Shown here one piece after another: positions 1-64,000 of a DNA stretch of 64,000 bases. Below the pieces are notes generated by a model that searched no databases, was not told the origin of the DNA, and saw only the letters and a list, made by a program, of their open reading frames with translations. Numbering within the stretch: the first letter of the stretch is position 1; each line of letters opens with the position of its first letter. Position numbers and translations under genes: made by a program. The DNA is taken from sequence record MZ443780.1; one strand, given 5' to 3'.

Positions 1-27
1 GGGTAGCTTAGGCTGCCCCTTCTTTTC
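1..27 (+). terminator. Intrinsic terminator of the gene upstream of the window
   Basis: GGGTAGC-TTAG-GCTGCCC then CTTCTTTT; stem nearly identical to that at 7120-7137. Confidence 0.65.
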
Positions 28-47
28 TCAATCTGGACTATCCCACA

Positions 48-2579
48 ATGGCGAAAACGAACAACAAGGCCGAGAAAAAGGCAGAGAAGAAAGCTAAAGT
101 CAAAGCCAAGAAAAGTGGCGCATCGGCTGTAGCTTCTGACGATATCGGCGGCGTAGAGGTCATGGGCTTTGACCTTGCGAGTTTGATGGACGATGTGCTT
201 GACGGCATCGAAAAGAAAACGAAAGTAAGCTCTCAGGATGCAGCACGTCACGCACCTCGTATTTCTACTGGTTGCCTTGCGCTTGACATGTACCTGTCTG
301 GTGGTATTGTACCGGGCGGTTGGTATACGTTCAGCGGCGGTGAGCAGTCGTGCAAGTCAACAATGACCATGAGTATCATGGCGAGCCTGATTCGTCTGCA
401 TTACTCTGGCATTAGTGTAGTGTTCGACTACGAAGGTTCAACCGATGCAGAGTACGTTGCTGGTCAGTTGAAGACGTTCGGCGTTAAAGTTGATCCGAAG
501 ACAATCTTCGGTGTGCGTGACGACGAAGACGGTAGTTGGATCGTTAAGCCTAAGATCCGTTACTATGCACCAGACAACGGTGAGCGCTTCTTCGATTATA
601 TGTCGATGCTGCGTCGTCGTCTGCCTGACAAGATCGTTGAGAAAGACGGCTCTGCGTACTACATCTTTGAGAACAACAAAGAGAACGCGAAGAAGCTGGC
701 TGGCAAGTACGACAAGAAATGGTTCAGTCGTAACAACCAGTTCAAAGTCGCTGCGCCTGACGGTCACATGCAAGCGATGGTTATCGTTGACTCTTATCCG
801 GCAATGCTGCCTGATCAGGTCGATGATGATGACGGTTCGAAAGCAATGGCGCTGCAAGCGCGTATGTTCTCTGACGGCATCAAACGTTTCCGTGGCGGTA
901 TGCGTCGTAAGATGATGACCATCGTTGGCGTTAACCAGTTGCGTCAGAAACCTGCTGTAATGTTCGGCAGCCCTGAGTATGAGCCCGGTGGCGATGCGTT
1001 GAAGTTCTACTGCTTCGACCGTGATACTCAGATTCGTACTAATCACGGTGTGCTGACTGCACCTCAGATCAAAGAGCTGTTGGACAACGGCACTGAGGTG
1101 AGCGTTGAGTCGTTCGATGGCTACCAGAAGATCAATGGTGCGTGGAAAGTTGAAGACGCTCCGTTCCCAATCGAACTGAACGCTGGTGGACACGCATACG
1201 TTGGTAGCGCTGAACACCGCCAGTTTACTTTCATGTTCGACACAACTGCTGATGGTATGGCCGTGCTGCGTCCTGAGTGGAATACGCTCAACCAGCTTGC
1301 TCAGTACCCAGAGCAGAAAGGTCAGTATGCAGCACTGCGCGTACCGCCTGTGAAAGAACTGAAAGAGAACGTGCCTGATGCGTTTGATGAAGCAAGCCAG
1401 CTCGTTAGTAACCTGCTTGGTAATGCTGACTTCGAAAGCGTACAACTGCCTCTGGCATCTTTCGGTGATACCACGTTCGCAGCGAACGTACTGACCACCA
1501 ATATGATTGGCGATCAGGACGATGTTCACACGTTCTCTTTGTGGGCACGTCACCTGCTGTCTATCGGTATCTACGCGTATGCTGACGAAAGCGGTCTGCA
1601 CATTCCGGGTCTGAACAAACATGAACTGGAAGCGGCTGTAGCGCAAGACGAACTCGGTGCGTTTGCTGGTATCAGCTTCGAAGCCACCAGCCGTCAACGT
1701 CAAACGCAGATGCTGTCTGTTATCGCTGACGTGTTCCCTGAACTGACTCGCTACGTTCTGGACTATCAGTTGCAGACCGGTCAGGATAAAATCTATCTGG
1801 GCCCAGAGCAAGACTTTGCTCAGGCACTCGATCTGATTCTGCACAAACAGATTGAAGGTTACGATGACCTGTACGATCTGCTGATGCAGCAACTGGCCTA
1901 CGTTGAAGACTGGTACAACTTCGACAACTCAATCGTTCCTGTTCCGTTCACGCTGAAAGCTATCGTGAATCCGACTGAGTTCTGGGATGTGAACGTTGCC
2001 GAAACGTCTGTTGTGATCACTAACGGCTTCGTCAGTCACAACTCTGATGTGCGTGTGCGTCTGGCCTCTCGTGCTGTTCCTGAAGGTTGGCCGAAACTCA
2101 AAGACGCTCCAGGCATCGTTGGTGAGAAGTCTGTTACTGTCGAAGGCGGCACTGACCGCTATCGTTTCATTGCTGCTAAGACCATCAAGAACAAGATGGG
2201 TGGCATCCCTAACCAGAGCACTTGGCTGCGCTTGTGGGAAGCTGACGGCAACGGTGAAGCGCGCGGCTTTGACCCAGTGTTTGATACGTGGCACTATCTG
2301 AAAACTCTCGGCCTGATTAACGGTACTCGTAAGAGCTTCAAGATCAAAGCGCCTTGCCCGCTCGCATCTGATGTTAAGATGGACTGGGATGACTTCCGTA
2401 CTCTCATCAACGGCAGCAAGACTCAGGTTGTCGATGTGTGTAAGAAACTGAAAGTCAAACCTGCTGGCTTGCGTCTGTGGTGCTTCAAGTTCGTGCAGTC
2501 CACCAAGGGCAACGAGATGTTGAAGAACGCTATCAGTAAGTCGGCGAAGTCTTCTAACGACGATGACGACGACGAGTAA
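48..2579 (+). CDS. recA: RecA/UvsX-like recombinase interrupted by an intein
   Basis: ISTGCLALDMYLSGG, P-loop GEQSCKST, DYEGS, IVDSY, QARMFS, VNQLR, MFGSPEYEPGGDALKFY|SDVRVRL, KTIKNKM; Lys-rich N-tail and acidic C-tail. Confidence 0.92.
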   Translation: MAKTNNKAEKKAEKKAKVKAKKSGASAVASDDIGGVEVMGFDLASLMDDVLDGIEKKTKVSSQDAARHAPRISTGCLALDMYLSGGIVPGGWYTFSGGEQSCKSTMTMSIMASLIRLHYSGISVVFDYEGSTDAEYVAGQLKTFGVKVDPKTIFGVRDDEDGSWIVKPKIRYYAPDNGERFFDYMSMLRRRLPDKIVEKDGSAYYIFENNKENAKKLAGKYDKKWFSRNNQFKVAAPDGHMQAMVIVDSYPAMLPDQVDDDDGSKAMALQARMFSDGIKRFRGGMRRKMMTIVGVNQLRQKPAVMFGSPEYEPGGDALKFYCFDRDTQIRTNHGVLTAPQIKELLDNGTEVSVESFDGYQKINGAWKVEDAPFPIELNAGGHAYVGSAEHRQFTFMFDTTADGMAVLRPEWNTLNQLAQYPEQKGQYAALRVPPVKELKENVPDAFDEASQLVSNLLGNADFESVQLPLASFGDTTFAANVLTTNMIGDQDDVHTFSLWARHLLSIGIYAYADESGLHIPGLNKHELEAAVAQDELGAFAGISFEATSRQRQTQMLSVIADVFPELTRYVLDYQLQTGQDKIYLGPEQDFAQALDLILHKQIEGYDDLYDLLMQQLAYVEDWYNFDNSIVPVPFTLKAIVNPTEFWDVNVAETSVVITNGFVSHNSDVRVRLASRAVPEGWPKLKDAPGIVGEKSVTVEGGTDRYRFIAAKTIKNKMGGIPNQSTWLRLWEADGNGEARGFDPVFDTWHYLKTLGLINGTRKSFKIKAPCPLASDVKMDWDDFRTLINGSKTQVVDVCKKLKVKPAGLRLWCFKFVQSTKGNEMLKNAISKSAKSSNDDDDDE
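1011..2042 (+). mobile_element. Intein (344 aa) in RecA with a degenerate central region
   Basis: Begins CFDRDTQI, block-B-like SAEH, block F/G FWDVNV...TNGFVSHN then Ser +1; removing it restores ALKFY-SDVRVRL. Confidence 0.9.
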
Positions 2580-2586
2580 CACACGC

Positions 2587-2613
2587 GGGAGGGCTTCGGC
2601 TCTCCCATCTTTT
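2587..2613 (+). terminator. Intrinsic terminator after recA
   Basis: GGGAGGGC-TTCG-GCTCTCCC then ATCTTTT. Confidence 0.8.
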
Positions 2614-2629
2614 GTTTGAGGAGAATGTA

Positions 2630-3058
2630 ATGCGCACTCAAATCTTTACCGCTGATATCCTTAATCTGGAAACAGTGACTGTCAACGAAGAAGACGGTAG
2701 TGAAGTTCGTACACCCACTATCGTGCCTAACGTTGAAGGCGAACCTGAGTTTAACATCTACACCATTCAGTCTCTGATTCAGTCAACAACTACCGGCGAG
2801 CCTGTGTCTGACACGCGCCTGATTGTGTTGATCACACCTGACCTGCTGGCGGGCTTCTCTACTAACGGTTTGGAAAACTACTTCGACCCTATTGCTCGCG
2901 TCGAAGATATCGCTGCTGGTAACGTCGGTAGCGTCCTCGGCAAACAGGTTGTTATCAACGATAAGTCTGTTGCGCCGTGTCTTGCAGTAGCAAACGTTAG
3001 CGATGTTGAAGAGGGTGTAACTATCCTCGCATACAGCGCAGCGCAGGTAAAACTGTAA
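2630..3058 (+). CDS. Hypothetical protein
   Basis: GAGGAG SD before ATG 2630; strong codon bias. Confidence 0.75.
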   Translation: MRTQIFTADILNLETVTVNEEDGSEVRTPTIVPNVEGEPEFNIYTIQSLIQSTTTGEPVSDTRLIVLITPDLLAGFSTNGLENYFDPIARVEDIAAGNVGSVLGKQVVINDKSVAPCLAVANVSDVEEGVTILAYSAAQVKL

Positions 3059-3112
3059 ATACTGATCAACAACCGAACACAAATGCTGTGTGTAGTCTCG
3101 CCCGTCTTGGGC

Positions 3113-3145
3113 ATGGGAGAGCCGGATGGCCTCCCATTTTTTTTT
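3113..3145 (+). terminator. Intrinsic terminator
   Basis: ATGGGAG..GCC-GGAT-GGC-CTCCCAT then a run of T. Confidence 0.85.
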
Positions 3146-3161
3146 ATTCTGAGGAATTTTT

Positions 3162-4235
3162 ATGAGCCAGCATAAAACTGAATTGTGGGATGAAGCTCTA
3201 GGCGGTGCACTGTCTGCTAAATACAATCAAACGGCTGAGTACGTCCCCGTGATTCGTAGCGTCAATGCACGACTCGTCGAGGAGATTGCTCCATTCCGTA
3301 GACGGCTTGTTGCGGGGTTTGAAAAGTTCCTGACTGACGCTAAAGGTAAGATTGAATACTTCGGTCCTTCACTCGAACAGTTCGCGTTATGGCTACAGCC
3401 GAACGGTAACTTCCAAAAGTCTGACTATGATATTGCTGTATTGTCTCATACGCATACCCATTTCTTTTGGCAGTATACCCGAGCAGAGTTTGAGTTCGAA
3501 GAAGAAGTGATGGAGCATATCATCGAATCAGAAACACCTACCAAGATACCAGCGTCAATCATCAAGCAACTTCCTTACTGGACTCAATGGGTACGCGCAC
3601 CTATAGGCGTTGATATCACAGGGGAACCTGCTGCATCTCAAGGCGCTAACCTGCACTTCTTTGGCGCTCTTGTGAGTTATTTGCGCTACGACAATAAAAC
3701 GTTTCTGAATCTAAACGCGCCTGTGTTTACTGAGCGTGGGGATTGGAAAGACCCAGCGCTTATGGCTGCTAACGTTCGCGTGTGCATTGATGATGACATT
3801 GACTTCACCGACCCGAATACAATCATTCCTTATATGCAGGGTACGCATGAAAATTTGAGTGAGGAAATGAAACAAAAGATATTCGGTGCTGTGCGTGAAT
3901 GGGCGCCGAAGATGATCAGTTGTGTGTTATTCTTGTGCTCCCAGCAAGAAGCAGTATACAAACAGGGTGCAGTGCAGCAAGCAGTTCGCCGTAAAGGCAA
4001 CAACTATAAAATGCAAGCGCTGTCCAAATCGAAACAGTTTACGGTCGGCGGTGAGTTCGTTGACCAAATACGTGAGTACGAAGCTGACGCTATGCGCTCT
4101 GCATCAGGGCAGCGCCGTGCTCATATCAGACGTGGGCACTATCACCACTTCTGGACAGGGCCAAAAACAGGTGAGCGTAAACTCATTTGCAAATGGCTTC
4201 CACCGAGCATTGTTCGCGGTACTGCCGCAGAGTAA
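3162..4235 (+). CDS. AcrVA2/FinQ-family-like protein
   Basis: WQYTRAEFEFEEEV..IPASIIKQLPYW, VLFLCS, FTVGGEF..QIREY and C-terminal RAHIRRGHYHHFWTG..KWLPP, collinear with AcrVA2 as I recall it. Confidence 0.7.
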   Translation: MSQHKTELWDEALGGALSAKYNQTAEYVPVIRSVNARLVEEIAPFRRRLVAGFEKFLTDAKGKIEYFGPSLEQFALWLQPNGNFQKSDYDIAVLSHTHTHFFWQYTRAEFEFEEEVMEHIIESETPTKIPASIIKQLPYWTQWVRAPIGVDITGEPAASQGANLHFFGALVSYLRYDNKTFLNLNAPVFTERGDWKDPALMAANVRVCIDDDIDFTDPNTIIPYMQGTHENLSEEMKQKIFGAVREWAPKMISCVLFLCSQQEAVYKQGAVQQAVRRKGNNYKMQALSKSKQFTVGGEFVDQIREYEADAMRSASGQRRAHIRRGHYHHFWTGPKTGERKLICKWLPPSIVRGTAAE

Positions 4236-4283
4236 TAGCTCTTTTCTAAACTCCACGTATGGGCGTTATGCCCGGAGGTTAAT

Positions 4284-5042
4284 ATGTCCCGTGTACAAAC
4301 TCTATGGATTCCAGATATGGAATCGTATGAACCTTATGTCCGTTCTCTGTGCCATATGGCGCGAGCGCTGGAAAACAATGGCCTGAACTATGGTAAGTTG
4401 AAACGCGTAGTTGTTATCGGCCTGTCGAAACGCAGTGTTGAGTCTTACGTTAAACAACTGCTTAACTCTAACACTCTGCCTAACACTCTCGTCTGTTTCG
4501 GTATCGACGAAGCGCCTGACAGCCACAAAGAATTTTCGTTCATCGGCTCGCATGTTGTGTTGATGCACGACCTGACGTATGCCGGTGACAATGCGATGCA
4601 CCGTGTGTCTCAACGTGTTCTCGAAATAATCCTGAGCTTGAAGCCTAAGCCACAAGACACTGAGCTTAAAAATGGTGCGCTGTCTCTCGTATACCAGAAT
4701 CCTATGCTCTGGTCATTCATACGTGACACTGGCTCAAGTATGTACGGACACAGCCGTCACATTCAATACGCAGAAGGGATCGCATCGACTGTCGGCGTAG
4801 ATCAACTAATGTCCTGCGAGAACAACGAGGACTTCCATAAGCTCCATGCGCAGACAATCACAATCGGCCAAGAGTTCTTCTACGTTAAGACCTCAGAACT
4901 GCTGTCAAGGTTAGGCAGTCTTAGTTGGTCGCTCGGCTGCATAAACAGTGAGTTCAGAGCCGACTATAAAATCGTGCTGCATGAGGATCTGCGCATACCA
5001 ATCTTCGAAGAATTTCTGTTAGGTGACTTCGGGGGCTTTTAA
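4284..5042 (+). CDS. Hypothetical protein
   Basis: GGAGG SD; 252 aa; no motif recognised. Confidence 0.75.
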   Translation: MSRVQTLWIPDMESYEPYVRSLCHMARALENNGLNYGKLKRVVVIGLSKRSVESYVKQLLNSNTLPNTLVCFGIDEAPDSHKEFSFIGSHVVLMHDLTYAGDNAMHRVSQRVLEIILSLKPKPQDTELKNGALSLVYQNPMLWSFIRDTGSSMYGHSRHIQYAEGIASTVGVDQLMSCENNEDFHKLHAQTITIGQEFFYVKTSELLSRLGSLSWSLGCINSEFRADYKIVLHEDLRIPIFEEFLLGDFGGF

Positions 5043-5115
5043 GAATATTCTTAGCCTGCTCTCTAATTTCTATATGTTGGCAAGTAGTGCTGACGTATCG
5101 TTATTGGAGAATAAC

Positions 5116-5376
5116 ATGTGCGAACGTAGCCATCTGCGGTTGAAGTACCTCGCACGGTCATCGAACTGGTGCAATAATAAAGTAAACGCTTGTAGTGAGC
5201 GGAAGGCGAGAGATGTTCAGTGCGAAGAATTTTTGGCTGCGACCAAAGATTGTCGTTCGATTCAGAACTCGTCCAGTGTTGTTTCTTTCTTCTCTGGCCA
5301 AGAGCTTGTTGGTCAGGCTATCTGGCGTGAGATAGAGGGAGACAACATGCTTCAATTCCGGTTGCTACTTGCTTAA
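5116..5376 (+). CDS. Hypothetical protein
   Basis: GGAG SD before ATG 5116; ends just before a terminator. Confidence 0.6.
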   Translation: MCERSHLRLKYLARSSNWCNNKVNACSERKARDVQCEEFLAATKDCRSIQNSSSVVSFFSGQELVGQAIWREIEGDNMLQFRLLLA

Positions 5377-5380
5377 CGAC

Positions 5381-5420
5381 AAAAGGGCTTTCAGAGAAAA
5401 TCTGATGGCCCTTTTCTTAT
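5381..5420 (+). terminator. Intrinsic terminator, possibly bidirectional
   Basis: AAAAGGGC..TCAGA-GAAAA-TCTGA..GCCCTTTTCTTAT. Confidence 0.75.
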
Positions 5421-5471
5421 TCTATTGCTAATTTTCATCGACAAACACACTAACCGAATCTGAGGTAATTT

Positions 5472-7112
5472 ATGTCTTTGATTTCACTTAAAGGCGTAGC
5501 GTCCACATCTGCCCCTACCAAAGCGCAGAAAGATGCTGCTGTCTATATGTTTGGCTCTAAGGGCCATTCAATCGTTGCTGTGCTCGACAAATTCAGTCGT
5601 GCGAAAGAGCTACGCACCGCACACGTTGACGGTATGCTCAAGATGATGAAAGAAGGTGAAGATGACGAGATCATCAAGTTCACCGAGTCTGCTGCGGGTC
5701 GTAAGGCAATCGCTGCTGCTAAAGCATTCGCCGTAGCTAAAACGCTGACCGCCAGTATCAAAGCGCTGAAACTGATTCGCGTTCCTGTTAAGTGGGTAGC
5801 TGGTCATTCAGACGCGGCTGCTGCGCGTATCACCGAGACAAAAGAGATTCGTGCTCGCAAGTCTGCTGCTGGTAAAGCAGAGAAGCCGATCAAGCTCGAC
5901 AACCCGGGCGCACCTGAGTCTACCACAGTAGACAACAAAGTGATTGACGCGAAGAAAGGTTCTGCAACACCGGCAACCGATGACGTAAGCGTGATTGACC
6001 GTGTAGTCAAAAACCCTTCTATCAAAAACACGTCTATCATTATCCGCCGCCTCTTTAAAGGCCATGAGACTACATCTTCATTGATGTTCCGCAAGGGTGT
6101 CGGTACTCAATCGACGCTTCTGGGTCTTGGGTCTCACGGCAACGGACACGAGACTGGTGCCGGACTGCTGGTGGCTGCATTCAAAGCTACCGGCATCAAA
6201 CCTAAGTGGTACTTAGCTGATGCTGGCGATGCTGCTTTCGATTTAGGTTCTGCTGCAAACGTAACGAAAGTGTTCAAGTGGTTGTCTGCGAGAAAGCCGG
6301 GCGAAACTTTTGCTGCCACTGCGAAGCTGCCTAAATCTGGTAAAGTACCTGCAGGTGCAACGCGTGTTGTGCGCGATCATATCGGCAAGCCTGAGCCTGT
6401 GTCGAAAGAAAAACTCGCTTCTTCGACGTTTGATTTTGTAGGCGTTAAGTCTGCTGCTGGTGGCGCACTTAAACTGCAATTCAAACAACCGAAGAATGAC
6501 AACGAATGGTCACTGACAATCCGTCGTGATAAAGACTCTATTACGAGTGACCACGATGGTTCTTCTGGCTACCAGACTGCTGAGTCTTTCCTGCAACGCG
6601 GTATTACTGCAATCGGCGGTTCTGTTGTCGCAGAGCACCAGCAGCCGGGCAGCGCGATCTTCCAGTTTGCGAGCGAAGATCAGGCTAAAGCATATATTGC
6701 TTGGCTTAAAAAGCAGAAAGCTCAAACCATCAACTACAAAACTGAGCCTAAGATCACGGTAACCAAAGCTGCTTCATACACACCGTCAGGTAAAACTGAT
6801 GTTTCGCTGGTGGATGAAATGGCAGAAGTACCTGCACGTAAGATCGCAGCCAAACCTTTGCAGGCGCGTGAAGAATATTTCAATGCTCTGCGCAACATCC
6901 TGCAAAACAATCTGCCTAAGTCAGAAGTGTCCGCAACATCTAACGGTGTTGTCGTAGCGAAAGGCACCAAGATGTACACGATTCGCCTCGACGATAAATC
7001 GTGGACAATTCAGACTGGCGTTACTGGCAAGACAAAACGTATCGGCGCAACGTTCGATATCGTTGATCTGCTCGGCATGATCGACAAGTCAATTCTGAGT
7101 CCCAAAGCGTAA
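5472..7112 (+). CDS. Lys/Ala-rich protein with an internal ~54-aa duplication; possible virion internal protein
   Basis: GAGGT SD; gap-free internal repeat; the virion role is inference only. Confidence 0.7.
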   Translation: MSLISLKGVASTSAPTKAQKDAAVYMFGSKGHSIVAVLDKFSRAKELRTAHVDGMLKMMKEGEDDEIIKFTESAAGRKAIAAAKAFAVAKTLTASIKALKLIRVPVKWVAGHSDAAAARITETKEIRARKSAAGKAEKPIKLDNPGAPESTTVDNKVIDAKKGSATPATDDVSVIDRVVKNPSIKNTSIIIRRLFKGHETTSSLMFRKGVGTQSTLLGLGSHGNGHETGAGLLVAAFKATGIKPKWYLADAGDAAFDLGSAANVTKVFKWLSARKPGETFAATAKLPKSGKVPAGATRVVRDHIGKPEPVSKEKLASSTFDFVGVKSAAGGALKLQFKQPKNDNEWSLTIRRDKDSITSDHDGSSGYQTAESFLQRGITAIGGSVVAEHQQPGSAIFQFASEDQAKAYIAWLKKQKAQTINYKTEPKITVTKAASYTPSGKTDVSLVDEMAEVPARKIAAKPLQAREEYFNALRNILQNNLPKSEVSATSNGVVVAKGTKMYTIRLDDKSWTIQTGVTGKTKRIGATFDIVDLLGMIDKSILSPKA

Positions 7113-7118
7113 ACAAAG

Positions 7119-7144
7119 AGGGTAGCTTCGGCTGCCCTTTTTTA
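7119..7144 (+). terminator. Intrinsic terminator
   Basis: AGGGTAGC-TTCG-GCTGCCCT-TTTTTT. Confidence 0.85.
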
Positions 7145-7209
7145 CGTCTGATCGACCTGAAAAGTGACTGTGACTTAACTCAAACTGAGACTGCCCAAGA
7201 TCTGCGAAG

Positions 7210-7265
7210 TCTGCAAATAACTGGTCAAAATAGCTCTTTATACGCACACGCGCCCGTGATACAAT
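7210..7265 (+). promoter_or_regulatory. Class I early promoter (UP-like box + extended -10)
   Basis: TCTGCAAATAACTGGTCAAAAT ... TG-A-TACAAT; the -10 starts 38 nt after the T of TGG. Confidence 0.75.
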
Positions 7266-7318
7266 ATATGCAGACGCTACACAACGTAGCACATACAACT
7301 AATGCTGAGGAGCATACA

Positions 7319-7645
7319 ATGAAAACTTACAACGCTGAGAACAAACACGAAATCGAAGAATTTGCGGCTGAGATCAACAAACGCATGAAGCGTACCGATG
7401 CGAAAGCAATCGTGACCAACGCCTACGCAGACGACGAGTTTTGTTTGATGGTTGTTGAGTGGGACGCAGAACTGAATGAAGAAACTGGCGAGTGTGGTTA
7501 CTTCATTGATATCCCGAGCGAAGACGGCGAGAAGCATCGCATCACTTATGCAGGTGTGCCTCACCCCGAAGATAAAGAGTACGTGTTCTACTTCGACATG
7601 TACGAAGAATTGATGCCTGAGATTGAACGTCTGAATCTCGCCTAA
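7319..7645 (+). CDS. Small acidic hypothetical protein
   Basis: GAGGAG SD directly after a class I promoter. Confidence 0.75.
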   Translation: MKTYNAENKHEIEEFAAEINKRMKRTDAKAIVTNAYADDEFCLMVVEWDAELNEETGECGYFIDIPSEDGEKHRITYAGVPHPEDKEYVFYFDMYEELMPEIERLNLA

Positions 7646-7698
7646 GCAAATATCTGGTCAAAAGCGCCGTTGCTTGAAAACGTGTGACGGCGTATTAT
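7646..7698 (+). promoter_or_regulatory. Class I early promoter
   Basis: GCAAATATCTGGTCAAAAG ... TTGCTT-17-TATTAT; offset 38. Confidence 0.7.
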
Positions 7699-7747
7699 GT
7701 AATCTCTAGCGCAATGACGCGCTCAACACTGAAAGAGGCAACAAACA

Positions 7748-7987
7748 ATGGCTGAGAAACAAGTAGTTCTTGATCTGATCGCAGACGTAGCATCACCTAC
7801 AGAAGTTATCTTCGAAGACGGTCAATCGTCTAATGAGTGGCTCGCACCGTACGATTTGCGCCTCACCGTGTCACTGCACACTGGCCCGAACGGCTACCCC
7901 GAAGTGAACATCATCGGCGATGAAGACGATCTGAAACGCTTCTTGTCTGAACACGACTTTGAAGGTTCAGTCGAAGACGTGAAGTAA
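7748..7987 (+). CDS. Small acidic hypothetical protein (GPNGYPEV motif)
   Basis: GAGG SD; bounded by a promoter and a terminator. Confidence 0.75.
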   Translation: MAEKQVVLDLIADVASPTEVIFEDGQSSNEWLAPYDLRLTVSLHTGPNGYPEVNIIGDEDDLKRFLSEHDFEGSVEDVK

Positions 7988-7994
7988 GTTGTTT

Positions 7995-8021
7995 GAGCGG
8001 GGCTTCGGCCTCGCTTCTTTT
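7995..8021 (+). terminator. Intrinsic terminator
   Basis: GAGCGGGGC-TTCG-GCCTCGCTT-CTTTT. Confidence 0.75.
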
Positions 8022-8044
8022 ATTCTGCCGAAGAGAAAGTAACT

Positions 8045-8551
8045 ATGAAGAATCAATATCTCGTTATTCGCATGAGTGCCGTTGACATATACGACCGTAC
8101 ATTTCTAATGCGTGGCTTCAATATGAAGCGCATCGAAAAAGTTATCGGCGTTATCGCTGTCGTCGGTGAAGGTCTGCTGACTTCTGATTCTAAGATGTAC
8201 CATCTGTCTCGCGTCAACATCGATCTGTTGGCGTCTGATACACAGCAGAGCTGGGGACGCCTGAGCTGGTCAAGCATTGACGCCACGCTCATTGATTCTG
8301 GTATGCGCCGTCTGCCGCCAGAACTGCTTGATAGAATTAAGGCAATGCGCACTAATCGCATCTATTACGGCGTCGATACGACGATACCAGAAGCGTTTCG
8401 TGACTGTCACACTGAGTTGGTGTATACGCCAAGCGCCGCTCGCAAGTTAGTAGATCGCGCCGAGAAACTTGCTGCGTTGAGTGAGTACAGCGTAGAAGAT
8501 ATTATCGCTCACCTGAAAACGCGCATTGAAGGCGTCACTATAGCTTTCTAA
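8045..8551 (+). CDS. Hypothetical protein
   Basis: 168-aa ORF in the + strand gene string. Confidence 0.7.
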   Translation: MKNQYLVIRMSAVDIYDRTFLMRGFNMKRIEKVIGVIAVVGEGLLTSDSKMYHLSRVNIDLLASDTQQSWGRLSWSSIDATLIDSGMRRLPPELLDRIKAMRTNRIYYGVDTTIPEAFRDCHTELVYTPSAARKLVDRAEKLAALSEYSVEDIIAHLKTRIEGVTIAF

Positions 8552-8613
8552 TCGTTATCTGACTGTGGCGTTACGGCGCCACGTACTTCACAACTTAATT
8601 GAGAGAACATGCC

Positions 8614-9228
8614 ATGAACCTCGTAACAACTTTCTTCGTCAAACGCTCTTACGCTTCACTCGCCGCTGGCAGTTTTGCAATCGACGCCAAACACGTTCAA
8701 GAGCTGATTGAATGTGAGTGCATGATCGTACACGTCGATACAGGCCATCGTAATGCGTTCGCCTTGAAGAACATCGCTCTGACGCCTATCGACGAGCACA
8801 ACGTGCGCGTTACGTTCGACCCTCTGACAGACGCACACGCAATGCCGTCTTCTGTCATGCCGAAAGATCTGAAAGGCAGTATTCAAGTCTATGGCATGTA
8901 CAGTGAAGATTTGAAAGACGTGCCGCGCTTCGACGTGTCAAACGATGCGTCAGGCAACAACCCAAACATTCTGTCGCTTGATCTTGAATGCCGCCAGCGC
9001 CTGATGCAGTATCACGGTGGCATGTGTACGCTGACCGAACTGTGCCTGTCACTCTTTGAGAAAGGCATTCACATTGTCGATATTCATCACAACGTCAAAC
9101 AGCACGATCACGGCGTCGGCGTTTTCACTCAGCGCTATCGCACTGCGTTTGAGCTGAACAAAGACAACGGCATTAAACGCCACAACGATGATTATCCAGT
9201 TCTGGCGCGTATGACTGTTTTAATGTAA
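8614..9228 (+). CDS. Hypothetical protein
   Basis: GAGAG SD; ATG 8614 preferred over the TTG at 8599. Confidence 0.7.
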   Translation: MNLVTTFFVKRSYASLAAGSFAIDAKHVQELIECECMIVHVDTGHRNAFALKNIALTPIDEHNVRVTFDPLTDAHAMPSSVMPKDLKGSIQVYGMYSEDLKDVPRFDVSNDASGNNPNILSLDLECRQRLMQYHGGMCTLTELCLSLFEKGIHIVDIHHNVKQHDHGVGVFTQRYRTAFELNKDNGIKRHNDDYPVLARMTVLM

Positions 9229-9237
9229 ACACACAAT

Positions 9238-9261
9238 GCCTCGCAACGTGCGGGGCTTTTT
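9238..9261 (+). terminator. Intrinsic terminator
   Basis: GCCTCGCA-ACG-TGCGGGGC-TTTTT. Confidence 0.8.
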
Positions 9262-9277
9262 CTATTTGGAGAATGTT

Positions 9278-9538
9278 ATGGTATACGAACGCGAAGAACT
9301 TCAAGACATGCCGCTTGATGTGCTCTACCATCTGGCGTGCGCTAAAGGTCTGCTGGACGATCTTGACGATGACGACGATGTGCCTGATCGTGAAGTGCTG
9401 GTGGGCATGATTCTTGATGCGCAGAGCGAAGATGAACAGGCAGAACAAAACGCTGCCGACAAACAACGCGCCGAAGATGATCGCGATCCGCGTATCAATC
9501 GTCGTGATGGCCAAGACGGATCTGAGGACTACTGCTAA
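9278..9538 (+). CDS. Small acidic protein with a helix-linker-helix (HeH/Rho_N-like) module
   Basis: EELQDMPLDVLYHLACAKGLL...DREVLVGMILDAQ; GGAG SD. Confidence 0.7.
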   Translation: MVYEREELQDMPLDVLYHLACAKGLLDDLDDDDDVPDREVLVGMILDAQSEDEQAEQNAADKQRAEDDRDPRINRRDGQDGSEDYC

Positions 9539-9756
9539 TGTCACCTACTGAACTGAATGAATATGTTCACCTCGTACTGACGCCTGTTGCTATGGCGTGG
9601 CGCGAGCAATTCCCCAAAAAGAAACAAACGATTTGTACGATGAAGACGCCGTACTCTTGTCGTATCAAGTTCGTTGATGACCGTGAAGTTGAAAAAGCGT
9701 GGCAAGCATTCTGCCGCACACACGGTATCAAGAACGAAGAAACACTCGAAGTCTAA
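9538..9756 (+). CDS. Hypothetical protein
   Basis: TAATG translational coupling. Confidence 0.65.
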   Translation: MSPTELNEYVHLVLTPVAMAWREQFPKKKQTICTMKTPYSCRIKFVDDREVEKAWQAFCRTHGIKNEETLEV

Positions 9757-9760
9757 ATTC

Positions 9761-9789
9761 AAGGGCTGCCATTGCTGGTGGCCCTTTTT
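9761..9789 (+). terminator. Intrinsic terminator
   Basis: AAGGGCTGCCA-TTGC-TGGTGGCCCTT-TTT. Confidence 0.8.
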
Positions 9790-9793
9790 CATT

Positions 9794-9803
9794 TCTGTAA
9801 ATA
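9794..9803 (+). promoter_or_regulatory. Class II motif TCTGTAAATA (putative phage-sigma promoter)
   Basis: Intergenic, just after a terminator; exact TCTGTAAA recurs at 27700, 47744, 50855, 51696, 51721, 52371, 52428, 59404. Confidence 0.5.
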
Positions 9804-9835
9804 CTCCGCACACTAACCACAACGCGGAACTTATA

Positions 9836-10204
9836 ATGCGCCGATTTGTACTCATCTTCAACGTCAGTCAGGAAGAGCTAGATGGCCGTCGTTTCTTTCA
9901 GGCAAAGCTCAACATTGTCTCATCACTGCGCCGCGCTCGCTGTGTGTTTCTCGTCGTGCGCGAGACAAAGCAGGTACTCTGTGTCTCTGAGCTAACGTAT
10001 CAACCAAGCGTCGAACCCGGCATTCGTCAGGTAGACTTCGACGCCCCGCGTGATGTGACCGCATACGTTCTGCCATTCACCGAACTCACTACTGCTATGG
10101 TCAATAACTCGCAGGACCCAAGCATTCGCTACTTTGGCCGTCAGCTTGAAATGGATGCTGACCAGCTTAAACGTTTTCACACTCAACTGGAGATTGTCCC
10201 ATGA
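9836..10204 (+). CDS. Hypothetical protein
   Basis: ATG 9836, downstream of the terminator and class II motif. Confidence 0.65.
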   Translation: MRRFVLIFNVSQEELDGRRFFQAKLNIVSSLRRARCVFLVVRETKQVLCVSELTYQPSVEPGIRQVDFDAPRDVTAYVLPFTELTTAMVNNSQDPSIRYFGRQLEMDADQLKRFHTQLEIVP

Positions 10205-10443
10205 GTCAGTCATTAGGCGCTTCACTTGGTGCTCGCTTCGCTGTTAGCTCTCAGGAGAATATTGAGCGCCGTAAGAAGCGTGACCCGAAGAACAAGACGC
10301 TGACCTGTGCTGGCACTACAGCGCAGTACAATGCTGTCGGTATGCTCGCTAACAAACTCGACGTGTCACGCTCGCGTGTCATTGAATTGGCAATCGAAGA
10401 ACTGCTGGCGAAGCATGGTATTAAGGTTGAGAGTGATGAGTAA
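10201..10443 (+). CDS. Ribbon-helix-helix (CopG/MetJ-like) DNA-binding protein
   Basis: LTCAGTTAQYNAVGMLANKLDVSRSRVIELAIEELL fits the beta-alpha-alpha RHH pattern. Confidence 0.65.
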   Translation: MSQSLGASLGARFAVSSQENIERRKKRDPKNKTLTCAGTTAQYNAVGMLANKLDVSRSRVIELAIEELLAKHGIKVESDE

Positions 10444-10801
10444 CGATACGCATATCTTTTGCCGACTGTATGGCGTACAGCACCGACTGCGTATCATCGC
10501 ATATAACTTCCTCAAACCTCAGCACATGATAACAGTCGATCCCTCTGACGTGCTCAAGATGATGCCTCGCATTATGGTGGGAGCAGCATACGACACGTAC
10601 ACGCCGTACAAAGTGATCAAGGCGGGACGTGCTGACTTCAAAATCCGCCTGATAGAGCGCACTGATGCGAACGTGTGGCGCTACGTGTTCGAAGACTATC
10701 GAGGCAAGCTGTTTGAGACTTACTTAAATCGGAGAACGTATGATACAGCTGGGGACGATAACAGCGTTAAGTCTAAAAGACAAAGCGCCACGATCCACTG
10801 A
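10436..10801 (+). CDS. Hypothetical protein
   Basis: Start overlaps the end of the RHH gene. Confidence 0.6.
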   Translation: MSNDTHIFCRLYGVQHRLRIIAYNFLKPQHMITVDPSDVLKMMPRIMVGAAYDTYTPYKVIKAGRADFKIRLIERTDANVWRYVFEDYRGKLFETYLNRRTYDTAGDDNSVKSKRQSATIH

Positions 10802-11375
10802 CATTGATATCACGCCCGTATCGAAAGACGAAGACTGGGGCTCATTGAGTCCCTTTCATCTCGGGCCGTGTCGCACACCTGATGGTACGATGTTTCTCAA
10901 CATGGAGAACTTGTGGCAGTACAGCAAGGTCTATGAAGACCACATCGTCAACTCGAACGATATCTTTCACGGGGAGATAAGCAGGGAGTGGTACGAGTGG
11001 CATCTCAAAGGTGCTGGTTCAAAACAGGCGCATCGCTATCCTATGGGGAAAGGTCAAAAGGCTTTGTTCTCCAAATGGGGCGACTTGCGCCTTTCTTACG
11101 TTTCAGCACGAAAACAAATCTATGTGCCGGAATATGCCAAGCTGGTAATCAATCAGCCGAAGTTCAAACGTCTGCTCAAGGAATATAAGAAAGGTGCGAA
11201 GATCGTTGTACGCGATTATGACACCTACGATATTCTACGCGCCTACCAAGATGCTCGTAGTCCTTGGCTAGAAGCGATCAACAACCCGAACGCGAAGTTT
11301 GGTCACTCATTTGTGATTGCCCTAGCCCTGCTGTTTCACGACAGACCACTATGGTACAATCAATGGATAATCTAA
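10740..11375 (+). CDS. NADAR/YbiA-like protein (putative ADP-ribose hydrolase fold)
   Basis: LSPFHLGPCRTPDGTMFLNMENLWQYSKV resembles the NADAR LSNF..DG..E..YQ..K motif; C-terminal FGHSFVIA. Confidence 0.45.
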   Translation: MIQLGTITALSLKDKAPRSTDIDITPVSKDEDWGSLSPFHLGPCRTPDGTMFLNMENLWQYSKVYEDHIVNSNDIFHGEISREWYEWHLKGAGSKQAHRYPMGKGQKALFSKWGDLRLSYVSARKQIYVPEYAKLVINQPKFKRLLKEYKKGAKIVVRDYDTYDILRAYQDARSPWLEAINNPNAKFGHSFVIALALLFHDRPLWYNQWII

Positions 11376-11680
11376 AGTATCTGGCTTGCATTGAACTGAG
11401 CACAAGGGAAGGTAATCTGAATCTCCCTATCCTGCCTAAGTGTGATATGCAGGCGTTTCTGCTTGACAGCCGTACTAAAACGAAAGTGCCCATAAAGCTC
11501 AATGCCACAAACGTGGTGAAAGTCTGCGGCAAGACGTGTGGCAGCCTACAATGGTTCGACTGCGTTAATCTGCTTATCTGGTCGTCGTTCGAGCCAGAGC
11601 GTTTCACGCTGTATATTGAGCGGACACTCAAAGCAGACGAGACAGCAAGCGCCCTGCAATCTGCTGAACTCTGCAAATAA
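11363..11680 (+). CDS. Hypothetical protein
   Basis: Its stop codon lies inside the class I promoter box. Confidence 0.6.
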   Translation: MDNLKYLACIELSTREGNLNLPILPKCDMQAFLLDSRTKTKVPIKLNATNVVKVCGKTCGSLQWFDCVNLLIWSSFEPERFTLYIERTLKADETASALQSAELCK

Positions 11681-11725
11681 CTGGTCAAAATAGCCGTTCT
11701 ATTTAGTAGCTCGATATGATATACT
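11670..11725 (+). promoter_or_regulatory. Class I early promoter
   Basis: TCTGCAAATAACTGGTCAAAAT ... TG-A-TATACT; offset 38. Confidence 0.75.
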
Positions 11726-11773
11726 AAGAGCGAGCGCTATTGCTCAAAAACAACTAAAGCTGAGGAGCTTATC

Positions 11774-12214
11774 ATGACTACTACTTACAACATCGCTGAT
11801 CTGAAAACCCCTGAAATGTTCGCAGATGCCCGCCTGGGTCACTTGTCAGATTTTGCTGATAAACTTCGCGCTCTGCTGGGTCGTGAAGATATGTATCTGG
11901 AACTTGAAGCAGAAGAGGGCGCTGATATTTCCGATGTGTGCCCTGATGCAGATTCTGTTGTGGGTGACAATCTGATCAACCTGCACATTCATTATGCAGA
12001 TGACCCTGATCATGTAAGCGATAAGGGTGCATGGTACGCTTACTTAGCTTTCCCTCATGTTGAAAATCACTGGGGCGAGTGGACAAATAGTTTCATCCTG
12101 TTTGTCGAATCTAACGACGGGGATTTCCTTGAAGAGATCGCGTTCGAAAATGGCAACCCGAAAATGCTGTCTGATATTGTCGACCGCATTAACTACTGGT
12201 TCCCTGCCGAGTAA
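11774..12214 (+). CDS. Small acidic hypothetical protein
   Basis: AAGCTGAGGAGCTTATCATG leader. Confidence 0.8.
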   Translation: MTTTYNIADLKTPEMFADARLGHLSDFADKLRALLGREDMYLELEAEEGADISDVCPDADSVVGDNLINLHIHYADDPDHVSDKGAWYAYLAFPHVENHWGEWTNSFILFVESNDGDFLEEIAFENGNPKMLSDIVDRINYWFPAE

Positions 12215-12288
12215 GTGATTTGTGTTGAGCATTCGCTGAGTGCTCAATGAAAATCCAAACAACACCCTAAGCTGAGGAGCTTAACATG
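12215..12288 (+). repeat. Intergenic stem-loop module, copy 1
   Basis: ATTTGTG-TTGAGCA-TTCGCTGAG-TGCTCAA-TGAAAATCCAAAC ... CCTAAGCTGAGGAGCTTAACATG. Confidence 0.8.
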
Positions 12289-12603
12289 TCATCATCTACT
12301 ACTCTGACTTTCATCTTTCCAGAAATGACTACTCTGGAAGTTTCAATCGGTAACGGCGTTGTGCCCGCTTATCTGGGTCTCGCAGAAAACAGAGACATAA
12401 CATTCAGCGATGTTAAAGCGCTGCGTCTGATGGGCGATTCGAACATCGTGGGCGCAATGAACCGCTTCGATCAGTCGATGCTCAACATGCTGATCGCCCG
12501 TCATGAAACGCATGAGCACATTCGTTGCCGTGACGCCATTGAGCAGGGCACTGAGTATTTCCCGTCTACTTGTCTCTACCTGAAAGTAGCGCACCACCGC
12601 TAA
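12286..12603 (+). CDS. Hypothetical protein
   Basis: GAGGAG SD. Confidence 0.8.
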   Translation: MSSSTTLTFIFPEMTTLEVSIGNGVVPAYLGLAENRDITFSDVKALRLMGDSNIVGAMNRFDQSMLNMLIARHETHEHIRCRDAIEQGTEYFPSTCLYLKVAHHR

Positions 12604-12646
12604 GATTTGTGAAGGGCATTCGCTGAGTGTCCTTTGAAAATCAAAC
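12604..12646 (+). repeat. Intergenic stem-loop module, copy 2 (compensatory stem changes)
   Basis: ATTTGTG-AAGGGCA-TTCGCTGAG-TGTCCTT-TGAAAATCAAAC. Confidence 0.8.
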
Positions 12647-12666
12647 ACTGTTCTGAGGAGAACAAC

Positions 12667-13020
12667 ATGCACAACATCGAACTGCCTGTAGACGCTCGCC
12701 ACTTTGACGATCTGACCAACGCAGAGTTCCTGCAAGTGTGTCGCGCTCTGTCTACTGTCACTGGTCGTGAAGACCTTGAGTTTCGTTCGCATCTGATGAG
12801 TCGCTTCATCGACATTGCGTATCGCTCTGGCGGCACTAACACGTTCGGTATCAGTAAGTGCCGTGTGCTAATGCCGTCAGAAGTCCAACGTGAGGATATC
12901 GTTGAAGACTTCGAGATTCATCACGGCGATGCAGTCATCTCTATCGAACGCCAACGCGATACAGAGACAACGCTGCAACGTATCGCAGGTGCCATTGAAG
13001 CCTGTTTGCCGAGAGAGTGA
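12667..13020 (+). CDS. Hypothetical protein
   Basis: GAGGAG SD before ATG 12667. Confidence 0.75.
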   Translation: MHNIELPVDARHFDDLTNAEFLQVCRALSTVTGREDLEFRSHLMSRFIDIAYRSGGTNTFGISKCRVLMPSEVQREDIVEDFEIHHGDAVISIERQRDTETTLQRIAGAIEACLPRE

Positions 13021-13071
13021 TTGTTGCTCGCAGATTCTTACGAGAGTCTGCTGTCAACATAACCCAAACCA

Positions 13072-13094
13072 CCTAAGCTGAGGAGCTTAACATG
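13072..13094 (+). repeat. 23-bp exact repeat of the leader at 12266-12288
   Basis: CCTAAGCTGAGGAGCTTAACATG. Confidence 0.85.
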
Positions 13095-13502
13095 AAACAA
13101 TTCCCACGTCGCGGCGAAACGTATACGCTGAAACAAATCGAAACTGAACTGGACCTGCGTGACGCACCGTTCCTGCGTTTCATCCCGCAGAAAGTGCGTT
13201 ATGAGCATGAGAGTGCAGCGGGCATTCAGGTTATTCAGTCTGCGAATGTCGTTGACCTGCATCACCTTGACGGCTGGGCAGACACTGAGTGGGTATTCGT
13301 TCGTGAAACCGAAGAGTGGATTCCACTGTTCCGTGCGAAAGACGATGCCGCGATTGAAGCGCTCTGTGTTATCGAGCCGTCTACCGATTACAGTAGTCGT
13401 ATTGATGGCGGTATGCACATCTACCCGAAAGGTACTGAGCATCGTCAATACGAACCGTATGATGAGAAGCTGCATGGCGATCTGCTGGTGGCAGTAAAAT
13501 AA
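13092..13502 (+). CDS. Hypothetical protein
   Basis: GAGGAG SD. Confidence 0.8.
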   Translation: MKQFPRRGETYTLKQIETELDLRDAPFLRFIPQKVRYEHESAAGIQVIQSANVVDLHHLDGWADTEWVFVRETEEWIPLFRAKDDAAIEALCVIEPSTDYSSRIDGGMHIYPKGTEHRQYEPYDEKLHGDLLVAVK

Positions 13503-13508
13503 ATAACA

Positions 13509-13539
13509 GGGATGCTCGCATAGGCGGGTGTCCCATTTT
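13509..13539 (+). terminator. Intrinsic terminator
   Basis: GGGATGCTCGC-ATAG-GCGGGTGTCCC-ATTTT. Confidence 0.7.
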
Positions 13540-13584
13540 ACATTCGGGTCGTTAACCTGAATACTTAACTTGAAGGGAAATAAA

Positions 13585-14106
13585 ATGCTGGATAAAATCA
13601 CCCACATCGTTCACACAATGATGACCTCTCTTAAAGACATTCGCAACGTTCAGGAAGTTCGCTTCATCGGTAACGAAGCTGTGCGTTTCCGTTTGCATGA
13701 CAGAACGTTTGACGTGCGCGGCAACTACCCGTTGTTCTCTGTGCATGAGATCGAAGGTTCTTGCATGTGTGGTTCGAAAGCCGCCCGCGATGTTGAAGCG
13801 CAGATGAATAGCGGTGGCGTAGACGGCGAAGAAGATTTCGGGCATAACGCTAGCGACGAAGCGCTCAACGATCTGCTGTGTGCTCACGTTGAGTCTATGG
13901 CAGAAGAAGCTGTGCGTCGATACAACGAAGAATGTGGTGGCCCTGACTTAGACCCGATTAACAGTCAGCGCACTTGGTTGAAGACGCACTTCCTGCATAT
14001 CGGGCACAACACGCCTGACCTACTCGAAACAGTATTGATGATGGAAGGTAGAGAGCGCCGTGACGAACTGGCAAAAGCCGTTAAGGAGAAGATATGGTCA
14101 GATTGA
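13585..14106 (+). CDS. Hypothetical protein
   Basis: AAGGGA SD before ATG 13585. Confidence 0.7.
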   Translation: MLDKITHIVHTMMTSLKDIRNVQEVRFIGNEAVRFRLHDRTFDVRGNYPLFSVHEIEGSCMCGSKAARDVEAQMNSGGVDGEEDFGHNASDEALNDLLCAHVESMAEEAVRRYNEECGGPDLDPINSQRTWLKTHFLHIGHNTPDLLETVLMMEGRERRDELAKAVKEKIWSD

Positions 14107-14384
14107 TCATAGGCCTCATTCGTGACTGGCGTAAGCAGAAGCAACTCGAATTTAAGACTGAGGTGCTTGAGGCAATAATGATGTTAGACCTGCGTGACAA
14201 GCAACTGCTGTGTCGTGCATTCGGTCTGCCTGTTGATATGAATGGCATTCATGCTATCGCAAGCATGAACCGTAAAGAGTTAGCGAAACAGTGTGCGCAG
14301 TATTACGTGCGTTTCGCCGATAAGAAGTGGAAAGTGTTACCTGCTTTCCGCGATGTGCTGTACAACATCCGAAGAGGAAAATAA
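14094..14384 (+). CDS. Small basic protein with an HeH-like module
   Basis: LDLRDKQLLCRAFGL...ASMNRKELAKQC. Confidence 0.65.
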   Translation: MVRLIIGLIRDWRKQKQLEFKTEVLEAIMMLDLRDKQLLCRAFGLPVDMNGIHAIASMNRKELAKQCAQYYVRFADKKWKVLPAFRDVLYNIRRGK

Positions 14385-14387
14385 GTA

Positions 14388-14825
14388 ATGAGCGAAATAG
14401 ATATTCTGATCCGAGAGTTTGAGCGGGCGTATCTCAAGTCACTTGCGTCTGCCTGGGGAAACGTTGCCTATCATGCTGGCGACTACAACCCTGAGCTGAA
14501 AAACATTCGCATGTACTTGCGCTTTCGCACCCAGCAACAATGTTTGTGGAATCGTCCTGTTCTGGTACTCTCTACTATCGACGTCACTAATCCGGGTCAA
14601 GGTGAGTTCTCGAAGTTACTCGCACGTACCAAAGAGATGTGTCGTCAACGTGACTGGATTCTGCAAATCGAAAACGTACTGACGCCTAAGTTCAGGAAGT
14701 TTCTTCAACGTGGTGGATTCAAACCTTTCGGTATTGATGCAGAAGTGCCGTACGGAAGTTTGTATTGGTTCCACGACGAAACAATCCCGCAGCAATGTGC
14801 GATGTACCCGGAGATTAGACGATGA
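14388..14825 (+). CDS. GNAT-like acetyltransferase fold protein
   Basis: LVLSTIDVTNPGQGEFSKLL..(helix)..ILQIENVLTPKFRKFLQRGGF resembles GNAT motifs A and B. Confidence 0.45.
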   Translation: MSEIDILIREFERAYLKSLASAWGNVAYHAGDYNPELKNIRMYLRFRTQQQCLWNRPVLVLSTIDVTNPGQGEFSKLLARTKEMCRQRDWILQIENVLTPKFRKFLQRGGFKPFGIDAEVPYGSLYWFHDETIPQQCAMYPEIRR

Positions 14826-15268
14826 CTATCTGGTGGCCTACAATAATAATCTGCTTCGTGCTGCCCATGTCTGCTTGCTATGCGACTATCCCGTGGTTTC
14901 GTGCTGCTGTTAATCGCAGACTGACGTTCAAGCCGTTTGACTATGACGCGCTCACTCAAATCTTCGAGCGTGGTCTGCCTGAGCGTTTGACCATTGAGTG
15001 TCTGCAAGCAACGTACAAGGGCAACACACCCGAGCATTTGTTCGTGGATATTTATCCGCACAAAGAGAACGTTGCTGCTGTTCGCTTTCGTGTGGACGAA
15101 GACTTTCCCATAGCGCATATCTTTCACAATGCGCTGGTGGGTAACTATAGTGCGCTGTGCATTCGTAGCAAGAAGCCGCCTGTGTTGAGTATCAACCAGT
15201 CTGTGTATCGTGTGATCGAATACGAATATGATAGCCAGTACCTGTTGATCTACCTCAAACACGAGTAA
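14822..15268 (+). CDS. Membrane-anchored hypothetical protein
   Basis: Hydrophobic N-terminus; ATGA overlap. Confidence 0.65.
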   Translation: MTIWWPTIIICFVLPMSACYATIPWFRAAVNRRLTFKPFDYDALTQIFERGLPERLTIECLQATYKGNTPEHLFVDIYPHKENVAAVRFRVDEDFPIAHIFHNALVGNYSALCIRSKKPPVLSINQSVYRVIEYEYDSQYLLIYLKHE

Positions 15269-15274
15269 ACAATC

Positions 15275-15574
15275 ATGGTCACTCAACAACAACTCAAAGA
15301 GTTCTCGGCGTTACCTTCTTTACAGCGGAAAGTGTTTCTTCGAAGTCTTCAGGTAGAGATGTTGAGTGGCCTACCCGAAGTAGAACCGATAGTGCGTGAA
15401 ATGCTGTGTCGTGCTATCGTGGTTGATATTGCTCAGGCTGAACTGGCACTACTTGCCGCTCGTCAAATGTGCGAGAACAAGGACGTTAAGAAAGCCATTG
15501 ATGAATTGCTTCAATTTGCTGCGCGTCTGCATGACGCCGCATCTGATACTTTATTCTTAGGAGATACCGCATGA
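15275..15574 (+). CDS. Hypothetical protein
   Basis: Helical 99-aa ORF in the operon. Confidence 0.7.
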   Translation: MVTQQQLKEFSALPSLQRKVFLRSLQVEMLSGLPEVEPIVREMLCRAIVVDIAQAELALLAARQMCENKDVKKAIDELLQFAARLHDAASDTLFLGDTA

Positions 15575-16620
15575 ATACGATTTCTGGCGCAATGATTGAT
15601 GAAGATGTTCTGGAGTGGCTGGACGATTTTAACGGTCACAAGATTCGTGAGATGTGCGAAGCGATCAATCAGCTTGCGTATGCGCATCGTACCGAGCTGT
15701 CTATCCCGAACATGGGTAGTGATGAAGATCTGGCTGCGCTGTCTCATGCTGACCTGTTCACTATTCTGTCGCTCGCTTGCCCTGACGCGAAGTATGACCT
15801 GATGTTGTCTAACGTGCAACTGCTTGGTCTTGCGCTTGCTGCTAAAGGCGTTATCGACTATCACCTGCCTGAATTGAATAGCCCGATTCTGGCAAAGCGT
15901 GAGTTTGCAGACAAGCACCGTAAAAACATCATCGGTGGCACAAGCACTCGTGGTCAGATCGTGGCTGCCCTCAACGAATGGATCTGCGGTATGCGTGATC
16001 TTGAGATTGTACATGCGGGTACTGACTTACCACCTGATATTGCCGGTATGTATCTGTGCCTCGACGAGCACGAACAAGTTCGCTACGGTCGCTTGTTCCC
16101 TAACGGCAGTCAGGGTTGGACGTTCTGTGAATCGTATGCTGACGGCGGCTCTACTGGTTGGTATAGCGGTGATACGGATCACATGAGCGATGACGATCTG
16201 CCTATGTCACTACTGACCGGCTGGGTGCTCATCTCTGAGTGGCATAGCCCGTCGCGTGAAGTGAAAGACAACGTTGTACCCATTGGCCTGAGCGACACGC
16301 ATCGCATCTTTATGTTCCTGCGCAGTCTTAGCCCTCACGTAAAAGCAGAGCTGGTGGCACACTTCGAAGGTGTGCTTGACTATAAATCGCCGACCTCTGT
16401 TGACACTATCGGTCGTTTGACTGCGCACGATTGGCGTATGGCTGCTGTTGCTGTTGCTGATGACAGTGAGATACCTGATGGTGCGACAAGCTGGACTAAC
16501 GTACCTGCCTGGGCGTGTTTCGTCGCAGTCGCTAAAGCACTTGGCTTCAACTTCGAAACCCGCCAGTTCGACCCTCAGTTCGACTATCAGGCTAACGACG
16601 ATCATTTAGAAGGAGAGTAA
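15571..16620 (+). CDS. Multi-module hypothetical protein
   Basis: GGAG SD; ATGA overlap; 349 aa. Confidence 0.75.
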   Translation: MNTISGAMIDEDVLEWLDDFNGHKIREMCEAINQLAYAHRTELSIPNMGSDEDLAALSHADLFTILSLACPDAKYDLMLSNVQLLGLALAAKGVIDYHLPELNSPILAKREFADKHRKNIIGGTSTRGQIVAALNEWICGMRDLEIVHAGTDLPPDIAGMYLCLDEHEQVRYGRLFPNGSQGWTFCESYADGGSTGWYSGDTDHMSDDDLPMSLLTGWVLISEWHSPSREVKDNVVPIGLSDTHRIFMFLRSLSPHVKAELVAHFEGVLDYKSPTSVDTIGRLTAHDWRMAAVAVADDSEIPDGATSWTNVPAWACFVAVAKALGFNFETRQFDPQFDYQANDDHLEGE

Positions 16621-16621
16621 C

Positions 16622-17155
16622 ATGGCAAAGTCACTGGGTGTATACATGACGTATATTCTGCGTCATAAACCTCAGGACATTGGCATCGCAATGGACACCC
16701 AAGGATGGGTGTCTGTTCTGGATTTCTTGCAGAAAGCAAAGTACAAAAAGCAAGTGACCAGAGAGATGCTGATCGAAGAAGTAGAAGCGGACGATAAAGG
16801 TCGTTTTGAGTTTAACTCGAACAAGTCCAAGATTCGCTGTGTTCAAGGGCATTCTGTTGAGCACGTCATTCTCAATCTCGAACCTTGGACTGATTGTTCG
16901 CCTCTGTATCATGGCACCGCAGAGAAGAATGTCGCTGCTATCCAGCATGAAGGTATTCTCCGACGTAAACGCAAGCACGTCCATATCAGCAACGATATCG
17001 AAACAGCTCGACGTGTTGGACAACGCCACGGTGTACCTGTTGTGTTTCAAATCGACACACAGGCAATGATCACTCACGGTTATAAGTTCTACCGCGCAGA
17101 GAACGGAGTCATCCTCACCGATCACGTACCGTCGCGCTATATCAGATTGGTGTAA
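16622..17155 (+). CDS. kptA: RNA 2'-phosphotransferase (KptA/Tpt1)
   Basis: YILRHKP, GWV, DDKGRF, IRCVQGHS, LYHGT, EGI..RKRKHVHIS, GQRHG, NGVILTDHVP. Confidence 0.93.
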   Translation: MAKSLGVYMTYILRHKPQDIGIAMDTQGWVSVLDFLQKAKYKKQVTREMLIEEVEADDKGRFEFNSNKSKIRCVQGHSVEHVILNLEPWTDCSPLYHGTAEKNVAAIQHEGILRRKRKHVHISNDIETARRVGQRHGVPVVFQIDTQAMITHGYKFYRAENGVILTDHVPSRYIRLV

Positions 17156-17157
17156 GT

Positions 17158-17559
17158 ATGGATAAAACGTACATGCGACATTGGGGATCACGCTACGTGC
17201 GGTCCTCATCTGGCAAGTGGTATTCAGTTCATGGACGTGAAGGAACGTGGGTGACGAATCGCTACGGCACATCATTCTATCGTAGCGGTTCAGAAGTGTG
17301 GCGCGACATATCTGCCGCAGATCGTAATGCGTTGGAACGAGAGTTAGTTTCCCGTACACGCAAAGACTTCAAAGACACTAAGCTCAAGTATAGCCACTGG
17401 GGCAAGATTGTCCTGACTATTGCGAGACAGTCAGAAGAAGAAAACAACCCACACACGTCAGAGCTAGCTGAGATGCTTGAGTCGCTGAGACAGACTTTCT
17501 ACGGACAGAAGGTACAGCAACTAAGCACAATATTGGACGAAATAGGGCTTAAAGAGTAG
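17158..17559 (+). CDS. Hypothetical protein
   Basis: 133-aa ORF; its 3' end overlaps a class I promoter. Confidence 0.65.
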   Translation: MDKTYMRHWGSRYVRSSSGKWYSVHGREGTWVTNRYGTSFYRSGSEVWRDISAADRNALERELVSRTRKDFKDTKLKYSHWGKIVLTIARQSEEENNPHTSELAEMLESLRQTFYGQKVQQLSTILDEIGLKE

Positions 17560-17577
17560 GCTCGTTTGTGATATAAT
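17525..17577 (+). promoter_or_regulatory. Class I early promoter
   Basis: GCACAATATTGGACGAAAT ... TG-A-TATAAT; offset 38. Confidence 0.7.
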
Positions 17578-17626
17578 AGAGATGAACGCTAGACACTCGT
17601 TTAGCTACTTACATGAGGATATGTAT

Positions 17627-19081
17627 ATGAAAAAGATTAAATACACTTTTCGCCTGACTGACCTTGTTCGCATCTCCAAAACTCTGCCTGTAACTATGAA
17701 GCATTTCGATGGTGCAGGAGAAGAAGCCATTGTTGTTGGTCGTCAGAATGAAAAAGACGAGTACGCGTTACACATCAAACATCATGGTTATGTTGCATGG
17801 TACCCAGCCGAGTGCCTGACGCTGATCTCTCACAATAACGGTGAGCTGCTTGATCAGTGGGAAGCAGGTGACTACGGTCGAGATAAGAAGAAGAAACGCA
17901 AGATGCCAGAGGCGCTGCGTAACTTCACTGCTATTCTGCCTGTAACGTGTAACGCTGATTGCTCGTTCTGCCCAGAGAAAGAGATGGAGCAGAAAGCTGC
18001 CCAGCAAGAATGGCAAGACGGTTTGATTGCTTCGATCAAACGCATGTACAAGAAAACGAAGTTCGACCACGTATCAATCTCTGGTGGCGAACCTACACTG
18101 CGCACGAAGTTCTTGTTTGAGACTATCGACCGCATTCAGAAAGAAACGCCAATCAAGAAAGTAGGCTTGACGTCTAACGGCTTCTTCCTTGAAAAGCAAA
18201 ACAGCACGTTCGACTTCTTAGACCGTAACACTACGCCTGAGATGACGAGCAAGCTGTCGCATCTGAATATCAGTATGCACTCGTTCAATCGTGATCTCGC
18301 AAACAAGATCATGGGCGTGAACTACAAACAGACTCTGGAAGATCTTGTGCGCTTCCGCCGTCAGCTTGGTCGTGAAGTTAGTTTCCACATTAACTTTGTG
18401 ATCAACGACAAGACCGGCTCAATCACCGAAGAGTTCAAACGTGCCGCCAACTTCATGCGAGCGAACCCGTTCATCGACATTGTGTTCCGTGTTGACTACA
18501 ACGATGTTGAACTGTCCAAAGCACTGCGCAAATATGCTATGGATTATGCAGAGTGGGAAGAAGAAAGTCGCATCGCCGCTGCTGCTCGTAAGAAATGTAG
18601 AATGAAGGAGCCGAAAGCACCTCACATCGTTCAGAAGTTTGATCGTTTCTTTGGAGGCAGCACTAACGATGAGGCTGAGAGTGCATGGACTACAGGCTGC
18701 CCGTCATGCTTCACCCATGCGTCTAACATCGTCAATAACAGTCGCGCATTCTTGAAAGCGTCTTCATACGAACCGAACGACGACGAAGAAGAATACACTG
18801 AGCTGGTCTATCACATGGACGGCGCTCTGTATTGGGACTGGACTCGTAATGACCCTGTACCAGAACCACGCAGCAAACGTTTCGACTTCGAAATGAAAGA
18901 AGAAGCTGTCACTCAACCAAAAGCTGTTAAGAAACCTAAGAAGGCCAAACCTGTTGCTATGACCAGCAAGCAGAAGAAAGAAGTTGAGCGTGAGTCTGGT
19001 GTTGATAGCTGCAACTATTCATCTCGCTGTGGTTTTGTTGGCGGTAACGGTCGCTGTGGCTTCGGCAGCGGTCTGTGCTAA
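17627..19081 (+). CDS. Radical SAM enzyme with an extra N-terminal domain and a Cys/Gly-rich C-terminal tail
   Basis: CNADCSFC (CxxxCxxC), ISGGEPTL, LTSNG, LNISMHS; GAGGA SD 7 nt before ATG 17627. Confidence 0.85.
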   Translation: MKKIKYTFRLTDLVRISKTLPVTMKHFDGAGEEAIVVGRQNEKDEYALHIKHHGYVAWYPAECLTLISHNNGELLDQWEAGDYGRDKKKKRKMPEALRNFTAILPVTCNADCSFCPEKEMEQKAAQQEWQDGLIASIKRMYKKTKFDHVSISGGEPTLRTKFLFETIDRIQKETPIKKVGLTSNGFFLEKQNSTFDFLDRNTTPEMTSKLSHLNISMHSFNRDLANKIMGVNYKQTLEDLVRFRRQLGREVSFHINFVINDKTGSITEEFKRAANFMRANPFIDIVFRVDYNDVELSKALRKYAMDYAEWEEESRIAAAARKKCRMKEPKAPHIVQKFDRFFGGSTNDEAESAWTTGCPSCFTHASNIVNNSRAFLKASSYEPNDDEEEYTELVYHMDGALYWDWTRNDPVPEPRSKRFDFEMKEEAVTQPKAVKKPKKAKPVAMTSKQKKEVERESGVDSCNYSSRCGFVGGNGRCGFGSGLC

Positions 19082-19091
19082 GGACAATCAA

Positions 19092-19451
19092 ATGAAACAA
19101 CGTACCTTCTATTATGACAGCCCGTTCTATTACGGGCTTATCGTGTGGCGCAAGCGTCTGCGCAATGTTGTGCTGATGCTATGCGCAATACTCATCATTC
19201 ACGGCTGGCATGTGCCTGTAGTTGAAAACATGTGGGCATGGACTGGCATTATCTTCGGTATCTTGTTTCTCGTTTGCTACATTAAGATGTGGGAATACGA
19301 GCGCATGATTCTCGAAGCGTGTGGTCCGCTAGATACGCACACTGTTATCGGTGTGTTGAACTTCGAAAGTTTAGAGCGCAAACATGCTGTCTGGTACGAA
19401 AAGAAGTTCGGACACAAGCCACCTAAAACTAACTCATGGAGTATCGACTAA
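19092..19451 (+). CDS. Membrane protein (2 TM)
   Basis: AGGA SD; two hydrophobic segments. Confidence 0.7.
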   Translation: MKQRTFYYDSPFYYGLIVWRKRLRNVVLMLCAILIIHGWHVPVVENMWAWTGIIFGILFLVCYIKMWEYERMILEACGPLDTHTVIGVLNFESLERKHAVWYEKKFGHKPPKTNSWSID

Positions 19452-19873
19452 TGCCTCGCATGTTTACTGAGACTCATCGCAATAAGTATTTCCGTGATCG
19501 TAATCATCCTGGGTATCACGGTGACGTGTGCGAGCAAATCCATGTTGAGGGTATGGAAACGCTAAAAGACCTGAAATACTATCAGACAGCAATTTCGATG
19601 CTGCGCCGTAGTACCCCTAAACGTACCAGTGAATACAGCCACGACATTCTGTATCTGCGTACTCACTTTAAAGAAGCTGCTGCGCGTATGAAGTCGCTAC
19701 GCATTGCATATACCGAAGAGCATTGTCGCAGACACGGTGAGCGTATGCGCCTCGAAGTGAAAGACGCTGACGGCAATCGTGTTGATTTGTTCGTGACGTA
19801 TGACGCGGCCAAATACTGCAAACTGCGTTCTGGTCTCGGCGCAATTATCGAACGTTACGAGGAAAAGAAATGA
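19451..19873 (+). CDS. Hypothetical protein
   Basis: TAATG coupling. Confidence 0.7.
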   Translation: MPRMFTETHRNKYFRDRNHPGYHGDVCEQIHVEGMETLKDLKYYQTAISMLRRSTPKRTSEYSHDILYLRTHFKEAAARMKSLRIAYTEEHCRRHGERMRLEVKDADGNRVDLFVTYDAAKYCKLRSGLGAIIERYEEKK

Positions 19874-20586
19874 TGCCGAAAATATTCACGCTGAAACATT
19901 CAGGCGCTGACGTTATCATGCCTGTGATCTTGTTCGAATTGAACAAGCAAATGAAAGCTGGTGCAGTAGTCGACCTGGCCGAAGCGTACTCACTGCTGAA
20001 CGACACGCAAGCTGTTTACCTGACGTTAGCAAGCGCCGACAATGATGCGTATTACAAACAGCTTGAGCCTACGATTCGTTCGTTGCTTGCTAAGTACGGG
20101 CTACAGTGGATTCTCATTGAGAACGATCTGTCTCGATACTGTGAACGTTACGCAGAACTCAAAGGCTTCAAACGTGTAGACGAGAACGTATGGTCACACG
20201 CTACAGGCGAAGTTGAGATCGATAACTATGACCGCATCATGCTTCGCGCTCTGCTGGAAGAATGCAGCGCTGCACGGTTTCTCGAAAGTGTCGATGAACT
20301 TGTCGAAGAACAGGCGGCAGTAGATGAGATTGACCACAAACTCGATCTCATTGAAGACGGCAAGTGTTCCGAATGCGGCGCAGAGCGTGACCATGATGTA
20401 GACGATGAATATATGTGTCTGTCGTGTCGCTTAGCCGCAGAGGATGAAGAACGTGCGGAAGAAACATACGACTATCATCTGGTTGACCCTCGAATGCGCG
20501 TTCGTTTCAAAACAAACGATTTTGAAGCTGCTGAAAAGTATGCTGAGTCGCATCGAGAGTGTAAAGTGTTGTACGTAGGGGAATAA
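19870..20586 (+). CDS. Hypothetical protein with a C-terminal Zn-ribbon
   Basis: CSEC...CLSC in the acidic C-terminal part. Confidence 0.7.
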   Translation: MMPKIFTLKHSGADVIMPVILFELNKQMKAGAVVDLAEAYSLLNDTQAVYLTLASADNDAYYKQLEPTIRSLLAKYGLQWILIENDLSRYCERYAELKGFKRVDENVWSHATGEVEIDNYDRIMLRALLEECSAARFLESVDELVEEQAAVDEIDHKLDLIEDGKCSECGAERDHDVDDEYMCLSCRLAAEDEERAEETYDYHLVDPRMRVRFKTNDFEAAEKYAESHRECKVLYVGE

Positions 20587-20590
20587 CAAA

Positions 20591-20854
20591 ATGGCTGTAG
20601 GCTTTGTCAAAGATGATGGCGTCAACGATACCATCGAAACAAACGTGCTGAATGAGATCGACCGCGCTCGTTCAGAACTTCAAGGCGCAGGTTCTGATTA
20701 CTGCGTCAACCCTGATTGCGGTGAGAAGATTCCTGTGATGCGTAAACTCGCTATGCCCAATGCGCGTTACTGCATCAACTGTCAGGCAGCGCACGACGGC
20801 ACTGCTAACGTCGGCTATAATCGCCGTGGCTCAAAAGATTCTCAACTGAGGTAG
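20591..20854 (+). CDS. ybiI: DksA/TraR-family C4 zinc finger (YbiI-like)
   Basis: C..PDCGEKIP..R.LAMPNARYCINCQ and C-terminal GYNRRGSKDSQLR, as in enterobacterial YbiI. Confidence 0.88.
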   Translation: MAVGFVKDDGVNDTIETNVLNEIDRARSELQGAGSDYCVNPDCGEKIPVMRKLAMPNARYCINCQAAHDGTANVGYNRRGSKDSQLR

Positions 20855-20859
20855 TTATT

Positions 20860-21288
20860 ATGGAAGCTAAAATAACGCAGACTGGTACTGAGTGGCACGT
20901 TAAAGCGACTCAAAACGATCAGCCATCAAACACGTTCACCTCTGTCTATCACTCCGAAGAAGAGTACGAGAAGTGGATGAACCTGCACAAGAAAGACTTC
21001 ACTGTAGAAGTGAACGTCGTTCAGGTGCTGACCATTGAAGTGAAGAAAGGCACCTACCCTGATGTTCAGCCTGTAGTTGACCCGAACGTGACGTACTCGC
21101 TCGAAGCGTTTGTCAAAACTGCCAACGACTGGGTAGTTATTCGTAGCGGCATCACAACACCAGAAGAAGTTATCCAGCTGGTTGATCGTCTTGATATCAG
21201 ACAGCGCAAGCCGGAAGACGTGACTCATTTCCGTGTCGTGCGTGTCGTGCGTAGTGAAGTAGAACAACTGTGGGGAGAGATGTGGTGA
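20860..21288 (+). CDS. Hypothetical protein
   Basis: GAGGT SD. Confidence 0.75.
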   Translation: MEAKITQTGTEWHVKATQNDQPSNTFTSVYHSEEEYEKWMNLHKKDFTVEVNVVQVLTIEVKKGTYPDVQPVVDPNVTYSLEAFVKTANDWVVIRSGITTPEEVIQLVDRLDIRQRKPEDVTHFRVVRVVRSEVEQLWGEMW

Positions 21289-21419
21289 GTGACAAAGAGC
21301 CATACTCACGTTGCGAAGACTGCCGTACACCTCTAGCAGAAGATGAAGTGTACGGCGAGTACGACGATCTGTGTGAGAACTGCTGTGCTGATCGCGAAGA
21401 TGATGGAGAGCCAACATAA
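21285..21419 (+). CDS. 44-aa acidic Zn-ribbon mini-protein (absent from the ORF track)
   Basis: GTGA and TAATG overlaps fill the gap exactly; MSDKEPYSRCEDCRTPLAEDEVYGEYDDLCENCCADREDDGEPT; GGGAG SD. Confidence 0.75.
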   Translation: MSDKEPYSRCEDCRTPLAEDEVYGEYDDLCENCCADREDDGEPT

Positions 21420-21736
21420 TGTTGCGTAAACTTTGGGTAGCTATAGGCTTCAAATTTCCTACGGTTGCTGACGCTATGCGTAAACGACAGGCATGTACAC
21501 GCGTTGGCTATAAGAGCTACTGCGTTATGAACCGTGCTGGATTCGCAGAGGCATTCACGCATCACCTGCATGAATACCGAGATTCTAGCCCATCGTTGGC
21601 CGTGCTTAATAAACACAAACACGAAGACGTTGCAGCAAAAGCGCAGCGTATGGATTATCCGTGTGTTGTCGTCTTTGCTGATGACGGCTTCTCTGCAATT
21701 GCAATTGATCCACCTACTATGGAGCGCCATGTATGA
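21419..21736 (+). CDS. Hypothetical protein
   Basis: Translationally coupled. Confidence 0.65.
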   Translation: MLRKLWVAIGFKFPTVADAMRKRQACTRVGYKSYCVMNRAGFAEAFTHHLHEYRDSSPSLAVLNKHKHEDVAAKAQRMDYPCVVVFADDGFSAIAIDPPTMERHV

Positions 21737-22086
21737 AACTGACAAAGCTGCCGCGTTACTTGTGGCTTACAGGCAAACAGGTGACGTACTTCTTCAAGCT
21801 GCTTAAAGCGAATCGTGAACTCGCTGCTATGGAGCATGAAGCCGAAGTGCTCAAAGCTCTGCACGATCTCACTGAGCGCGATATGCAGAACGGAACTATT
21901 GTCTGCATCAAGGTGCTTTCGTTCTTTCAGGAGTTGAAGCGCCCTCGTGGTGTGAAGTTCAATCTCCCCTACCTGTGGCCGAAGCGTGACCTGATTCGCT
22001 TGCTCAACAAGAACGGTGTTGCAGTAGGCCCAGTGCCGAACTACTTCGCAGCTTTCCATCAACTCGTAGACAAAGGGTTTAAGTGA
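21733..22086 (+). CDS. Hypothetical protein
   Basis: ATGA overlap. Confidence 0.7.
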   Translation: MKLTKLPRYLWLTGKQVTYFFKLLKANRELAAMEHEAEVLKALHDLTERDMQNGTIVCIKVLSFFQELKRPRGVKFNLPYLWPKRDLIRLLNKNGVAVGPVPNYFAAFHQLVDKGFK

Positions 22087-22805
22087 TGAACCACCTAGAA
22101 CATTTAGATGCAATCAAACAAATCACTGTTGACCAGATTCAAGCGTTCTCAGGTATCGCAGAAGTAATGCACGAACGGGGTCGCATTCAGCCTGAAATCT
22201 TTACCGAAGTGTGGCAGCGCACCGTATGCGAACAGCTTGGTCTGAACTACGATCACTGGCGCTACTACAACGAACTGGCTAACTTCATGACTCTGGGCAT
22301 GGTGCCATACATGCCTGTGCTGCAAATTGCTGTGACTGCTTTTGTCGGCGCTGACGTGCGCGAGACACTGCAACGCTTCTCGCATCTCGATAAAGAAACT
22401 GTGGTATCTGCCTATGAAGTTGGTAACGAGTGGGTGCTGGACAATCATCGCATGATTTGCACATGTCGCGCTATCGACTCCTTAGTTAGTTTGTACTCGA
22501 CGCACAAGTTGGAGATTGACGAACAGGAAGAGAATCGTTGTGTAGCCTACCCGGGAATGCCGAACATGCCGCACCAGTTTGTTGAAATGTACAAGCTGAT
22601 TGACGAGGCTCGTCTGATTGTTAGTGGTCGTTGGCGTACACCTCTGCGTTATTTCCATTCGAGAGAGCGTGACTACATCTGGAACTATCCGCCAACAATG
22701 TCAACTAAAGGTAACGTCATCATTCAGACAGACGCAGGTACTATCTATCTGAATGGCGCGCCTAAGCGCGGTGATACTAACGCAAACCATTTACGCTCAG
22801 TGTAA
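22083..22805 (+). CDS. Hypothetical protein
   Basis: GTGATG overlap; 240 aa. Confidence 0.75.
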   Translation: MMNHLEHLDAIKQITVDQIQAFSGIAEVMHERGRIQPEIFTEVWQRTVCEQLGLNYDHWRYYNELANFMTLGMVPYMPVLQIAVTAFVGADVRETLQRFSHLDKETVVSAYEVGNEWVLDNHRMICTCRAIDSLVSLYSTHKLEIDEQEENRCVAYPGMPNMPHQFVEMYKLIDEARLIVSGRWRTPLRYFHSRERDYIWNYPPTMSTKGNVIIQTDAGTIYLNGAPKRGDTNANHLRSV

Positions 22806-22814
22806 GGGGCAATC

Positions 22815-23477
22815 ATGAACATCATTCAATTCCTCATGGATGAGGACGAAGTACAGGACGCATTCGTTGCGTATCGCACTGACCCTACCGATGAAAACAA
22901 ACGTCGTGTGATCGAAACGCTTTTGCGTGAACAAGCGTCAGCAACTAACGTAACAGAGAAAGCTACGGTGCTGGGTAAGCCTCCACATCGTTTTGTGCTT
23001 ATTCCACAAACAGACGCTATCACTCGTGAGCGAGTAGAAACCAGTGAAGGTCAGATTAGCTGGGACAGGCCCGTTGATCGTAGACTACTCGATCTGGCGA
23101 AGTGTGCTACCCGTGTCAGTAATCACGTACACGAACTTGGTGGCTCTGCTGTGTTTGTGCGATTCACTGCCGAAGAGTGGCACGAGACTTTCCTGACTCA
23201 GGGCCTTCCGATGTATCTTGCGGCGATGCAAGAAGCCTTGCAGGAAACAGAGAGTCTCGAAGCTATCGCAGTCTCTATGGAGAAACTAATTCGCGTTGTC
23301 GGTAACATGACCGAACTTGCATATTCAAAACGACTGATAGGTCAGATGTATGCCGTTGCCGAAAACAGACACGACGACACTGTTAGCCCTGCGCTTGTCG
23401 CCATGGTAGATCTGGGGAGAACGAAGAACATCCCTGCTATCTGTAAAGAGACAGAAGACGAGAACGAGGAAGAATAA
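22815..23477 (+). CDS. Hypothetical protein
   Basis: AAGGGG SD; 220 aa. Confidence 0.75.
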   Translation: MNIIQFLMDEDEVQDAFVAYRTDPTDENKRRVIETLLREQASATNVTEKATVLGKPPHRFVLIPQTDAITRERVETSEGQISWDRPVDRRLLDLAKCATRVSNHVHELGGSAVFVRFTAEEWHETFLTQGLPMYLAAMQEALQETESLEAIAVSMEKLIRVVGNMTELAYSKRLIGQMYAVAENRHDDTVSPALVAMVDLGRTKNIPAICKETEDENEEE

Positions 23478-23849
23478 ATGATCAAACAAATCCCAAGACA
23501 ACTTTCGACCAAAGATCGTAGTCTGTCTATCGACGGCTTTGCTTCTACAGTCAATCTGGAAAACTATACTGCTGTCGTTCGCGGTCCGTGGAAGTTATTG
23601 CGCGGCACTAACACCAGTGGTAACTTCACTATCGTGCTGGTGGGCCCTCATGCCGTCCCCTCGAATTTGGTAGGCATTCAAATCTTAATGGCTGCTGGCT
23701 TCTCTGATGTTGACGCGATGCTGGCACTCGGCGTTTCACGTAATGAATATCGTGCATGGACAAAAACGCAGCGCACTCGCAAACGCGAAGCAGCCGCACA
23801 ACCACGCATGGGCAACACAACTTCACTCGACGATCTCCAGAGGAAATAA
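23478..23849 (+). CDS. Hypothetical protein with a possible HTH
   Basis: GFSDVDAMLALGVSRNEYRAW resembles an HTH recognition helix. Confidence 0.55.
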   Translation: MIKQIPRQLSTKDRSLSIDGFASTVNLENYTAVVRGPWKLLRGTNTSGNFTIVLVGPHAVPSNLVGIQILMAAGFSDVDAMLALGVSRNEYRAWTKTQRTRKREAAAQPRMGNTTSLDDLQRK

Positions 23850-23850
23850 G

Positions 23851-24633
23851 ATGAAACAGTTATTCGTAGGCAGTCACCCAAATACAGTTCGCTTCTCTGA
23901 TCTCGATGCGCGTGATCGCGTGTGTGAGATTCGTGTACTGATCGCAAATGCGTATACTATCCTGCGCGATGCTATCGGTGAGAAAGCCAAAGACGAAGCG
24001 AACGTCTTCCACGGCCCGTGGCTTGTGTTTCGTAACCTGATGAACGAGCACCCAGCATCCTGTCTTGAAGAGTTTCGTCACGCTTCAATCTACTTCGATG
24101 CAGATACCGAAAACATGGTGACTGAGATCGCTGACCTGATCGAACAGCACAACGAGCTGGTTCGTCAGGACTACGAACGAAAAGGCATTCACAGGCATCA
24201 GGCAGATGCAATGATCAGTATTGACGATACTATCAAAAATACTGCGCGTGAAGTAACGATGCGTGTCGGCGCAGGTAAGACGCGCAGTGTTGTAGGTGAG
24301 ATTGAGAGTAACAATCCACATCTGATGTTGGCAGATAATGTTCGAGCGTATACGCAGTTTGCAGCCAAGACCACATCGGTATTTGCGTTCTGCTCGCGTT
24401 TGACCAAGAAATTGGGATCTGATTGTTATGATCGCTACGACGACATGACCCAGGAAGAAATGATCGACTGCGTACACGGTCTCATTCTCGCTTCATCTAA
24501 AAGTGTAGATCAAATTCAGCGCCATGTACGTCAGTGCATCGAAGCCTTATCCATGCCTAAGTGTAAGGCTGATGGTGACTTCGACTTCAAAGTAGGTGGC
24601 GGTGACAATGGCACATTTGACTTCCGTATGTAA
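23851..24633 (+). CDS. Hypothetical protein
   Basis: GAGGA SD before ATG 23851. Confidence 0.75.
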   Translation: MKQLFVGSHPNTVRFSDLDARDRVCEIRVLIANAYTILRDAIGEKAKDEANVFHGPWLVFRNLMNEHPASCLEEFRHASIYFDADTENMVTEIADLIEQHNELVRQDYERKGIHRHQADAMISIDDTIKNTAREVTMRVGAGKTRSVVGEIESNNPHLMLADNVRAYTQFAAKTTSVFAFCSRLTKKLGSDCYDRYDDMTQEEMIDCVHGLILASSKSVDQIQRHVRQCIEALSMPKCKADGDFDFKVGGGDNGTFDFRM

Positions 24634-24811
24634 ACGTTACTGGCGCGAAGCAATGGTGCTGGCAGTGCTTGTCATCATTGCTTTCGCTTTACCTTATTTC
24701 GAAGTACGCAACCCAATGCTGACTATGCTGGTGGCTGTCATCGTTGCTGTGTACTTCTTTGCTACGTGGGCATGCAAGCCTCGTCACGGAGATAACAGTG
24801 AAAAAGAATGA
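24596..24811 (+). CDS. Small membrane protein (2 TM); start uncertain
   Basis: MVLAVLVIIAFALPY and MLTMLVAVIVAVYFFATW. Confidence 0.6.
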   Translation: MAVTMAHLTSVCKRYWREAMVLAVLVIIAFALPYFEVRNPMLTMLVAVIVAVYFFATWACKPRHGDNSEKE

Positions 24812-25349
24812 GATCGTGTTGAGCAAGGAAGAAATTGCTGAGGGTGTTGAGAAGATCAATCACGCGCTGTTGCTTATTGGTCTTCGCTGCAACGAAGGTG
24901 ATGTCGGTTACGAGACTGTGTACACTGACGACCACGGTGAAACACAGGGAGGCTGGTACGCCGAGTTCGATACTAAGTCCCGGGAGAAACTGCGTAACTC
25001 TAAGCAAGTGTCGTGGCGTAACGTTGGTATGATTAGCGGTGATACGCTTGACAGCATTCTCAAAACAATAACGAACTTGAAGTTCCGCAACTGTGTGAAA
25101 GAACCAACGCCGCTGCAAGTTCGTCGCGCAGAGCACAAGCAGAACAAAGTCGAATCGACCAAGCGAGCGCTTGAGATCTTCAACTCTGCCCAGCCTCTGT
25201 CTGATGGTGATCTGCACATCTGCATTGAGCACTTCCGCACTCTGGAAGAAATGATCAAAGCAGACCCGATGTTGAAACTGGCGCTGCCGTATGTTGTAAA
25301 CAACCTGTATCAACTCGAAAACTATCTTCGCGCACGTAAAAGCAAGTAA
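24798..25349 (+). CDS. Hypothetical protein
   Basis: GGAG SD before GTG 24798. Confidence 0.7.
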   Translation: MKKNEIVLSKEEIAEGVEKINHALLLIGLRCNEGDVGYETVYTDDHGETQGGWYAEFDTKSREKLRNSKQVSWRNVGMISGDTLDSILKTITNLKFRNCVKEPTPLQVRRAEHKQNKVESTKRALEIFNSAQPLSDGDLHICIEHFRTLEEMIKADPMLKLALPYVVNNLYQLENYLRARKSK

Positions 25350-25355
25350 CAATCG

Positions 25356-25381
25356 TGGGAGACTCTTAACGGGGTTTCCCA
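25356..25381 (+). terminator. Stem-loop, probable terminator
   Basis: TGGGAGACTC-TTAAC-GGGGTTTCCCA; weak T tract; resembles 33817-33848. Confidence 0.5.
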
Positions 25382-25407
25382 TTAGTCATTTCTGGAGCAA
25401 AATTCGC

Positions 25408-26388
25408 ATGAGACTTGGATTCGCCTGTAAGCTGATTGACGCACAAGGCAAGCAACCGTACCCAAACAAAAGCATTAGCTACACGCACTTTGCAAAACTC
25501 GATCTCGACCAGCGTCGTCAAAAGCTACTCGACATTGTGACCGTCAACCTGACGTCACTGTACGATATGATCGCACACGTTGCGATGTTACGCCGAGACA
25601 TGCGCATGTTTCGTATCACCAGCGAATTGCTCCCGCTGTTCACGCACCCACAAGTTGCGCACTTATACCAAGAGCGTGAACTTGCCGCGCACATCGAACA
25701 CTGGTTGTGGAAGTGCGGTACGTTAGCTCAGTCATCTGGCGTTAGACTTTCGTTTCACCCAGGTCAGTTTACCGTGCTCGCATCTGATCGACCTGACGTT
25801 GTGCTCAATTCAATCCACGAACTTGAGTACCATGCGTACTGCGCCTATCACATGGGGTACGGTCGACGCTTTCAAGACTTCAAGATCAACATTCACCTGT
25901 CTGGTCGTCTTGGTGCTAAAGGCTTTCGTGCTGCACACTCAAAACTTTCTGATCACTGCCGAAAGATGTTGACCGTTGAGAACGACGAGATCACGTCCAG
26001 CATTGAGGACTGTCTTGAGCTTGCGGACATTTGCCCGATTGTGCTCGATATTCATCATCACTGGGTAATGACTAACGAGTACATACAGCCGACCGATGAT
26101 CGTGTGCAACGTGTCATTGAGTCGTGGCGAGGCATTACACCGACAGCGCATTACTCTGTGTCTAAGCCTGAGTTCGTGCCGTCGCGTGGTCTGCCAGATC
26201 AAAACAAGCTGACTGCTAATCGAATGCAGCTACGCGCACACTCTGACTACTACCACAACGATGACGTAAACGAGTGGGCCCTCAGCTTCACTGATTTTGA
26301 CTTAATGTGCGAGTCGAAAGCGAAGAATCTCGCTCGTGCAAAATTGGCGTGTTTTACAGCGAACTCTGCAAATAACTGGACAAAATAA
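25408..26388 (+). CDS. uvsE: UV damage endonuclease (UvdE/UvsE)
   Basis: MRLGFACK, RMFRITS, RLSFHPGQF, INIH, LTVENDE, VLDIHHH, HYS, RAHSDY, MCESKAKNLA. Confidence 0.92.
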   Translation: MRLGFACKLIDAQGKQPYPNKSISYTHFAKLDLDQRRQKLLDIVTVNLTSLYDMIAHVAMLRRDMRMFRITSELLPLFTHPQVAHLYQERELAAHIEHWLWKCGTLAQSSGVRLSFHPGQFTVLASDRPDVVLNSIHELEYHAYCAYHMGYGRRFQDFKINIHLSGRLGAKGFRAAHSKLSDHCRKMLTVENDEITSSIEDCLELADICPIVLDIHHHWVMTNEYIQPTDDRVQRVIESWRGITPTAHYSVSKPEFVPSRGLPDQNKLTANRMQLRAHSDYYHNDDVNEWALSFTDFDLMCESKAKNLARAKLACFTANSANNWTK

Positions 26389-26421
26389 GGCTTGTTTCTG
26401 ATGGTTGCCCTATGATACACT
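26365..26421 (+). promoter_or_regulatory. Class I early promoter
   Basis: TCTGCAAATAACTGGACAAAAT ... TG-A-TACACT; offset 39; overlaps the last codons of uvsE. Confidence 0.75.
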
Positions 26422-26468
26422 GTTTATGAGCACTTTTGCTCGTTATAACTAGACAGAGGAAATAGACA

Positions 26469-26771
26469 ATGTTCAATACAACAACCATCGTGAAGAAAGC
26501 AAGCGCTGTCCAGAACGTCAACCACTCTTTTGGCATTACCGGTATCACACCGACTAACCGCATCTCCTGCGTTTGGCCTGGCGCTCTGGAAGTACCTGCG
26601 AATATCAAACGTTGGTGTCGTGTAAACGAAATCACCAATGACCTTGATGCTTACATGCGTGTTCGCTTCAAGGGTCGTCGTGCAGACATTCTGAATTTGG
26701 TTGCTAAACATTTAGCGCCGAACAATCCTGAACTGGCTGTGCGTATTCTCGCTACTATCACTGAGGCCTAA
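26469..26771 (+). CDS. Hypothetical protein
   Basis: GAGGA SD. Confidence 0.75.
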   Translation: MFNTTTIVKKASAVQNVNHSFGITGITPTNRISCVWPGALEVPANIKRWCRVNEITNDLDAYMRVRFKGRRADILNLVAKHLAPNNPELAVRILATITEA

Positions 26772-26772
26772 A

Positions 26773-27036
26773 ATGAAAGTCCAAGCAATGGAAGCTATTT
26801 ACGGTGCTACGAACACCAACACTTCTCTCGTAGAGAAGCGGGGCTTCCGTACTGTCGAATCGAAATACGTCGATGGAACGGAGGTTAGATTACAACGTCT
26901 ATCACACGATATACATGAACGTGTGGTTGTGGGTTACGACCGTTTTGGTCGAGCTGTGTATGGAACACAAGTACCACAATCCACGTTCGAAGTGCGTGAC
27001 AGCAAGGAAAGCGAACCGAATAACACGGCGCCCTAG
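26773..27036 (+). CDS. Hypothetical protein
   Basis: GAGG SD. Confidence 0.6.
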   Translation: MKVQAMEAIYGATNTNTSLVEKRGFRTVESKYVDGTEVRLQRLSHDIHERVVVGYDRFGRAVYGTQVPQSTFEVRDSKESEPNNTAP

Positions 27037-27107
27037 CAAGCTCACAACCAGAAGCCATAGAATAACCAACAATAAATTCATGCGCTGACCTATCGTGGGG
27101 TGTCAAA

Positions 27108-27485
27108 ATGATTGTCATTTGTAACAGTTCAAAACAGTTTTGTGCTGATCGCCTAGCACATGGGGATGCTTTTGTTTTTGGGAAGACACGCATGTTACTA
27201 CGTGCTGACTTCATCGTCCTGACCGACAAGAACAATTGCTTCTATGTAGTACGCAAATCTGATGTTGTTTGGGCTCCCGAGCTTACGGGTGCGACGCATG
27301 TGATTAAAATCCGGGCGTTCGCCCAGATTAAGCCGTTCGAACTTAACGCAGCATGTCCTCAGTTCAATAGCCGTGTGTTTGGAACAATCGCGTTCCGTAA
27401 CCCACACTTCGAACATAGACTTAGCGGTCTAAACTATGTAGAGACAATCTTCGGAGGTTTACATGGCACGGTATCATGTGTTTAG
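27108..27485 (+). CDS. Hypothetical protein
   Basis: 125-aa ORF, more AT-rich codons. Confidence 0.55.
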   Translation: MIVICNSSKQFCADRLAHGDAFVFGKTRMLLRADFIVLTDKNNCFYVVRKSDVVWAPELTGATHVIKIRAFAQIKPFELNAACPQFNSRVFGTIAFRNPHFEHRLSGLNYVETIFGGLHGTVSCV

Positions 27486-27714
27486 CGCTACCCACAAATA
27501 CTACGGCGAAGCATATCAAGGTACGTGGCTGAAAGAGATCGCTCTCAACGGCCAGCAAGTATCAGAAGCCGAGTTTAAAGACTTCGAGACCGCAAAGGAA
27601 TGCGCGGATAAGTTACATCAGGTTTGCGACATAGGGTGGATCGTCTATAACGCTTTTTCAGAAAGAGCGATGTACGACACCCGTACTGAAAGCCAAGAGT
27701 CTGTAAATAACTAG
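27463..27714 (+). CDS. Hypothetical protein
   Basis: GGAGGT SD. Confidence 0.7.
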   Translation: MARYHVFSATHKYYGEAYQGTWLKEIALNGQQVSEAEFKDFETAKECADKLHQVCDIGWIVYNAFSERAMYDTRTESQESVNN

Positions 27715-27786
27715 CAGGCTCGCCTGCACTTCTACTCAACGTGGAGCTTACGGGCTTCACAAAATTCACTATCAATGAGGTTCAAA

Positions 27787-28299
27787 ATGAAATTCACTTC
27801 AATCGCTATCGCACTGGTCATGGCTGCTTCTTCTGCTAACGCTGCAAACTTCAAAGCGCCAGCTCCTGCTGCGGGCATGGAGTCTTCCGGCATGACTATC
27901 TCTGACAAACTGGACGACTCTTGCCTGAGCAAGCTCGCTGCTGCATCTGACCTGCGTGGCGCTGTTGTTGACTTCGCTGTGTCGCGTGATGCTATCGACA
28001 CGGTAGCTCTTTGGCCTCTCGTCTGTGCGCCGACTGTCGAATCAAAATCAATCGACGTTGAGCGCTCCGGCGCTGACATGACTCTGACGTACATCAACAA
28101 AGATGCGACGATGCCCAAACTCGTTCTGGTGCTGCAACGTGTCAAGTCTGAAAACGACGACGATGCACCTGCGTATCAAGTTGTTCAGGTCGGTGATATG
28201 AATGCTATGGGTTATGAAGAACAGGCCGCCGTCAAAGACTGGCTGCTTGATTGCTATGCAGCTACCGTACAAGATGACCTGACGGTGGTACTGAACTAA
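27787..28299 (+). CDS. Secreted/periplasmic protein (Sec signal peptide)
   Basis: MKFTSIAIALVMAASSANA|A has a basic N-region, hydrophobic core and AxA site; GAGGT SD. Confidence 0.75.
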   Translation: MKFTSIAIALVMAASSANAANFKAPAPAAGMESSGMTISDKLDDSCLSKLAAASDLRGAVVDFAVSRDAIDTVALWPLVCAPTVESKSIDVERSGADMTLTYINKDATMPKLVLVLQRVKSENDDDAPAYQVVQVGDMNAMGYEEQAAVKDWLLDCYAATVQDDLTVVLN

Positions 28300-28607
28300 T
28301 GCCAAAGAAGGATATGTCTGCGTTCAATGCGCAACGCACTTTAATAAACAAAGCCGCATCAACTCCCGCAGATTGGGAAACGTTCAAACAAATGTTACTC
28401 AATCTGCGTCTGGCTGTTGCTGTTGAGCCTCGTCCTGATGCTGCTGTACGTCACCTTGCGCGTACATGGTACACTGACGACAAATACCCGCTGCCTGTCT
28501 GCAAAGCAACGCTGTTGAAACTTATGGCGTTGAAGAAGGCTAACCGCAATCTTGAAGAAATGATCGCGCTCTATATTGACCTCGAAGGAGAAACAACTAA
28601 TGTCTGA
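28299..28607 (+). CDS. Hypothetical protein
   Basis: TAATG coupling. Confidence 0.7.
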   Translation: MPKKDMSAFNAQRTLINKAASTPADWETFKQMLLNLRLAVAVEPRPDAAVRHLARTWYTDDKYPLPVCKATLLKLMALKKANRNLEEMIALYIDLEGETTNV

Positions 28608-29796
28608 TCTGAATGAACTGTCTGTGGCCGCTCGTCGTCTGTTTGCTAACGGTGATGCTCATGTGCGTGATGCGCTTCGTGCCGTAGCAAACACGGTTAT
28701 CGCAGACTCTGCTCGATTCAAGTATGAGTTCTCCGAGCCTGCTGTCGAGTCTGTCTATCGTACTCTCGAAAGTCTGACGTTCTCAGGTGACGGTACGTTG
28801 CTTCTGCCCGCAGATGAAATTTATGCGTTTGACCAGCTTCTGAACAAGAAGTACCGCGACAACTTCTACTCGTCTGTGTGCAACGTTGCGTTCACTCAAC
28901 GGCAAACCAACCCGCGTACTTCAATGCTCGAAGCGTTCCCGCGCAGCAACGAATACATGTGCGAAATTCTGGCTCGCGCATTTGTGTGGGTGCTGATGCA
29001 GACTGGACTGGATAATCTTCTGGTAAAAGATTGCATCGTTGCTGGTCACACGCGTCTGCCGCAATTCATTATTGCGTTGCAGACAGAAGGTCAAGACGAA
29101 GGCTACACCAGCCTGTTCTCGCTATTCAACCCACTGTCCGATGATTATCAGGTAGTGTCTGCTACAAACTTCTTCCCAGAAGAATACCGTAAGCAGTTGC
29201 TGGCAGAAGCTACAGGGAATCTGCCGCCTGAGTACCGAGAAGTTGACAACATGACATTCGAACAACTCGGTGCGCTGTTGACTCGTCTTAACTTGGTAGG
29301 CCCAGCGTCTGCTAAGAAGAAATATCGCTGTGGTTGTGAAGGTGATTGCGAAGATGATTGCGATGCGTCTGGCTCCTCTTACAATAACCTTGAAGACTTC
29401 GATGACGCCAGCGATCTGCGTGACGTCTTCTACAACCACTACGGTTGGCCTGACGACGATATCGAAATTGACGACTCTCTGTGGGTAACTGGTAAGTCGA
29501 AGATGAAAGTCAACATCGACATTCCGGTAGTAACTCTTGCCGAACCTAAAGCTGCGAAAGAGCGTGGCTACAGGTCTAAAAAGATGCCGAAGAAAGCTAT
29601 GGCTAAGTCCGGCACTCGTATTGAACTGGACTACACCCAACAACTGTGGCATCCGGTAACTCTCGATACCGAAGGCGCGAATCGCGTGTTTGCTATCACT
29701 CTCGTTTCTCGTCACACGTCTGGTGTCAATCGCGCAGTAGCTACTGCCCGTGAAGCGTTCGCAATTGCCGCCGTACTTGCTGATCTTGACAAATAA
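28600..29796 (+). CDS. Hypothetical protein with acidic/Cys and Lys-rich patches
   Basis: AAGGAG SD before ATG 28600. Confidence 0.8.
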   Translation: MSDLNELSVAARRLFANGDAHVRDALRAVANTVIADSARFKYEFSEPAVESVYRTLESLTFSGDGTLLLPADEIYAFDQLLNKKYRDNFYSSVCNVAFTQRQTNPRTSMLEAFPRSNEYMCEILARAFVWVLMQTGLDNLLVKDCIVAGHTRLPQFIIALQTEGQDEGYTSLFSLFNPLSDDYQVVSATNFFPEEYRKQLLAEATGNLPPEYREVDNMTFEQLGALLTRLNLVGPASAKKKYRCGCEGDCEDDCDASGSSYNNLEDFDDASDLRDVFYNHYGWPDDDIEIDDSLWVTGKSKMKVNIDIPVVTLAEPKAAKERGYRSKKMPKKAMAKSGTRIELDYTQQLWHPVTLDTEGANRVFAITLVSRHTSGVNRAVATAREAFAIAAVLADLDK

Positions 29797-29841
29797 CTGG
29801 ACAAACTAGCGCTTCGATTTGAGGCGCTTTTCTGCTATAAT
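29788..29841 (+). promoter_or_regulatory. Class I early promoter with a terminator-like spacer hairpin
   Basis: GACAAATAACTGGACAAAC ... AGCGCTTC-GATTT-GAGGCGCT-TTT ... TG-C-TATAAT; offset 38. Confidence 0.75.
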
Positions 29842-29908
29842 AGCAGCTAGAGCAATATAGCTCTCAACGTCATTTTTAACTATACGTTTATCACGGGAAA
29901 CTTTTATA

Positions 29909-30211
29909 ATGTCACGCAAAATTTCACGCAAGAAAGCAGTCGACCTGATGTCCAAAACTTACAACGCAAAACATCCTGAATATCTTCCGCGTCTGTTAGC
30001 CGAAGATATGGACTCGACTCACCTGTTCGAGTTTCGTGAGATGGTCGTTGCTAAGATTCAGGCTGGCGAAGACCCAACTAAAGTTGTCGATGATATGATC
30101 GACACTGCGATTCGTGTGACTCAGGTTCGTCGTCGCACCAGCAACGACTACAACCCGAAAATTGCAGACGTACTTACTGACGAACTGCGTGATATGCTCC
30201 GTAACCTCTAA
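29909..30211 (+). CDS. Hypothetical protein
   Basis: First gene after a class I promoter. Confidence 0.75.
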   Translation: MSRKISRKKAVDLMSKTYNAKHPEYLPRLLAEDMDSTHLFEFREMVVAKIQAGEDPTKVVDDMIDTAIRVTQVRRRTSNDYNPKIADVLTDELRDMLRNL

Positions 30212-30219
30212 GGATAAAA

Positions 30220-30774
30220 ATGAAAAGCTACGGTTACTTCTATATTCTGAATCACATCGCTATGGCCGTAGATGCACCCAACAAGGAAGTTGGGTTTAAA
30301 GCTCTCGTTGAACTGGACATGTTCAATCGCGCATCTATCTTCACTCGTCCTGATAGCGAACCACGCGCTGCAAAGCTCGTTCGTGATCTGACAGACGCTA
30401 TCTATCCGAAGTCTGCTGATGCAAACCCGACTATCGAGCAACGCATGATGCTTGTGCAAGCGCTGCACGATCAGGAACTCGAATCGATCTTAGGTGACAT
30501 TCGCTTCTTCGTGCCGTTCGCGTACACGAAAGAGCAGTTGACCGAGCAGTTCGGTTTCTTCGATACAGGCGAAGCGCTCAACGTGCCGTACTTCTTACGT
30601 CACATGTTCATGGATGATCAAGCTGTCTTCTGTGACGGCAAGCTGACTAGCTTCGCTCATTCATGTACTCACGGTGAAGTATCTCAGACTGCCCGTCAGT
30701 ACGGTCTCTTCCCTGCTCAGGCGTATGGCAAAAACGATATCCCTGAGCGTTACAAACATCTGCCTCTGTTTTAG
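30220..30774 (+). CDS. Hypothetical protein
   Basis: AAGGA SD. Confidence 0.75.
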   Translation: MKSYGYFYILNHIAMAVDAPNKEVGFKALVELDMFNRASIFTRPDSEPRAAKLVRDLTDAIYPKSADANPTIEQRMMLVQALHDQELESILGDIRFFVPFAYTKEQLTEQFGFFDTGEALNVPYFLRHMFMDDQAVFCDGKLTSFAHSCTHGEVSQTARQYGLFPAQAYGKNDIPERYKHLPLF

Positions 30775-30786
30775 GAGACACTGCTC

Positions 30787-31245
30787 ATGGGAGTTGTTCG
30801 CGGTATAACAGCAACCACGTTCCCATCACGGGGACGTGACGAGGGCCAGAAGATTGCTCTCAAGACTCGCTGGGGAATCTACCCAGCAGTCATCGTTCGT
30901 CAAGACAACGATCAGCCATACAATGAGATATGGAAGATCGATGCGAAGAATCTTCCTCGTCGCTATTTCACCGAGAGCGACGACCTGTTCGTGTCGCGTC
31001 ATTACATTGAGAACTACGCCAAGCATTCGCCTATCTGTGCTAAGGGTGAGCTTGAAGGTCAGTTTGTCGATGTAGTGTTTGACTACGACACGGCGAACAA
31101 ATGCGAGGGCGTCATCATGACGCATCGTGATCTGCTTTTGGTAATTCTGATTACCACGGGCCCACATTCAGGACGCTACGTCACAGGCAAAGAATGTCAG
31201 TACGCACCGCGTCCTCGTTCCACCAAAGAACTAATCGACAACTAA
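30787..31245 (+). CDS. Hypothetical protein, probably two tandem small beta (SH3-like) domains
   Basis: Parallel segments RGRDEGQKI and KGELEGQFV; ends ECQY. Confidence 0.65.
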   Translation: MGVVRGITATTFPSRGRDEGQKIALKTRWGIYPAVIVRQDNDQPYNEIWKIDAKNLPRRYFTESDDLFVSRHYIENYAKHSPICAKGELEGQFVDVVFDYDTANKCEGVIMTHRDLLLVILITTGPHSGRYVTGKECQYAPRPRSTKELIDN

Positions 31246-31255
31246 GGATATAAGA

Positions 31256-31825
31256 ATGCAATTTAAAGTAATGCCAGATCTCGAACGTTTCCCTGACTTC
31301 ATTATGCCTAAACGCGCCACTGCGCATTCTGCTGGGTTTGATTTGTTTGCTCAGGAAGATATGATTATCACTGAACAAACAACTCTGTTCGAGCTGGGCT
31401 TCAAAGCTGCCGTACCCCGCGACTTTAGCGGCGCAAATGATCAGGTACCGAAAGAGTATGTCGGCATCATCTTCCCTCGCAGCGGCCTGGGTGCTAAGTT
31501 CAACTGCCAACTGTCAAACACTCTGGGCGTTATTGATTGTGATTATCGCGGTCAGTGGATGGCTGCCATGCACCTCGGCGGTAAAGGCACTAAGAGCGGC
31601 GCACTTGAAAAAGTACGTGCTTTATTACAGCGCGTTGCGCCTGCGGTCGCTTCTCTGGTATCTGGTCCCGACACCCAACTTGCGCTTCACATCAAACGCG
31701 GCGAAGCATTTGCACAAGTGCTGTTCTTCGAAGTGCCTATGATGGATATCGTTCAGGTGGCCGAGCTGGACGACACTGAGCGCGGCGAGGGTGGCTTCGG
31801 TTCTACCACGAAGTCTCGTGGTTAG
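31256..31825 (+). CDS. dut: Trimeric dUTPase with an insertion
   Basis: SAGFDL, FPRSGLG, GVIDCDYRG, GEAFAQ, RGEGGFGST. Confidence 0.93.
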   Translation: MQFKVMPDLERFPDFIMPKRATAHSAGFDLFAQEDMIITEQTTLFELGFKAAVPRDFSGANDQVPKEYVGIIFPRSGLGAKFNCQLSNTLGVIDCDYRGQWMAAMHLGGKGTKSGALEKVRALLQRVAPAVASLVSGPDTQLALHIKRGEAFAQVLFFEVPMMDIVQVAELDDTERGEGGFGSTTKSRG

Positions 31826-32033
31826 TTTCATTGTCATATTGACTGCCTACTATATTGTGGGCGTCATCATTTTTGTGCGGGACGTCATGAGCCTTGACGA
31901 CGATGATCCAGCGCTCAAGATTCTCAATCAAACATTGGACAAAGAAAGCGACCGAAGCGTTCTTTGGACGGCAGTGAAGCTGGCAACGTTCATTGTATTC
32001 GTGCATATCCCTATGTGGATTATCCGATTATAG
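31818..32033 (+). CDS. Small 2-TM membrane protein
   Basis: GTG start overlapping the dut stop; VSFIVILTAYYIVGVIIFV and WTAVKLATFIVFVHIPMWII. Confidence 0.55.
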   Translation: MVSFIVILTAYYIVGVIIFVRDVMSLDDDDPALKILNQTLDKESDRSVLWTAVKLATFIVFVHIPMWIIRL

Positions 32034-32091
32034 TGATGTTACTCACACGAGGGGCCTTACGTGGGCTCCTCATTATCGTAATATAAACACT

Positions 32092-32406
32092 ATGGCAAAG
32101 AAAACTTATCTGCTACCCCGAGAGCGACCAAGCCCGTTGCCTAACTTACGAGCCTATCTCGCGTATCTCGCCCGGAAGCCAAACGCTAATCGTGAAGTAT
32201 TAGAATCGTACTGCAAAGCAAGTCTGGCCCAGATGCGTCGCAATCGTTTCTTTGTAGGTAAACTCTTTGGCTATAAGGTGTATACGAAGTCGAACAAGCT
32301 CGCATACACGGTTGTGTGGATTGACCCATACAACTATGACTGTCTTGTTCTGAATCATCAAAGGAGAGAAGTAGAGTTCAAAAACCTTTATGGCCTGCTT
32401 TTATAG
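32092..32406 (+). CDS. Basic hypothetical protein
   Basis: ATG 32092 after a GC hairpin at 32049-32071. Confidence 0.6.
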   Translation: MAKKTYLLPRERPSPLPNLRAYLAYLARKPNANREVLESYCKASLAQMRRNRFFVGKLFGYKVYTKSNKLAYTVVWIDPYNYDCLVLNHQRREVEFKNLYGLLL

Positions 32407-32443
32407 TTAGGTCCTAGCGCCTTCACACTAGGGGATTCTTCCG

Positions 32444-33124
32444 ATGATAACTGTTCTTAACAATCGTACCGACGAGGTAATTAAACGCCTGAACGTAGCA
32501 GTATGGTCTTGTGTAGCGTTTGCAACTGTATGTCTGATTGCAGTGCTCTTAACGCCAGCAAACGCCAGTATGTCTACAGGCCCTGACAACGCCATTGATA
32601 TGTCTTCCACCGTGTCGCTCGATCCCTCCAATCGTGTAGCGACAAAATACAAGGAGATCGAAAAGGCAATTGTAGTCAAAGAGGAACGAAGGCCAAAACG
32701 CTATGTAACACGCGAGCGCCTCCGACAACTCTATGCGCATCTGCCTCACCCGACTGACTTAGGCAAGCAGATTGATTTGGCCGCAGAGAAGTACAGTGTA
32801 GACGCAAAATTGCTTCTCTCTATCTGCGTCTCCGAGTCGCATCTTCGTGCTAAAGTCAGGAACAAGTCCGGCGCTACTGGCTTATGTCAAGTAATGCCAA
32901 AGATGCACGGACGTTCTGCACGGGAACTCATGGACTACCGAATCAATCTTGATCAGGCAGCCCAGATAGTAGCAACACTAAACAAGCAGTGTAAAGGTCG
33001 TCGTGCTTGTGTCATTCAGGCATACAACACTGGTTGGGGAGCATATTTAAAAGGTGTGCGTTCACCACAATACTTAGCGAAAGTCCAGACCGAGTATCGC
33101 AAAAAGCATACTCCTTCTTCCTGA
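32444..33124 (+). CDS. Lytic transglycosylase (SLT family) with an N-terminal hydrophobic anchor
   Basis: AAEKYSVD..LL.SI..SES, ATGLCQVMP, NLDQAA, AYNTG. Confidence 0.85.
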   Translation: MITVLNNRTDEVIKRLNVAVWSCVAFATVCLIAVLLTPANASMSTGPDNAIDMSSTVSLDPSNRVATKYKEIEKAIVVKEERRPKRYVTRERLRQLYAHLPHPTDLGKQIDLAAEKYSVDAKLLLSICVSESHLRAKVRNKSGATGLCQVMPKMHGRSARELMDYRINLDQAAQIVATLNKQCKGRRACVIQAYNTGWGAYLKGVRSPQYLAKVQTEYRKKHTPSS

Positions 33125-33138
33125 TAGAGGATATAATA

Positions 33139-33813
33139 ATGAACATGAATATCACCACACTGTACAAGATGCAATTCCAGTTGCTGAAACCTTTCTCGCC
33201 TCGTCAGGAGTATGCGCTTGTTGTGCTGCTTAATGACAACGTGCGTGATGGTGACGTTGCTGCAATGGCAGAGATAATCGTTCGTGACTACCCGCACGTT
33301 GCTCGTCTGTATGACGCGTTCGCTGCGGCTAATCAGTATGAAAACGCAGTGCCATTCATCGTGCCTGTGTTGAACTCGGAAGAAGTGACCGAAGAGATCT
33401 TCTGCATCCGTGATCACGCGCTGGTTGTAGCCCCGGAATTACGTGAACTCCTGCAACAGGCTTTATCTCGCGTTGTGATGATGCGCGAAACGCCTGATGA
33501 ATTGCTGATGCGTGACGGCATCGAACTGATCTTAGTCGCAGACGCTATTCCACATCTGCTCGGTCAGTTTGTTGACAGTATGCTTGACGCGTACAACTGT
33601 GGTGTGTTGCCAATGGTCGTGCGTCCGACTAAAGGTCAACAGGCGATGCGTGATGATCGTCTGCTGTCCTTCGAGTTGCTGCGCGAACATGATATGTTCT
33701 CTGGAAGTCTGGACTTCACTAAAGCATTACAGCCGAGCGAACGTGCTCGCGTTGTAGCCCAACAACTGCTTGCCCGCTTGCGCAATAACACGCTGCAAGC
33801 TGTAACACAATAA
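33139..33813 (+). CDS. Hypothetical protein
   Basis: GAGGA SD before ATG 33139. Confidence 0.75.
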   Translation: MNMNITTLYKMQFQLLKPFSPRQEYALVVLLNDNVRDGDVAAMAEIIVRDYPHVARLYDAFAAANQYENAVPFIVPVLNSEEVTEEIFCIRDHALVVAPELRELLQQALSRVVMMRETPDELLMRDGIELILVADAIPHLLGQFVDSMLDAYNCGVLPMVVRPTKGQQAMRDDRLLSFELLREHDMFSGSLDFTKALQPSERARVVAQQLLARLRNNTLQAVTQ

Positions 33814-33816
33814 AAC

Positions 33817-33848
33817 AAACGGGAGACCTTAACTGGTTTCCCGTTTTT
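33817..33848 (+). terminator. Intrinsic terminator
   Basis: AAACGGGAGACC-TTAACT-GGTTTCCCGTTT-TT. Confidence 0.85.
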
Positions 33849-33873
33849 CATTTCTGCGCAAATTTTTGAGACT

Positions 33874-34824
33874 ATGACAATGACAAAGACTGCTACCTTC
33901 CCGTGGAAAAGTGCCGACCATCGTAACGTGGATTTCGCACTGCGTATCAACAAACTGAATCTGATGGAAACGTGGAACTACGTTAAGGCTAATAACAAGC
34001 CTGACGCAGAAGGTGACGCGCTTCTATCCATGATGCACTACCACTCTACCGAGCACATGCGTCAGGTAACAGTGATTGCTCTCTGGTTGTTAGAGCGTGA
34101 GTCAGAACAAGCATGGCAGTATGACGTCGGTGCGTTACCTCTGGCAGTCGCGTGTATGTTCCACGACATGAATCACTCGCTCGGTAAAACTGACGACGAG
34201 CAGAACGTGGCCGTAGCCCAAGAGGCATTCAAGCAGTATCTCACTGTTACCGAAGATCAGCGTATCATCGATCAACAGGACATTATTCTTGAGCTGATCA
34301 AAATCACTCAATTCCCGTACTCGGGGACACGTCAGCCGAAGAATCTTGTCGAGCGCTGCATCCGTGATGCGGATATCCTGTACGGTATGCAGGAAGATGT
34401 TATCGACTATGTAATGTTTTCGCTTCGCCGTGAACTGAATCGTCGTCCGAAAACTTCTACGTTGAAGTATGACCGAGAGCAGTGGGCAGCAATGCGCATT
34501 GACTTCCTGTTCTCAATCGAAATCTATACGCCGACAGCCGAAGCAATCATGGGCTGGGAGTTGTCTTCGACCAACGACAATAGCCACGAAGATAAATTGC
34601 AGGCGTGGGTGAGCGATGACCCTGTGTTCTACGTTACCACCGCAAATGCGTTGAAAGCGAATGACGTGTTGTTTATCGACACGCCAGAAGACGCAACGAC
34701 GAAGCGCCGTCTGATCGAGCGCATTACAGACATGGGTGTTGGCTTCAACATCTATTTCAATGACGGTGACTCGCTTCATCTGCGCAACGGTGAGAAGTGC
34801 GTAGCAGTCGAAAGACGCAAATAA
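33874..34824 (+). CDS. HD-domain metal-dependent phosphohydrolase
   Basis: YHSTEH...ACMFHDMNHS...DE...LIKITQFP...IRDADIL. Confidence 0.8.
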   Translation: MTMTKTATFPWKSADHRNVDFALRINKLNLMETWNYVKANNKPDAEGDALLSMMHYHSTEHMRQVTVIALWLLERESEQAWQYDVGALPLAVACMFHDMNHSLGKTDDEQNVAVAQEAFKQYLTVTEDQRIIDQQDIILELIKITQFPYSGTRQPKNLVERCIRDADILYGMQEDVIDYVMFSLRRELNRRPKTSTLKYDREQWAAMRIDFLFSIEIYTPTAEAIMGWELSSTNDNSHEDKLQAWVSDDPVFYVTTANALKANDVLFIDTPEDATTKRRLIERITDMGVGFNIYFNDGDSLHLRNGEKCVAVERRK

Positions 34825-34869
34825 TAGGCTGAAATCGCCGTACTGTCTAAAGTGCGTTTATGCTACAAT
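34817..34869 (+). promoter_or_regulatory. Class I early promoter (variant box)
   Basis: GCAAATAATAGGCTGAAAT ... TG-C-TACAAT; offset 38. Confidence 0.6.
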
Positions 34870-34901
34870 ATGCGTAGACGCACTAACAAAGAGAAAACGA
34901 T

Positions 34902-35606
34902 ATGAAGCCATTAAAACGCATCTATATTGGTTCAGATACAAATCTGTTTGCGATTAACGCCATCGTCCATCGAACCGCATTTATGTATTTGGACGTCACG
35001 GTACATTCTGATACTCGGGGAGACAGGGAAATAAAATTACCTGTGCGTGTCAATCCTGATGTTCCTGCCGAATTACGTATGGCCGGTGTGAGTTATGGTA
35101 TATACATGCCTGTATTAGCGTGTCACCCTGCTTCTGATACCGAGTTCCACATTGAGCTGGGTTACACCGATGTTGACGCGAAGCACTTCGACCTGTACAG
35201 CCAGAAGTGTACGCACTGGGCGTATATGGGGCTGCTGCCGGATGTAGCTACTTCTGATGTGCGTGATGCTCGGTACGTTGCCCCGTTGCGTGTGTACGAA
35301 GTACCGAAGCCATTCAACATGCCTGCCAGATATCACCACTATCGCAAATACGGCGCATCGTTGCGTACTGACTATCTGCGTACTTCTGCGCTCGATAGCA
35401 TTGACGATGAAACGTGGGCGGCGCTTCTAAGCAAACCTGACCACGGTACTTCATGGTCGCAGTTCTTGAACTCTGTTACTAATGGTCGCTTGACGCCGCA
35501 TGACGATCTGTCCGAGTGTCTCGTAGACATTGACCAAGAGTTCATGCCCGAGAACGTCATTAAACGTCTGCGTCTTGCTCAACTCGAAAGACGCCTGAGA
35601 GGTTAA
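34902..35606 (+). CDS. Hypothetical protein
   Basis: 234-aa ORF after a promoter. Confidence 0.7.
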   Translation: MKPLKRIYIGSDTNLFAINAIVHRTAFMYLDVTVHSDTRGDREIKLPVRVNPDVPAELRMAGVSYGIYMPVLACHPASDTEFHIELGYTDVDAKHFDLYSQKCTHWAYMGLLPDVATSDVRDARYVAPLRVYEVPKPFNMPARYHHYRKYGASLRTDYLRTSALDSIDDETWAALLSKPDHGTSWSQFLNSVTNGRLTPHDDLSECLVDIDQEFMPENVIKRLRLAQLERRLRG

Positions 35607-35608
35607 TC

Positions 35609-35839
35609 ATGATGCACGATATATACAAGGTGAGTGCTGTCCTGTTCTATCTGCTTGGCGCTATGGCTTTCCTTGCACATATCGTTGGCTTCGTGAAGAA
35701 CTGGATGAAGATAAAAGAGATGCGGCAGAAAGCACAGGCGAAGATTGCTAAAGTGAAAACGCCGCATGAATTGATTAAACGCCGCTTGCGTAAAGCAGAA
35801 GAACGCGCACGGTACCGCCCGCGTAAGATAGGAAATTGA
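35609..35839 (+). CDS. Small membrane-anchored basic protein
   Basis: GAGGT SD; N-terminal TM followed by a K/R-rich tail. Confidence 0.65.
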   Translation: MMHDIYKVSAVLFYLLGAMAFLAHIVGFVKNWMKIKEMRQKAQAKIAKVKTPHELIKRRLRKAEERARYRPRKIGN

Positions 35840-35841
35840 CT

Positions 35842-36150
35842 ATGCCTGTTGTTACTCGCAGTAAACGTCTGGAAGATAAAGTCAAACACGCTGTAGAAAT
35901 GTGTTGGGATGAAACTACTACAGACAATGAGGGGCCGAAGACGTATAGTTTCTTGGCCACAACATTTGCACAGGATGGAAAAGAACTGCATGGCAGGGAA
36001 GTGCAAATGATCAACCATATCCTGAGTGATGCGCGTTACGTTAACCTTTATGGGCGCTACGTGACCGCGTTACAAAAGAGCAAGCACGGTGACAGACTCA
36101 TATTCCAACCCGTCGCTGATCTCGAAGACATTATTGAACTGGAGCTGTAA
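35842..36150 (+). CDS. Hypothetical protein
   Basis: AGGA SD. Confidence 0.65.
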   Translation: MPVVTRSKRLEDKVKHAVEMCWDETTTDNEGPKTYSFLATTFAQDGKELHGREVQMINHILSDARYVNLYGRYVTALQKSKHGDRLIFQPVADLEDIIELEL

Positions 36151-36466
36151 CATGGAAAAGATTAAACCTAATCTGCAATATATCCAAACGGTAACGCTGC
36201 GTACTCTTGAGGACATTGCGCAGCGTAAGCGTGAGCGCAATCTTCCGCCTAACACGTCATTCTCTATCAAGCAGTCACATCTGTTCCCTGAGCATGAGAT
36301 GACGATTCGTAATGCAAGCGACATGGCGATCTTTCTATCATCACCGAGTTTGTGTGAAAAGTATGGTCGCTGGGCGATAGCTCCTGAGCGTAATGCACAA
36401 GGGGATCGCGTTGTCGTCTTCGTCCCTGTCCCAGAAATCCCTGATGTTGAGGAGCTGTAACATGGA
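36141..36466 (+). repeat. 16-bp exact direct repeat flanking one gene
   Basis: GGAGCTGTAACATGGA at 36141-36156 and 36451-36466. Confidence 0.85.
36152..36460 (+). CDS. Hypothetical protein bounded by the 16-bp repeats
   Basis: GGAG SD lies within the repeat. Confidence 0.7.
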   Translation: MEKIKPNLQYIQTVTLRTLEDIAQRKRERNLPPNTSFSIKQSHLFPEHEMTIRNASDMAIFLSSPSLCEKYGRWAIAPERNAQGDRVVVFVPVPEIPDVEEL

Positions 36467-37040
36467 GCAGATCGATTTGTTTGATACTAAAGGTGCCCAC
36501 GAGATTTCTGAGTATATAGAACTCGGTTCAGATGGACTTCCTCTAATGTTGGCTACACGCAATGACTGGCGAGTGTATGCTGCGTTCGGCGATCCTGTAG
36601 TGCGCGCGGAACTTTTGGAAAAGCACCCAGACCTGAAGCCGGGAAAATTGAAGTTCCGCAAGAAGCTGGTCATGATTCAAGAGTTTGTGTTGGTCACTCA
36701 TGACACACTCAAGGAAAGTCTGCGCAAGAAACAAGGCGATGTATACTCTGGAAGCTACGACAGGGACCCGCAGTACCTGATCAATGTGTATAATCACACT
36801 GAGAAGGTAGCGTTGTTCATGCGTGACTTCGAAGACTTCATGTCGGGCTTCATGAACGCCGTGCATCTGTTCACTGTGTCAACTGTGTATGACGGTCGCC
36901 TGTTGATCTTCGCAGAGAACGGAGCACCTATTGTCTCCGCAGAAGAAACGCTGGAGATGCTTAACGAGATTGAGCACTTCATTAACCGAAGCAAAGTGTA
37001 TCGCGTACACTCACAACACGCCATCTACCGTACAATCTAA
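36462..37040 (+). CDS. Hypothetical protein
   Basis: GGAG SD lies within the repeat. Confidence 0.75.
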   Translation: MEQIDLFDTKGAHEISEYIELGSDGLPLMLATRNDWRVYAAFGDPVVRAELLEKHPDLKPGKLKFRKKLVMIQEFVLVTHDTLKESLRKKQGDVYSGSYDRDPQYLINVYNHTEKVALFMRDFEDFMSGFMNAVHLFTVSTVYDGRLLIFAENGAPIVSAEETLEMLNEIEHFINRSKVYRVHSQHAIYRTI

Positions 37041-37087
37041 TCTATCAATAGCGGCAGCGCTCACGGGTGCTGCACAGGAGAAACATT

Positions 37088-38737
37088 ATGTCATTCGATA
37101 TGCGCAAAAACGTACTCATGGTTCGCTCTATGTCTCACGGCCAACCGTTCTATAACTTCTACAATGCAGTGGGCATCGAGTTTACGCTTGCCGGTTACCA
37201 GCTTAAAGAGATTTATGATTGCCATTACCAAGGTAAGCTGAGTGGCATTCGCACGTATTGGGGCTTCTCAAACAAAGCCACCAGTGAGACTTTCGAGTTC
37301 TCATCGCGCGGCGATCTGATGTGGAACGTGTCGCTGAACAATACTTGCCACACTCTGCTTCCGTTTGAAATGATTATCGGGCATGAGGGTTTCAACGTTG
37401 TTAATGGCTTCATGATTGAAGACCATGTACGCAAGCTGATCCGAATCCACCAGAGAGCTGTTGGTCGCACTCTCGAAAGTTATGTGTGGTTCGAAAAAAT
37501 GACTGAACCTCAGATGCGTGAGATGCTGGCTGCTCTTGGCCTGGGCCCGCTGCGCATTGAACGTGCAGACCGTGCTGAACTGATCAAGATTCATACCGAA
37601 TGGCTGCGTAAGCATGACGACGAGTTTAAGTATACGCACGATGCTATTGGTCTCGATCACGACCAGAAGATACCTGCTGACTTCTACGATGACCACGGTC
37701 GCCGTATCTCTCGTCGTATGCTGGCTGCACACAAAACAGTTGAGATGATGGCCACCGAGCTGTCCAATCTCATTCGCATTTTCGACCTGAACCCTAACTT
37801 CAATCACAAAGATCCGATGTGGGAGTTCGGGCTTGCTACAATCGCCGAGCGTTTCATCTATGCAGAAGACGCGAAAGAAGCGCTTGCTGCTATTCTCGAA
37901 AACAGCCAGTTCGTTGTTAACGGTGTGTATGCGTTAGCGCGTGATTACGATTGGCGTCAAGTCAACGAAGAAACAGAGGAATACCGCCAATCGTTGATTC
38001 GTCGTCTGCTGCAAGAACTGCGCAATGAAATCGAAGCCGAAGATTCGATGTTTGTTGTCGAAGACGGGATTGTGATGATCAAAGCTGTCGCTGTCACTGC
38101 GCACAACGAACAACTGTTGGCCGAACCTGACCTCGAAGAAGATGAAGAAGAGGACGAAGAAGAAGAGGTTGATGAGGTAGAAGATACGTCCGAAGAACAA
38201 CGCGCCGTGTTGAAAGCACTCACTGCTCTGCCTGACGATTCTCTGCGTAAGCTGTGTACTAATCATAAGCTCGCGCCTAAGCATCGTATTAGAAAGCTGA
38301 CTCGCACTGAGATGATTGAACTGTGCTGCGATTCATTCGGTACTGAACTGCCTGACGATATGGATGACGTAGACCCAGAAGCTGAGGCGGAAGTTGAGGC
38401 AAAAGCTGAATCAGGCAAACGTCCACGCAAGTACCCAGCTTTGGTTGATGACGTTAATATCAGCTACGACACTATTCGCTCTATTCTCATTCGTGCTAAA
38501 ATCCCAGGCACTGATCATAAAGGCGAACTGCATCGTGGTACGAAAGAGGCCCGAGCTATCGCTCGCAAGAAAATACTCAATAGCCTGAAAACTGCTGTTG
38601 ATACAGGCTTGCTTGAGACACTGGCTGCCTTTACGCTCGAAGCACTCGCCTGTGCTCTGACTAAAATGAAAGACGGTGATCGCTATCCTCGTGACTCTGC
38701 GTACCTGAAAGAACTAATTAAACACGCAACTCGTTAA
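37088..38737 (+). CDS. Multidomain protein with two HeH-like modules and an acidic tract
   Basis: CAGGAG SD; FEKMTEPQMREMLAALGL..ADRAELIKI and LTALPDDSLRKLCTNHKLAPKHRIRKLTRTEMIELC. Confidence 0.8.
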   Translation: MSFDMRKNVLMVRSMSHGQPFYNFYNAVGIEFTLAGYQLKEIYDCHYQGKLSGIRTYWGFSNKATSETFEFSSRGDLMWNVSLNNTCHTLLPFEMIIGHEGFNVVNGFMIEDHVRKLIRIHQRAVGRTLESYVWFEKMTEPQMREMLAALGLGPLRIERADRAELIKIHTEWLRKHDDEFKYTHDAIGLDHDQKIPADFYDDHGRRISRRMLAAHKTVEMMATELSNLIRIFDLNPNFNHKDPMWEFGLATIAERFIYAEDAKEALAAILENSQFVVNGVYALARDYDWRQVNEETEEYRQSLIRRLLQELRNEIEAEDSMFVVEDGIVMIKAVAVTAHNEQLLAEPDLEEDEEEDEEEEVDEVEDTSEEQRAVLKALTALPDDSLRKLCTNHKLAPKHRIRKLTRTEMIELCCDSFGTELPDDMDDVDPEAEAEVEAKAESGKRPRKYPALVDDVNISYDTIRSILIRAKIPGTDHKGELHRGTKEARAIARKKILNSLKTAVDTGLLETLAAFTLEALACALTKMKDGDRYPRDSAYLKELIKHATR

Positions 38738-38772
38738 TCGTCTAACCATACCTAACATTGTAGGGAATCAAA

Positions 38773-39225
38773 ATGAAAGAGAAAAATATTCTGGTACTGA
38801 ATCGTGTTCGCCTCGTTATGGAAGATATGCTCGTTGAGCAATTCGCTGACTTGGCCCGCAAAGACCAAGAACGTGCAGGCGACCTGAGCGTTATCATGCT
38901 GTCTAAGATTCAGCAGGGTGTTAACGCTATGCTTGCGAACGGTAACCCAGAAGCATGTTGTCGTGCTGATGTTGCGTGGACAGAATGCTCGTTCTTATCG
39001 ACGACTGGTCTGTTCGTGATTGCATCGTCTGCCGATGCTGAGGTGCTCAATCACTTTGAAGACTCGGACTATCTATGCCACATACGGGCTATCGAGCACT
39101 TCGCAAAAGAAGCTGGCTTCAAGTTCACTGTTGAGCCTATTCGTGTAGCGTTTCCATTCGAGAGCACGATCATCCCAGAAGCTCTGCGCTACGTGCCACC
39201 TACAGATAACTTGACTAAGCGCTAA
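38773..39225 (+). CDS. Hypothetical protein
   Basis: AGGGA SD. Confidence 0.75.
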   Translation: MKEKNILVLNRVRLVMEDMLVEQFADLARKDQERAGDLSVIMLSKIQQGVNAMLANGNPEACCRADVAWTECSFLSTTGLFVIASSADAEVLNHFEDSDYLCHIRAIEHFAKEAGFKFTVEPIRVAFPFESTIIPEALRYVPPTDNLTKR

Positions 39226-39229
39226 AACA

Positions 39230-39282
39230 GCAAAAATCTGGACAAAATGAGGGTAGTATGCGAAACTGCCCTATGCTATAAT
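39230..39282 (+). promoter_or_regulatory. Class I early promoter
   Basis: GCAAAAATCTGGACAAAAT ... AGGGTAGT-7-ACTGCCCT ... TG-C-TATAAT; offset 38; followed by the IR AAGCGTAGCA/TGCTACGCTT. Confidence 0.8.
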
Positions 39283-39333
39283 AGAAGCGTAGCATGTGCT
39301 ACGCTTTCTAACGTATGTCTGAGGAGACAAATC

Positions 39334-39795
39334 ATGCAAGAGCATAAAGCAACCCCGGCCGATATCGAACTGCAAGATCGTATGATGGAAGCGGGTGTCC
39401 AGCGCATCATCGAATTGAAACCTGAGTGGATCGACGTTTGTACTGCGGGACTTCGTTTGTACCTGACCGTGTGCGATCAAATCGGCGGTCCGATTCCTGA
39501 ACTGCGTTTCGTCCATAACAGCAAACCTTGTCGCATTCAATTCAACTTGAACGAATCGGCAGAAGGTACCGAGTTCACTGCGAACGATATCGATCACGAA
39601 AAGCAAATGGCAATATGTGATGCCATTCTTGATGTGGCCGACGCGAACGAAGATGGCCACTCGCTGTTAGACCTTGCCATTTGTTCTGGTCGCCTGTTCA
39701 TGATTGGTTATGACGGGCTTGCGGGTACGGTTGAGAAAGTTTGCTTCCGTTTCGCCAAGAAGAACTACACAATGAATCTGGTCAAAGGTGAATAA
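39334..39795 (+). CDS. Hypothetical protein
   Basis: GAGGAG SD before ATG 39334. Confidence 0.8.
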   Translation: MQEHKATPADIELQDRMMEAGVQRIIELKPEWIDVCTAGLRLYLTVCDQIGGPIPELRFVHNSKPCRIQFNLNESAEGTEFTANDIDHEKQMAICDAILDVADANEDGHSLLDLAICSGRLFMIGYDGLAGTVEKVCFRFAKKNYTMNLVKGE

Positions 39796-39796
39796 C

Positions 39797-40486
39797 ATGA
39801 AACTCTCGCCAACTATGTTGAAACGCAGCAAGCTAAACCCTGATGTGTTTGCGCTTGTTCGTGAAGGTGAAGTGCTGTCCTCATTCAAACCGAGCAAGCT
39901 CTTTGCGGCGCTCAATGCCGTTGTTAAAGACAGCGGGCTGAAAGAAGTCGATATCGTGTGGCGTGACGGTACGCGCACTGTAGAACATCTCATTGTTCAC
40001 CACACGCGCAAGCTAGTATCGACTGACACAATCATGAACTACTACAACGTGTGCCTGATGCTTCGCGCTCAAGGCGCTGCTGCTAGTCTGTCTACGCCTG
40101 TAGACATTCGTACTATGTTTGATTCGAACGGGCCTCTGATTAGCGAGATTCACATTGACCCTGAAATCGTCGATAAGCTGGTGGAAGCACTTACACCCAA
40201 GCACCCTATGTTTGCAGACGCGCACGGCATCGAAGAAGATGATGATGTGTTCGATGATGACGACGATTATGACCCTGATGATGACTTCGACGATGAGGAT
40301 TATCTCTCCGAAGATATCTCACCAGAAGAAGATCGTCTGAGCATTAGCGCTTGGGGATATCGCGCCGAAGACTGGACGACTACTTTGACGGACGACGATA
40401 TTCAGGAAGTGCATAGCCTCGAAGTGGGTATTGACCCTGACATTGAATTGCCACTCGCACCTGACGCGAAGGACAAATACTTCTAA
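39797..40486 (+). CDS. Hypothetical protein with an acidic C-terminal half
   Basis: AAGGTG SD; D-rich tract. Confidence 0.75.
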   Translation: MKLSPTMLKRSKLNPDVFALVREGEVLSSFKPSKLFAALNAVVKDSGLKEVDIVWRDGTRTVEHLIVHHTRKLVSTDTIMNYYNVCLMLRAQGAAASLSTPVDIRTMFDSNGPLISEIHIDPEIVDKLVEALTPKHPMFADAHGIEEDDDVFDDDDDYDPDDDFDDEDYLSEDISPEEDRLSISAWGYRAEDWTTTLTDDDIQEVHSLEVGIDPDIELPLAPDAKDKYF

Positions 40487-40677
40487 TGAAAAGCACTAAC
40501 GAACTGGTCAAAGAATTGAAGCAACGCGGCGAGCTTATTATTGACGAGCGAAACAAAGACATGCTGCCTGATTTGACATTCACGCTTGATTGCATGTGTA
40601 TCACCTACAAGAAGCGGGAAGTAGAAACAACTAAGCGCGGCCGCGTTGTCAGAATCAAACTGACCAGTATTCACTGA
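40486..40677 (+). CDS. Hypothetical protein
   Basis: TAATG coupling. Confidence 0.6.
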   Translation: MKSTNELVKELKQRGELIIDERNKDMLPDLTFTLDCMCITYKKREVETTKRGRVVRIKLTSIH

Positions 40678-40687
40678 TGTTCTCTTT

Positions 40688-40762
40688 GGCCCGACTGCCC
40701 AGCGATGCTCATCCCCCAGAAGAGGTGCCTCGCGCAGAGGCATGGCAGTTCGGGTCCTTTTT
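40688..40762 (+). ncRNA. Candidate structured RNA (multi-branch) ending in a U-tract
   Basis: 12-bp closing stem GGCCCGA-CTGCC/GGCAG-T-TCGGGTC enclosing inner hairpins, including TGCCTC/GAGGCA; TTTTT follows. Confidence 0.35.
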
Positions 40763-40816
40763 GAAGCGCACTTGCGAGTACGCTGCATAAAGTAAAAACA
40801 AACAGGAGGCTGTTGA

Positions 40817-41278
40817 ATGAAATTCACCGAAGTAAGTAAAGATGCACAGGTCATTCTCATGGGTTCCGCACTTGCGGGAGTTATCGAAGTGTTTGGCCGC
40901 GATGCCGATGACGGCGGTCGCAAGCTGCTGATTACTGCATTGAATCAGATTGGCCTGACGCCTGACGAGTTCAAGGCTCTGATCAACAACATGACAATTT
41001 CAGTCAGGGCAGAAGTTGGTGCAGTGCGTGTGCTCGAAGCAGATCCGGACGATGACTTCGAAGAAGACGCCGAAGACTTCGGTGCCTGTGCTGAGTGCGA
41101 TCGTCCAGTAGAAGATTGCGTGTGTGACGATGAAGACGACGACCTCGATACGTCAGAGCAACGTCCAGGCAATCTGAACGATGACGGTCGGACAGACGAA
41201 AATGGCTGGCAGAATCTCGATGAAGATGCCGTCTGCCGTGTATGCCACCAACAAGTGTGTGAGTGCCGAGGCTACTGA
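40817..41278 (+). CDS. Acidic protein with two Cys clusters
   Basis: CAGGAGG SD; CAECDRPVEDCVC and CRVCHQQVCEC. Confidence 0.75.
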   Translation: MKFTEVSKDAQVILMGSALAGVIEVFGRDADDGGRKLLITALNQIGLTPDEFKALINNMTISVRAEVGAVRVLEADPDDDFEEDAEDFGACAECDRPVEDCVCDDEDDDLDTSEQRPGNLNDDGRTDENGWQNLDEDAVCRVCHQQVCECRGY

Positions 41279-41490
41279 TGAGCAGACCGACACAAGACGA
41301 AATCAATGGTCAGATAGCTGCCTCCGAAGAGCAACGCTATAACGAGCAGATCGCTCAATACGATGACTGGACAGACGACGAGCTGGCTGATGCTGTAGAA
41401 GCAAACGAGCTTGTGGGTGAAGACGAAGACGCAAGCGACTACAGCCGCGAAGCGCTGATTCGAATGCTGCTGGCGGATCGACGATTCTAA
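41278..41490 (+). CDS. Small acidic HeH-module protein
   Basis: TGATG coupling; YDDWTDDELADAVEANEL..SDYSREALIRMLL. Confidence 0.7.
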   Translation: MSRPTQDEINGQIAASEEQRYNEQIAQYDDWTDDELADAVEANELVGEDEDASDYSREALIRMLLADRRF

Positions 41491-41543
41491 GCAAAAATCT
41501 GGACAAAATGAGGGTTGTCTCAAAACAGCGCCCCTGATACAAT
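41491..41543 (+). promoter_or_regulatory. Class I early promoter
   Basis: GCAAAAATCTGGACAAAATGAGGG ... TTGTCT-17-TACAAT with TG; offset 38. Confidence 0.8.
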
Positions 41544-41547
41544 ATAA

Positions 41548-41744
41548 AGACAGCGAGACATGTTCTCTCTGTTATGTGCCTATAACGTTTTGACCGTGTG
41601 TTTATCTTTTCCCGGGCACACGGTCCTTTTTAAAGTCGCTTCGATGAGGCTGCTTTAAAAAGGGTTCAATACCCTTTGAGCGCACCGGGCTTTACGCGGT
41701 TTCCGCCTTGTGTGCTCTCATGCTAAACCGCAAAGGAAATAGAT
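41548..41744 (+). ncRNA. Candidate structured 5' leader/ncRNA
   Basis: Five consecutive stems, including GACCGTGTG/CACACGGTC, TTTTAAAG/CTTTAAAA, AAAGGGT/ACCCTTT, GAGCGCAC/GTGTGCTC. Confidence 0.4.
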
Positions 41745-42557
41745 ATGCCAAACTTACGTGCTAAACCAGAAGACAAATTTTCTAAAGCTCGTTCTGCGAA
41801 GAACTCACCTGAACGTCAGGCTGCTGCTGAGAAGAAACGCACAACCCCACGCGGTCCGTCTTCTGCTAAACCTCGTCAGTTGCCGCCGGGCTATGGCTAT
41901 AAGTCAAAAGCTACAGGCGAACGTGCGCCAGAGCGTGACGATAAAGAGTCCCAGAAACCTGATTTGAGTAAGAAAGACTGGGTTGCTCGTCGTGACGCAA
42001 CGCCGAAGATGCGTGATGAAGAACGTGTATTCAATCTCGTTCACGCAATTCTGGCTGCATGGAAAGCGGATATCGGACACGCCGAACATACGGCAGCATC
42101 TTCTGGTATCATCAAAGTGTCTCGTCGTAAAGTTGAAGGCGCATTGCGCGATCTCAAGAATACGCGCTTCACTAAAATCCCAACGCTCATCAATGAAATT
42201 CTGACACACTCTGATGTGTGTGAGGAATTCGGGATGTGGGTGTACGTCGAGCACGACACGCCGGATTGGATCTTCGTGCGTCTGCCTGAAGACAGCACGC
42301 CTGTGCTTCGCGCTGATATCGTCTACGACCGCACAGGTCAAACTGCTACGACGATCACGACTTCGAGTGAACCGCTGCTTGAAGTCTTAGGGGAAGACGA
42401 CGAGCCAGAAATGCTCGAATGCAATGAGCGCGATATTGAAGACCTTGAAACTAAGGCAATGCGCAAAGAGCTGATCGACAAGGGCATCATCAAGCCAGAA
42501 GCTGCTGATAAGCTGAGTCGACCGGATCTGATGAAGCTGTTAGCGTACTACGCATAA
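41745..42557 (+). CDS. Protein with a basic disordered N-terminus, a central domain and a C-terminal HeH module
   Basis: K/R/P-rich first ~85 aa; IEDLETKAMRKELIDKGII..DKLSRPDLMKLL. Confidence 0.8.
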   Translation: MPNLRAKPEDKFSKARSAKNSPERQAAAEKKRTTPRGPSSAKPRQLPPGYGYKSKATGERAPERDDKESQKPDLSKKDWVARRDATPKMRDEERVFNLVHAILAAWKADIGHAEHTAASSGIIKVSRRKVEGALRDLKNTRFTKIPTLINEILTHSDVCEEFGMWVYVEHDTPDWIFVRLPEDSTPVLRADIVYDRTGQTATTITTSSEPLLEVLGEDDEPEMLECNERDIEDLETKAMRKELIDKGIIKPEAADKLSRPDLMKLLAYYA

Positions 42558-42567
42558 GCAATAACGA

Positions 42568-42595
42568 GCAGGGCGCTGAAATATAGCTGCCCTGC
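42568..42595 (+). terminator. Stem-loop after the gene, possible terminator
   Basis: GCAGGGC-GCT..AGC-T-GCCCTGC; no T tract. Confidence 0.45.
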
Positions 42596-42609
42596 TATCT
42601 GCGAAGTAT

Positions 42610-42663
42610 GCAGAAAACTGGACAAAATCGTGGTTGTTATCTGACAGCCACCTATGCTACAAT
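42610..42663 (+). promoter_or_regulatory. Class I early promoter
   Basis: GCAGAAAACTGGACAAAAT ... GTGGTTGT-6-ACAGCCAC ... TG-C-TACAAT; offset 39. Confidence 0.8.
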
Positions 42664-42723
42664 ATATGCAGACGCAGTGAGCGTCGAAATCAAACTAAAC
42701 AACAATACTGAGGAGTATTTATC

Positions 42724-44322
42724 ATGGCACGTATCGAAACTAACTCTAACCTGGTTGGCAAAACTATCATCCTGCTGAACGGCACCAAATCTAAAATCGA
42801 AGATGCTATCGCGTCCGGTTACAAGGTGAAAGGTCAGAGCAAACGTATCGCAACCCGCTGCGTTATCAAAGAGGGTTCTCACTTCCGTGAGATCGAGCGC
42901 ATGAATCTGAGCCAGCTTGAAGATACCGGCGAAGGTTACGTCAAGCTGAAAGAAGCGAAAGCGTCCGGCAAGAAAACTGCCGGTAAGAAAGAAGCTGCAA
43001 CGCCGAAAGCGTCCGGCAAGAAAACTTCTGGTAAGAAAGATGCGAAACCGTCGAAAGACAAAGAACCTAAAGTTCGTCGCAAATCTTCCGAAGAGCAGTC
43101 CGAAGATTATCAGAATCTGGCACACGCTATCATCAAAGGCGGCAAAGCTAAACCTGCAGTTGAAATCGAAACTGTTGACGAAGCGCTGACCGATACTGTG
43201 GCAAAACGTATCGCCGATATCGTGCTTAACACTGACGTTGCGAAAGTGTGCGCTGATAACAAAACGCCGATCGCAAACGCCCTGGATGTTACTTACGGCG
43301 CCGAGTATGCTGCTGATGGTAACGTCATGCAGATCACTCTGAACCTGCAATACGCGAAGCCTGTCAAAGTGCTTGCTCGCCCTACGCTCGAAAATGCAGA
43401 AGCTATCGCAATGCGAGCGCAGAAAATGATCGCGCCTAAGCTGTCTAAGAAGCTGGCGAAAGCGATTCGTGAAGCGTTCAATATCGAAGACGCAGACGAG
43501 CTGGAAGCAGGTACTATGCTGCTGAAAGACGGCGAAGAGTTTGTCTTCTACGGCGAATCTGCGAAGCACCTCGGCAAAGCGCTGCTGTATGTCGTAGCTA
43601 CCGACAAGTTCAAATCTGTCCTTGGCTCTACGCTGGGTGAGTACGAAATCCCAGACGCAGAAGAAGAAAACGACGACGAGGAAGAAGTCGAAGAAGAGGA
43701 AGAAGAAGAGGTCGAAGAGGAAGAGGAAGAAGAAGACGGCGAAGAAGATAGTGAAGAAGACGGCGAAGAAGAAGATGCCGCCGAGTACGAATACGTCAAA
43801 GTCACTAAAGACCATATCAGCATGGTTAACAAGAAAGTGACCGCGAAGTATCACGCCGCGCTGGCTGAACGCTTCAACACTACCGAAGAAGTTCTCGTCC
43901 CTGGCCTCGTATTGACTGACGGCGACACAACGTTCGCGTACCTTGGCTGTGATAGCAAAGGCGGCCTGCTCGTTATCGACGTAGAAGCTGAGGCAGATGA
44001 TGAAGATGTTCTGCTGTATAGCAAAGCGGATATCAAAACGCTGAACGACTTCAACCCTGTGATCGATAGCGGCCTCGTTTCTGACGACGAAGAAGAAGAC
44101 GGTGAAGAAGATACCGAAGACTTCGAAGACGGTAACGACGATGAAGAAGAAGAAGACGGCGAAGACGAAGAAGAGAGCTTCGAATTTGACGACGAAGAAT
44201 CTGTTGACCTCGAAGATCTGTCTGACGACGAACTGCGTGAACGTGCCGTTGAGCTGGGTCTGACTACACCGCGCAAATCTGAAAACATGACCGGCGCACA
44301 ACTGCGCAAGCTGCTGAAATAA
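42724..44322 (+). CDS. Charge-segregated protein: basic N-half, poly-D/E tracts, duplicated small domain, C-terminal HeH
   Basis: GAGGAG SD; KASGKKT repeat with a 48-bp period (42957, 43005); two acidic tracts. Confidence 0.85.
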   Translation: MARIETNSNLVGKTIILLNGTKSKIEDAIASGYKVKGQSKRIATRCVIKEGSHFREIERMNLSQLEDTGEGYVKLKEAKASGKKTAGKKEAATPKASGKKTSGKKDAKPSKDKEPKVRRKSSEEQSEDYQNLAHAIIKGGKAKPAVEIETVDEALTDTVAKRIADIVLNTDVAKVCADNKTPIANALDVTYGAEYAADGNVMQITLNLQYAKPVKVLARPTLENAEAIAMRAQKMIAPKLSKKLAKAIREAFNIEDADELEAGTMLLKDGEEFVFYGESAKHLGKALLYVVATDKFKSVLGSTLGEYEIPDAEEENDDEEEVEEEEEEEVEEEEEEEDGEEDSEEDGEEEDAAEYEYVKVTKDHISMVNKKVTAKYHAALAERFNTTEEVLVPGLVLTDGDTTFAYLGCDSKGGLLVIDVEAEADDEDVLLYSKADIKTLNDFNPVIDSGLVSDDEEEDGEEDTEDFEDGNDDEEEEDGEDEEESFEFDDEESVDLEDLSDDELRERAVELGLTTPRKSENMTGAQLRKLLK

Positions 44323-44343
44323 TCTCGCTGTAAACTGAACGAC

Positions 44344-44374
44344 TGTGCGGTTCAAATCGAGCCGCACATTTATT
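44344..44374 (+). terminator. Intrinsic terminator
   Basis: TGTGCGGTTC-AAATC-GAGCCGCACA-TTTATT. Confidence 0.7.
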
Positions 44375-44403
44375 GACAACTAAGCTGATTGAGGAATCAC
44401 ACT

Positions 44404-45642
44404 ATGTCAAACGCAAACAAAAATCTGCTGAATGCCCGTGTTCGTCGTCTGGACGGTACTACCACTTACATCAACAAAGTGAACGCTAACGGTTATAGCA
44501 CCGACGCGAAGGGCCCTCAAATCCCTGTGAAACGCATCGTGCTCGCGGGCAAAACGCTGAAAGAGATTGAAGCGCCCTACGCGAAAACTGAGCACGTTCT
44601 GATTGACGGCATCACTGTGAAGCTGAACAAGCGCCAGCAAAAAGATCTGCGCAACGATGAAATCGACGTTGACACGATCAAGCCTGATTTTAGTTCTCTG
44701 GTGTACATCGACCCGGAAACAGGCAAGCCTGCTGTAGCGAAAGCTACGAAGCCGAAAGGCGGTGTGAAAGCGACGCGCGAGCGCAACAAAGACACGCGCT
44801 CTAAGAAAGAGCGTAAAGCAGAAGCAGACGCGTCGAGTGCTGACCTCGATATGATCCCACGCTCTGATGCGATTGACCGCAAAGCAGAGCTGGTGCAAAT
44901 GATCGACGCGACAATCGCCGACGCAACGACGAAAGATCGTCGCAAGATGTTGAGCGAAGCGTTTGACATGGACTGGAAAGATGTTAAGCATCACGGTGGC
45001 AAGGGTGTTGTCAAGCACATGGGACGCAAGGCAGCACAACGCGCCTGTGATAAGCTGCGCGTAGCAACTACCAGCGATGCGTATATTAAGCAGATGCCCA
45101 TCGAGCTTAAACGTCTTATTCAAGACGGTAAGCTGACGCTCAACAAGAAACAGATTGAGCGTGTGTTAGACGTGTTTGGGCTTGATATGCAGTTCTATGC
45201 AACTGCGATGCAGACGCTGCTGGGTAATCTCAAGCTGTCGCTCGATAAATCTATCGAGAACCCGAAAGTGAAAGAGAAGAAAGCGAAACACAAACTCGCT
45301 GTGCCGACCTACGCGTCTGAGAAAGAACAGACCAAGCGTGTGCGCAAGATGACTGTAAAACTCATCAAGCCGCCGAAGTCTGCAATGGCAGAGGCGAAAG
45401 CGCACATCAAAGAGTCGAAAGCGACTATCGCCAAGAAGCTGGGCATCAAGCCTGCTGACGTGAAGCGTGGTCTGCTGTGTTATAAACCGAACGGCGTTGA
45501 GCTGATGTTCGTAGCTTGCGACATGACCGGCCCTGTCTTCGTTGAGAAAGACGGTAGCGAGTGCGTAATGTCACACGCGAACGTGAAGCACACTTTCAAC
45601 CTGACGCTGGGCACTAACTCTGAACTGGACGCGGCTGTATGA
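44404..45642 (+). CDS. Basic paralog of the 42724 protein
   Basis: GAGGA SD; shares N- and C-terminal domains with 42724; K-rich. Confidence 0.85.
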   Translation: MSNANKNLLNARVRRLDGTTTYINKVNANGYSTDAKGPQIPVKRIVLAGKTLKEIEAPYAKTEHVLIDGITVKLNKRQQKDLRNDEIDVDTIKPDFSSLVYIDPETGKPAVAKATKPKGGVKATRERNKDTRSKKERKAEADASSADLDMIPRSDAIDRKAELVQMIDATIADATTKDRRKMLSEAFDMDWKDVKHHGGKGVVKHMGRKAAQRACDKLRVATTSDAYIKQMPIELKRLIQDGKLTLNKKQIERVLDVFGLDMQFYATAMQTLLGNLKLSLDKSIENPKVKEKKAKHKLAVPTYASEKEQTKRVRKMTVKLIKPPKSAMAEAKAHIKESKATIAKKLGIKPADVKRGLLCYKPNGVELMFVACDMTGPVFVEKDGSECVMSHANVKHTFNLTLGTNSELDAAV

Positions 45643-46022
45643 CGAACAACGAGATTATCCTGACAGGTGTATTTGCTCAATTGTACTCGCGGCTGACTAC
45701 AGCCGCTGTACTTGAAACGTATGTGTACTATTCTGATTTGGCCCCTGTAGTGTTTGGTGTGCAACTGTCCACCGTGAGCAATTCGCAGTACAACGCCTTG
45801 TGGGAACTCGTTGCGAAAACAATGCGCGTCGATATCGCAGCGGGCAGACCACCGCTTGCTGCGTTGTACGTGTCTCGCGCAACTGACGAGAAGACACCGA
45901 GCAAAAAGTTCTTCAAAGAATACTACAAACTCACGGGCGTACATCTGTCTGAGACAGACTGGCGAGCACTCGTTGAACATGTGTGGAAATCTTATGCACC
46001 AGATCTTCGGGAGCCATCATGA
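45639..46022 (+). CDS. Hypothetical protein
   Basis: ATGA overlap; GRPPLAALYV. Confidence 0.7.
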   Translation: MTNNEIILTGVFAQLYSRLTTAAVLETYVYYSDLAPVVFGVQLSTVSNSQYNALWELVAKTMRVDIAAGRPPLAALYVSRATDEKTPSKKFFKEYYKLTGVHLSETDWRALVEHVWKSYAPDLREPS

Positions 46023-46480
46023 AAAAGGCCAAAGTTGTAATTAGTCGCGGTGGCTATAGACCGTCATCGCAAGAAGAATCTCAAAAGCTGGTCGCTGAGT
46101 TTCTTCTCGGTAATATCGGAATCAACCCTACTGTTATCAGCCAGCAAATGTTGCTCAACATTGCGAACTATAACTACCTGACGTCTATCGTAGACACGGG
46201 CAAAGCTACGCAAGCGAACCAGAGCACATTGCATAAAACTGTAAAAGAACTTAATGCGTTCTGTAGATCGCACAAAATTCCTCTGGGTTTGCTAATTATG
46301 CCCCATACTTCGACCAGCGATTATGCCGGTGATGAGGTGGTAGCGATTCCTTGGGAGCATGTGCGCTCGAACACATTGAGCCAGTCGGCCATCGAATCTC
46401 TGTTTGAAACAGTTGAAGCTGATGGTTACCCGCAGTTTGTGACTGATGCGAAGACAGTAGAGGGATACAATGTTTTATGA
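46019..46480 (+). CDS. Hypothetical protein
   Basis: GGGAG SD; ATGA overlap. Confidence 0.7.
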   Translation: MKKAKVVISRGGYRPSSQEESQKLVAEFLLGNIGINPTVISQQMLLNIANYNYLTSIVDTGKATQANQSTLHKTVKELNAFCRSHKIPLGLLIMPHTSTSDYAGDEVVAIPWEHVRSNTLSQSAIESLFETVEADGYPQFVTDAKTVEGYNVL

Positions 46481-47750
46481 TCACGTATTCAACCACGACG
46501 AGAAGCAATTGCTTTTGAAGGTGGCTGAGTCTAAATATCTGGTGCGGCTAGACTGCCCCGACTATTTGAAGAAGTCGAAACACGCGATTGAGATCAGACA
46601 TACTGTGACCAACCGTGGCGAGCAACGTCGAAGCGGTACGATAACAACCGCATTCGTACCGCGCATTCATTCTGCGACTGTGCAGCGACTGGTACGTGAA
46701 GTGCGAGACAGCCAAAGCAAAAGCGCGTCTGAGGGACTCGCTGCGTTATTCGAGTTAGGCCTGGGTGTGCCGAAGCAACGTGATATCGCAACGTACCTGC
46801 GCGACTACTCGCGTGAGAACGATAAGAAGGGTGTGGGTATCAAGTATATCCGCAAACTGATTAATGAGTATCACCGCAAGCACCGTCATAGTTTTGCTGG
46901 CAGTCGCTGGTTGATGCCCGCTGCGTATACAGCGAACATGCTCAACATGCAGTCGTTCATTCATCTGAAAGAGAACGGTTACTCGAAGAAAGTCAAAGTA
47001 CCTGACGGCGTTCCTGTGATCTTCATCTATCAGAACACGAACCACGAGAATGCAACGTACAGCATGTGTGACGCATTCGTGATTAGCCCGCTCGGTTACC
47101 CGATGCCGTTCGCTCAAATCGCGTTGCGCCCTGAGTTCAAAGCTGCGCCGAAAGAGTTCAGCTCGAAAGCGTTTCGTGGTAAGAGCATGTACGCTATGGT
47201 AATGGGTGTGCTGCACTGGGAGAAGGGCGATGCGCTCGATAACTTCCGTGAGCTGGTGGAGATTGACGACGAGCCGTATCTGACGTTGCTTAGTGATGAA
47301 CGTTATGCTGATCGTCGTTCGCCTGAGTATCAAGCTCTACTGGACGAACGTGCTGCGATGAATGCGAAGCGCCAGAAGTGGAGTGACGTGATTGCGAAGT
47401 ATGGCAACACGACACGCACACTCAAGCCAGAACAGGCTGAGCGTCTGGCAAAAGCCGAAGCGTTCTTCATTAAGCGCAAAGAGTTCTTGGACGCTTTCGA
47501 CAAGTTCGAAAAGAAAGAGAACAGCAAAGCCGCCCGTAAGTTTGCTGCCGCATCTGCATCGTTCGCTGCTGTTGATTGTGGTGTTGTGATTGACCGAACA
47601 ACGTATCGCTCTGTGTCGTCAGGCTTGGATGTTGTGAACAAGATTCTCACTCGCTGGGGATTCACGACAATCAACACTGTCGATAGTAGTCAGAAGAAAT
47701 CCATTTTAACCTATGACCTGAAAAATGCAAGTCGCATTTGGTCTCTGTAA
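46470..47750 (+). CDS. Basic hypothetical protein
   Basis: GAGGGA SD; 426 aa. Confidence 0.8.
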   Translation: MFYDHVFNHDEKQLLLKVAESKYLVRLDCPDYLKKSKHAIEIRHTVTNRGEQRRSGTITTAFVPRIHSATVQRLVREVRDSQSKSASEGLAALFELGLGVPKQRDIATYLRDYSRENDKKGVGIKYIRKLINEYHRKHRHSFAGSRWLMPAAYTANMLNMQSFIHLKENGYSKKVKVPDGVPVIFIYQNTNHENATYSMCDAFVISPLGYPMPFAQIALRPEFKAAPKEFSSKAFRGKSMYAMVMGVLHWEKGDALDNFRELVEIDDEPYLTLLSDERYADRRSPEYQALLDERAAMNAKRQKWSDVIAKYGNTTRTLKPEQAERLAKAEAFFIKRKEFLDAFDKFEKKENSKAARKFAAASASFAAVDCGVVIDRTTYRSVSSGLDVVNKILTRWGFTTINTVDSSQKKSILTYDLKNASRIWSL

Positions 47751-47776
47751 ACAACTTATCTGAGGAGATAACGCAC

Positions 47777-50700
47777 ATGTCTAATAACAATCTGGGTGGC
47801 GCTGCTGCTTTTGGCTCTGAGACACAAAAGCATCTGTCCGAACAACAACGCCGCGCTTCATCGTCTGAAAGCGGTCACGTAAACAAATGCACAATCGTTG
47901 TGCTGACCTCGCTTAATGCTCATAATCGTTTCTCGTGGATGACGGCAGACGAGCAACTGAAAGAAAAGCAGATCGAAGGTAAAGTGCTCGACCGTTTGCC
48001 AAAACTGATCGAACGTGCGACTGGCCCGTCTACTGACACGAACAGCGCGTACTTCATTTTGCACCCAAACAACGGTGTGCCTACTCGCATTGACGAGCGT
48101 ATCAAAGTCGGCGAAGGCGATGCAGTAATCGTTTCATATACTGTAAACAAAGCAGTGTCTGAAATGCACGGTAGTTTATCGCTTGCTCTGTTTAGCGCGG
48201 GTGAAACTGACCTGGCTGATCTGGCATCTGAGTATGGCATCCACACCATCTCGATTGTCGAAGAAAGCAAAGCTGGTCCGTTCATCAAAGCGCTCGCCGC
48301 ACAGGTGGAAGCTCTGCAAACTGTAAATATCAGTAGCATTGACGAAACTGATGGTGCGTTCGAAAAAGCGGTAATTGACTACAGCGTTCTGCCGGGTAAC
48401 CCTGTAACTGTACTGACCGGCGCTGTGCGTACCTTCATCATGCAAACTATTAGTGGCGAAGTCTTCGCTGCAATCCCCAATAACGGAGAACTGAACGTGA
48501 AACAACCTACCACTGCACCGATTGTCGACCTGAGCGAAGACTTCGACGAAGGTGATGAAATCATCGACCAGAACGAAGGCGACAATGACGGTGAAGCTAC
48601 CGGTACTGATCTGCTGGGCTACAAAGCAGAAACTCTGACTATCGAACAGATGGTCGAAGCGCTCGAAGCGCTGGAGTACGATGTGTCTGCGATGAGCGAA
48701 GAAGGTATTCGTGAATCGTTCCTCACTGAGCAGGAACTCTGGTTGAGCAACAACGATCAGTCTGCCACTGACGACGAAGAAGAAGAAGACGGTGAAGAAG
48801 TTGACGGCGATGCCGAAGACGAAGAAGCCGAAGAGGACAGCGAAGAAGAAGAGTTTGACGCTGTGCAATTCCTCGCTTCTGTGCTGGTTGCCGAAGAACT
48901 GGATCGTGACGGCCTGAAAGTTCTGATTCGTACTCAAGACCTGAAGGTCATGAAGTCTGACACCGTCGAAACTCTGACCGCCAAACTGCTTGAGCTGGTC
49001 GAAGGCGCTACCGAAGAAGAGATGGTAGAAACGCTGAACACCTTCGTAGCTGCTCTGCAAGAGCGTGGCATCGACTGTCCAAACATGCTGGCCGCTCTGT
49101 CTTCTGATGAAGAAGACGAAGAAGAAGAAGTTGACGGCGAATCCGAAGAAGAGGAAGAAGAAGATTCTTCCGAAAGCGCGGACGAAGAAGAAGACGAAGA
49201 CGACATTCAGGCGCAAATCGACGCTGTGACTGATCCTCTCGACTACTTCGCTTTCGCCGGCGGTATGCTTGACGCTGAACAGCGTTCTGCCGCAGTTGCT
49301 GCGATGGGCGAAGACACCACGAACATGACCATTGTTCAGGTGATGAAAGCGTTCACCCGTATTCAAAGCCAGACCAATACTCTGGACATTGAAGCCGAAG
49401 CGCATGACGAAGACGCAGAAGACGCGTCAAACGTTGACACTCTGACTGAACTGCTGGGTCAGTATGACGAAGACACCGTTGAGCACGTAGCTGGCGCTCT
49501 GGGTATCGACACTGCTGGTTGCGAAAATGTAGACGAAGTAATTGCAGCAATCGCAGACGGCGGTAGCGAAGAAGACTTCGCAGTAATCGAAGCGCTGGCA
49601 ACCGACCTGGGTGTTGACCTGTCAGAAGTTGCTGACGGCGATCAGCTGGATTATGTTGACGCTGTGCTCGCTGTGCTGCCGGTGTACTTCGAAGACTCAG
49701 ACGAAGACGACACCGAGCAGGAAGAAGAGTCCGACGAAGAAGTTGAAGACGAAGGCGATAACGAACACGAGCAAGCTGCCGAAGGCGATGACGCTAACGA
49801 TAGCATGAAGTTCGTCACTGACGTTGACACCGAAAACTCTGTCGGCCCGATGCTGTCTGTCGATATGGACCAGACGCTGATCATCAACTACACCCTGACC
49901 GACGGTGACACCTACTCTGCAATCGAAAGCGAGCTGGCTGATATCGAAGGTGTTAACTACCGCTTCCCGTTCAACCTGGGTAAAGCCGGTAAAGCGCAGG
50001 GCTCTATGCACCTGCCAGCGCAGTCTCTGCTGGAAATCTGCGAGCGTGTTAAAACAACTCGTTTCCTCGCTGACCCGCGTTCGTTCGATGTTGCTGTGTG
50101 GTCTAGCAGTCTTGAGCAAACTCTGGAGCAGGAAATCCGTGCTGCGCTGTATGCCGGTCGTATCGAAGAAGGTATGGACCCAAGCGAAGCGGGCATCGTA
50201 GTTGGTGACTTCATCGACGACGAAGAAATGCGTGAAGCGATGGAACTCGGTCACATCGACCCGTCGCAGTACGACGAACTGCAGGGTGAGCGTCTGCCGA
50301 TTGAAAGCCTGTATAGCGCACGTACTCGCGTTCGCCCAGTTCAGGTTGACACTGCACACGTTGCACTGCACACCACCGTGCTGAACATCGCGCTGCCGGG
50401 CTTCTGGGGTGATCAGTCTGTTGCACGTATGATGCAGGGCGCAGTTAACCGCGTCATCGCTCAGGCGCAGTCTACCGAAGGCATCAAAGTGTACGCTGGC
50501 TTCACTATGGAATCTGCTGCACTGGTCAACAACGACCGCCTGTTTGAAGCGCTGGAAACTCTGCGTAGCTTCGACGGTGTTCAGTCTTACTCTGCCGCTG
50601 ATGCTGCAAACTTCGACGACGCCGAAGATGTTATCGAAGTAGCGTCTGCACTGGACACTCGCGACCTGCCGTTGTCTGTGCTGTCTGGTGGCCTGGCCGC

Positions 50701-50806
50701 TGCAACGTTCGACAACGGCGGTGACCTGACCATTCTGATTCCGTGCTCTGTCGAAGAAGAAGACGAGCTGGACGAAGAAGCAGAAGACGAAGGCGACGAC
50801 GAGTAA
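47777..50806 (+). CDS. Very large, highly acidic protein with repeated short helical modules
   Basis: GAGGAG SD; ~1009 aa; several D/E tracts separating helical hairpin segments. Confidence 0.88.
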   Translation: MSNNNLGGAAAFGSETQKHLSEQQRRASSSESGHVNKCTIVVLTSLNAHNRFSWMTADEQLKEKQIEGKVLDRLPKLIERATGPSTDTNSAYFILHPNNGVPTRIDERIKVGEGDAVIVSYTVNKAVSEMHGSLSLALFSAGETDLADLASEYGIHTISIVEESKAGPFIKALAAQVEALQTVNISSIDETDGAFEKAVIDYSVLPGNPVTVLTGAVRTFIMQTISGEVFAAIPNNGELNVKQPTTAPIVDLSEDFDEGDEIIDQNEGDNDGEATGTDLLGYKAETLTIEQMVEALEALEYDVSAMSEEGIRESFLTEQELWLSNNDQSATDDEEEEDGEEVDGDAEDEEAEEDSEEEEFDAVQFLASVLVAEELDRDGLKVLIRTQDLKVMKSDTVETLTAKLLELVEGATEEEMVETLNTFVAALQERGIDCPNMLAALSSDEEDEEEEVDGESEEEEEEDSSESADEEEDEDDIQAQIDAVTDPLDYFAFAGGMLDAEQRSAAVAAMGEDTTNMTIVQVMKAFTRIQSQTNTLDIEAEAHDEDAEDASNVDTLTELLGQYDEDTVEHVAGALGIDTAGCENVDEVIAAIADGGSEEDFAVIEALATDLGVDLSEVADGDQLDYVDAVLAVLPVYFEDSDEDDTEQEEESDEEVEDEGDNEHEQAAEGDDANDSMKFVTDVDTENSVGPMLSVDMDQTLIINYTLTDGDTYSAIESELADIEGVNYRFPFNLGKAGKAQGSMHLPAQSLLEICERVKTTRFLADPRSFDVAVWSSSLEQTLEQEIRAALYAGRIEEGMDPSEAGIVVGDFIDDEEMREAMELGHIDPSQYDELQGERLPIESLYSARTRVRPVQVDTAHVALHTTVLNIALPGFWGDQSVARMMQGAVNRVIAQAQSTEGIKVYAGFTMESAALVNNDRLFEALETLRSFDGVQSYSAADAANFDDAEDVIEVASALDTRDLPLSVLSGGLAAATFDNGGDLTILIPCSVEEEDELDEEAEDEGDDE

Positions 50807-50819
50807 TATCGTCTGATTG

Positions 50820-50847
50820 AGCGGCTCGAAAGGGCCGCTTACCTTTC
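50820..50847 (+). terminator. Probable terminator
   Basis: AGCGGCTC-GAAA-GGGCCGCT-TACCTTT. Confidence 0.65.
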
Positions 50848-50863
50848 TTGGGGATCTGTAAAC

Positions 50864-51694
50864 ATGACACAAGAAGTAGACCACGGCGCTAACATTGTAC
50901 AGATGATTACTGCCCGTGACGATAAAATCCGCGAACTGACTGAAAGCAACGAACAGACTGCTGGCCGCAACGAAGATGTTGAAGCCGAGTTGCAGGAACT
51001 GTCCCGCGATCATCTGGCGCTCAAAATCAAACTGCGTAGTACCGAGCGTGAGCACACCGCTGAAATCGCACTACGCGATGAGCGCATTCGTGAAGTTGTT
51101 GGATTCTGCAATGAGCAGTCCCAACAAATTCGTGAACTGCAAGCAGAACTCGAATCTGTAAAGAATAGTCAGACACCGATGAGTGTAACGCAGCATGCCC
51201 TGCATACAATCATGACCGCTGGTGTTAGCAAGTATCATGCTATCGTTGCGCAGTTATCCCAGCATAGCGTGAACAACGATTCAAACAAATCGCGGCGCGC
51301 TATCAATACGCTGTATCAAACCGATACCGTGACAGCGCATCCCTCGATGTACCGCGCAATTGCTCGCTACGTTAATGCCTCAGGTAGTACGCTACCATCG
51401 GTAGACGCACTGCGTAAAGCGATTCGCCAGTACATCGTCGATAACCACGACCTCTTCTACAAAGATGCTGAGTACGAGTTATCGCGGTTGGCACTACGTG
51501 AAGTCTGGGTGATGAAACGCAACCCTGCGCACCTGGGTTTTGCTGCACGTAATATCTGTCAGGCGTTCGATTGGTTACCCGCTGCATACAACGATGACCT
51601 CGATATGCTTGACGACGAAAGTGAGTATGAAGATTTATTTGTCGATTCTGTTGCGAAAATTTGTACGCATTTGATTGACGATAGCTTTAAATAA
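50864..51694 (+). CDS. Coiled-coil protein
   Basis: Heptad-like N-terminal ~100 aa. Confidence 0.75.
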   Translation: MTQEVDHGANIVQMITARDDKIRELTESNEQTAGRNEDVEAELQELSRDHLALKIKLRSTEREHTAEIALRDERIREVVGFCNEQSQQIRELQAELESVKNSQTPMSVTQHALHTIMTAGVSKYHAIVAQLSQHSVNNDSNKSRRAINTLYQTDTVTAHPSMYRAIARYVNASGSTLPSVDALRKAIRQYIVDNHDLFYKDAEYELSRLALREVWVMKRNPAHLGFAARNICQAFDWLPAAYNDDLDMLDDESEYEDLFVDSVAKICTHLIDDSFK

Positions 51695-51695
51695 A

Positions 51696-51730
51696 TCTGT
51701 AAAACTTTCCTGCAATCGAATCTGTAAACA
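51696..51730 (+). promoter_or_regulatory. Tandem class II motifs
   Basis: TCTGTAAAAC at 51696 and TCTGTAAACA at 51721. Confidence 0.5.
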
Positions 51731-51787
51731 CTAATTGAAGTTCGAACCGAGCACTACGCTCAAACTAATACATCCCGGAGTATTACA

Positions 51788-52333
51788 ATGTCTAAAGTTG
51801 CAAAGAACAGTTCACTGGTTCCTACCCTGGCTCAACGTATCGCTAAGAAGTCTGGCTCTATCGGTACTTCAAAAGTTAAGCCGTCTGAGCTGCCGCACGA
51901 CATTCTGATCGAAAGCGTTCACGCTGTTGAGCTGATTGGCTTCATCACTGACCGCACCGAAAACAGCGTTACCATTCGTCACAAACGTGGCTTTGGTTCT
52001 TCTGCGCAAATCGTTTCTACTTTCGGTCCTAACCAAATCCTGTCTGTCCTGGGTGAAGCCGGTACGCACGGTAGCGTTACTGCTCTGATCTCTGCTCCGA
52101 TTCGTGAGTACAAAGGCTTCAAAGTTAAATACGTTGGCTCCATGATCCACGCGACCTCCGTTGAAACCGGTGAAGTTGTTCAGATCAATACCGCGCTGCC
52201 TGGTTACACCGTGCGTCCTACCGTGAACGAAACTGCTGCTGCTAAAAAGTACGGCACCCCGGCGCCAGCCAAAGCTGCTAAGAAAGACAAAGCAGAAAAA
52301 TCTGGCAAGCTGGCCAAGAAAGTAAAAAAGTAA
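51788..52333 (+). CDS. Basic beta-rich protein with a K/A-rich tail; possible Sm/LSm-like fold
   Basis: GGAG SD; strong codon bias; ELIGFITDRTENSVTIRH..IVSTF..ILSV. Confidence 0.75.
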   Translation: MSKVAKNSSLVPTLAQRIAKKSGSIGTSKVKPSELPHDILIESVHAVELIGFITDRTENSVTIRHKRGFGSSAQIVSTFGPNQILSVLGEAGTHGSVTALISAPIREYKGFKVKYVGSMIHATSVETGEVVQINTALPGYTVRPTVNETAAAKKYGTPAPAKAAKKDKAEKSGKLAKKVKK

Positions 52334-52370
52334 TAAAGTCTGACGAAGACTTTTAACTGACTTTCTGAAA

Positions 52371-52437
52371 TCTGTAAATATTAAGTATGCAGCGAGATAA
52401 AAAGTTCTCGCTGCCTGTCTCTCGAAATCTGTAAATA
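52371..52437 (+). promoter_or_regulatory. Tandem class II motifs flanking a 9-bp inverted repeat
   Basis: GAAATCTGTAAATATTAA twice (cores at 52371, 52428); GCAGCGAGA/TCTCGCTGC at 52389-52414. Confidence 0.6.
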
Positions 52438-52482
52438 TTAATTGAAGCAACGTCGCTTCTACTCAAACAGGAAATAAATACC

Positions 52483-53274
52483 ATGGCTAAAGCAACCGCA
52501 AATACCGCAGCAATCGTTCTGGCTAAAATGCTGGGCGTAGTTATCGAAAGCGCCGATGCGAAAGAAATCGCAGCAATTCTGAAAGAAGCCGGTCTGACTG
52601 TCTCTGGCGGTAAAGTGGTAAAAGCTGAAAAAGGCGGTAAAGCTGCTAAAGGCAAAAAGGCTAAAGCGCCTACCGTTGCTGAAATCGTCGCTGCTGTTAA
52701 AGACGAAGAAGAACTGGACATCTCCGGCGTTGACGAAGATACTCTGCGCGAAGCAGTGATCAAAGCCAAGCTGTCTACCAAGAAAAAGGCAGGCGCGCTG
52801 GACGAAGATGAACTGCGCGAACTGCTGAACGACAACCTGGGCGGCGAGTCCGAAGAGGACGAAGACGACGAAGAAGAAGAAGAGGACGAGGACGAAGACG
52901 ACTCGGACGACGAAGATGAAGACGGCGACGACGACGAAGACGAAGACGACGACTCTGATGATGAAGAAGAGGACGAAGACGACGAAGACGGCGACGACGA
53001 AGAAGAGGACGAAGACGACGAGGACGAAGATGAAGACGAGGACGAAGATGATGAAGACGCCCTCGACCTCGACGACCTCGACAAGAAAGAGCTGTTAGCT
53101 CTGGTCCTGGAACACAAGCTCGCGCCGAAGAAAAAGGCGTCTAAGATGGACGAAGACGAACTGCGCGAACTGTGCGAATCTCACTTCGGCGGTGACGACG
53201 AAGAAGACGACGAAGACGAAGATGAAGACGACGAAGACTTCGACGACGAAGACGAAGACGAAGACGACGAGTAA
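52483..53274 (+). CDS. Polyacidic protein: basic N-domain, two HeH modules, 71-aa D/E tract
   Basis: CAGGA SD; 66 of 71 residues are D/E at 52846-53058; acidic C-tail. Confidence 0.88.
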   Translation: MAKATANTAAIVLAKMLGVVIESADAKEIAAILKEAGLTVSGGKVVKAEKGGKAAKGKKAKAPTVAEIVAAVKDEEELDISGVDEDTLREAVIKAKLSTKKKAGALDEDELRELLNDNLGGESEEDEDDEEEEEDEDEDDSDDEDEDGDDDEDEDDDSDDEEEDEDDEDGDDEEEDEDDEDEDEDEDEDDEDALDLDDLDKKELLALVLEHKLAPKKKASKMDEDELRELCESHFGGDDEEDDEDEDEDDEDFDDEDEDEDDE

Positions 53275-53326
53275 TATCATCTGATCTCCGGCGCGCCCCT
53301 CTAGTTCTGACGAATGAGCGAGGGGC

Positions 53327-53401
53327 AAATATTCGATAAAATATTTCGAATATTTTTGTAAAAAGTTTCAAAATTTCTTGCAGACGTATGTTGAATATAA
53401 T
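53327..53401 (+). promoter_or_regulatory. AT-rich region with a 10-bp inverted repeat and TATAAT
   Basis: AAATATTCGA (53327-36) / TCGAATATTT (53346-55); TATAAT at 53396. Confidence 0.5.
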
Positions 53402-53492
53402 AATGTACGTCTACAGGAAATCAAAACCTGAACAAATTTATCTTTTCATCCAGCGGTGAAAACGCCGCATCAAAACAAAGTAAGGAAATCCA

Positions 53493-54011
53493 ATGAGCAA
53501 GAAAATCGTTAGCGGCCTGAACAAAGAAATCCGCGCCCTGGACAAGTCTGAGAAAAACCTGGTTAAAACTGCTGCTGGCCTGACCAAAGAAGCAGAAGCG
53601 ATCGCTGAACGTCGCGCTAACCTGACTGCCCAGGTTGAAGCTCTGCAAACTGGCGGTGACGCTGCTCCAGCTAAAGCTGCTAAGCCTGCGAAAGCAGACA
53701 AGAAAGCTAAAGCTGAAAAAGCGGCCAAGCCTGCTAAAGCAGAAAAAGCTGGTAAGAAGGCTAAAGCTGAGAAAGCTGAGAAGCCTGCCAAAGCTGAAAA
53801 AGCTGGTAAGAAAGCTAAAGCAGAAAAAGCTGAAAAGCCTGCTAAAGCTGACAAGAAAGCTAAAGCTGCTAAGGCAGACAAAAAATCCGCTAAGCCTGCC
53901 AAAGCTGAAAAAGCTGGCAAGAAAGCAAAAGCTGAAAAGCCGGCCAAAGCTGATAAAAAAGCTAAAGGCAAAAAGAAAGAAGCCGAAGACTTCGACTTCG
54001 ATATGGAATAA
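53493..54011 (+). CDS. Histone H1-like (AlgP/Hc2-type) K/A/P repeat protein with an N-terminal coiled coil
   Basis: KPAKAEKAGKKAKAEKAE twice exactly plus partial copies; AAGGA SD. Confidence 0.85.
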   Translation: MSKKIVSGLNKEIRALDKSEKNLVKTAAGLTKEAEAIAERRANLTAQVEALQTGGDAAPAKAAKPAKADKKAKAEKAAKPAKAEKAGKKAKAEKAEKPAKAEKAGKKAKAEKAEKPAKADKKAKAAKADKKSAKPAKAEKAGKKAKAEKPAKADKKAKGKKKEAEDFDFDME

Positions 54012-54044
54012 GCAAGTAATCGCGCACTAGCGGTCACTTGATCG

Positions 54045-54076
54045 AAAGGGCAGCGCTGACGAGCGTTTGCCCTTTT
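54045..54076 (+). terminator. Intrinsic terminator
   Basis: AAAGGGCAGCGCT-GACG-AGCGTTTGCCCTTTT. Confidence 0.8.
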
Positions 54077-54110
54077 GTCATATCTGTCTCGAATTTTTTG
54101 AGGTTACCCA

Positions 54111-54596
54111 ATGTCTGCTGAACATCTTCTCAATGACGACCTGCCTGACGATACTCGCGTTCCCCAAACAAAAGAAAAGCCTAGCTACTACGAGCTAATG
54201 TCTCTGCGCTTAGAAGCTGGTGCACGTCTTTCCCGCGCTATCAAAACGTTACGTGATGCTAACGTTCTCCCAACATCTGGCACTGGTTCAACGCTTCTCG
54301 CTGCTGCTCTAGACGTAGCCGAACGTCACTTCGCTGATATCTGCATGGGACTTGTTCCTGTTCGTGACGGTGCTGACGTATGCACAATCAAAATGCGTGA
54401 AGACCTTCCCGCGTGTGTCGAAGCGTTTCGCATTATCGTTATGGAACATGCGCAACGTGAAGCCCTTGAGCGTGAGTGCCGTAACATGATCGCTGACGGT
54501 AACGGCTTCAAGATTCTCACTCAGCCTCAAGTGCTGCACATCGAAAACAAACACGTCTGTAATGAGGACTGCAATCATGGGCCAGAAACTGTCTGA
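54111..54596 (+). CDS. Hypothetical protein
   Basis: GAGGT SD. Confidence 0.75.
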   Translation: MSAEHLLNDDLPDDTRVPQTKEKPSYYELMSLRLEAGARLSRAIKTLRDANVLPTSGTGSTLLAAALDVAERHFADICMGLVPVRDGADVCTIKMREDLPACVEAFRIIVMEHAQREALERECRNMIADGNGFKILTQPQVLHIENKHVCNEDCNHGPETV

Positions 54597-55323
54597 GCAA
54601 ATCAACCGCTATTTCAATCTCATGGAGAAAATCCGTGAGCAAATGTACCGCGTACTGCCTGTATCTAATCGCTACCTGTGTGTAGTAAGTTTCAGCACTC
54701 AACTACAGGCACTCCAGTGTGTGCTTGTAAGCAAAGAGTCGCTCATGGAAGCGAAGCTCATTGAAGGCCTAACGGGGCAAGAGCTGATCACCTATGGTCA
54801 GTACATGAGAACAGCCGAAGAGTGGGTCGCCAACGGTATGCAAGATGATTACCCGTTCACTCAGGATAAAGATGTGTACGAGGAGTACCGCAGCCTGACA
54901 CGCGACGAACAGATGCCTGTTCCTGAAATGGATGATGGCGAAGAAGATGATCTCGACGTACAGGAGATGGACGATCTGCGTACATCAATTCTCTGCGCCG
55001 ACAAAGCCACACTGATGCAGATGTTTGCTGACGAAGGCTTAGGTACAAAAGGAACTGCTGCTGATATGGATGTGGGTCAGTTGCAGGATGCTCTGTGCGA
55101 TCACTATGGCCTTAACCCGGATGTTGGCGTCAAAGTTGTTGACGTTGTTGGTGCGTTGGTTGAGCGTTTAGAAAACATGCCTAAACACGAAGCTCTGAAA
55201 GAAGCGCATCACCTGACAAAAGAGGAACTGCTCAGTCTCGCAGACGCATGGGGAATTGAGAAAGACGCACACGAAAGCACAATGCGCTCTCTGATTAAGG
55301 GTCATATACTGCGCCGTACTTAA
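54577..55323 (+). CDS. Acidic protein with HeH-like modules
   Basis: GAGGA SD before ATG 54577; ILCADKATLMQMFADEGL..ADMDVGQLQDALCDHYG. Confidence 0.75.
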   Translation: MGQKLSEQINRYFNLMEKIREQMYRVLPVSNRYLCVVSFSTQLQALQCVLVSKESLMEAKLIEGLTGQELITYGQYMRTAEEWVANGMQDDYPFTQDKDVYEEYRSLTRDEQMPVPEMDDGEEDDLDVQEMDDLRTSILCADKATLMQMFADEGLGTKGTAADMDVGQLQDALCDHYGLNPDVGVKVVDVVGALVERLENMPKHEALKEAHHLTKEELLSLADAWGIEKDAHESTMRSLIKGHILRRT

Positions 55324-55330
55324 CTCAAAC

Positions 55331-55386
55331 TCTGCAAATAGTTGGACAGAATGCGGGTATATAAGAATAGTCTTATGTGATATAAT
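55331..55386 (+). promoter_or_regulatory. Class I promoter of the topoisomerase operon
   Basis: TCTGCAAATAGTTGGACAGAAT ... TG-A-TATAAT; offset 38. Confidence 0.75.
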
Positions 55387-55460
55387 AGCTAGAGACAAGT
55401 AGTGTCTGAACTTGCTAATATCGAGTAGTCTACATGCTACTCACTCAGGAGAACACGAAA

Positions 55461-57491
55461 ATGGCCAAAGCGCCTAAAGCCGTTAAGGTTAAAAAGAAAA
55501 CGGGAGATGGGTCCGAACAAGAAGGATTCATGATCGCAGAAGGTCTTGATGGTATAAGACTGAATCCCGGGATGTACATGGGGGAGCGCGGTCCCGATAT
55601 GGCTTACCGTGCTGTCAAAGAACCTGTAGATAACGATTACGACGAATACATCGCAGGTCGAAACAAACTTATCGAAGTAGTCATTGATTACGATAACGAC
55701 CTGAACGTTGTCGCAGATATGGCGAAAGGTATTCCTACCGACTTCAAGAAATTGAAAGATGGTTCGAAAGAAACGATCATGACCGCAGCGTTTAGCCGTG
55801 CTCACGCTGGTGGCAAGTTCGATGATAAAGCATATAAGACCTCTGCCGGTACTCACGGTGTAGGCGTTGCAGCACTGAACGCAATCTCAAGTCGCCTGCG
55901 TGTGTGGTCAATGTACAAAGGCGGTTGTGCGTATCAGATGTGGGAGTGCGGCGTTGCCAAATCTGGCAAAGACCCGAAACAAGTTAAAGCAGTAGACAAA
56001 GATGTTATGTCTCTGCTGCGTGAAAAGAAACACAACAAGTACGGTACGATTGTCGCGTGGACGCTCGACCAGACTGTCGTGTCTGCTGACGTGCAGCGTG
56101 GTAAGAAGCTGCCTAAGAACTATCGTCACGCTGCACCAGACCCAGCGCAACTTGGTTCGTGGCTGCGTAACATGTCTATGCTCAACCCTGGACTCGAAGT
56201 TCGCCTGACGTTGATCAAGAAAGGCAAGCGCAAAGAGTTCACTTTCATCAACAAGAAAGACCTTGTGCATGTCGTGAAGACGATGGTGGAAGAACGTGAG
56301 CTGGGTTCTGTTGGCAAGCCGTTCATCTTCAAAAACGACAACATCACTGCTGCGCTGACGTGGACAGATCACGCCGACACTGATAACTTCCTCAGTTTCG
56401 TTAACACAAGCCCTACAATTGACGGCGGGTGGCACGTTGTAGGTTTCCGTGATGCGCTGTTCGAAGCAATCAAACCTTTCATGAAAGAATCGAAAGGCAA
56501 AGGCAAGAAGAAGCAGAACTTCAAACAGGAAGATTTGCTTATCGGCCTGACTGGTATGTTCGACTGGCGTATGCACGGCGCTCAGTACACGTCACAGGTT
56601 AAAGACAAGCTGGCGAGCCGTGTTGAAAAAGAAGTATACGAGATGCTGAAAGATGCGTTCGTGAAATACTTCAAGGACAATAAGAAAGTCGCAACGACGA
56701 TCATCAAACGTGCCGAAGCGATGAACAAAGGCCGCGAAGAATTGTCCGCTGTTGTTAAGTCTATGGCAGACACGAAGAAGAAGCTGAAGGGCAACGCACT
56801 CCCTGCTGACCTGATATCTGCGCTCAAGTGTAAGCCCCACGAACGTGAGCTTATCGTTGTAGAAGGTGACTCTGCTGGTGGTACTGCGAAACACGCACGT
56901 AACCCTGACCATCAGGAAGTTATGCTCGCTGGTGGTAAACCGCTCAACGGTCTGAAAGCAAGTCTGGCTGATGTGCTCAAACACAAAGAAGTTCAAGGCA
57001 TGTTGGTATCTGTTGGTGCAGACCTGAAATCGTTAGACCCGAAAGCAGAAGCGCCGAAACTGAGTACGAAGAATCTGCGTATCGGTAACCTACTGTTCCT
57101 GATGGATGCTGACCCAGACGGCTTCCACATCGCAACGTTGTTCCTGGGTGTTATCTATCGTCTGCTGCCTGACCTGATGAAAGAAGGGCGTGTGTGGATT
57201 GTCGATGCTCCTCTGTATAACGTGATGCACAAAGGCATTCACTATGGCGGTATGTCATTTGACGAATGCCGCGCGAAAGCGCCTGCTGCTGTAAAAGATA
57301 AAGAAATCGTTCGTGCAAAAGGTTGGGGTGAAGTCGAACCTGATGTGCTCGAAGCGATTGCATTTAATCCGAAGACTCGCCGCTTGATTCGTGTGAACCC
57401 ATTCACTAGCGTTGAGCAAGAGCGCTTCTTCCGTGGTGTGCTGGCAGAAGATGCAGTCCATCGTCGTCGTCTGCTGGGTCTGGAGGAATAA
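55461..57491 (+). CDS. gyrB: Type IIA topoisomerase ATPase/TOPRIM subunit (GyrB/ParE-like)
   Basis: GLDGIRLNPGMYMG, EPVDN, HAGGKFD..YKTSAGTHGVGV, VEGDSAGG, MDADPDG, KGWGE. Confidence 0.93.
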   Translation: MAKAPKAVKVKKKTGDGSEQEGFMIAEGLDGIRLNPGMYMGERGPDMAYRAVKEPVDNDYDEYIAGRNKLIEVVIDYDNDLNVVADMAKGIPTDFKKLKDGSKETIMTAAFSRAHAGGKFDDKAYKTSAGTHGVGVAALNAISSRLRVWSMYKGGCAYQMWECGVAKSGKDPKQVKAVDKDVMSLLREKKHNKYGTIVAWTLDQTVVSADVQRGKKLPKNYRHAAPDPAQLGSWLRNMSMLNPGLEVRLTLIKKGKRKEFTFINKKDLVHVVKTMVEERELGSVGKPFIFKNDNITAALTWTDHADTDNFLSFVNTSPTIDGGWHVVGFRDALFEAIKPFMKESKGKGKKKQNFKQEDLLIGLTGMFDWRMHGAQYTSQVKDKLASRVEKEVYEMLKDAFVKYFKDNKKVATTIIKRAEAMNKGREELSAVVKSMADTKKKLKGNALPADLISALKCKPHERELIVVEGDSAGGTAKHARNPDHQEVMLAGGKPLNGLKASLADVLKHKEVQGMLVSVGADLKSLDPKAEAPKLSTKNLRIGNLLFLMDADPDGFHIATLFLGVIYRLLPDLMKEGRVWIVDAPLYNVMHKGIHYGGMSFDECRAKAPAAVKDKEIVRAKGWGEVEPDVLEAIAFNPKTRRLIRVNPFTSVEQERFFRGVLAEDAVHRRRLLGLEE

Positions 57492-57492
57492 C

Positions 57493-57750
57493 ATGGACTT
57501 CAATCTTGGCTGCATGTCAGACGATACGCAGATTCGTTTTCTGGATATGCCTGTGCTCGAACACAAGCAGTTGACCGCCGAGCAGCATAAGCAGTACGGT
57601 GAACTTATGCCTAAGATTCGTGAGCTGTCAAAGCACTGCATCGTATCTGCGCATCGCGTAGTTGACGGCAAACCTGTGGAGCGTGTGCAACTGCAAATGT
57701 CACGTACAACTCTGGATAAGATTAACGCGATTGCCAAAGGGGAACTGTAA
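57493..57750 (+). CDS. 85-aa hypothetical protein between the topoisomerase subunits
   Basis: GGAGGA SD; 1 nt after the gyrB stop, TAATG-coupled to gyrA. Confidence 0.75.
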   Translation: MDFNLGCMSDDTQIRFLDMPVLEHKQLTAEQHKQYGELMPKIRELSKHCIVSAHRVVDGKPVERVQLQMSRTTLDKINAIAKGEL

Positions 57751-59399
57751 TGGCAGTTAAGCCGAAGAAAGTTAAAGTCGTGAAGAAAGCGACTGCGGTG
57801 GCGAAGCCTGCAAAGGTGAAGTTGAAATCGAAAGCTGTTGCTGTCGATGACATGCCGAAAAAGAAAAAGAAGAAAGGCGAAGTTGCTGTAGCCAGCACTG
57901 GTGCTTCATTGTACCCGATGCTTGGGCAAGACGAGTCTCTCATTCGTGACGAGAACCTCGCAGACTATACGCGTCGTGCTCTCTTCCAGTACGGTTCATA
58001 CGTTGTTGAAGACCGAGCGATTGCTGACTATCGTGACGGCCTCAAGCCTGTACACCGTGCGTTACTTTGGTCATTGTGTGACTTGGGCTTGCGTCCCGGA
58101 GGCGCATTCAAGAAGTCTGCGCGTACAGTGGGCGATGCGTTAGGTAAGTATCACCCACACGGTGACGCTGCTTGTTATGGTGCGATGGTCACTATTGCAA
58201 ACACAGTGCCTCCTGCTGTAGCTGGTCAAGGTAACTGGGGCGACCCTGTAGCACCTGCCGCGGCGATGCGTTACACAGAAGCGAAAATGAGTAAGTTTGC
58301 TGGTAGCTTCCTGCTGGACCCTGACTATCTTGAAGTAACGCCTATGGTGGACAACTTCTCAAACGATATGAAGATTCCACTGTATCTGCCAGCGCTGTTG
58401 CCGTACATGTTGTTTAACGGTAGTGTGCCTGCGCCAGCATACGGCGTTAAGTGTGGCAACCCTACATTCAGCTTCACGTCAGTCGCCAAAGTCGTTTGCG
58501 ATATGCTCAACGGCAAAGAGTATAGCGCGAAGAAACTCGCTGACACGCTCAAAGTCAACCACGAGTATGGTTGCTTGGACGTAAGCTCGGATGAAGACTT
58601 CCTCGCTCTCATGTCTACTGGTCGTGGTAAAGTAACCTACGAACCGCAGATGAAGATTGACGAGAAAGCGAAGACGATCACGATTCAGACCTACGTGCCG
58701 GGTGGAATGTCGAACAACTCCACCATCACTAAGAAGCTGGAGAAGATTGCCGAGTGGCCGGGCGTTGTATCTGCGTCTAACGCCAGTTCTAAAAAGAACA
58801 AAGATGCAGGTCCGTGGGGCGCAGCATTCGCCATCAAATGTCGTGGCAGCGAAGACCAGCTGTATGAACTCGCAACCAAGATTCAGCGTGAAGTAACATC
58901 TGCCATCAACTACTCGTTGGGTGTTACCGTTCGCCGAGCAGACGCATCGAACAAGTTTATGTACCTGTCGTATGTGAACTACTTCAAAGCGTGGGTTGCA
59001 TATCGCATCAAGCTGGAAACAGCGATGCTCAAAAACAAATTGGCCAAAGCAGAACGGCAGTTGTACCTCAATGAGGTATATTTGTGGGCTGTGGATAACA
59101 TGGACAAGTTGCTCAAAGCTCTGCCTAAAGTTCTTATGGCTAAAGACCCTGACGAAATGCTGGCGAAGATTTTCAAGATTAAACTTGAAAGCGCCAAGAT
59201 CATACTCGACCGTCAGGTTCGTAAGCTGGCAAGACTCGAACGTGCAGCATTAGCCCAAAAAGTTAAAGAGCTGAAGGCTGAGATTGCCGAATATAAAGGC
59301 GGTCTGAAAGAACCAGGCAAATACGCTGCTGCTGGTACTGCTGCAAAAGTTAAGGCTTATCTGAAATCACCAGACGATAAACTCCCTGTCGCTCTGTGA
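57750..59399 (+). CDS. gyrA: Type IIA topoisomerase breakage-reunion subunit (GyrA/ParC-like), no C-terminal pinwheel
   Basis: RAIADYRDGLKPVHR, FKKSARTVGDALGKYHPHGD, GQGNWG, AAMRYTEAKM (catalytic Tyr). Confidence 0.93.
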   Translation: MAVKPKKVKVVKKATAVAKPAKVKLKSKAVAVDDMPKKKKKKGEVAVASTGASLYPMLGQDESLIRDENLADYTRRALFQYGSYVVEDRAIADYRDGLKPVHRALLWSLCDLGLRPGGAFKKSARTVGDALGKYHPHGDAACYGAMVTIANTVPPAVAGQGNWGDPVAPAAAMRYTEAKMSKFAGSFLLDPDYLEVTPMVDNFSNDMKIPLYLPALLPYMLFNGSVPAPAYGVKCGNPTFSFTSVAKVVCDMLNGKEYSAKKLADTLKVNHEYGCLDVSSDEDFLALMSTGRGKVTYEPQMKIDEKAKTITIQTYVPGGMSNNSTITKKLEKIAEWPGVVSASNASSKKNKDAGPWGAAFAIKCRGSEDQLYELATKIQREVTSAINYSLGVTVRRADASNKFMYLSYVNYFKAWVAYRIKLETAMLKNKLAKAERQLYLNEVYLWAVDNMDKLLKALPKVLMAKDPDEMLAKIFKIKLESAKIILDRQVRKLARLERAALAQKVKELKAEIAEYKGGLKEPGKYAAAGTAAKVKAYLKSPDDKLPVAL

Positions 59400-59403
59400 T
59401 AAA

Positions 59404-59472
59404 TCTGTAAATACAACTCAGCAAATTCTTGGACGAAATGCGGTTGTATCAGAATAGTCTTAATGATATAAT
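59404..59472 (+). promoter_or_regulatory. Class II motif followed by a class I promoter
   Basis: TCTGTAAATA at 59404; GCAAATTCTTGGACGAAAT ... TTGTAT-17-TATAAT with TG; offset 37. Confidence 0.7.
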
Positions 59473-59478
59473 GGTACT

Positions 59479-59752
59479 GTTGAGATGGGTCAGATAACGG
59501 CATTGTTTGACCCATCTTTTAACCACGAGGAAAAAATGAGGAGGAGCTAGCGCAGCAAATCACAACTCAAGGGCAATAGAATAAACCGAGCCTAAAAGGC
59601 CAAACCGCCAGACTCTGGATATAACCGGAGCAGAGCAATACTATAATCGACCCAAGCAATACTAATATGCTTATGCAACATTGGTATTCGAAGTGTCGCT
59701 AGGACTAGAACGTATGGTCCTCAACTCTTAATGAAGTTTGGAAACCACAAGC
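59479..59752 (+). ncRNA. Candidate structured RNA/long leader
   Basis: ~270 nt with no long ORF; stems AGATGGGTCA/TGACCCATCT, CTCTGG/CCGGAG, AATACTAAT/ATTGGTATT, AGGAC/GTCCT. Confidence 0.4.
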
Positions 59753-61027
59753 ATGAAAAATCCGGTAAACAACCTTAAGGCTGGTTTAGAGACAGTTAAT
59801 GGAACATTGGCTGCACTCCGTTCAGGCAGTAATTTGAAACGCCAGCACGTTGTTGAATCGCTGGGTCAACCGAAGAACATCTTGGCTGATCTCACGAAAT
59901 CATTAAAGAGTAATACCTACAAGTCGTACCCCGATGTTTTGCAACTGCGTGATTCTGTACGCGCAACTTGCACCACCTGCCTAAGCCTGTCAGAACAAGT
60001 GGCCGCTAAACGCATCAAGCCACGCGAACTGATGGAAAAGCTCGGTGAAATTGTGAAGTCGTTCAAGGCTGATATCGCATTAGCCAACGCCTGTTTAGAA
60101 TATCTCCCTGCATCGCGTAAAGCCGTTTCGCTCGACGATATGCCAGCAGATGTTGAAGGCAAAGCTCGCTTACAAGCGGCGCAAGCTATCGACAAAGAGA
60201 TGTACGAACAGGAAGTGAATGACAAGGCCGTTCGTCGTGAACAGCGCGAAGATGCAGCGACTGCCAAAACAAGTCGCGTATTGAGCCGTCTCAAAGACGC
60301 ACACGCCCACAAAGTACCGAGAACGTTCAACAAAGCTATTCAGATAATCCAACTTCCTGTGATGGCCAGATTCGGTACACTCTCAATGAGTCCCGAAGCG
60401 CTGTCTCGCATGGGCTTCAAAATCGAAACTGCCGGTCTGCACTCGACCCCTAGTTCTGACCTCGGCATCATCTTTGAAGGCCAGCTTCTGTTATTCTTCC
60501 GTATGTCCGACGCGAAAGGCATGGCAGAAGAAGCTGCGAAAGATCACAAGAACCTTGACGGTACCCTCGTCGAACGCAAACGCCTCCAGAAAGAACGCAA
60601 CGCTGAACGCCGCGATCTCAAGAAGCTCAATCAGCTTTTAGAGCAAGCAAAGTCGCTGAAAGCTCGTCGTGCTATTCGTGAACAAATCGAAGACGCGCAG
60701 ACGAACATCAATGACGCTACAGCGAAGCTCGAAGCTATGGATGCGCGTGTGCGTCTTGCTGGGTCCCGTGAGCGTGTGTATCGTCAGATGAAGACGTCGA
60801 ACGATCACGCGATGTTAGATTATCTTAACCCCATTGTCGATATGCTCAATGAGAAAAGCAGTTCATCGCTTGGACTGTTTACCACAATGCCTCTGCGTGG
60901 TGTGATGAAAGACGCAGATGTTTACTGTGCGTGGCTCATGGAGAAATCAGCTATCAACCTATTGTTGCGCCATACAGGCGGCGACATGAAGTTGCAGAAC
61001 TGGTTCCTGCCGTGGACTAATGGCTAA
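59753..61027 (+). CDS. Hypothetical protein with coiled-coil segments
   Basis: 424-aa ORF; weak SD. Confidence 0.8.
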   Translation: MKNPVNNLKAGLETVNGTLAALRSGSNLKRQHVVESLGQPKNILADLTKSLKSNTYKSYPDVLQLRDSVRATCTTCLSLSEQVAAKRIKPRELMEKLGEIVKSFKADIALANACLEYLPASRKAVSLDDMPADVEGKARLQAAQAIDKEMYEQEVNDKAVRREQREDAATAKTSRVLSRLKDAHAHKVPRTFNKAIQIIQLPVMARFGTLSMSPEALSRMGFKIETAGLHSTPSSDLGIIFEGQLLLFFRMSDAKGMAEEAAKDHKNLDGTLVERKRLQKERNAERRDLKKLNQLLEQAKSLKARRAIREQIEDAQTNINDATAKLEAMDARVRLAGSRERVYRQMKTSNDHAMLDYLNPIVDMLNEKSSSSLGLFTTMPLRGVMKDADVYCAWLMEKSAINLLLRHTGGDMKLQNWFLPWTNG

Positions 61028-61559
61028 CGAAAACCGACTTCCTGCGGTAGTGAAAGGTGAGTTGACTCAGTGTGTGATTTGCGGTAGATTTGTACGCAAC
61101 ATTCACTGGCACCACACAACACCCCGCTCACTGGGTGGCGAGCACATGCTCCAAATCCCAATAGACGGTGACTGCCACACAACGCTACATGCGAAAGCAG
61201 AAGCGGTGGTAGCGAAGTTAGCAGGTAACCGTAAACAACCTATCGGTACGTTCTGGGATGACCCGGAAGTTGAAGATAGGGCACAAACGTGGTTAGACAT
61301 TCTGGTACAAGCTATGCTCAACCCGCCGGTGCAGCCCGGACAGAAAGAAGTGCTGCTGCCGATGATTAAGGTTGACATGACTACCAGACATGCTCTCGAA
61401 CTCTTGAAGCGCGACACGCCTGGCATTACTAATATGAGCCAAGTGTTGCGGTATTGCATTGAGACAACATTAAAATCAAAGGGGTTAAAAAATGGCGAAT
61501 CAAAAAGTACGCACTCTGGACATCAAAACTCTCGTAAAAAGCGAACTGAGCTGTGGTGA
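61020..61559 (+). CDS. HNH-fold protein with a C-terminal RHH-like segment
   Basis: CVIC..HWHHTTPRSLGG..IDGDCHTTLH; MIKVDMTTRHALELLK..TNMSQVLRYCIE. Confidence 0.7.
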   Translation: MANENRLPAVVKGELTQCVICGRFVRNIHWHHTTPRSLGGEHMLQIPIDGDCHTTLHAKAEAVVAKLAGNRKQPIGTFWDDPEVEDRAQTWLDILVQAMLNPPVQPGQKEVLLPMIKVDMTTRHALELLKRDTPGITNMSQVLRYCIETTLKSKGLKNGESKSTHSGHQNSRKKRTELW

Positions 61560-62358
61560 TTGCCGTGGCCTGACACGAGATGCTTTACTCCCGACTGCCG
61601 AAAAGCCGTGTGCTACACAAGGTCAGTTAGCAGATTCTAAGATCTGCAAACACTATCGTTCTGACAGCCAATCACTGACTGAACTGATGACCGAGCATGG
61701 CGATACGCTCGTTGCTCTTTTCAACACGTTCCGTAAACTGAGTGACAAAGACCTGCGCGTTGTCGCTGGTATGTTGTTGTCAGAATCTAAAACACGCCGT
61801 CACGGTGTGAAGATGGGACAAGCTGTTTTCGTTCGTTATCAAGGTCGTGAGACTCGCAACTACCTGAATAACTTCATGGCTGCGCGTGTTCTCGATGTAG
61901 ACGCAGATTCGATTCGCCTTATTTCCGAGAAAGGTGATATCGTTCTGACGTATGCAAACACCGGCTTCAATGGTCCTTCCGTATATACCAAAAAGCAGTT
62001 TGCTAAGTTACGCGCTGACATGATCAAAGCAGGTAAGCTGGTTGATCCTGAGCGTGAGATCAAAACTACCAAACGTCTTCTGCCGCAAGAAGACAACGTT
62101 AACTTCTCTGCACCAAGCGAACTCGATGGCTTCTCTCTTCCTCGTATGGAAGAAGTTACCAAGGGTCGTGGTGGCAAGCGTAAAGGTCGTAAGACTCAGA
62201 CGCTGGTCGATATCGTGTCAATGATTGAGAACGGTCATGACATGGGTGCTGAACAAGACGAGTCAGGTGTGATGAGTCTTGGTGGCAATAGCTACAAAGC
62301 CAAGAAGAAGAAAATCAGCGTTGGTAAAAACGGTGTTGTCGAACTCGGCGACCTGTAA
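61492..62358 (+). CDS. Hypothetical protein with an N-terminal Cys cluster and a basic C-terminus
   Basis: CGDC..PC..ICKHY; AAGGGGT SD. Confidence 0.8.
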   Translation: MANQKVRTLDIKTLVKSELSCGDCRGLTRDALLPTAEKPCATQGQLADSKICKHYRSDSQSLTELMTEHGDTLVALFNTFRKLSDKDLRVVAGMLLSESKTRRHGVKMGQAVFVRYQGRETRNYLNNFMAARVLDVDADSIRLISEKGDIVLTYANTGFNGPSVYTKKQFAKLRADMIKAGKLVDPEREIKTTKRLLPQEDNVNFSAPSELDGFSLPRMEEVTKGRGGKRKGRKTQTLVDIVSMIENGHDMGAEQDESGVMSLGGNSYKAKKKKISVGKNGVVELGDL

Positions 62359-62412
62359 TTAAGATCTAATACTCACAGCAACCTCAAATATACGAATAGG
62401 ATCTCGGAAAAA

Positions 62413-63552
62413 ATGATCACAGAAGAATTAGGTCTTAATGCTTATCTGGCACAGCGTCTGGGTATTGAGGAAACCTCAGAGGCGTTCCAACGAGTATACG
62501 CTGCAACGATTCGTTACATTGGCAGCGGGTATAAATCTATCGCGGGTTATCACCGCGACTTGCAAGCAGCCGTGGATTTTAAGCAGTACGAATTTACTGC
62601 CCCGGACTTGCGTATCGAACTTTCTTCCATCTGTCGTTTCACGTTGAAGATGCGTTTCTTTGTGCTGGCCGTGTGTCTGCATAAAGACCCTAAAGCAACA
62701 ATCCAGAAGTATGCTCAGTATGGGCTGTCGCGCCGTGAAGCAGTGTTAGCATGGAACCTGATTTTGAAGCACAACGATCAGCGTACTCAAATTCGTCGTT
62801 GTGCTAAAGCGCGTTCAAAAACCAAGGGTGGTCTTGATATCACTATGGTGAGCAGTAACGAACTGCAAATGCGCTTAGAACAAACAGCCAGCCTGTTTGG
62901 TGAGATTCATCGTAACGCCAAGCGTCTGGTCAGAAAGAACCTGCAGTGGGTGTCAGTCAGTCATAACATTCCGATTGCTGACTTGACGTGTGACATTATG
63001 TGCAAGGTGCTGCTGTCGTACTATCAGTCCTTGCCTAATCGTTTCAGCGAGGGCCACCAGCTCAACTATCTTCGTGCATCACTGACGAACCGCATTAACA
63101 ACATGAACAACTACTACGGCGCTGAGAAGCGCAAGCGTATGAAGAAAGTGGGCGAAGACAAATACGAGATCATTGTTATGTCTGACAATCAGATGTGGCA
63201 TAATCCAGAAGATGATTCATCCAATTCATACGAAGACATGTTGGGTGTGGATGCTCGCGTACATACCGAGCAGATGGAAAACAACTTGACGATCAATCGT
63301 CTGTTGGAAGATTCAGAAGGAACGAAACGCCACAAACTGTATCAAACGGTACTCGGCCGTGATTGTGCTGAGTTCACCGAATATCTGCGTGAGAACGGAA
63401 TGTTGAAACAGACCATGACGTGTGCTACCCAGTGGATAATGGCGAAGCCCGCGAAGTTCATACGCAAGACTCTAGCCAAGTGGCTTGAGGTTAGCGTTGA
63501 TGCCGTGTCTGGCGGTCTGGACACATTACGTGGTTCATTACAGGTCGCATGA
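62413..63552 (+). CDS. Probable divergent RNA polymerase sigma factor
   Basis: Region-2-like RLVRKNL..ADLTCDIMCKVLLSY..LNYLRASLTNRINN; region-4-like TLAKWLEVSVDAVSGGLDTLRGSL. Confidence 0.5.
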   Translation: MITEELGLNAYLAQRLGIEETSEAFQRVYAATIRYIGSGYKSIAGYHRDLQAAVDFKQYEFTAPDLRIELSSICRFTLKMRFFVLAVCLHKDPKATIQKYAQYGLSRREAVLAWNLILKHNDQRTQIRRCAKARSKTKGGLDITMVSSNELQMRLEQTASLFGEIHRNAKRLVRKNLQWVSVSHNIPIADLTCDIMCKVLLSYYQSLPNRFSEGHQLNYLRASLTNRINNMNNYYGAEKRKRMKKVGEDKYEIIVMSDNQMWHNPEDDSSNSYEDMLGVDARVHTEQMENNLTINRLLEDSEGTKRHKLYQTVLGRDCAEFTEYLRENGMLKQTMTCATQWIMAKPAKFIRKTLAKWLEVSVDAVSGGLDTLRGSLQVA

Positions 63553-63569
63553 GAGGTCACCGTATAAAT

Positions 63570-63938
63570 ATGCAAGCTATCCTTAACACTGATGTGGAGC
63601 GTTCTGCATTAGCGCTGTTCAGCCGTCCTCAACTGGAAGAGGACTATAAGCGTACCGTGATGTACCTCGTGTATAAGACTGTAAATCGTAATGGCATGAT
63701 GCAAGTCAAGCGTCTGATGTTTGAACTGAGTCAGACGTATGGCCTGAACAAAGAAGATGTTATGTCTGCTATCAGTGCTCTCAAAGCGCCAGCGACATTC
63801 AACGCGCTCTCTGTGTTCGTGCCTCGTGCAGATATGAAGGCTAATCGTGTTTGTCGCGTCAATTCGAATACTGCGATTGAAAGTTGGATTGCAGAAGTAG
63901 AAGCGACTCGACCGCACATCACTCGCTTGTTGCAGTAG
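63570..63938 (+). CDS. Hypothetical protein, possible winged helix
   Basis: GAGAGGT SD region; helix-helix-helix-beta pattern. Confidence 0.65.
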   Translation: MQAILNTDVERSALALFSRPQLEEDYKRTVMYLVYKTVNRNGMMQVKRLMFELSQTYGLNKEDVMSAISALKAPATFNALSVFVPRADMKANRVCRVNSNTAIESWIAEVEATRPHITRLLQ

Positions 63939-63946
63939 GGGCATAG

Positions 63947-64000
63947 ATGGAAATGTTTTCGCTTGGCCTTGAAGTCAGGGCCATTCGAACTGTTACGAAC
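63947..64000 (+). CDS. 5' end of a CDS truncated by the window edge
   Basis: AGGGG SD; open to the end of the window (MEMFSLGLEVRAIRTVTN). Confidence 0.5.
   Translation, partial: MEMFSLGLEVRAIRTVTN

Follow-up and report, generated by a model that had tools for sequence, protein, structure and literature searches.

The end part of the genome of Erwinia phage pEa_SNUABM_40, a 267-kb Alexandravirus of the fire-blight bacterium, contains a block of genes for strongly acidic and strongly basic proteins, the order and charges of which are conserved in related phages. From sequence comparison and structure prediction we tentatively suggest that this cluster may encode an abundant non-virion intracellular polyelectrolyte system acting on the replicating phage genome. 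The window analyzed was a stretch of 64,000 nucleotides of record MZ443780.1, representing this end part. A first-pass annotation of the window had interpreted the interval 41745-55323 as a nucleoid-like or condensate-like DNA-organizing system adjoining the topoisomerase II genes. Conservation, codon usage, replication context and promoter class are in favor of this interpretation, but in phages PaBG and Lu11 topoisomerase II is not the immediate neighbor of the cluster.

Gene content and charge pattern of the cluster

The positions of the cluster genes, listed in Table 1, agree with those of the first-pass annotation and with the GenBank CDS of MZ443780.1.

Table 1. Genes, promoter-like motifs and terminator-like hairpins in and around the cluster; positions are those of the window.
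Feature	Position	Strand	Description
g314	37085..38737	+	outside interval 41745-55323; acidic tract, then two-helix module at about 38228-38341
Motif A, upstream of g321	41500..41543	+	promoter-like: conserved upstream box and extended -10
g321	41745..42557	+	270 aa, net -1; residues 1-60 +11 (basic N-terminus)
Motif A promoter, upstream of g322	42620..42663	+	kept in five genera
g322	42724..44322	+	532 aa, net -67
Terminator-like hairpin, 3' of g322	44344..44368	+	-17.1 kcal/mol, z -4.8
g323	44404..45642	+	412 aa, net +27
g324	45639..46022	+	small, neutral; start overlaps g323 stop
g325	46019..46480	+	small, neutral; start overlaps g324 stop
g326	46470..47750	+	426 aa, net +19; basic folded protein
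g327	47777..50806	+	1009 aa, net -191; giant acidic protein
Terminator-like hairpin, 3' of g327	50818..50841	+	
g328	50864..51694	+	net -14
Motif B (CTGTAAA core), upstream of g329	51720..51734	+	phage-specific middle/late promoter type
g329	51788..52333	+	181 aa, net +15; C-terminal tail basic
Doubled motif B with a hairpin between the copies, upstream of g330	52370..52441	+	
g330	52483..53274	+	263 aa, net -96; polyanion, D/E 47%, longest acidic tract 69
10-bp inverted repeat around AT-rich -10-like box, upstream of g331	53379..53415	+	
g331	53493..54011	+	172 aa, net +26; K 29%, A 28%, P 4%
g332	54111..54596	+	small, mildly acidic protein
g333	54577..55323	+	net -22, mildly acidic; longest acidic tract 7
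Motif A promoter, upstream of topoisomerase II	55343..55395	+	type as at g322
Topoisomerase II, two subunits	55461..59399	+	large 55461-57491; second 57750-59399

Three of the proteins, g322, g327 and g330, are strongly acidic. Charge patterning, an analysis proposed in the first-pass annotation, revealed that their charges are segregated beyond what is found in shuffled sequences (z 12, 10 and 13, respectively). The annotation had counted g333 as a fourth long acidic protein, but its net charge and short acidic tract do not bear this out. All four proteins designated as basic or basic-tailed do have this character: g323, g329 and g331 carry a net positive charge, and in g321 it is confined to the N-terminus. 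In 171 kb of phage Y3, five of the eight proteins with acidic tracts are encoded outside the cluster.

The protein g322 starts with a small beta domain and ends with a two-helix module; in between lie a basic linker, folded domains in the middle of the chain and two acidic tracts. Its basic paralogue, g323, has the same N-terminal domain (hhalign 93.7%, E 2e-7), and in a metagenome relative the N-termini of the two proteins are nearly identical. In g327, an N-terminal domain (35-235) precedes four helical modules separated by acidic linkers, a C-terminal domain (675-990) and an acidic tip. The acidic tracts of both g322 and g327 are predicted by AlphaFold2 to be disordered (pLDDT <50). Coiled-coil-like (ZapB/SMC) matches, all sub-threshold, were obtained for g328; g329 consists of a conserved domain and a basic tail.

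The polyanion g330 has a short, basic, helical N-terminus, two modules and long D/E tracts. As a disordered-looking polyanion of about -95 encoded beside a polycation, it is similar to prothymosin-alpha with H1 and to the tails of nucleoplasmin and nucleolin, and the charges of both g330 and its neighbor are conserved, again as in systems of the prothymosin-alpha/nucleoplasmin type. Unlike in nucleoplasmin, no nucleoplasmin-type folded core was detected (by Pfam for the cluster proteins, or by PDB fold comparison for g322 and g327), the N-terminus is of the kind described above, and the modules are optional.

The first-pass annotation described g331 as H1-like. The protein is built of K/A/E/P repeats, with tandem periods of 27 and 54 nt, flanked by an N-terminal region with a heptad-like period and, at the C-terminus, by a conserved acidic-aromatic tip. 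Its tandem K/A-rich repeats with proline and its net charge (+26 to +32 in the family) are shared with H1 tails, Pseudomonas AlgP, Chlamydia Hc2 and the mycobacterial HupB tail. In contrast to these proteins, g331 lacks any known globular domain, winged-helix or other, and carries the heptad-like N-terminus and the acidic-aromatic tip. It is also much more acidic than H1-type tails: D and E account for 15% of residues and the charges are well mixed, so that g331 is a polyampholyte rather than a tail purely of H1 type. A Pfam scan of g331, Linker_histone and HC2 models included, gave a compositional match only (E 0.015, far below cut-off), and NCBIfam gave nothing.

Conservation, promoters and codon usage

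In Alexandravirus, Y3, Yoloswag and the Dickeya JA phages, the genes follow one another in a conserved order and the signs of the charges are unchanged. The triad g329-g330-g331 (basic/acidic/basic) is also present in PaBG, Lu11 (both with g329 homologues) and the marine phage NCTB, which likewise has a g329 homologue and retains g324 as well. Over 19 IMG/VR loci together with PaBG, Lu11 and NCTB, net charges ranged from +11 to +17 for g329, from -84 to -106 for g330 and from +25 to +32 for g331. These charges are almost constant while sequence and architecture drift; g330 orthologues, for instance, contain from 0 to 4 modules. Conservation in relatives, on which the first-pass interpretation depended, was thus confirmed, with charge signs and sizes kept in every lineage of the PaBG/Lu11/Y3 clade examined. 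Other parts of the block are more variable: g321 is an accessory gene, present in AD1 and Yoloswag and absent from Y3 and JA33; g328, g332 and g333 (the C-terminus in particular) are, like g321, poorly conserved; and the g326 family comprises only 14 representative clusters.

The cluster is located within replication and recombination genes, outside the head module. Its neighbors in the window are a RecA/UvsX-like recombinase and topoisomerase II, the two subunits of which match PHROG 543 (E 8e-146) and PHROG 551 (E 2e-105). Topoisomerase II does lie directly downstream of the interval, as the first-pass annotation stated, but it is not immediately adjacent in PaBG and Lu11. At the PaBG locus the neighbors are a sigma factor, SSB and UvsX.

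Two promoter-like motifs were found far above chance (7 matches vs 0.37 expected, and 4 vs 0.08). Motif A is sigma-70-like and is common to g322 and topoisomerase II in five genera. The CTGTAAA motif is annotated as a middle/late promoter in the Lu11 record, where the doubled arrangement seen upstream of g330 recurs and is also annotated as promoters. In Y3 this motif is found upstream of the genes for DNA polymerase A and a methyltransferase but not of those for the major head and sheath proteins; it is by this contrast only that we assign it to a non-structural promoter class. A middle/late promoter would also suit genes with a role in assembly.

Codon bias was evident in g322, g327, g329, g330 and g331. 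The Y3 orthologues of g327, g329, g330 and g331 match the major head gene in codon usage, and the genes of the window have the same codon preferences as their Y3 orthologues. This resemblance to the major head gene suggests stoichiometric abundance of the products. The earlier statement that genes of the cluster combine promoter motifs of their own with strong codon bias is correct for the motifs and for these five genes; g323 and g326 have no such bias.

The prohead core of T4 combines acidic scaffold proteins with basic internal proteins and is, like the cluster, an example of abundant oppositely charged phage proteins. The cluster could be imagined to encode proteins of the prohead core or internal proteins that are packaged. 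In that case g329 and g331, as basic proteins, would travel with DNA in the capsid, and acidic g330 and g327 would neutralize them in the DNA-free prohead and exit on packaging, in the manner of the T4 core. We regard this as unlikely, even though the abundance suggested by codon usage resembles that of the major head protein and the Lu11 motif is labeled middle/late. The cluster differs from the T4 core in genomic module and in promoter class, being situated apart from the head genes and sharing no CTGTAAA motif with the Y3 major head and sheath genes. For PaBG, the 14 virion bands that were identified do not include the orthologues gp124-gp131 (PMC7412058); this list is limited to bands visible with Coomassie, in which acidic low-complexity proteins are easily missed. 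Finally, the head module of Y3 has a separate, very acidic 691-aa protein encoded between the protease and the major head gene, so the role of scaffold is plausibly already filled.

The same data bear on whether the genes have a common function at all. They could be an unrelated run in which low-complexity tracts represent tolerated repeat expansion, and both the acidic-tract proteins encoded elsewhere in the genome, as in Y3, and the poor conservation of g321, g328, g332 and g333 fit this. Such an explanation is nevertheless very improbable given the narrow limits of net charge across deep divergence, the conserved gene order, the shared promoters, the strong codon bias and the paralogy of g322 and g323.

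Searches for known relatives and the two-helix module

When all cluster proteins were compared with Pfam, PHROGs and NCBIfam, only clade-specific PHROGs without function were matched, and none of the proteins could be assigned to a known DNA-binding family of these databases. In sequence searches of the PDB, for which individual proteins as well as g322, g327 and module profiles served as queries, only low-complexity noise was obtained. When the AlphaFold2 models of g322 and g327, including their confidently predicted domains, were compared with the PDB by Foldseek, there was no match at E<=0.001; for the small beta domains of g322, weak matches of KOW, Tudor and PWWP-like type (probability 0.15-0.57) can be taken only as leads. 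Deep protein searches found matches only among members of the clade. In the literature searched, the cluster is nowhere described, and virion or expression data were not found for Alexandravirus, Y3 or the JA phages (the paper on Y3 itself was outside the coverage).

Clade-restricted orphan families of this kind are common among host-interaction genes. The polyanions could be decoys in host take-over, mimicking nucleic acid and titrating DNA-binding proteins of the host (nucleoid proteins, restriction enzymes or other DNA-sensing defences, for example), while the basic proteins would coat or silence host or phage DNA. The extreme D/E tracts, the high inferred copy number and the sigma-70-like promoter of g322, of the kind expected for early genes, would all be consistent with this. 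However, host-interaction genes usually turn over quickly, and in this cluster neither the set of genes nor the charges change between hosts as distinct as Erwinia, Pseudomonas and a marine one. The promoter of g330 is phage-specific and not of the early type. No Pfam or PHROG match to anti-restriction families was obtained, the DNA mimics Ocr, ArdA and Arn included, and the g322 and g327 tracts are, as noted, predicted to be disordered. A decoy function therefore seems rather improbable to us.

According to the first-pass annotation, five proteins share a helix-linker-helix module. This was rejected. A profile built from g322 and g330 orthologues only, and hence non-circular, placed the module once in g322 (44218-44319) and twice in g330 (52729-52842 and 53077-53190), each at E<1e-14, and did not place it in g321, g327 or g333. 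The profile also matched g314, weakly (E 0.06); the inclusion of g314 in the family is based mainly on its match (E 8e-9) to the PHROG family of g330.

The module spans about 36 residues. In the AlphaFold2 model of g322 it forms two helices (501-510 and 524-531, pLDDT 92-94) joined by a short basic linker, in agreement with the two-helix architecture of about 35 residues expected of HeH folds (SAP, LEM, Rho N-terminal domain). Unlike in these folds, module matches stayed below Pfam thresholds, and the module profile retrieved no HeH protein from PDB sequences at E up to 10. The weak matches point to SAP and LEM. The best SAP score was 19.8 bits vs a Pfam cut-off of 23.9, and any SAP match was seen in three of 17 modules. 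A putative HeH assignment is thus suggested by the predicted two-helix shape and the sub-threshold SAP matches.

A possible polyelectrolyte system on phage DNA

The literature places the clade as a giant-phage cluster separate from Chimalliviridae (PMC12390700). Phages of both groups are jumbo phages with a large replicating genome to organize. In contrast to Chimalliviridae, with their chimallin-bounded nucleus, no homologue of the chimallin shell protein or of the tubulin PhuZ was seen among about 35 ORFs of the window that were scanned, all cluster genes included.

A polyelectrolyte system acting on phage DNA, the explanation that we tentatively favor, might work as follows. The polycations g331 and g329 would coat and condense phage DNA, and the polyanions g330, g322 and g327 would bind these polycations. 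As counter-ions or chaperones, the polyanions could keep the polycations soluble, tune their grip on DNA, or join them in a mixed phase. Docking may take place at the two-helix modules and at the acidic-aromatic tips. The acidic and basic twins g322 and g323, with their common N-terminal domain, might target one shared partner. We infer all binding steps in this scheme, as well as the location in the cell. A more far-reaching version, about which we are rather doubtful, is that jumbo phages of a whole clade, having no nucleus with a protein shell, assemble a chromatin-like or coacervate-like phase for their replicating DNA from polycations g331 and g329 and polyanions g330, g322 and g327, with their charge balance under selection, alongside topoisomerase II.

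Jumbo phages outside Chimalliviridae, too, have hundreds of kb of replicating DNA to manage, and for this task the cluster offers candidate proteins that form a defined and conserved set and are apparently very abundant. Near-constant net charges, from phages of plant pathogens to that of a marine host, are a rare sequence-level sign of selection on charge itself. If the proteins organize DNA, the partnership between basic chromatin proteins and acidic chaperones would have a counterpart in phages. If they prove to be decoys or prohead components, this would still explain a highly expressed block of 'hypothetical' genes in about 60 sequenced phages.

Gene map and charge pattern

Across the interval, the sequence matches Erwinia phage pEa_SNUABM_40 (MZ443780.1) at 100% identity; this Alexandravirus member has a 267-kb genome, and record base 244866 corresponds to window base 41745. 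It contains 13 CDS (locus tags 00321-00333, here g321-g333), all annotated as 'hypothetical'. Topoisomerase II is next after the cluster and genes for a RecA/UvsX-like recombinase, a radical-SAM protein, an endonuclease and a phosphohydrolase lie 5′ of it, which places the cluster within a DNA-metabolism block. With 843 residues, the product of the RecA/UvsX-like ORF is about double the normal length; Pfam found RecA and no intein domain in it.

Coordinates of features in the window and in loci of related phages (L handles)
Feature	Position	Remark
RecA/UvsX-like ORF	48-2579	
g314, g317, g319, g320	37085-41490	acidic tracts
g321-g333	41745-55323	cluster
g322 and g323	42724-45642	
Inverted repeat	53379-53415	about 80 nt upstream of g331
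g331 C-terminal tip	53980-54011	
Topoisomerase II	55461-57491 and 57750-59399	PHROG 543 and 551
g322/g323 counterparts, sewage-metagenome relative	L012 79-2746	
Y3 'ATPase'	L008 6082-8157	Y3 record 106082-108157
NCTB 079	L009 13523-14107	
PaBG gp125	L014 11795-12247	
Lu11 gp158	L010 22916-24028	

The first-pass annotation listed long poly-D/E proteins together with strongly basic ones. Net charges bore this out for acidic g322 (−67), g327 (−191) and g330 (−96; 47% D/E) and for basic g323 (+27), g329 (+15, with a basic tail) and g331 (+26); g326 carries +19. The listed g333 proved only mildly acidic and therefore falls outside the poly-D/E group. Charge segregation was far above that of shuffled sequences in g322, g327 and g330 (z of 12, 10 and 13, respectively), and the same analysis described g331 as a well-mixed polyampholyte. 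Acidic tracts of at least 12 were present in eight crude ORF calls in 171 kb of phage Y3, three of them in the 13-kb cluster; long acidic tracts are concentrated there, though some occur elsewhere. Since g314, g317, g319 and g320 also carry such tracts, and g314 the two-helix module considered below, the region of charged proteins begins about 4.7 kb before the interval.

Acidic g322 and basic g323 are paralogues. They have an N-terminal domain in common (hhalign, 93.7%). Their counterparts in a sewage-metagenome relative are almost identical over the first 75 residues, one protein being acidic and the other basic.

Conservation of the cluster and of its charges

Synteny across related jumbo phages had been put forward as a check, and the cluster was indeed found to be kept. 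The order g322 to g331 and then topoisomerase II, with equal charge signs, was observed in Dickeya phages AD1 and JA33 and Erwinia phages Y3 and Yoloswag. The arrangement is retained in marine phage NCTB, upstream of the topoisomerase, and in PaBG, but there about 10-17 kb downstream of it. The Lu11 counterparts lie about 6-14 kb downstream of that phage's topoisomerase: gp163 and gp165 are homologues of g329 and g331, gp164 and gp157 are analogues of g330 and g322 in charge and position, and gp161 is a candidate g326 counterpart by position. Profile searches confirmed homology of g322, g324, g326, g329, g330 and g331 in the NCTB cluster and of g329 and g331 in PaBG and Lu11. A structure search with g327 returned a 420-aa protein (E 7e-7), equal in length to NCTB 076, and a 356-aa PaBG protein (E 3e-5), equal in length to gp127. 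Database entries for low-complexity orthologues can mislead: NCTB 079 goes by the name 'Large-conductance mechanosensitive channel', Lu11 gp158 is called 'putative polyphosphate kinase', and a note likens PaBG gp125 to a ribosome assembly factor.

Charges of the g329-g330-g331 triad are nearly constant. At 19 IMG/VR loci the orthologues carried +11 to +16, −84 to −106 and +26 to +32, respectively; the values are +14, −93 and +31 in PaBG, +17, −99 and +25 in Lu11, and +11, −100 and +28 in NCTB. Among g330 orthologues, length varies from 150 to 294 residues and the number of modules from zero to four, yet the triad charges hold, and the NCTB g329 orthologue has its basic tail at the N-terminus instead. 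In all lineages examined (including loci L009, L014 and L034) the basic repeats of g331 are followed by a short C-terminal acidic-aromatic tip, which looks like a docking motif. A similar ending was seen in several g329 and g330 orthologues.

Protein families and the two-helix module

The cluster proteins had no match in Pfam, NCBIfam or functional PHROGs. Deep searches returned clade members only (33 clusters for g327, 36 for g322 and 26 for g329), as did a search of 1.84 billion sequences with g326 (14 representatives). In the model of g322 (mean pLDDT 66.7), disordered linkers, some basic and some acidic, lie between folded domains. That of g327 (75.9) has two alpha/beta domains predicted with confidence, along with four helical modules split by acidic linkers; neither model matched a solved fold at E≤0.001.

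Five proteins had been said to share one helix-linker-helix module. A profile seeded with those five copies recovers them by construction. A non-circular profile, built from g322 and g330 orthologues only, matched g322 once and g330 twice (E<1e-14) and g314 weakly (E 0.06), with nothing significant in g321, g327 or g333, so that sharing among five was not upheld. The case for g314 as a member comes chiefly from a hit to the g330 PHROG family (E 8e-9). The helix-linker-helix shape is supported by the AlphaFold2 model of the g322 copy (two helices and a short linker, pLDDT above 90). Assignment to SAP, LEM or Rho_N is unsupported, because Pfam gave only sub-threshold SAP and LEM matches, in three of 17 modules, and a PDB search with the module profile found no HeH protein.

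Expression signals and possible function

Strong codon bias, claimed for several genes, was confirmed for g322, g327, g329, g330 and g331 and was absent from g323 and g326. In the Y3 orthologues of g327, g329, g330 and g331, CTG accounts for 71-100% of leucines, GAA and TTC are also favoured, and codon usage matches that of the Y3 major head gene; Y3 polymerase, terminase and tail genes use CTG at only 25-45%. The claim that several genes have their own promoter motif was confirmed. Promoter-like motif A, a conserved upstream box with an extended -10, is present before g321, g322, topoisomerase II and the next gene downstream, and is kept in five genera. Promoter-like motif B (core CTGTAAA) occurs once before g329, twice before g330 and also 5′ of the NCTB orthologues; in the Lu11 record this core is annotated as a 'putative middle/late promoter', with a doubled copy before the g330 analogue. 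In Y3, motif B shares the orientation of genes at 21 sites (about 5 expected). It stands before the genes for DNA polymerase A and a methyltransferase; none was found upstream of the major head and sheath genes. Strong hairpins lie 3′ of g322 and of g327. Upstream of g331, a 10-bp inverted repeat surrounds an AT-rich -10-like box; four other phages share it, two compensatory pairs occur between genera, and it may serve as an operator or form a 5′ hairpin.

The first-pass annotation proposed a chromatin- or condensate-like DNA-organising system and knew of none described in a phage. The literature searched agrees with the latter: no description was found, and the words histone, condensate and acidic are absent from the text of a 2026 jumbo-phage review. 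Decoy and prohead-core roles are both possible for the cluster proteins. Against a capsid role weigh, weakly, the absence of gp124-gp131 from the 14 PaBG virion bands identified, the one proteomic data set from this clade (PMC7412058), and the presence of a separate, very acidic protein in the Y3 head module. This 691-aa protein (net charge −138), encoded between the Y3 head protease and major head genes, is probably the scaffold; its 'ATPase' annotation looks compositional. With products inferred to be abundant, charges that are conserved, polycation and polyanion genes in pairs, promoters of non-structural classes and replication genes nearby, the cluster fits an intracellular polyelectrolyte system that would act on phage DNA.
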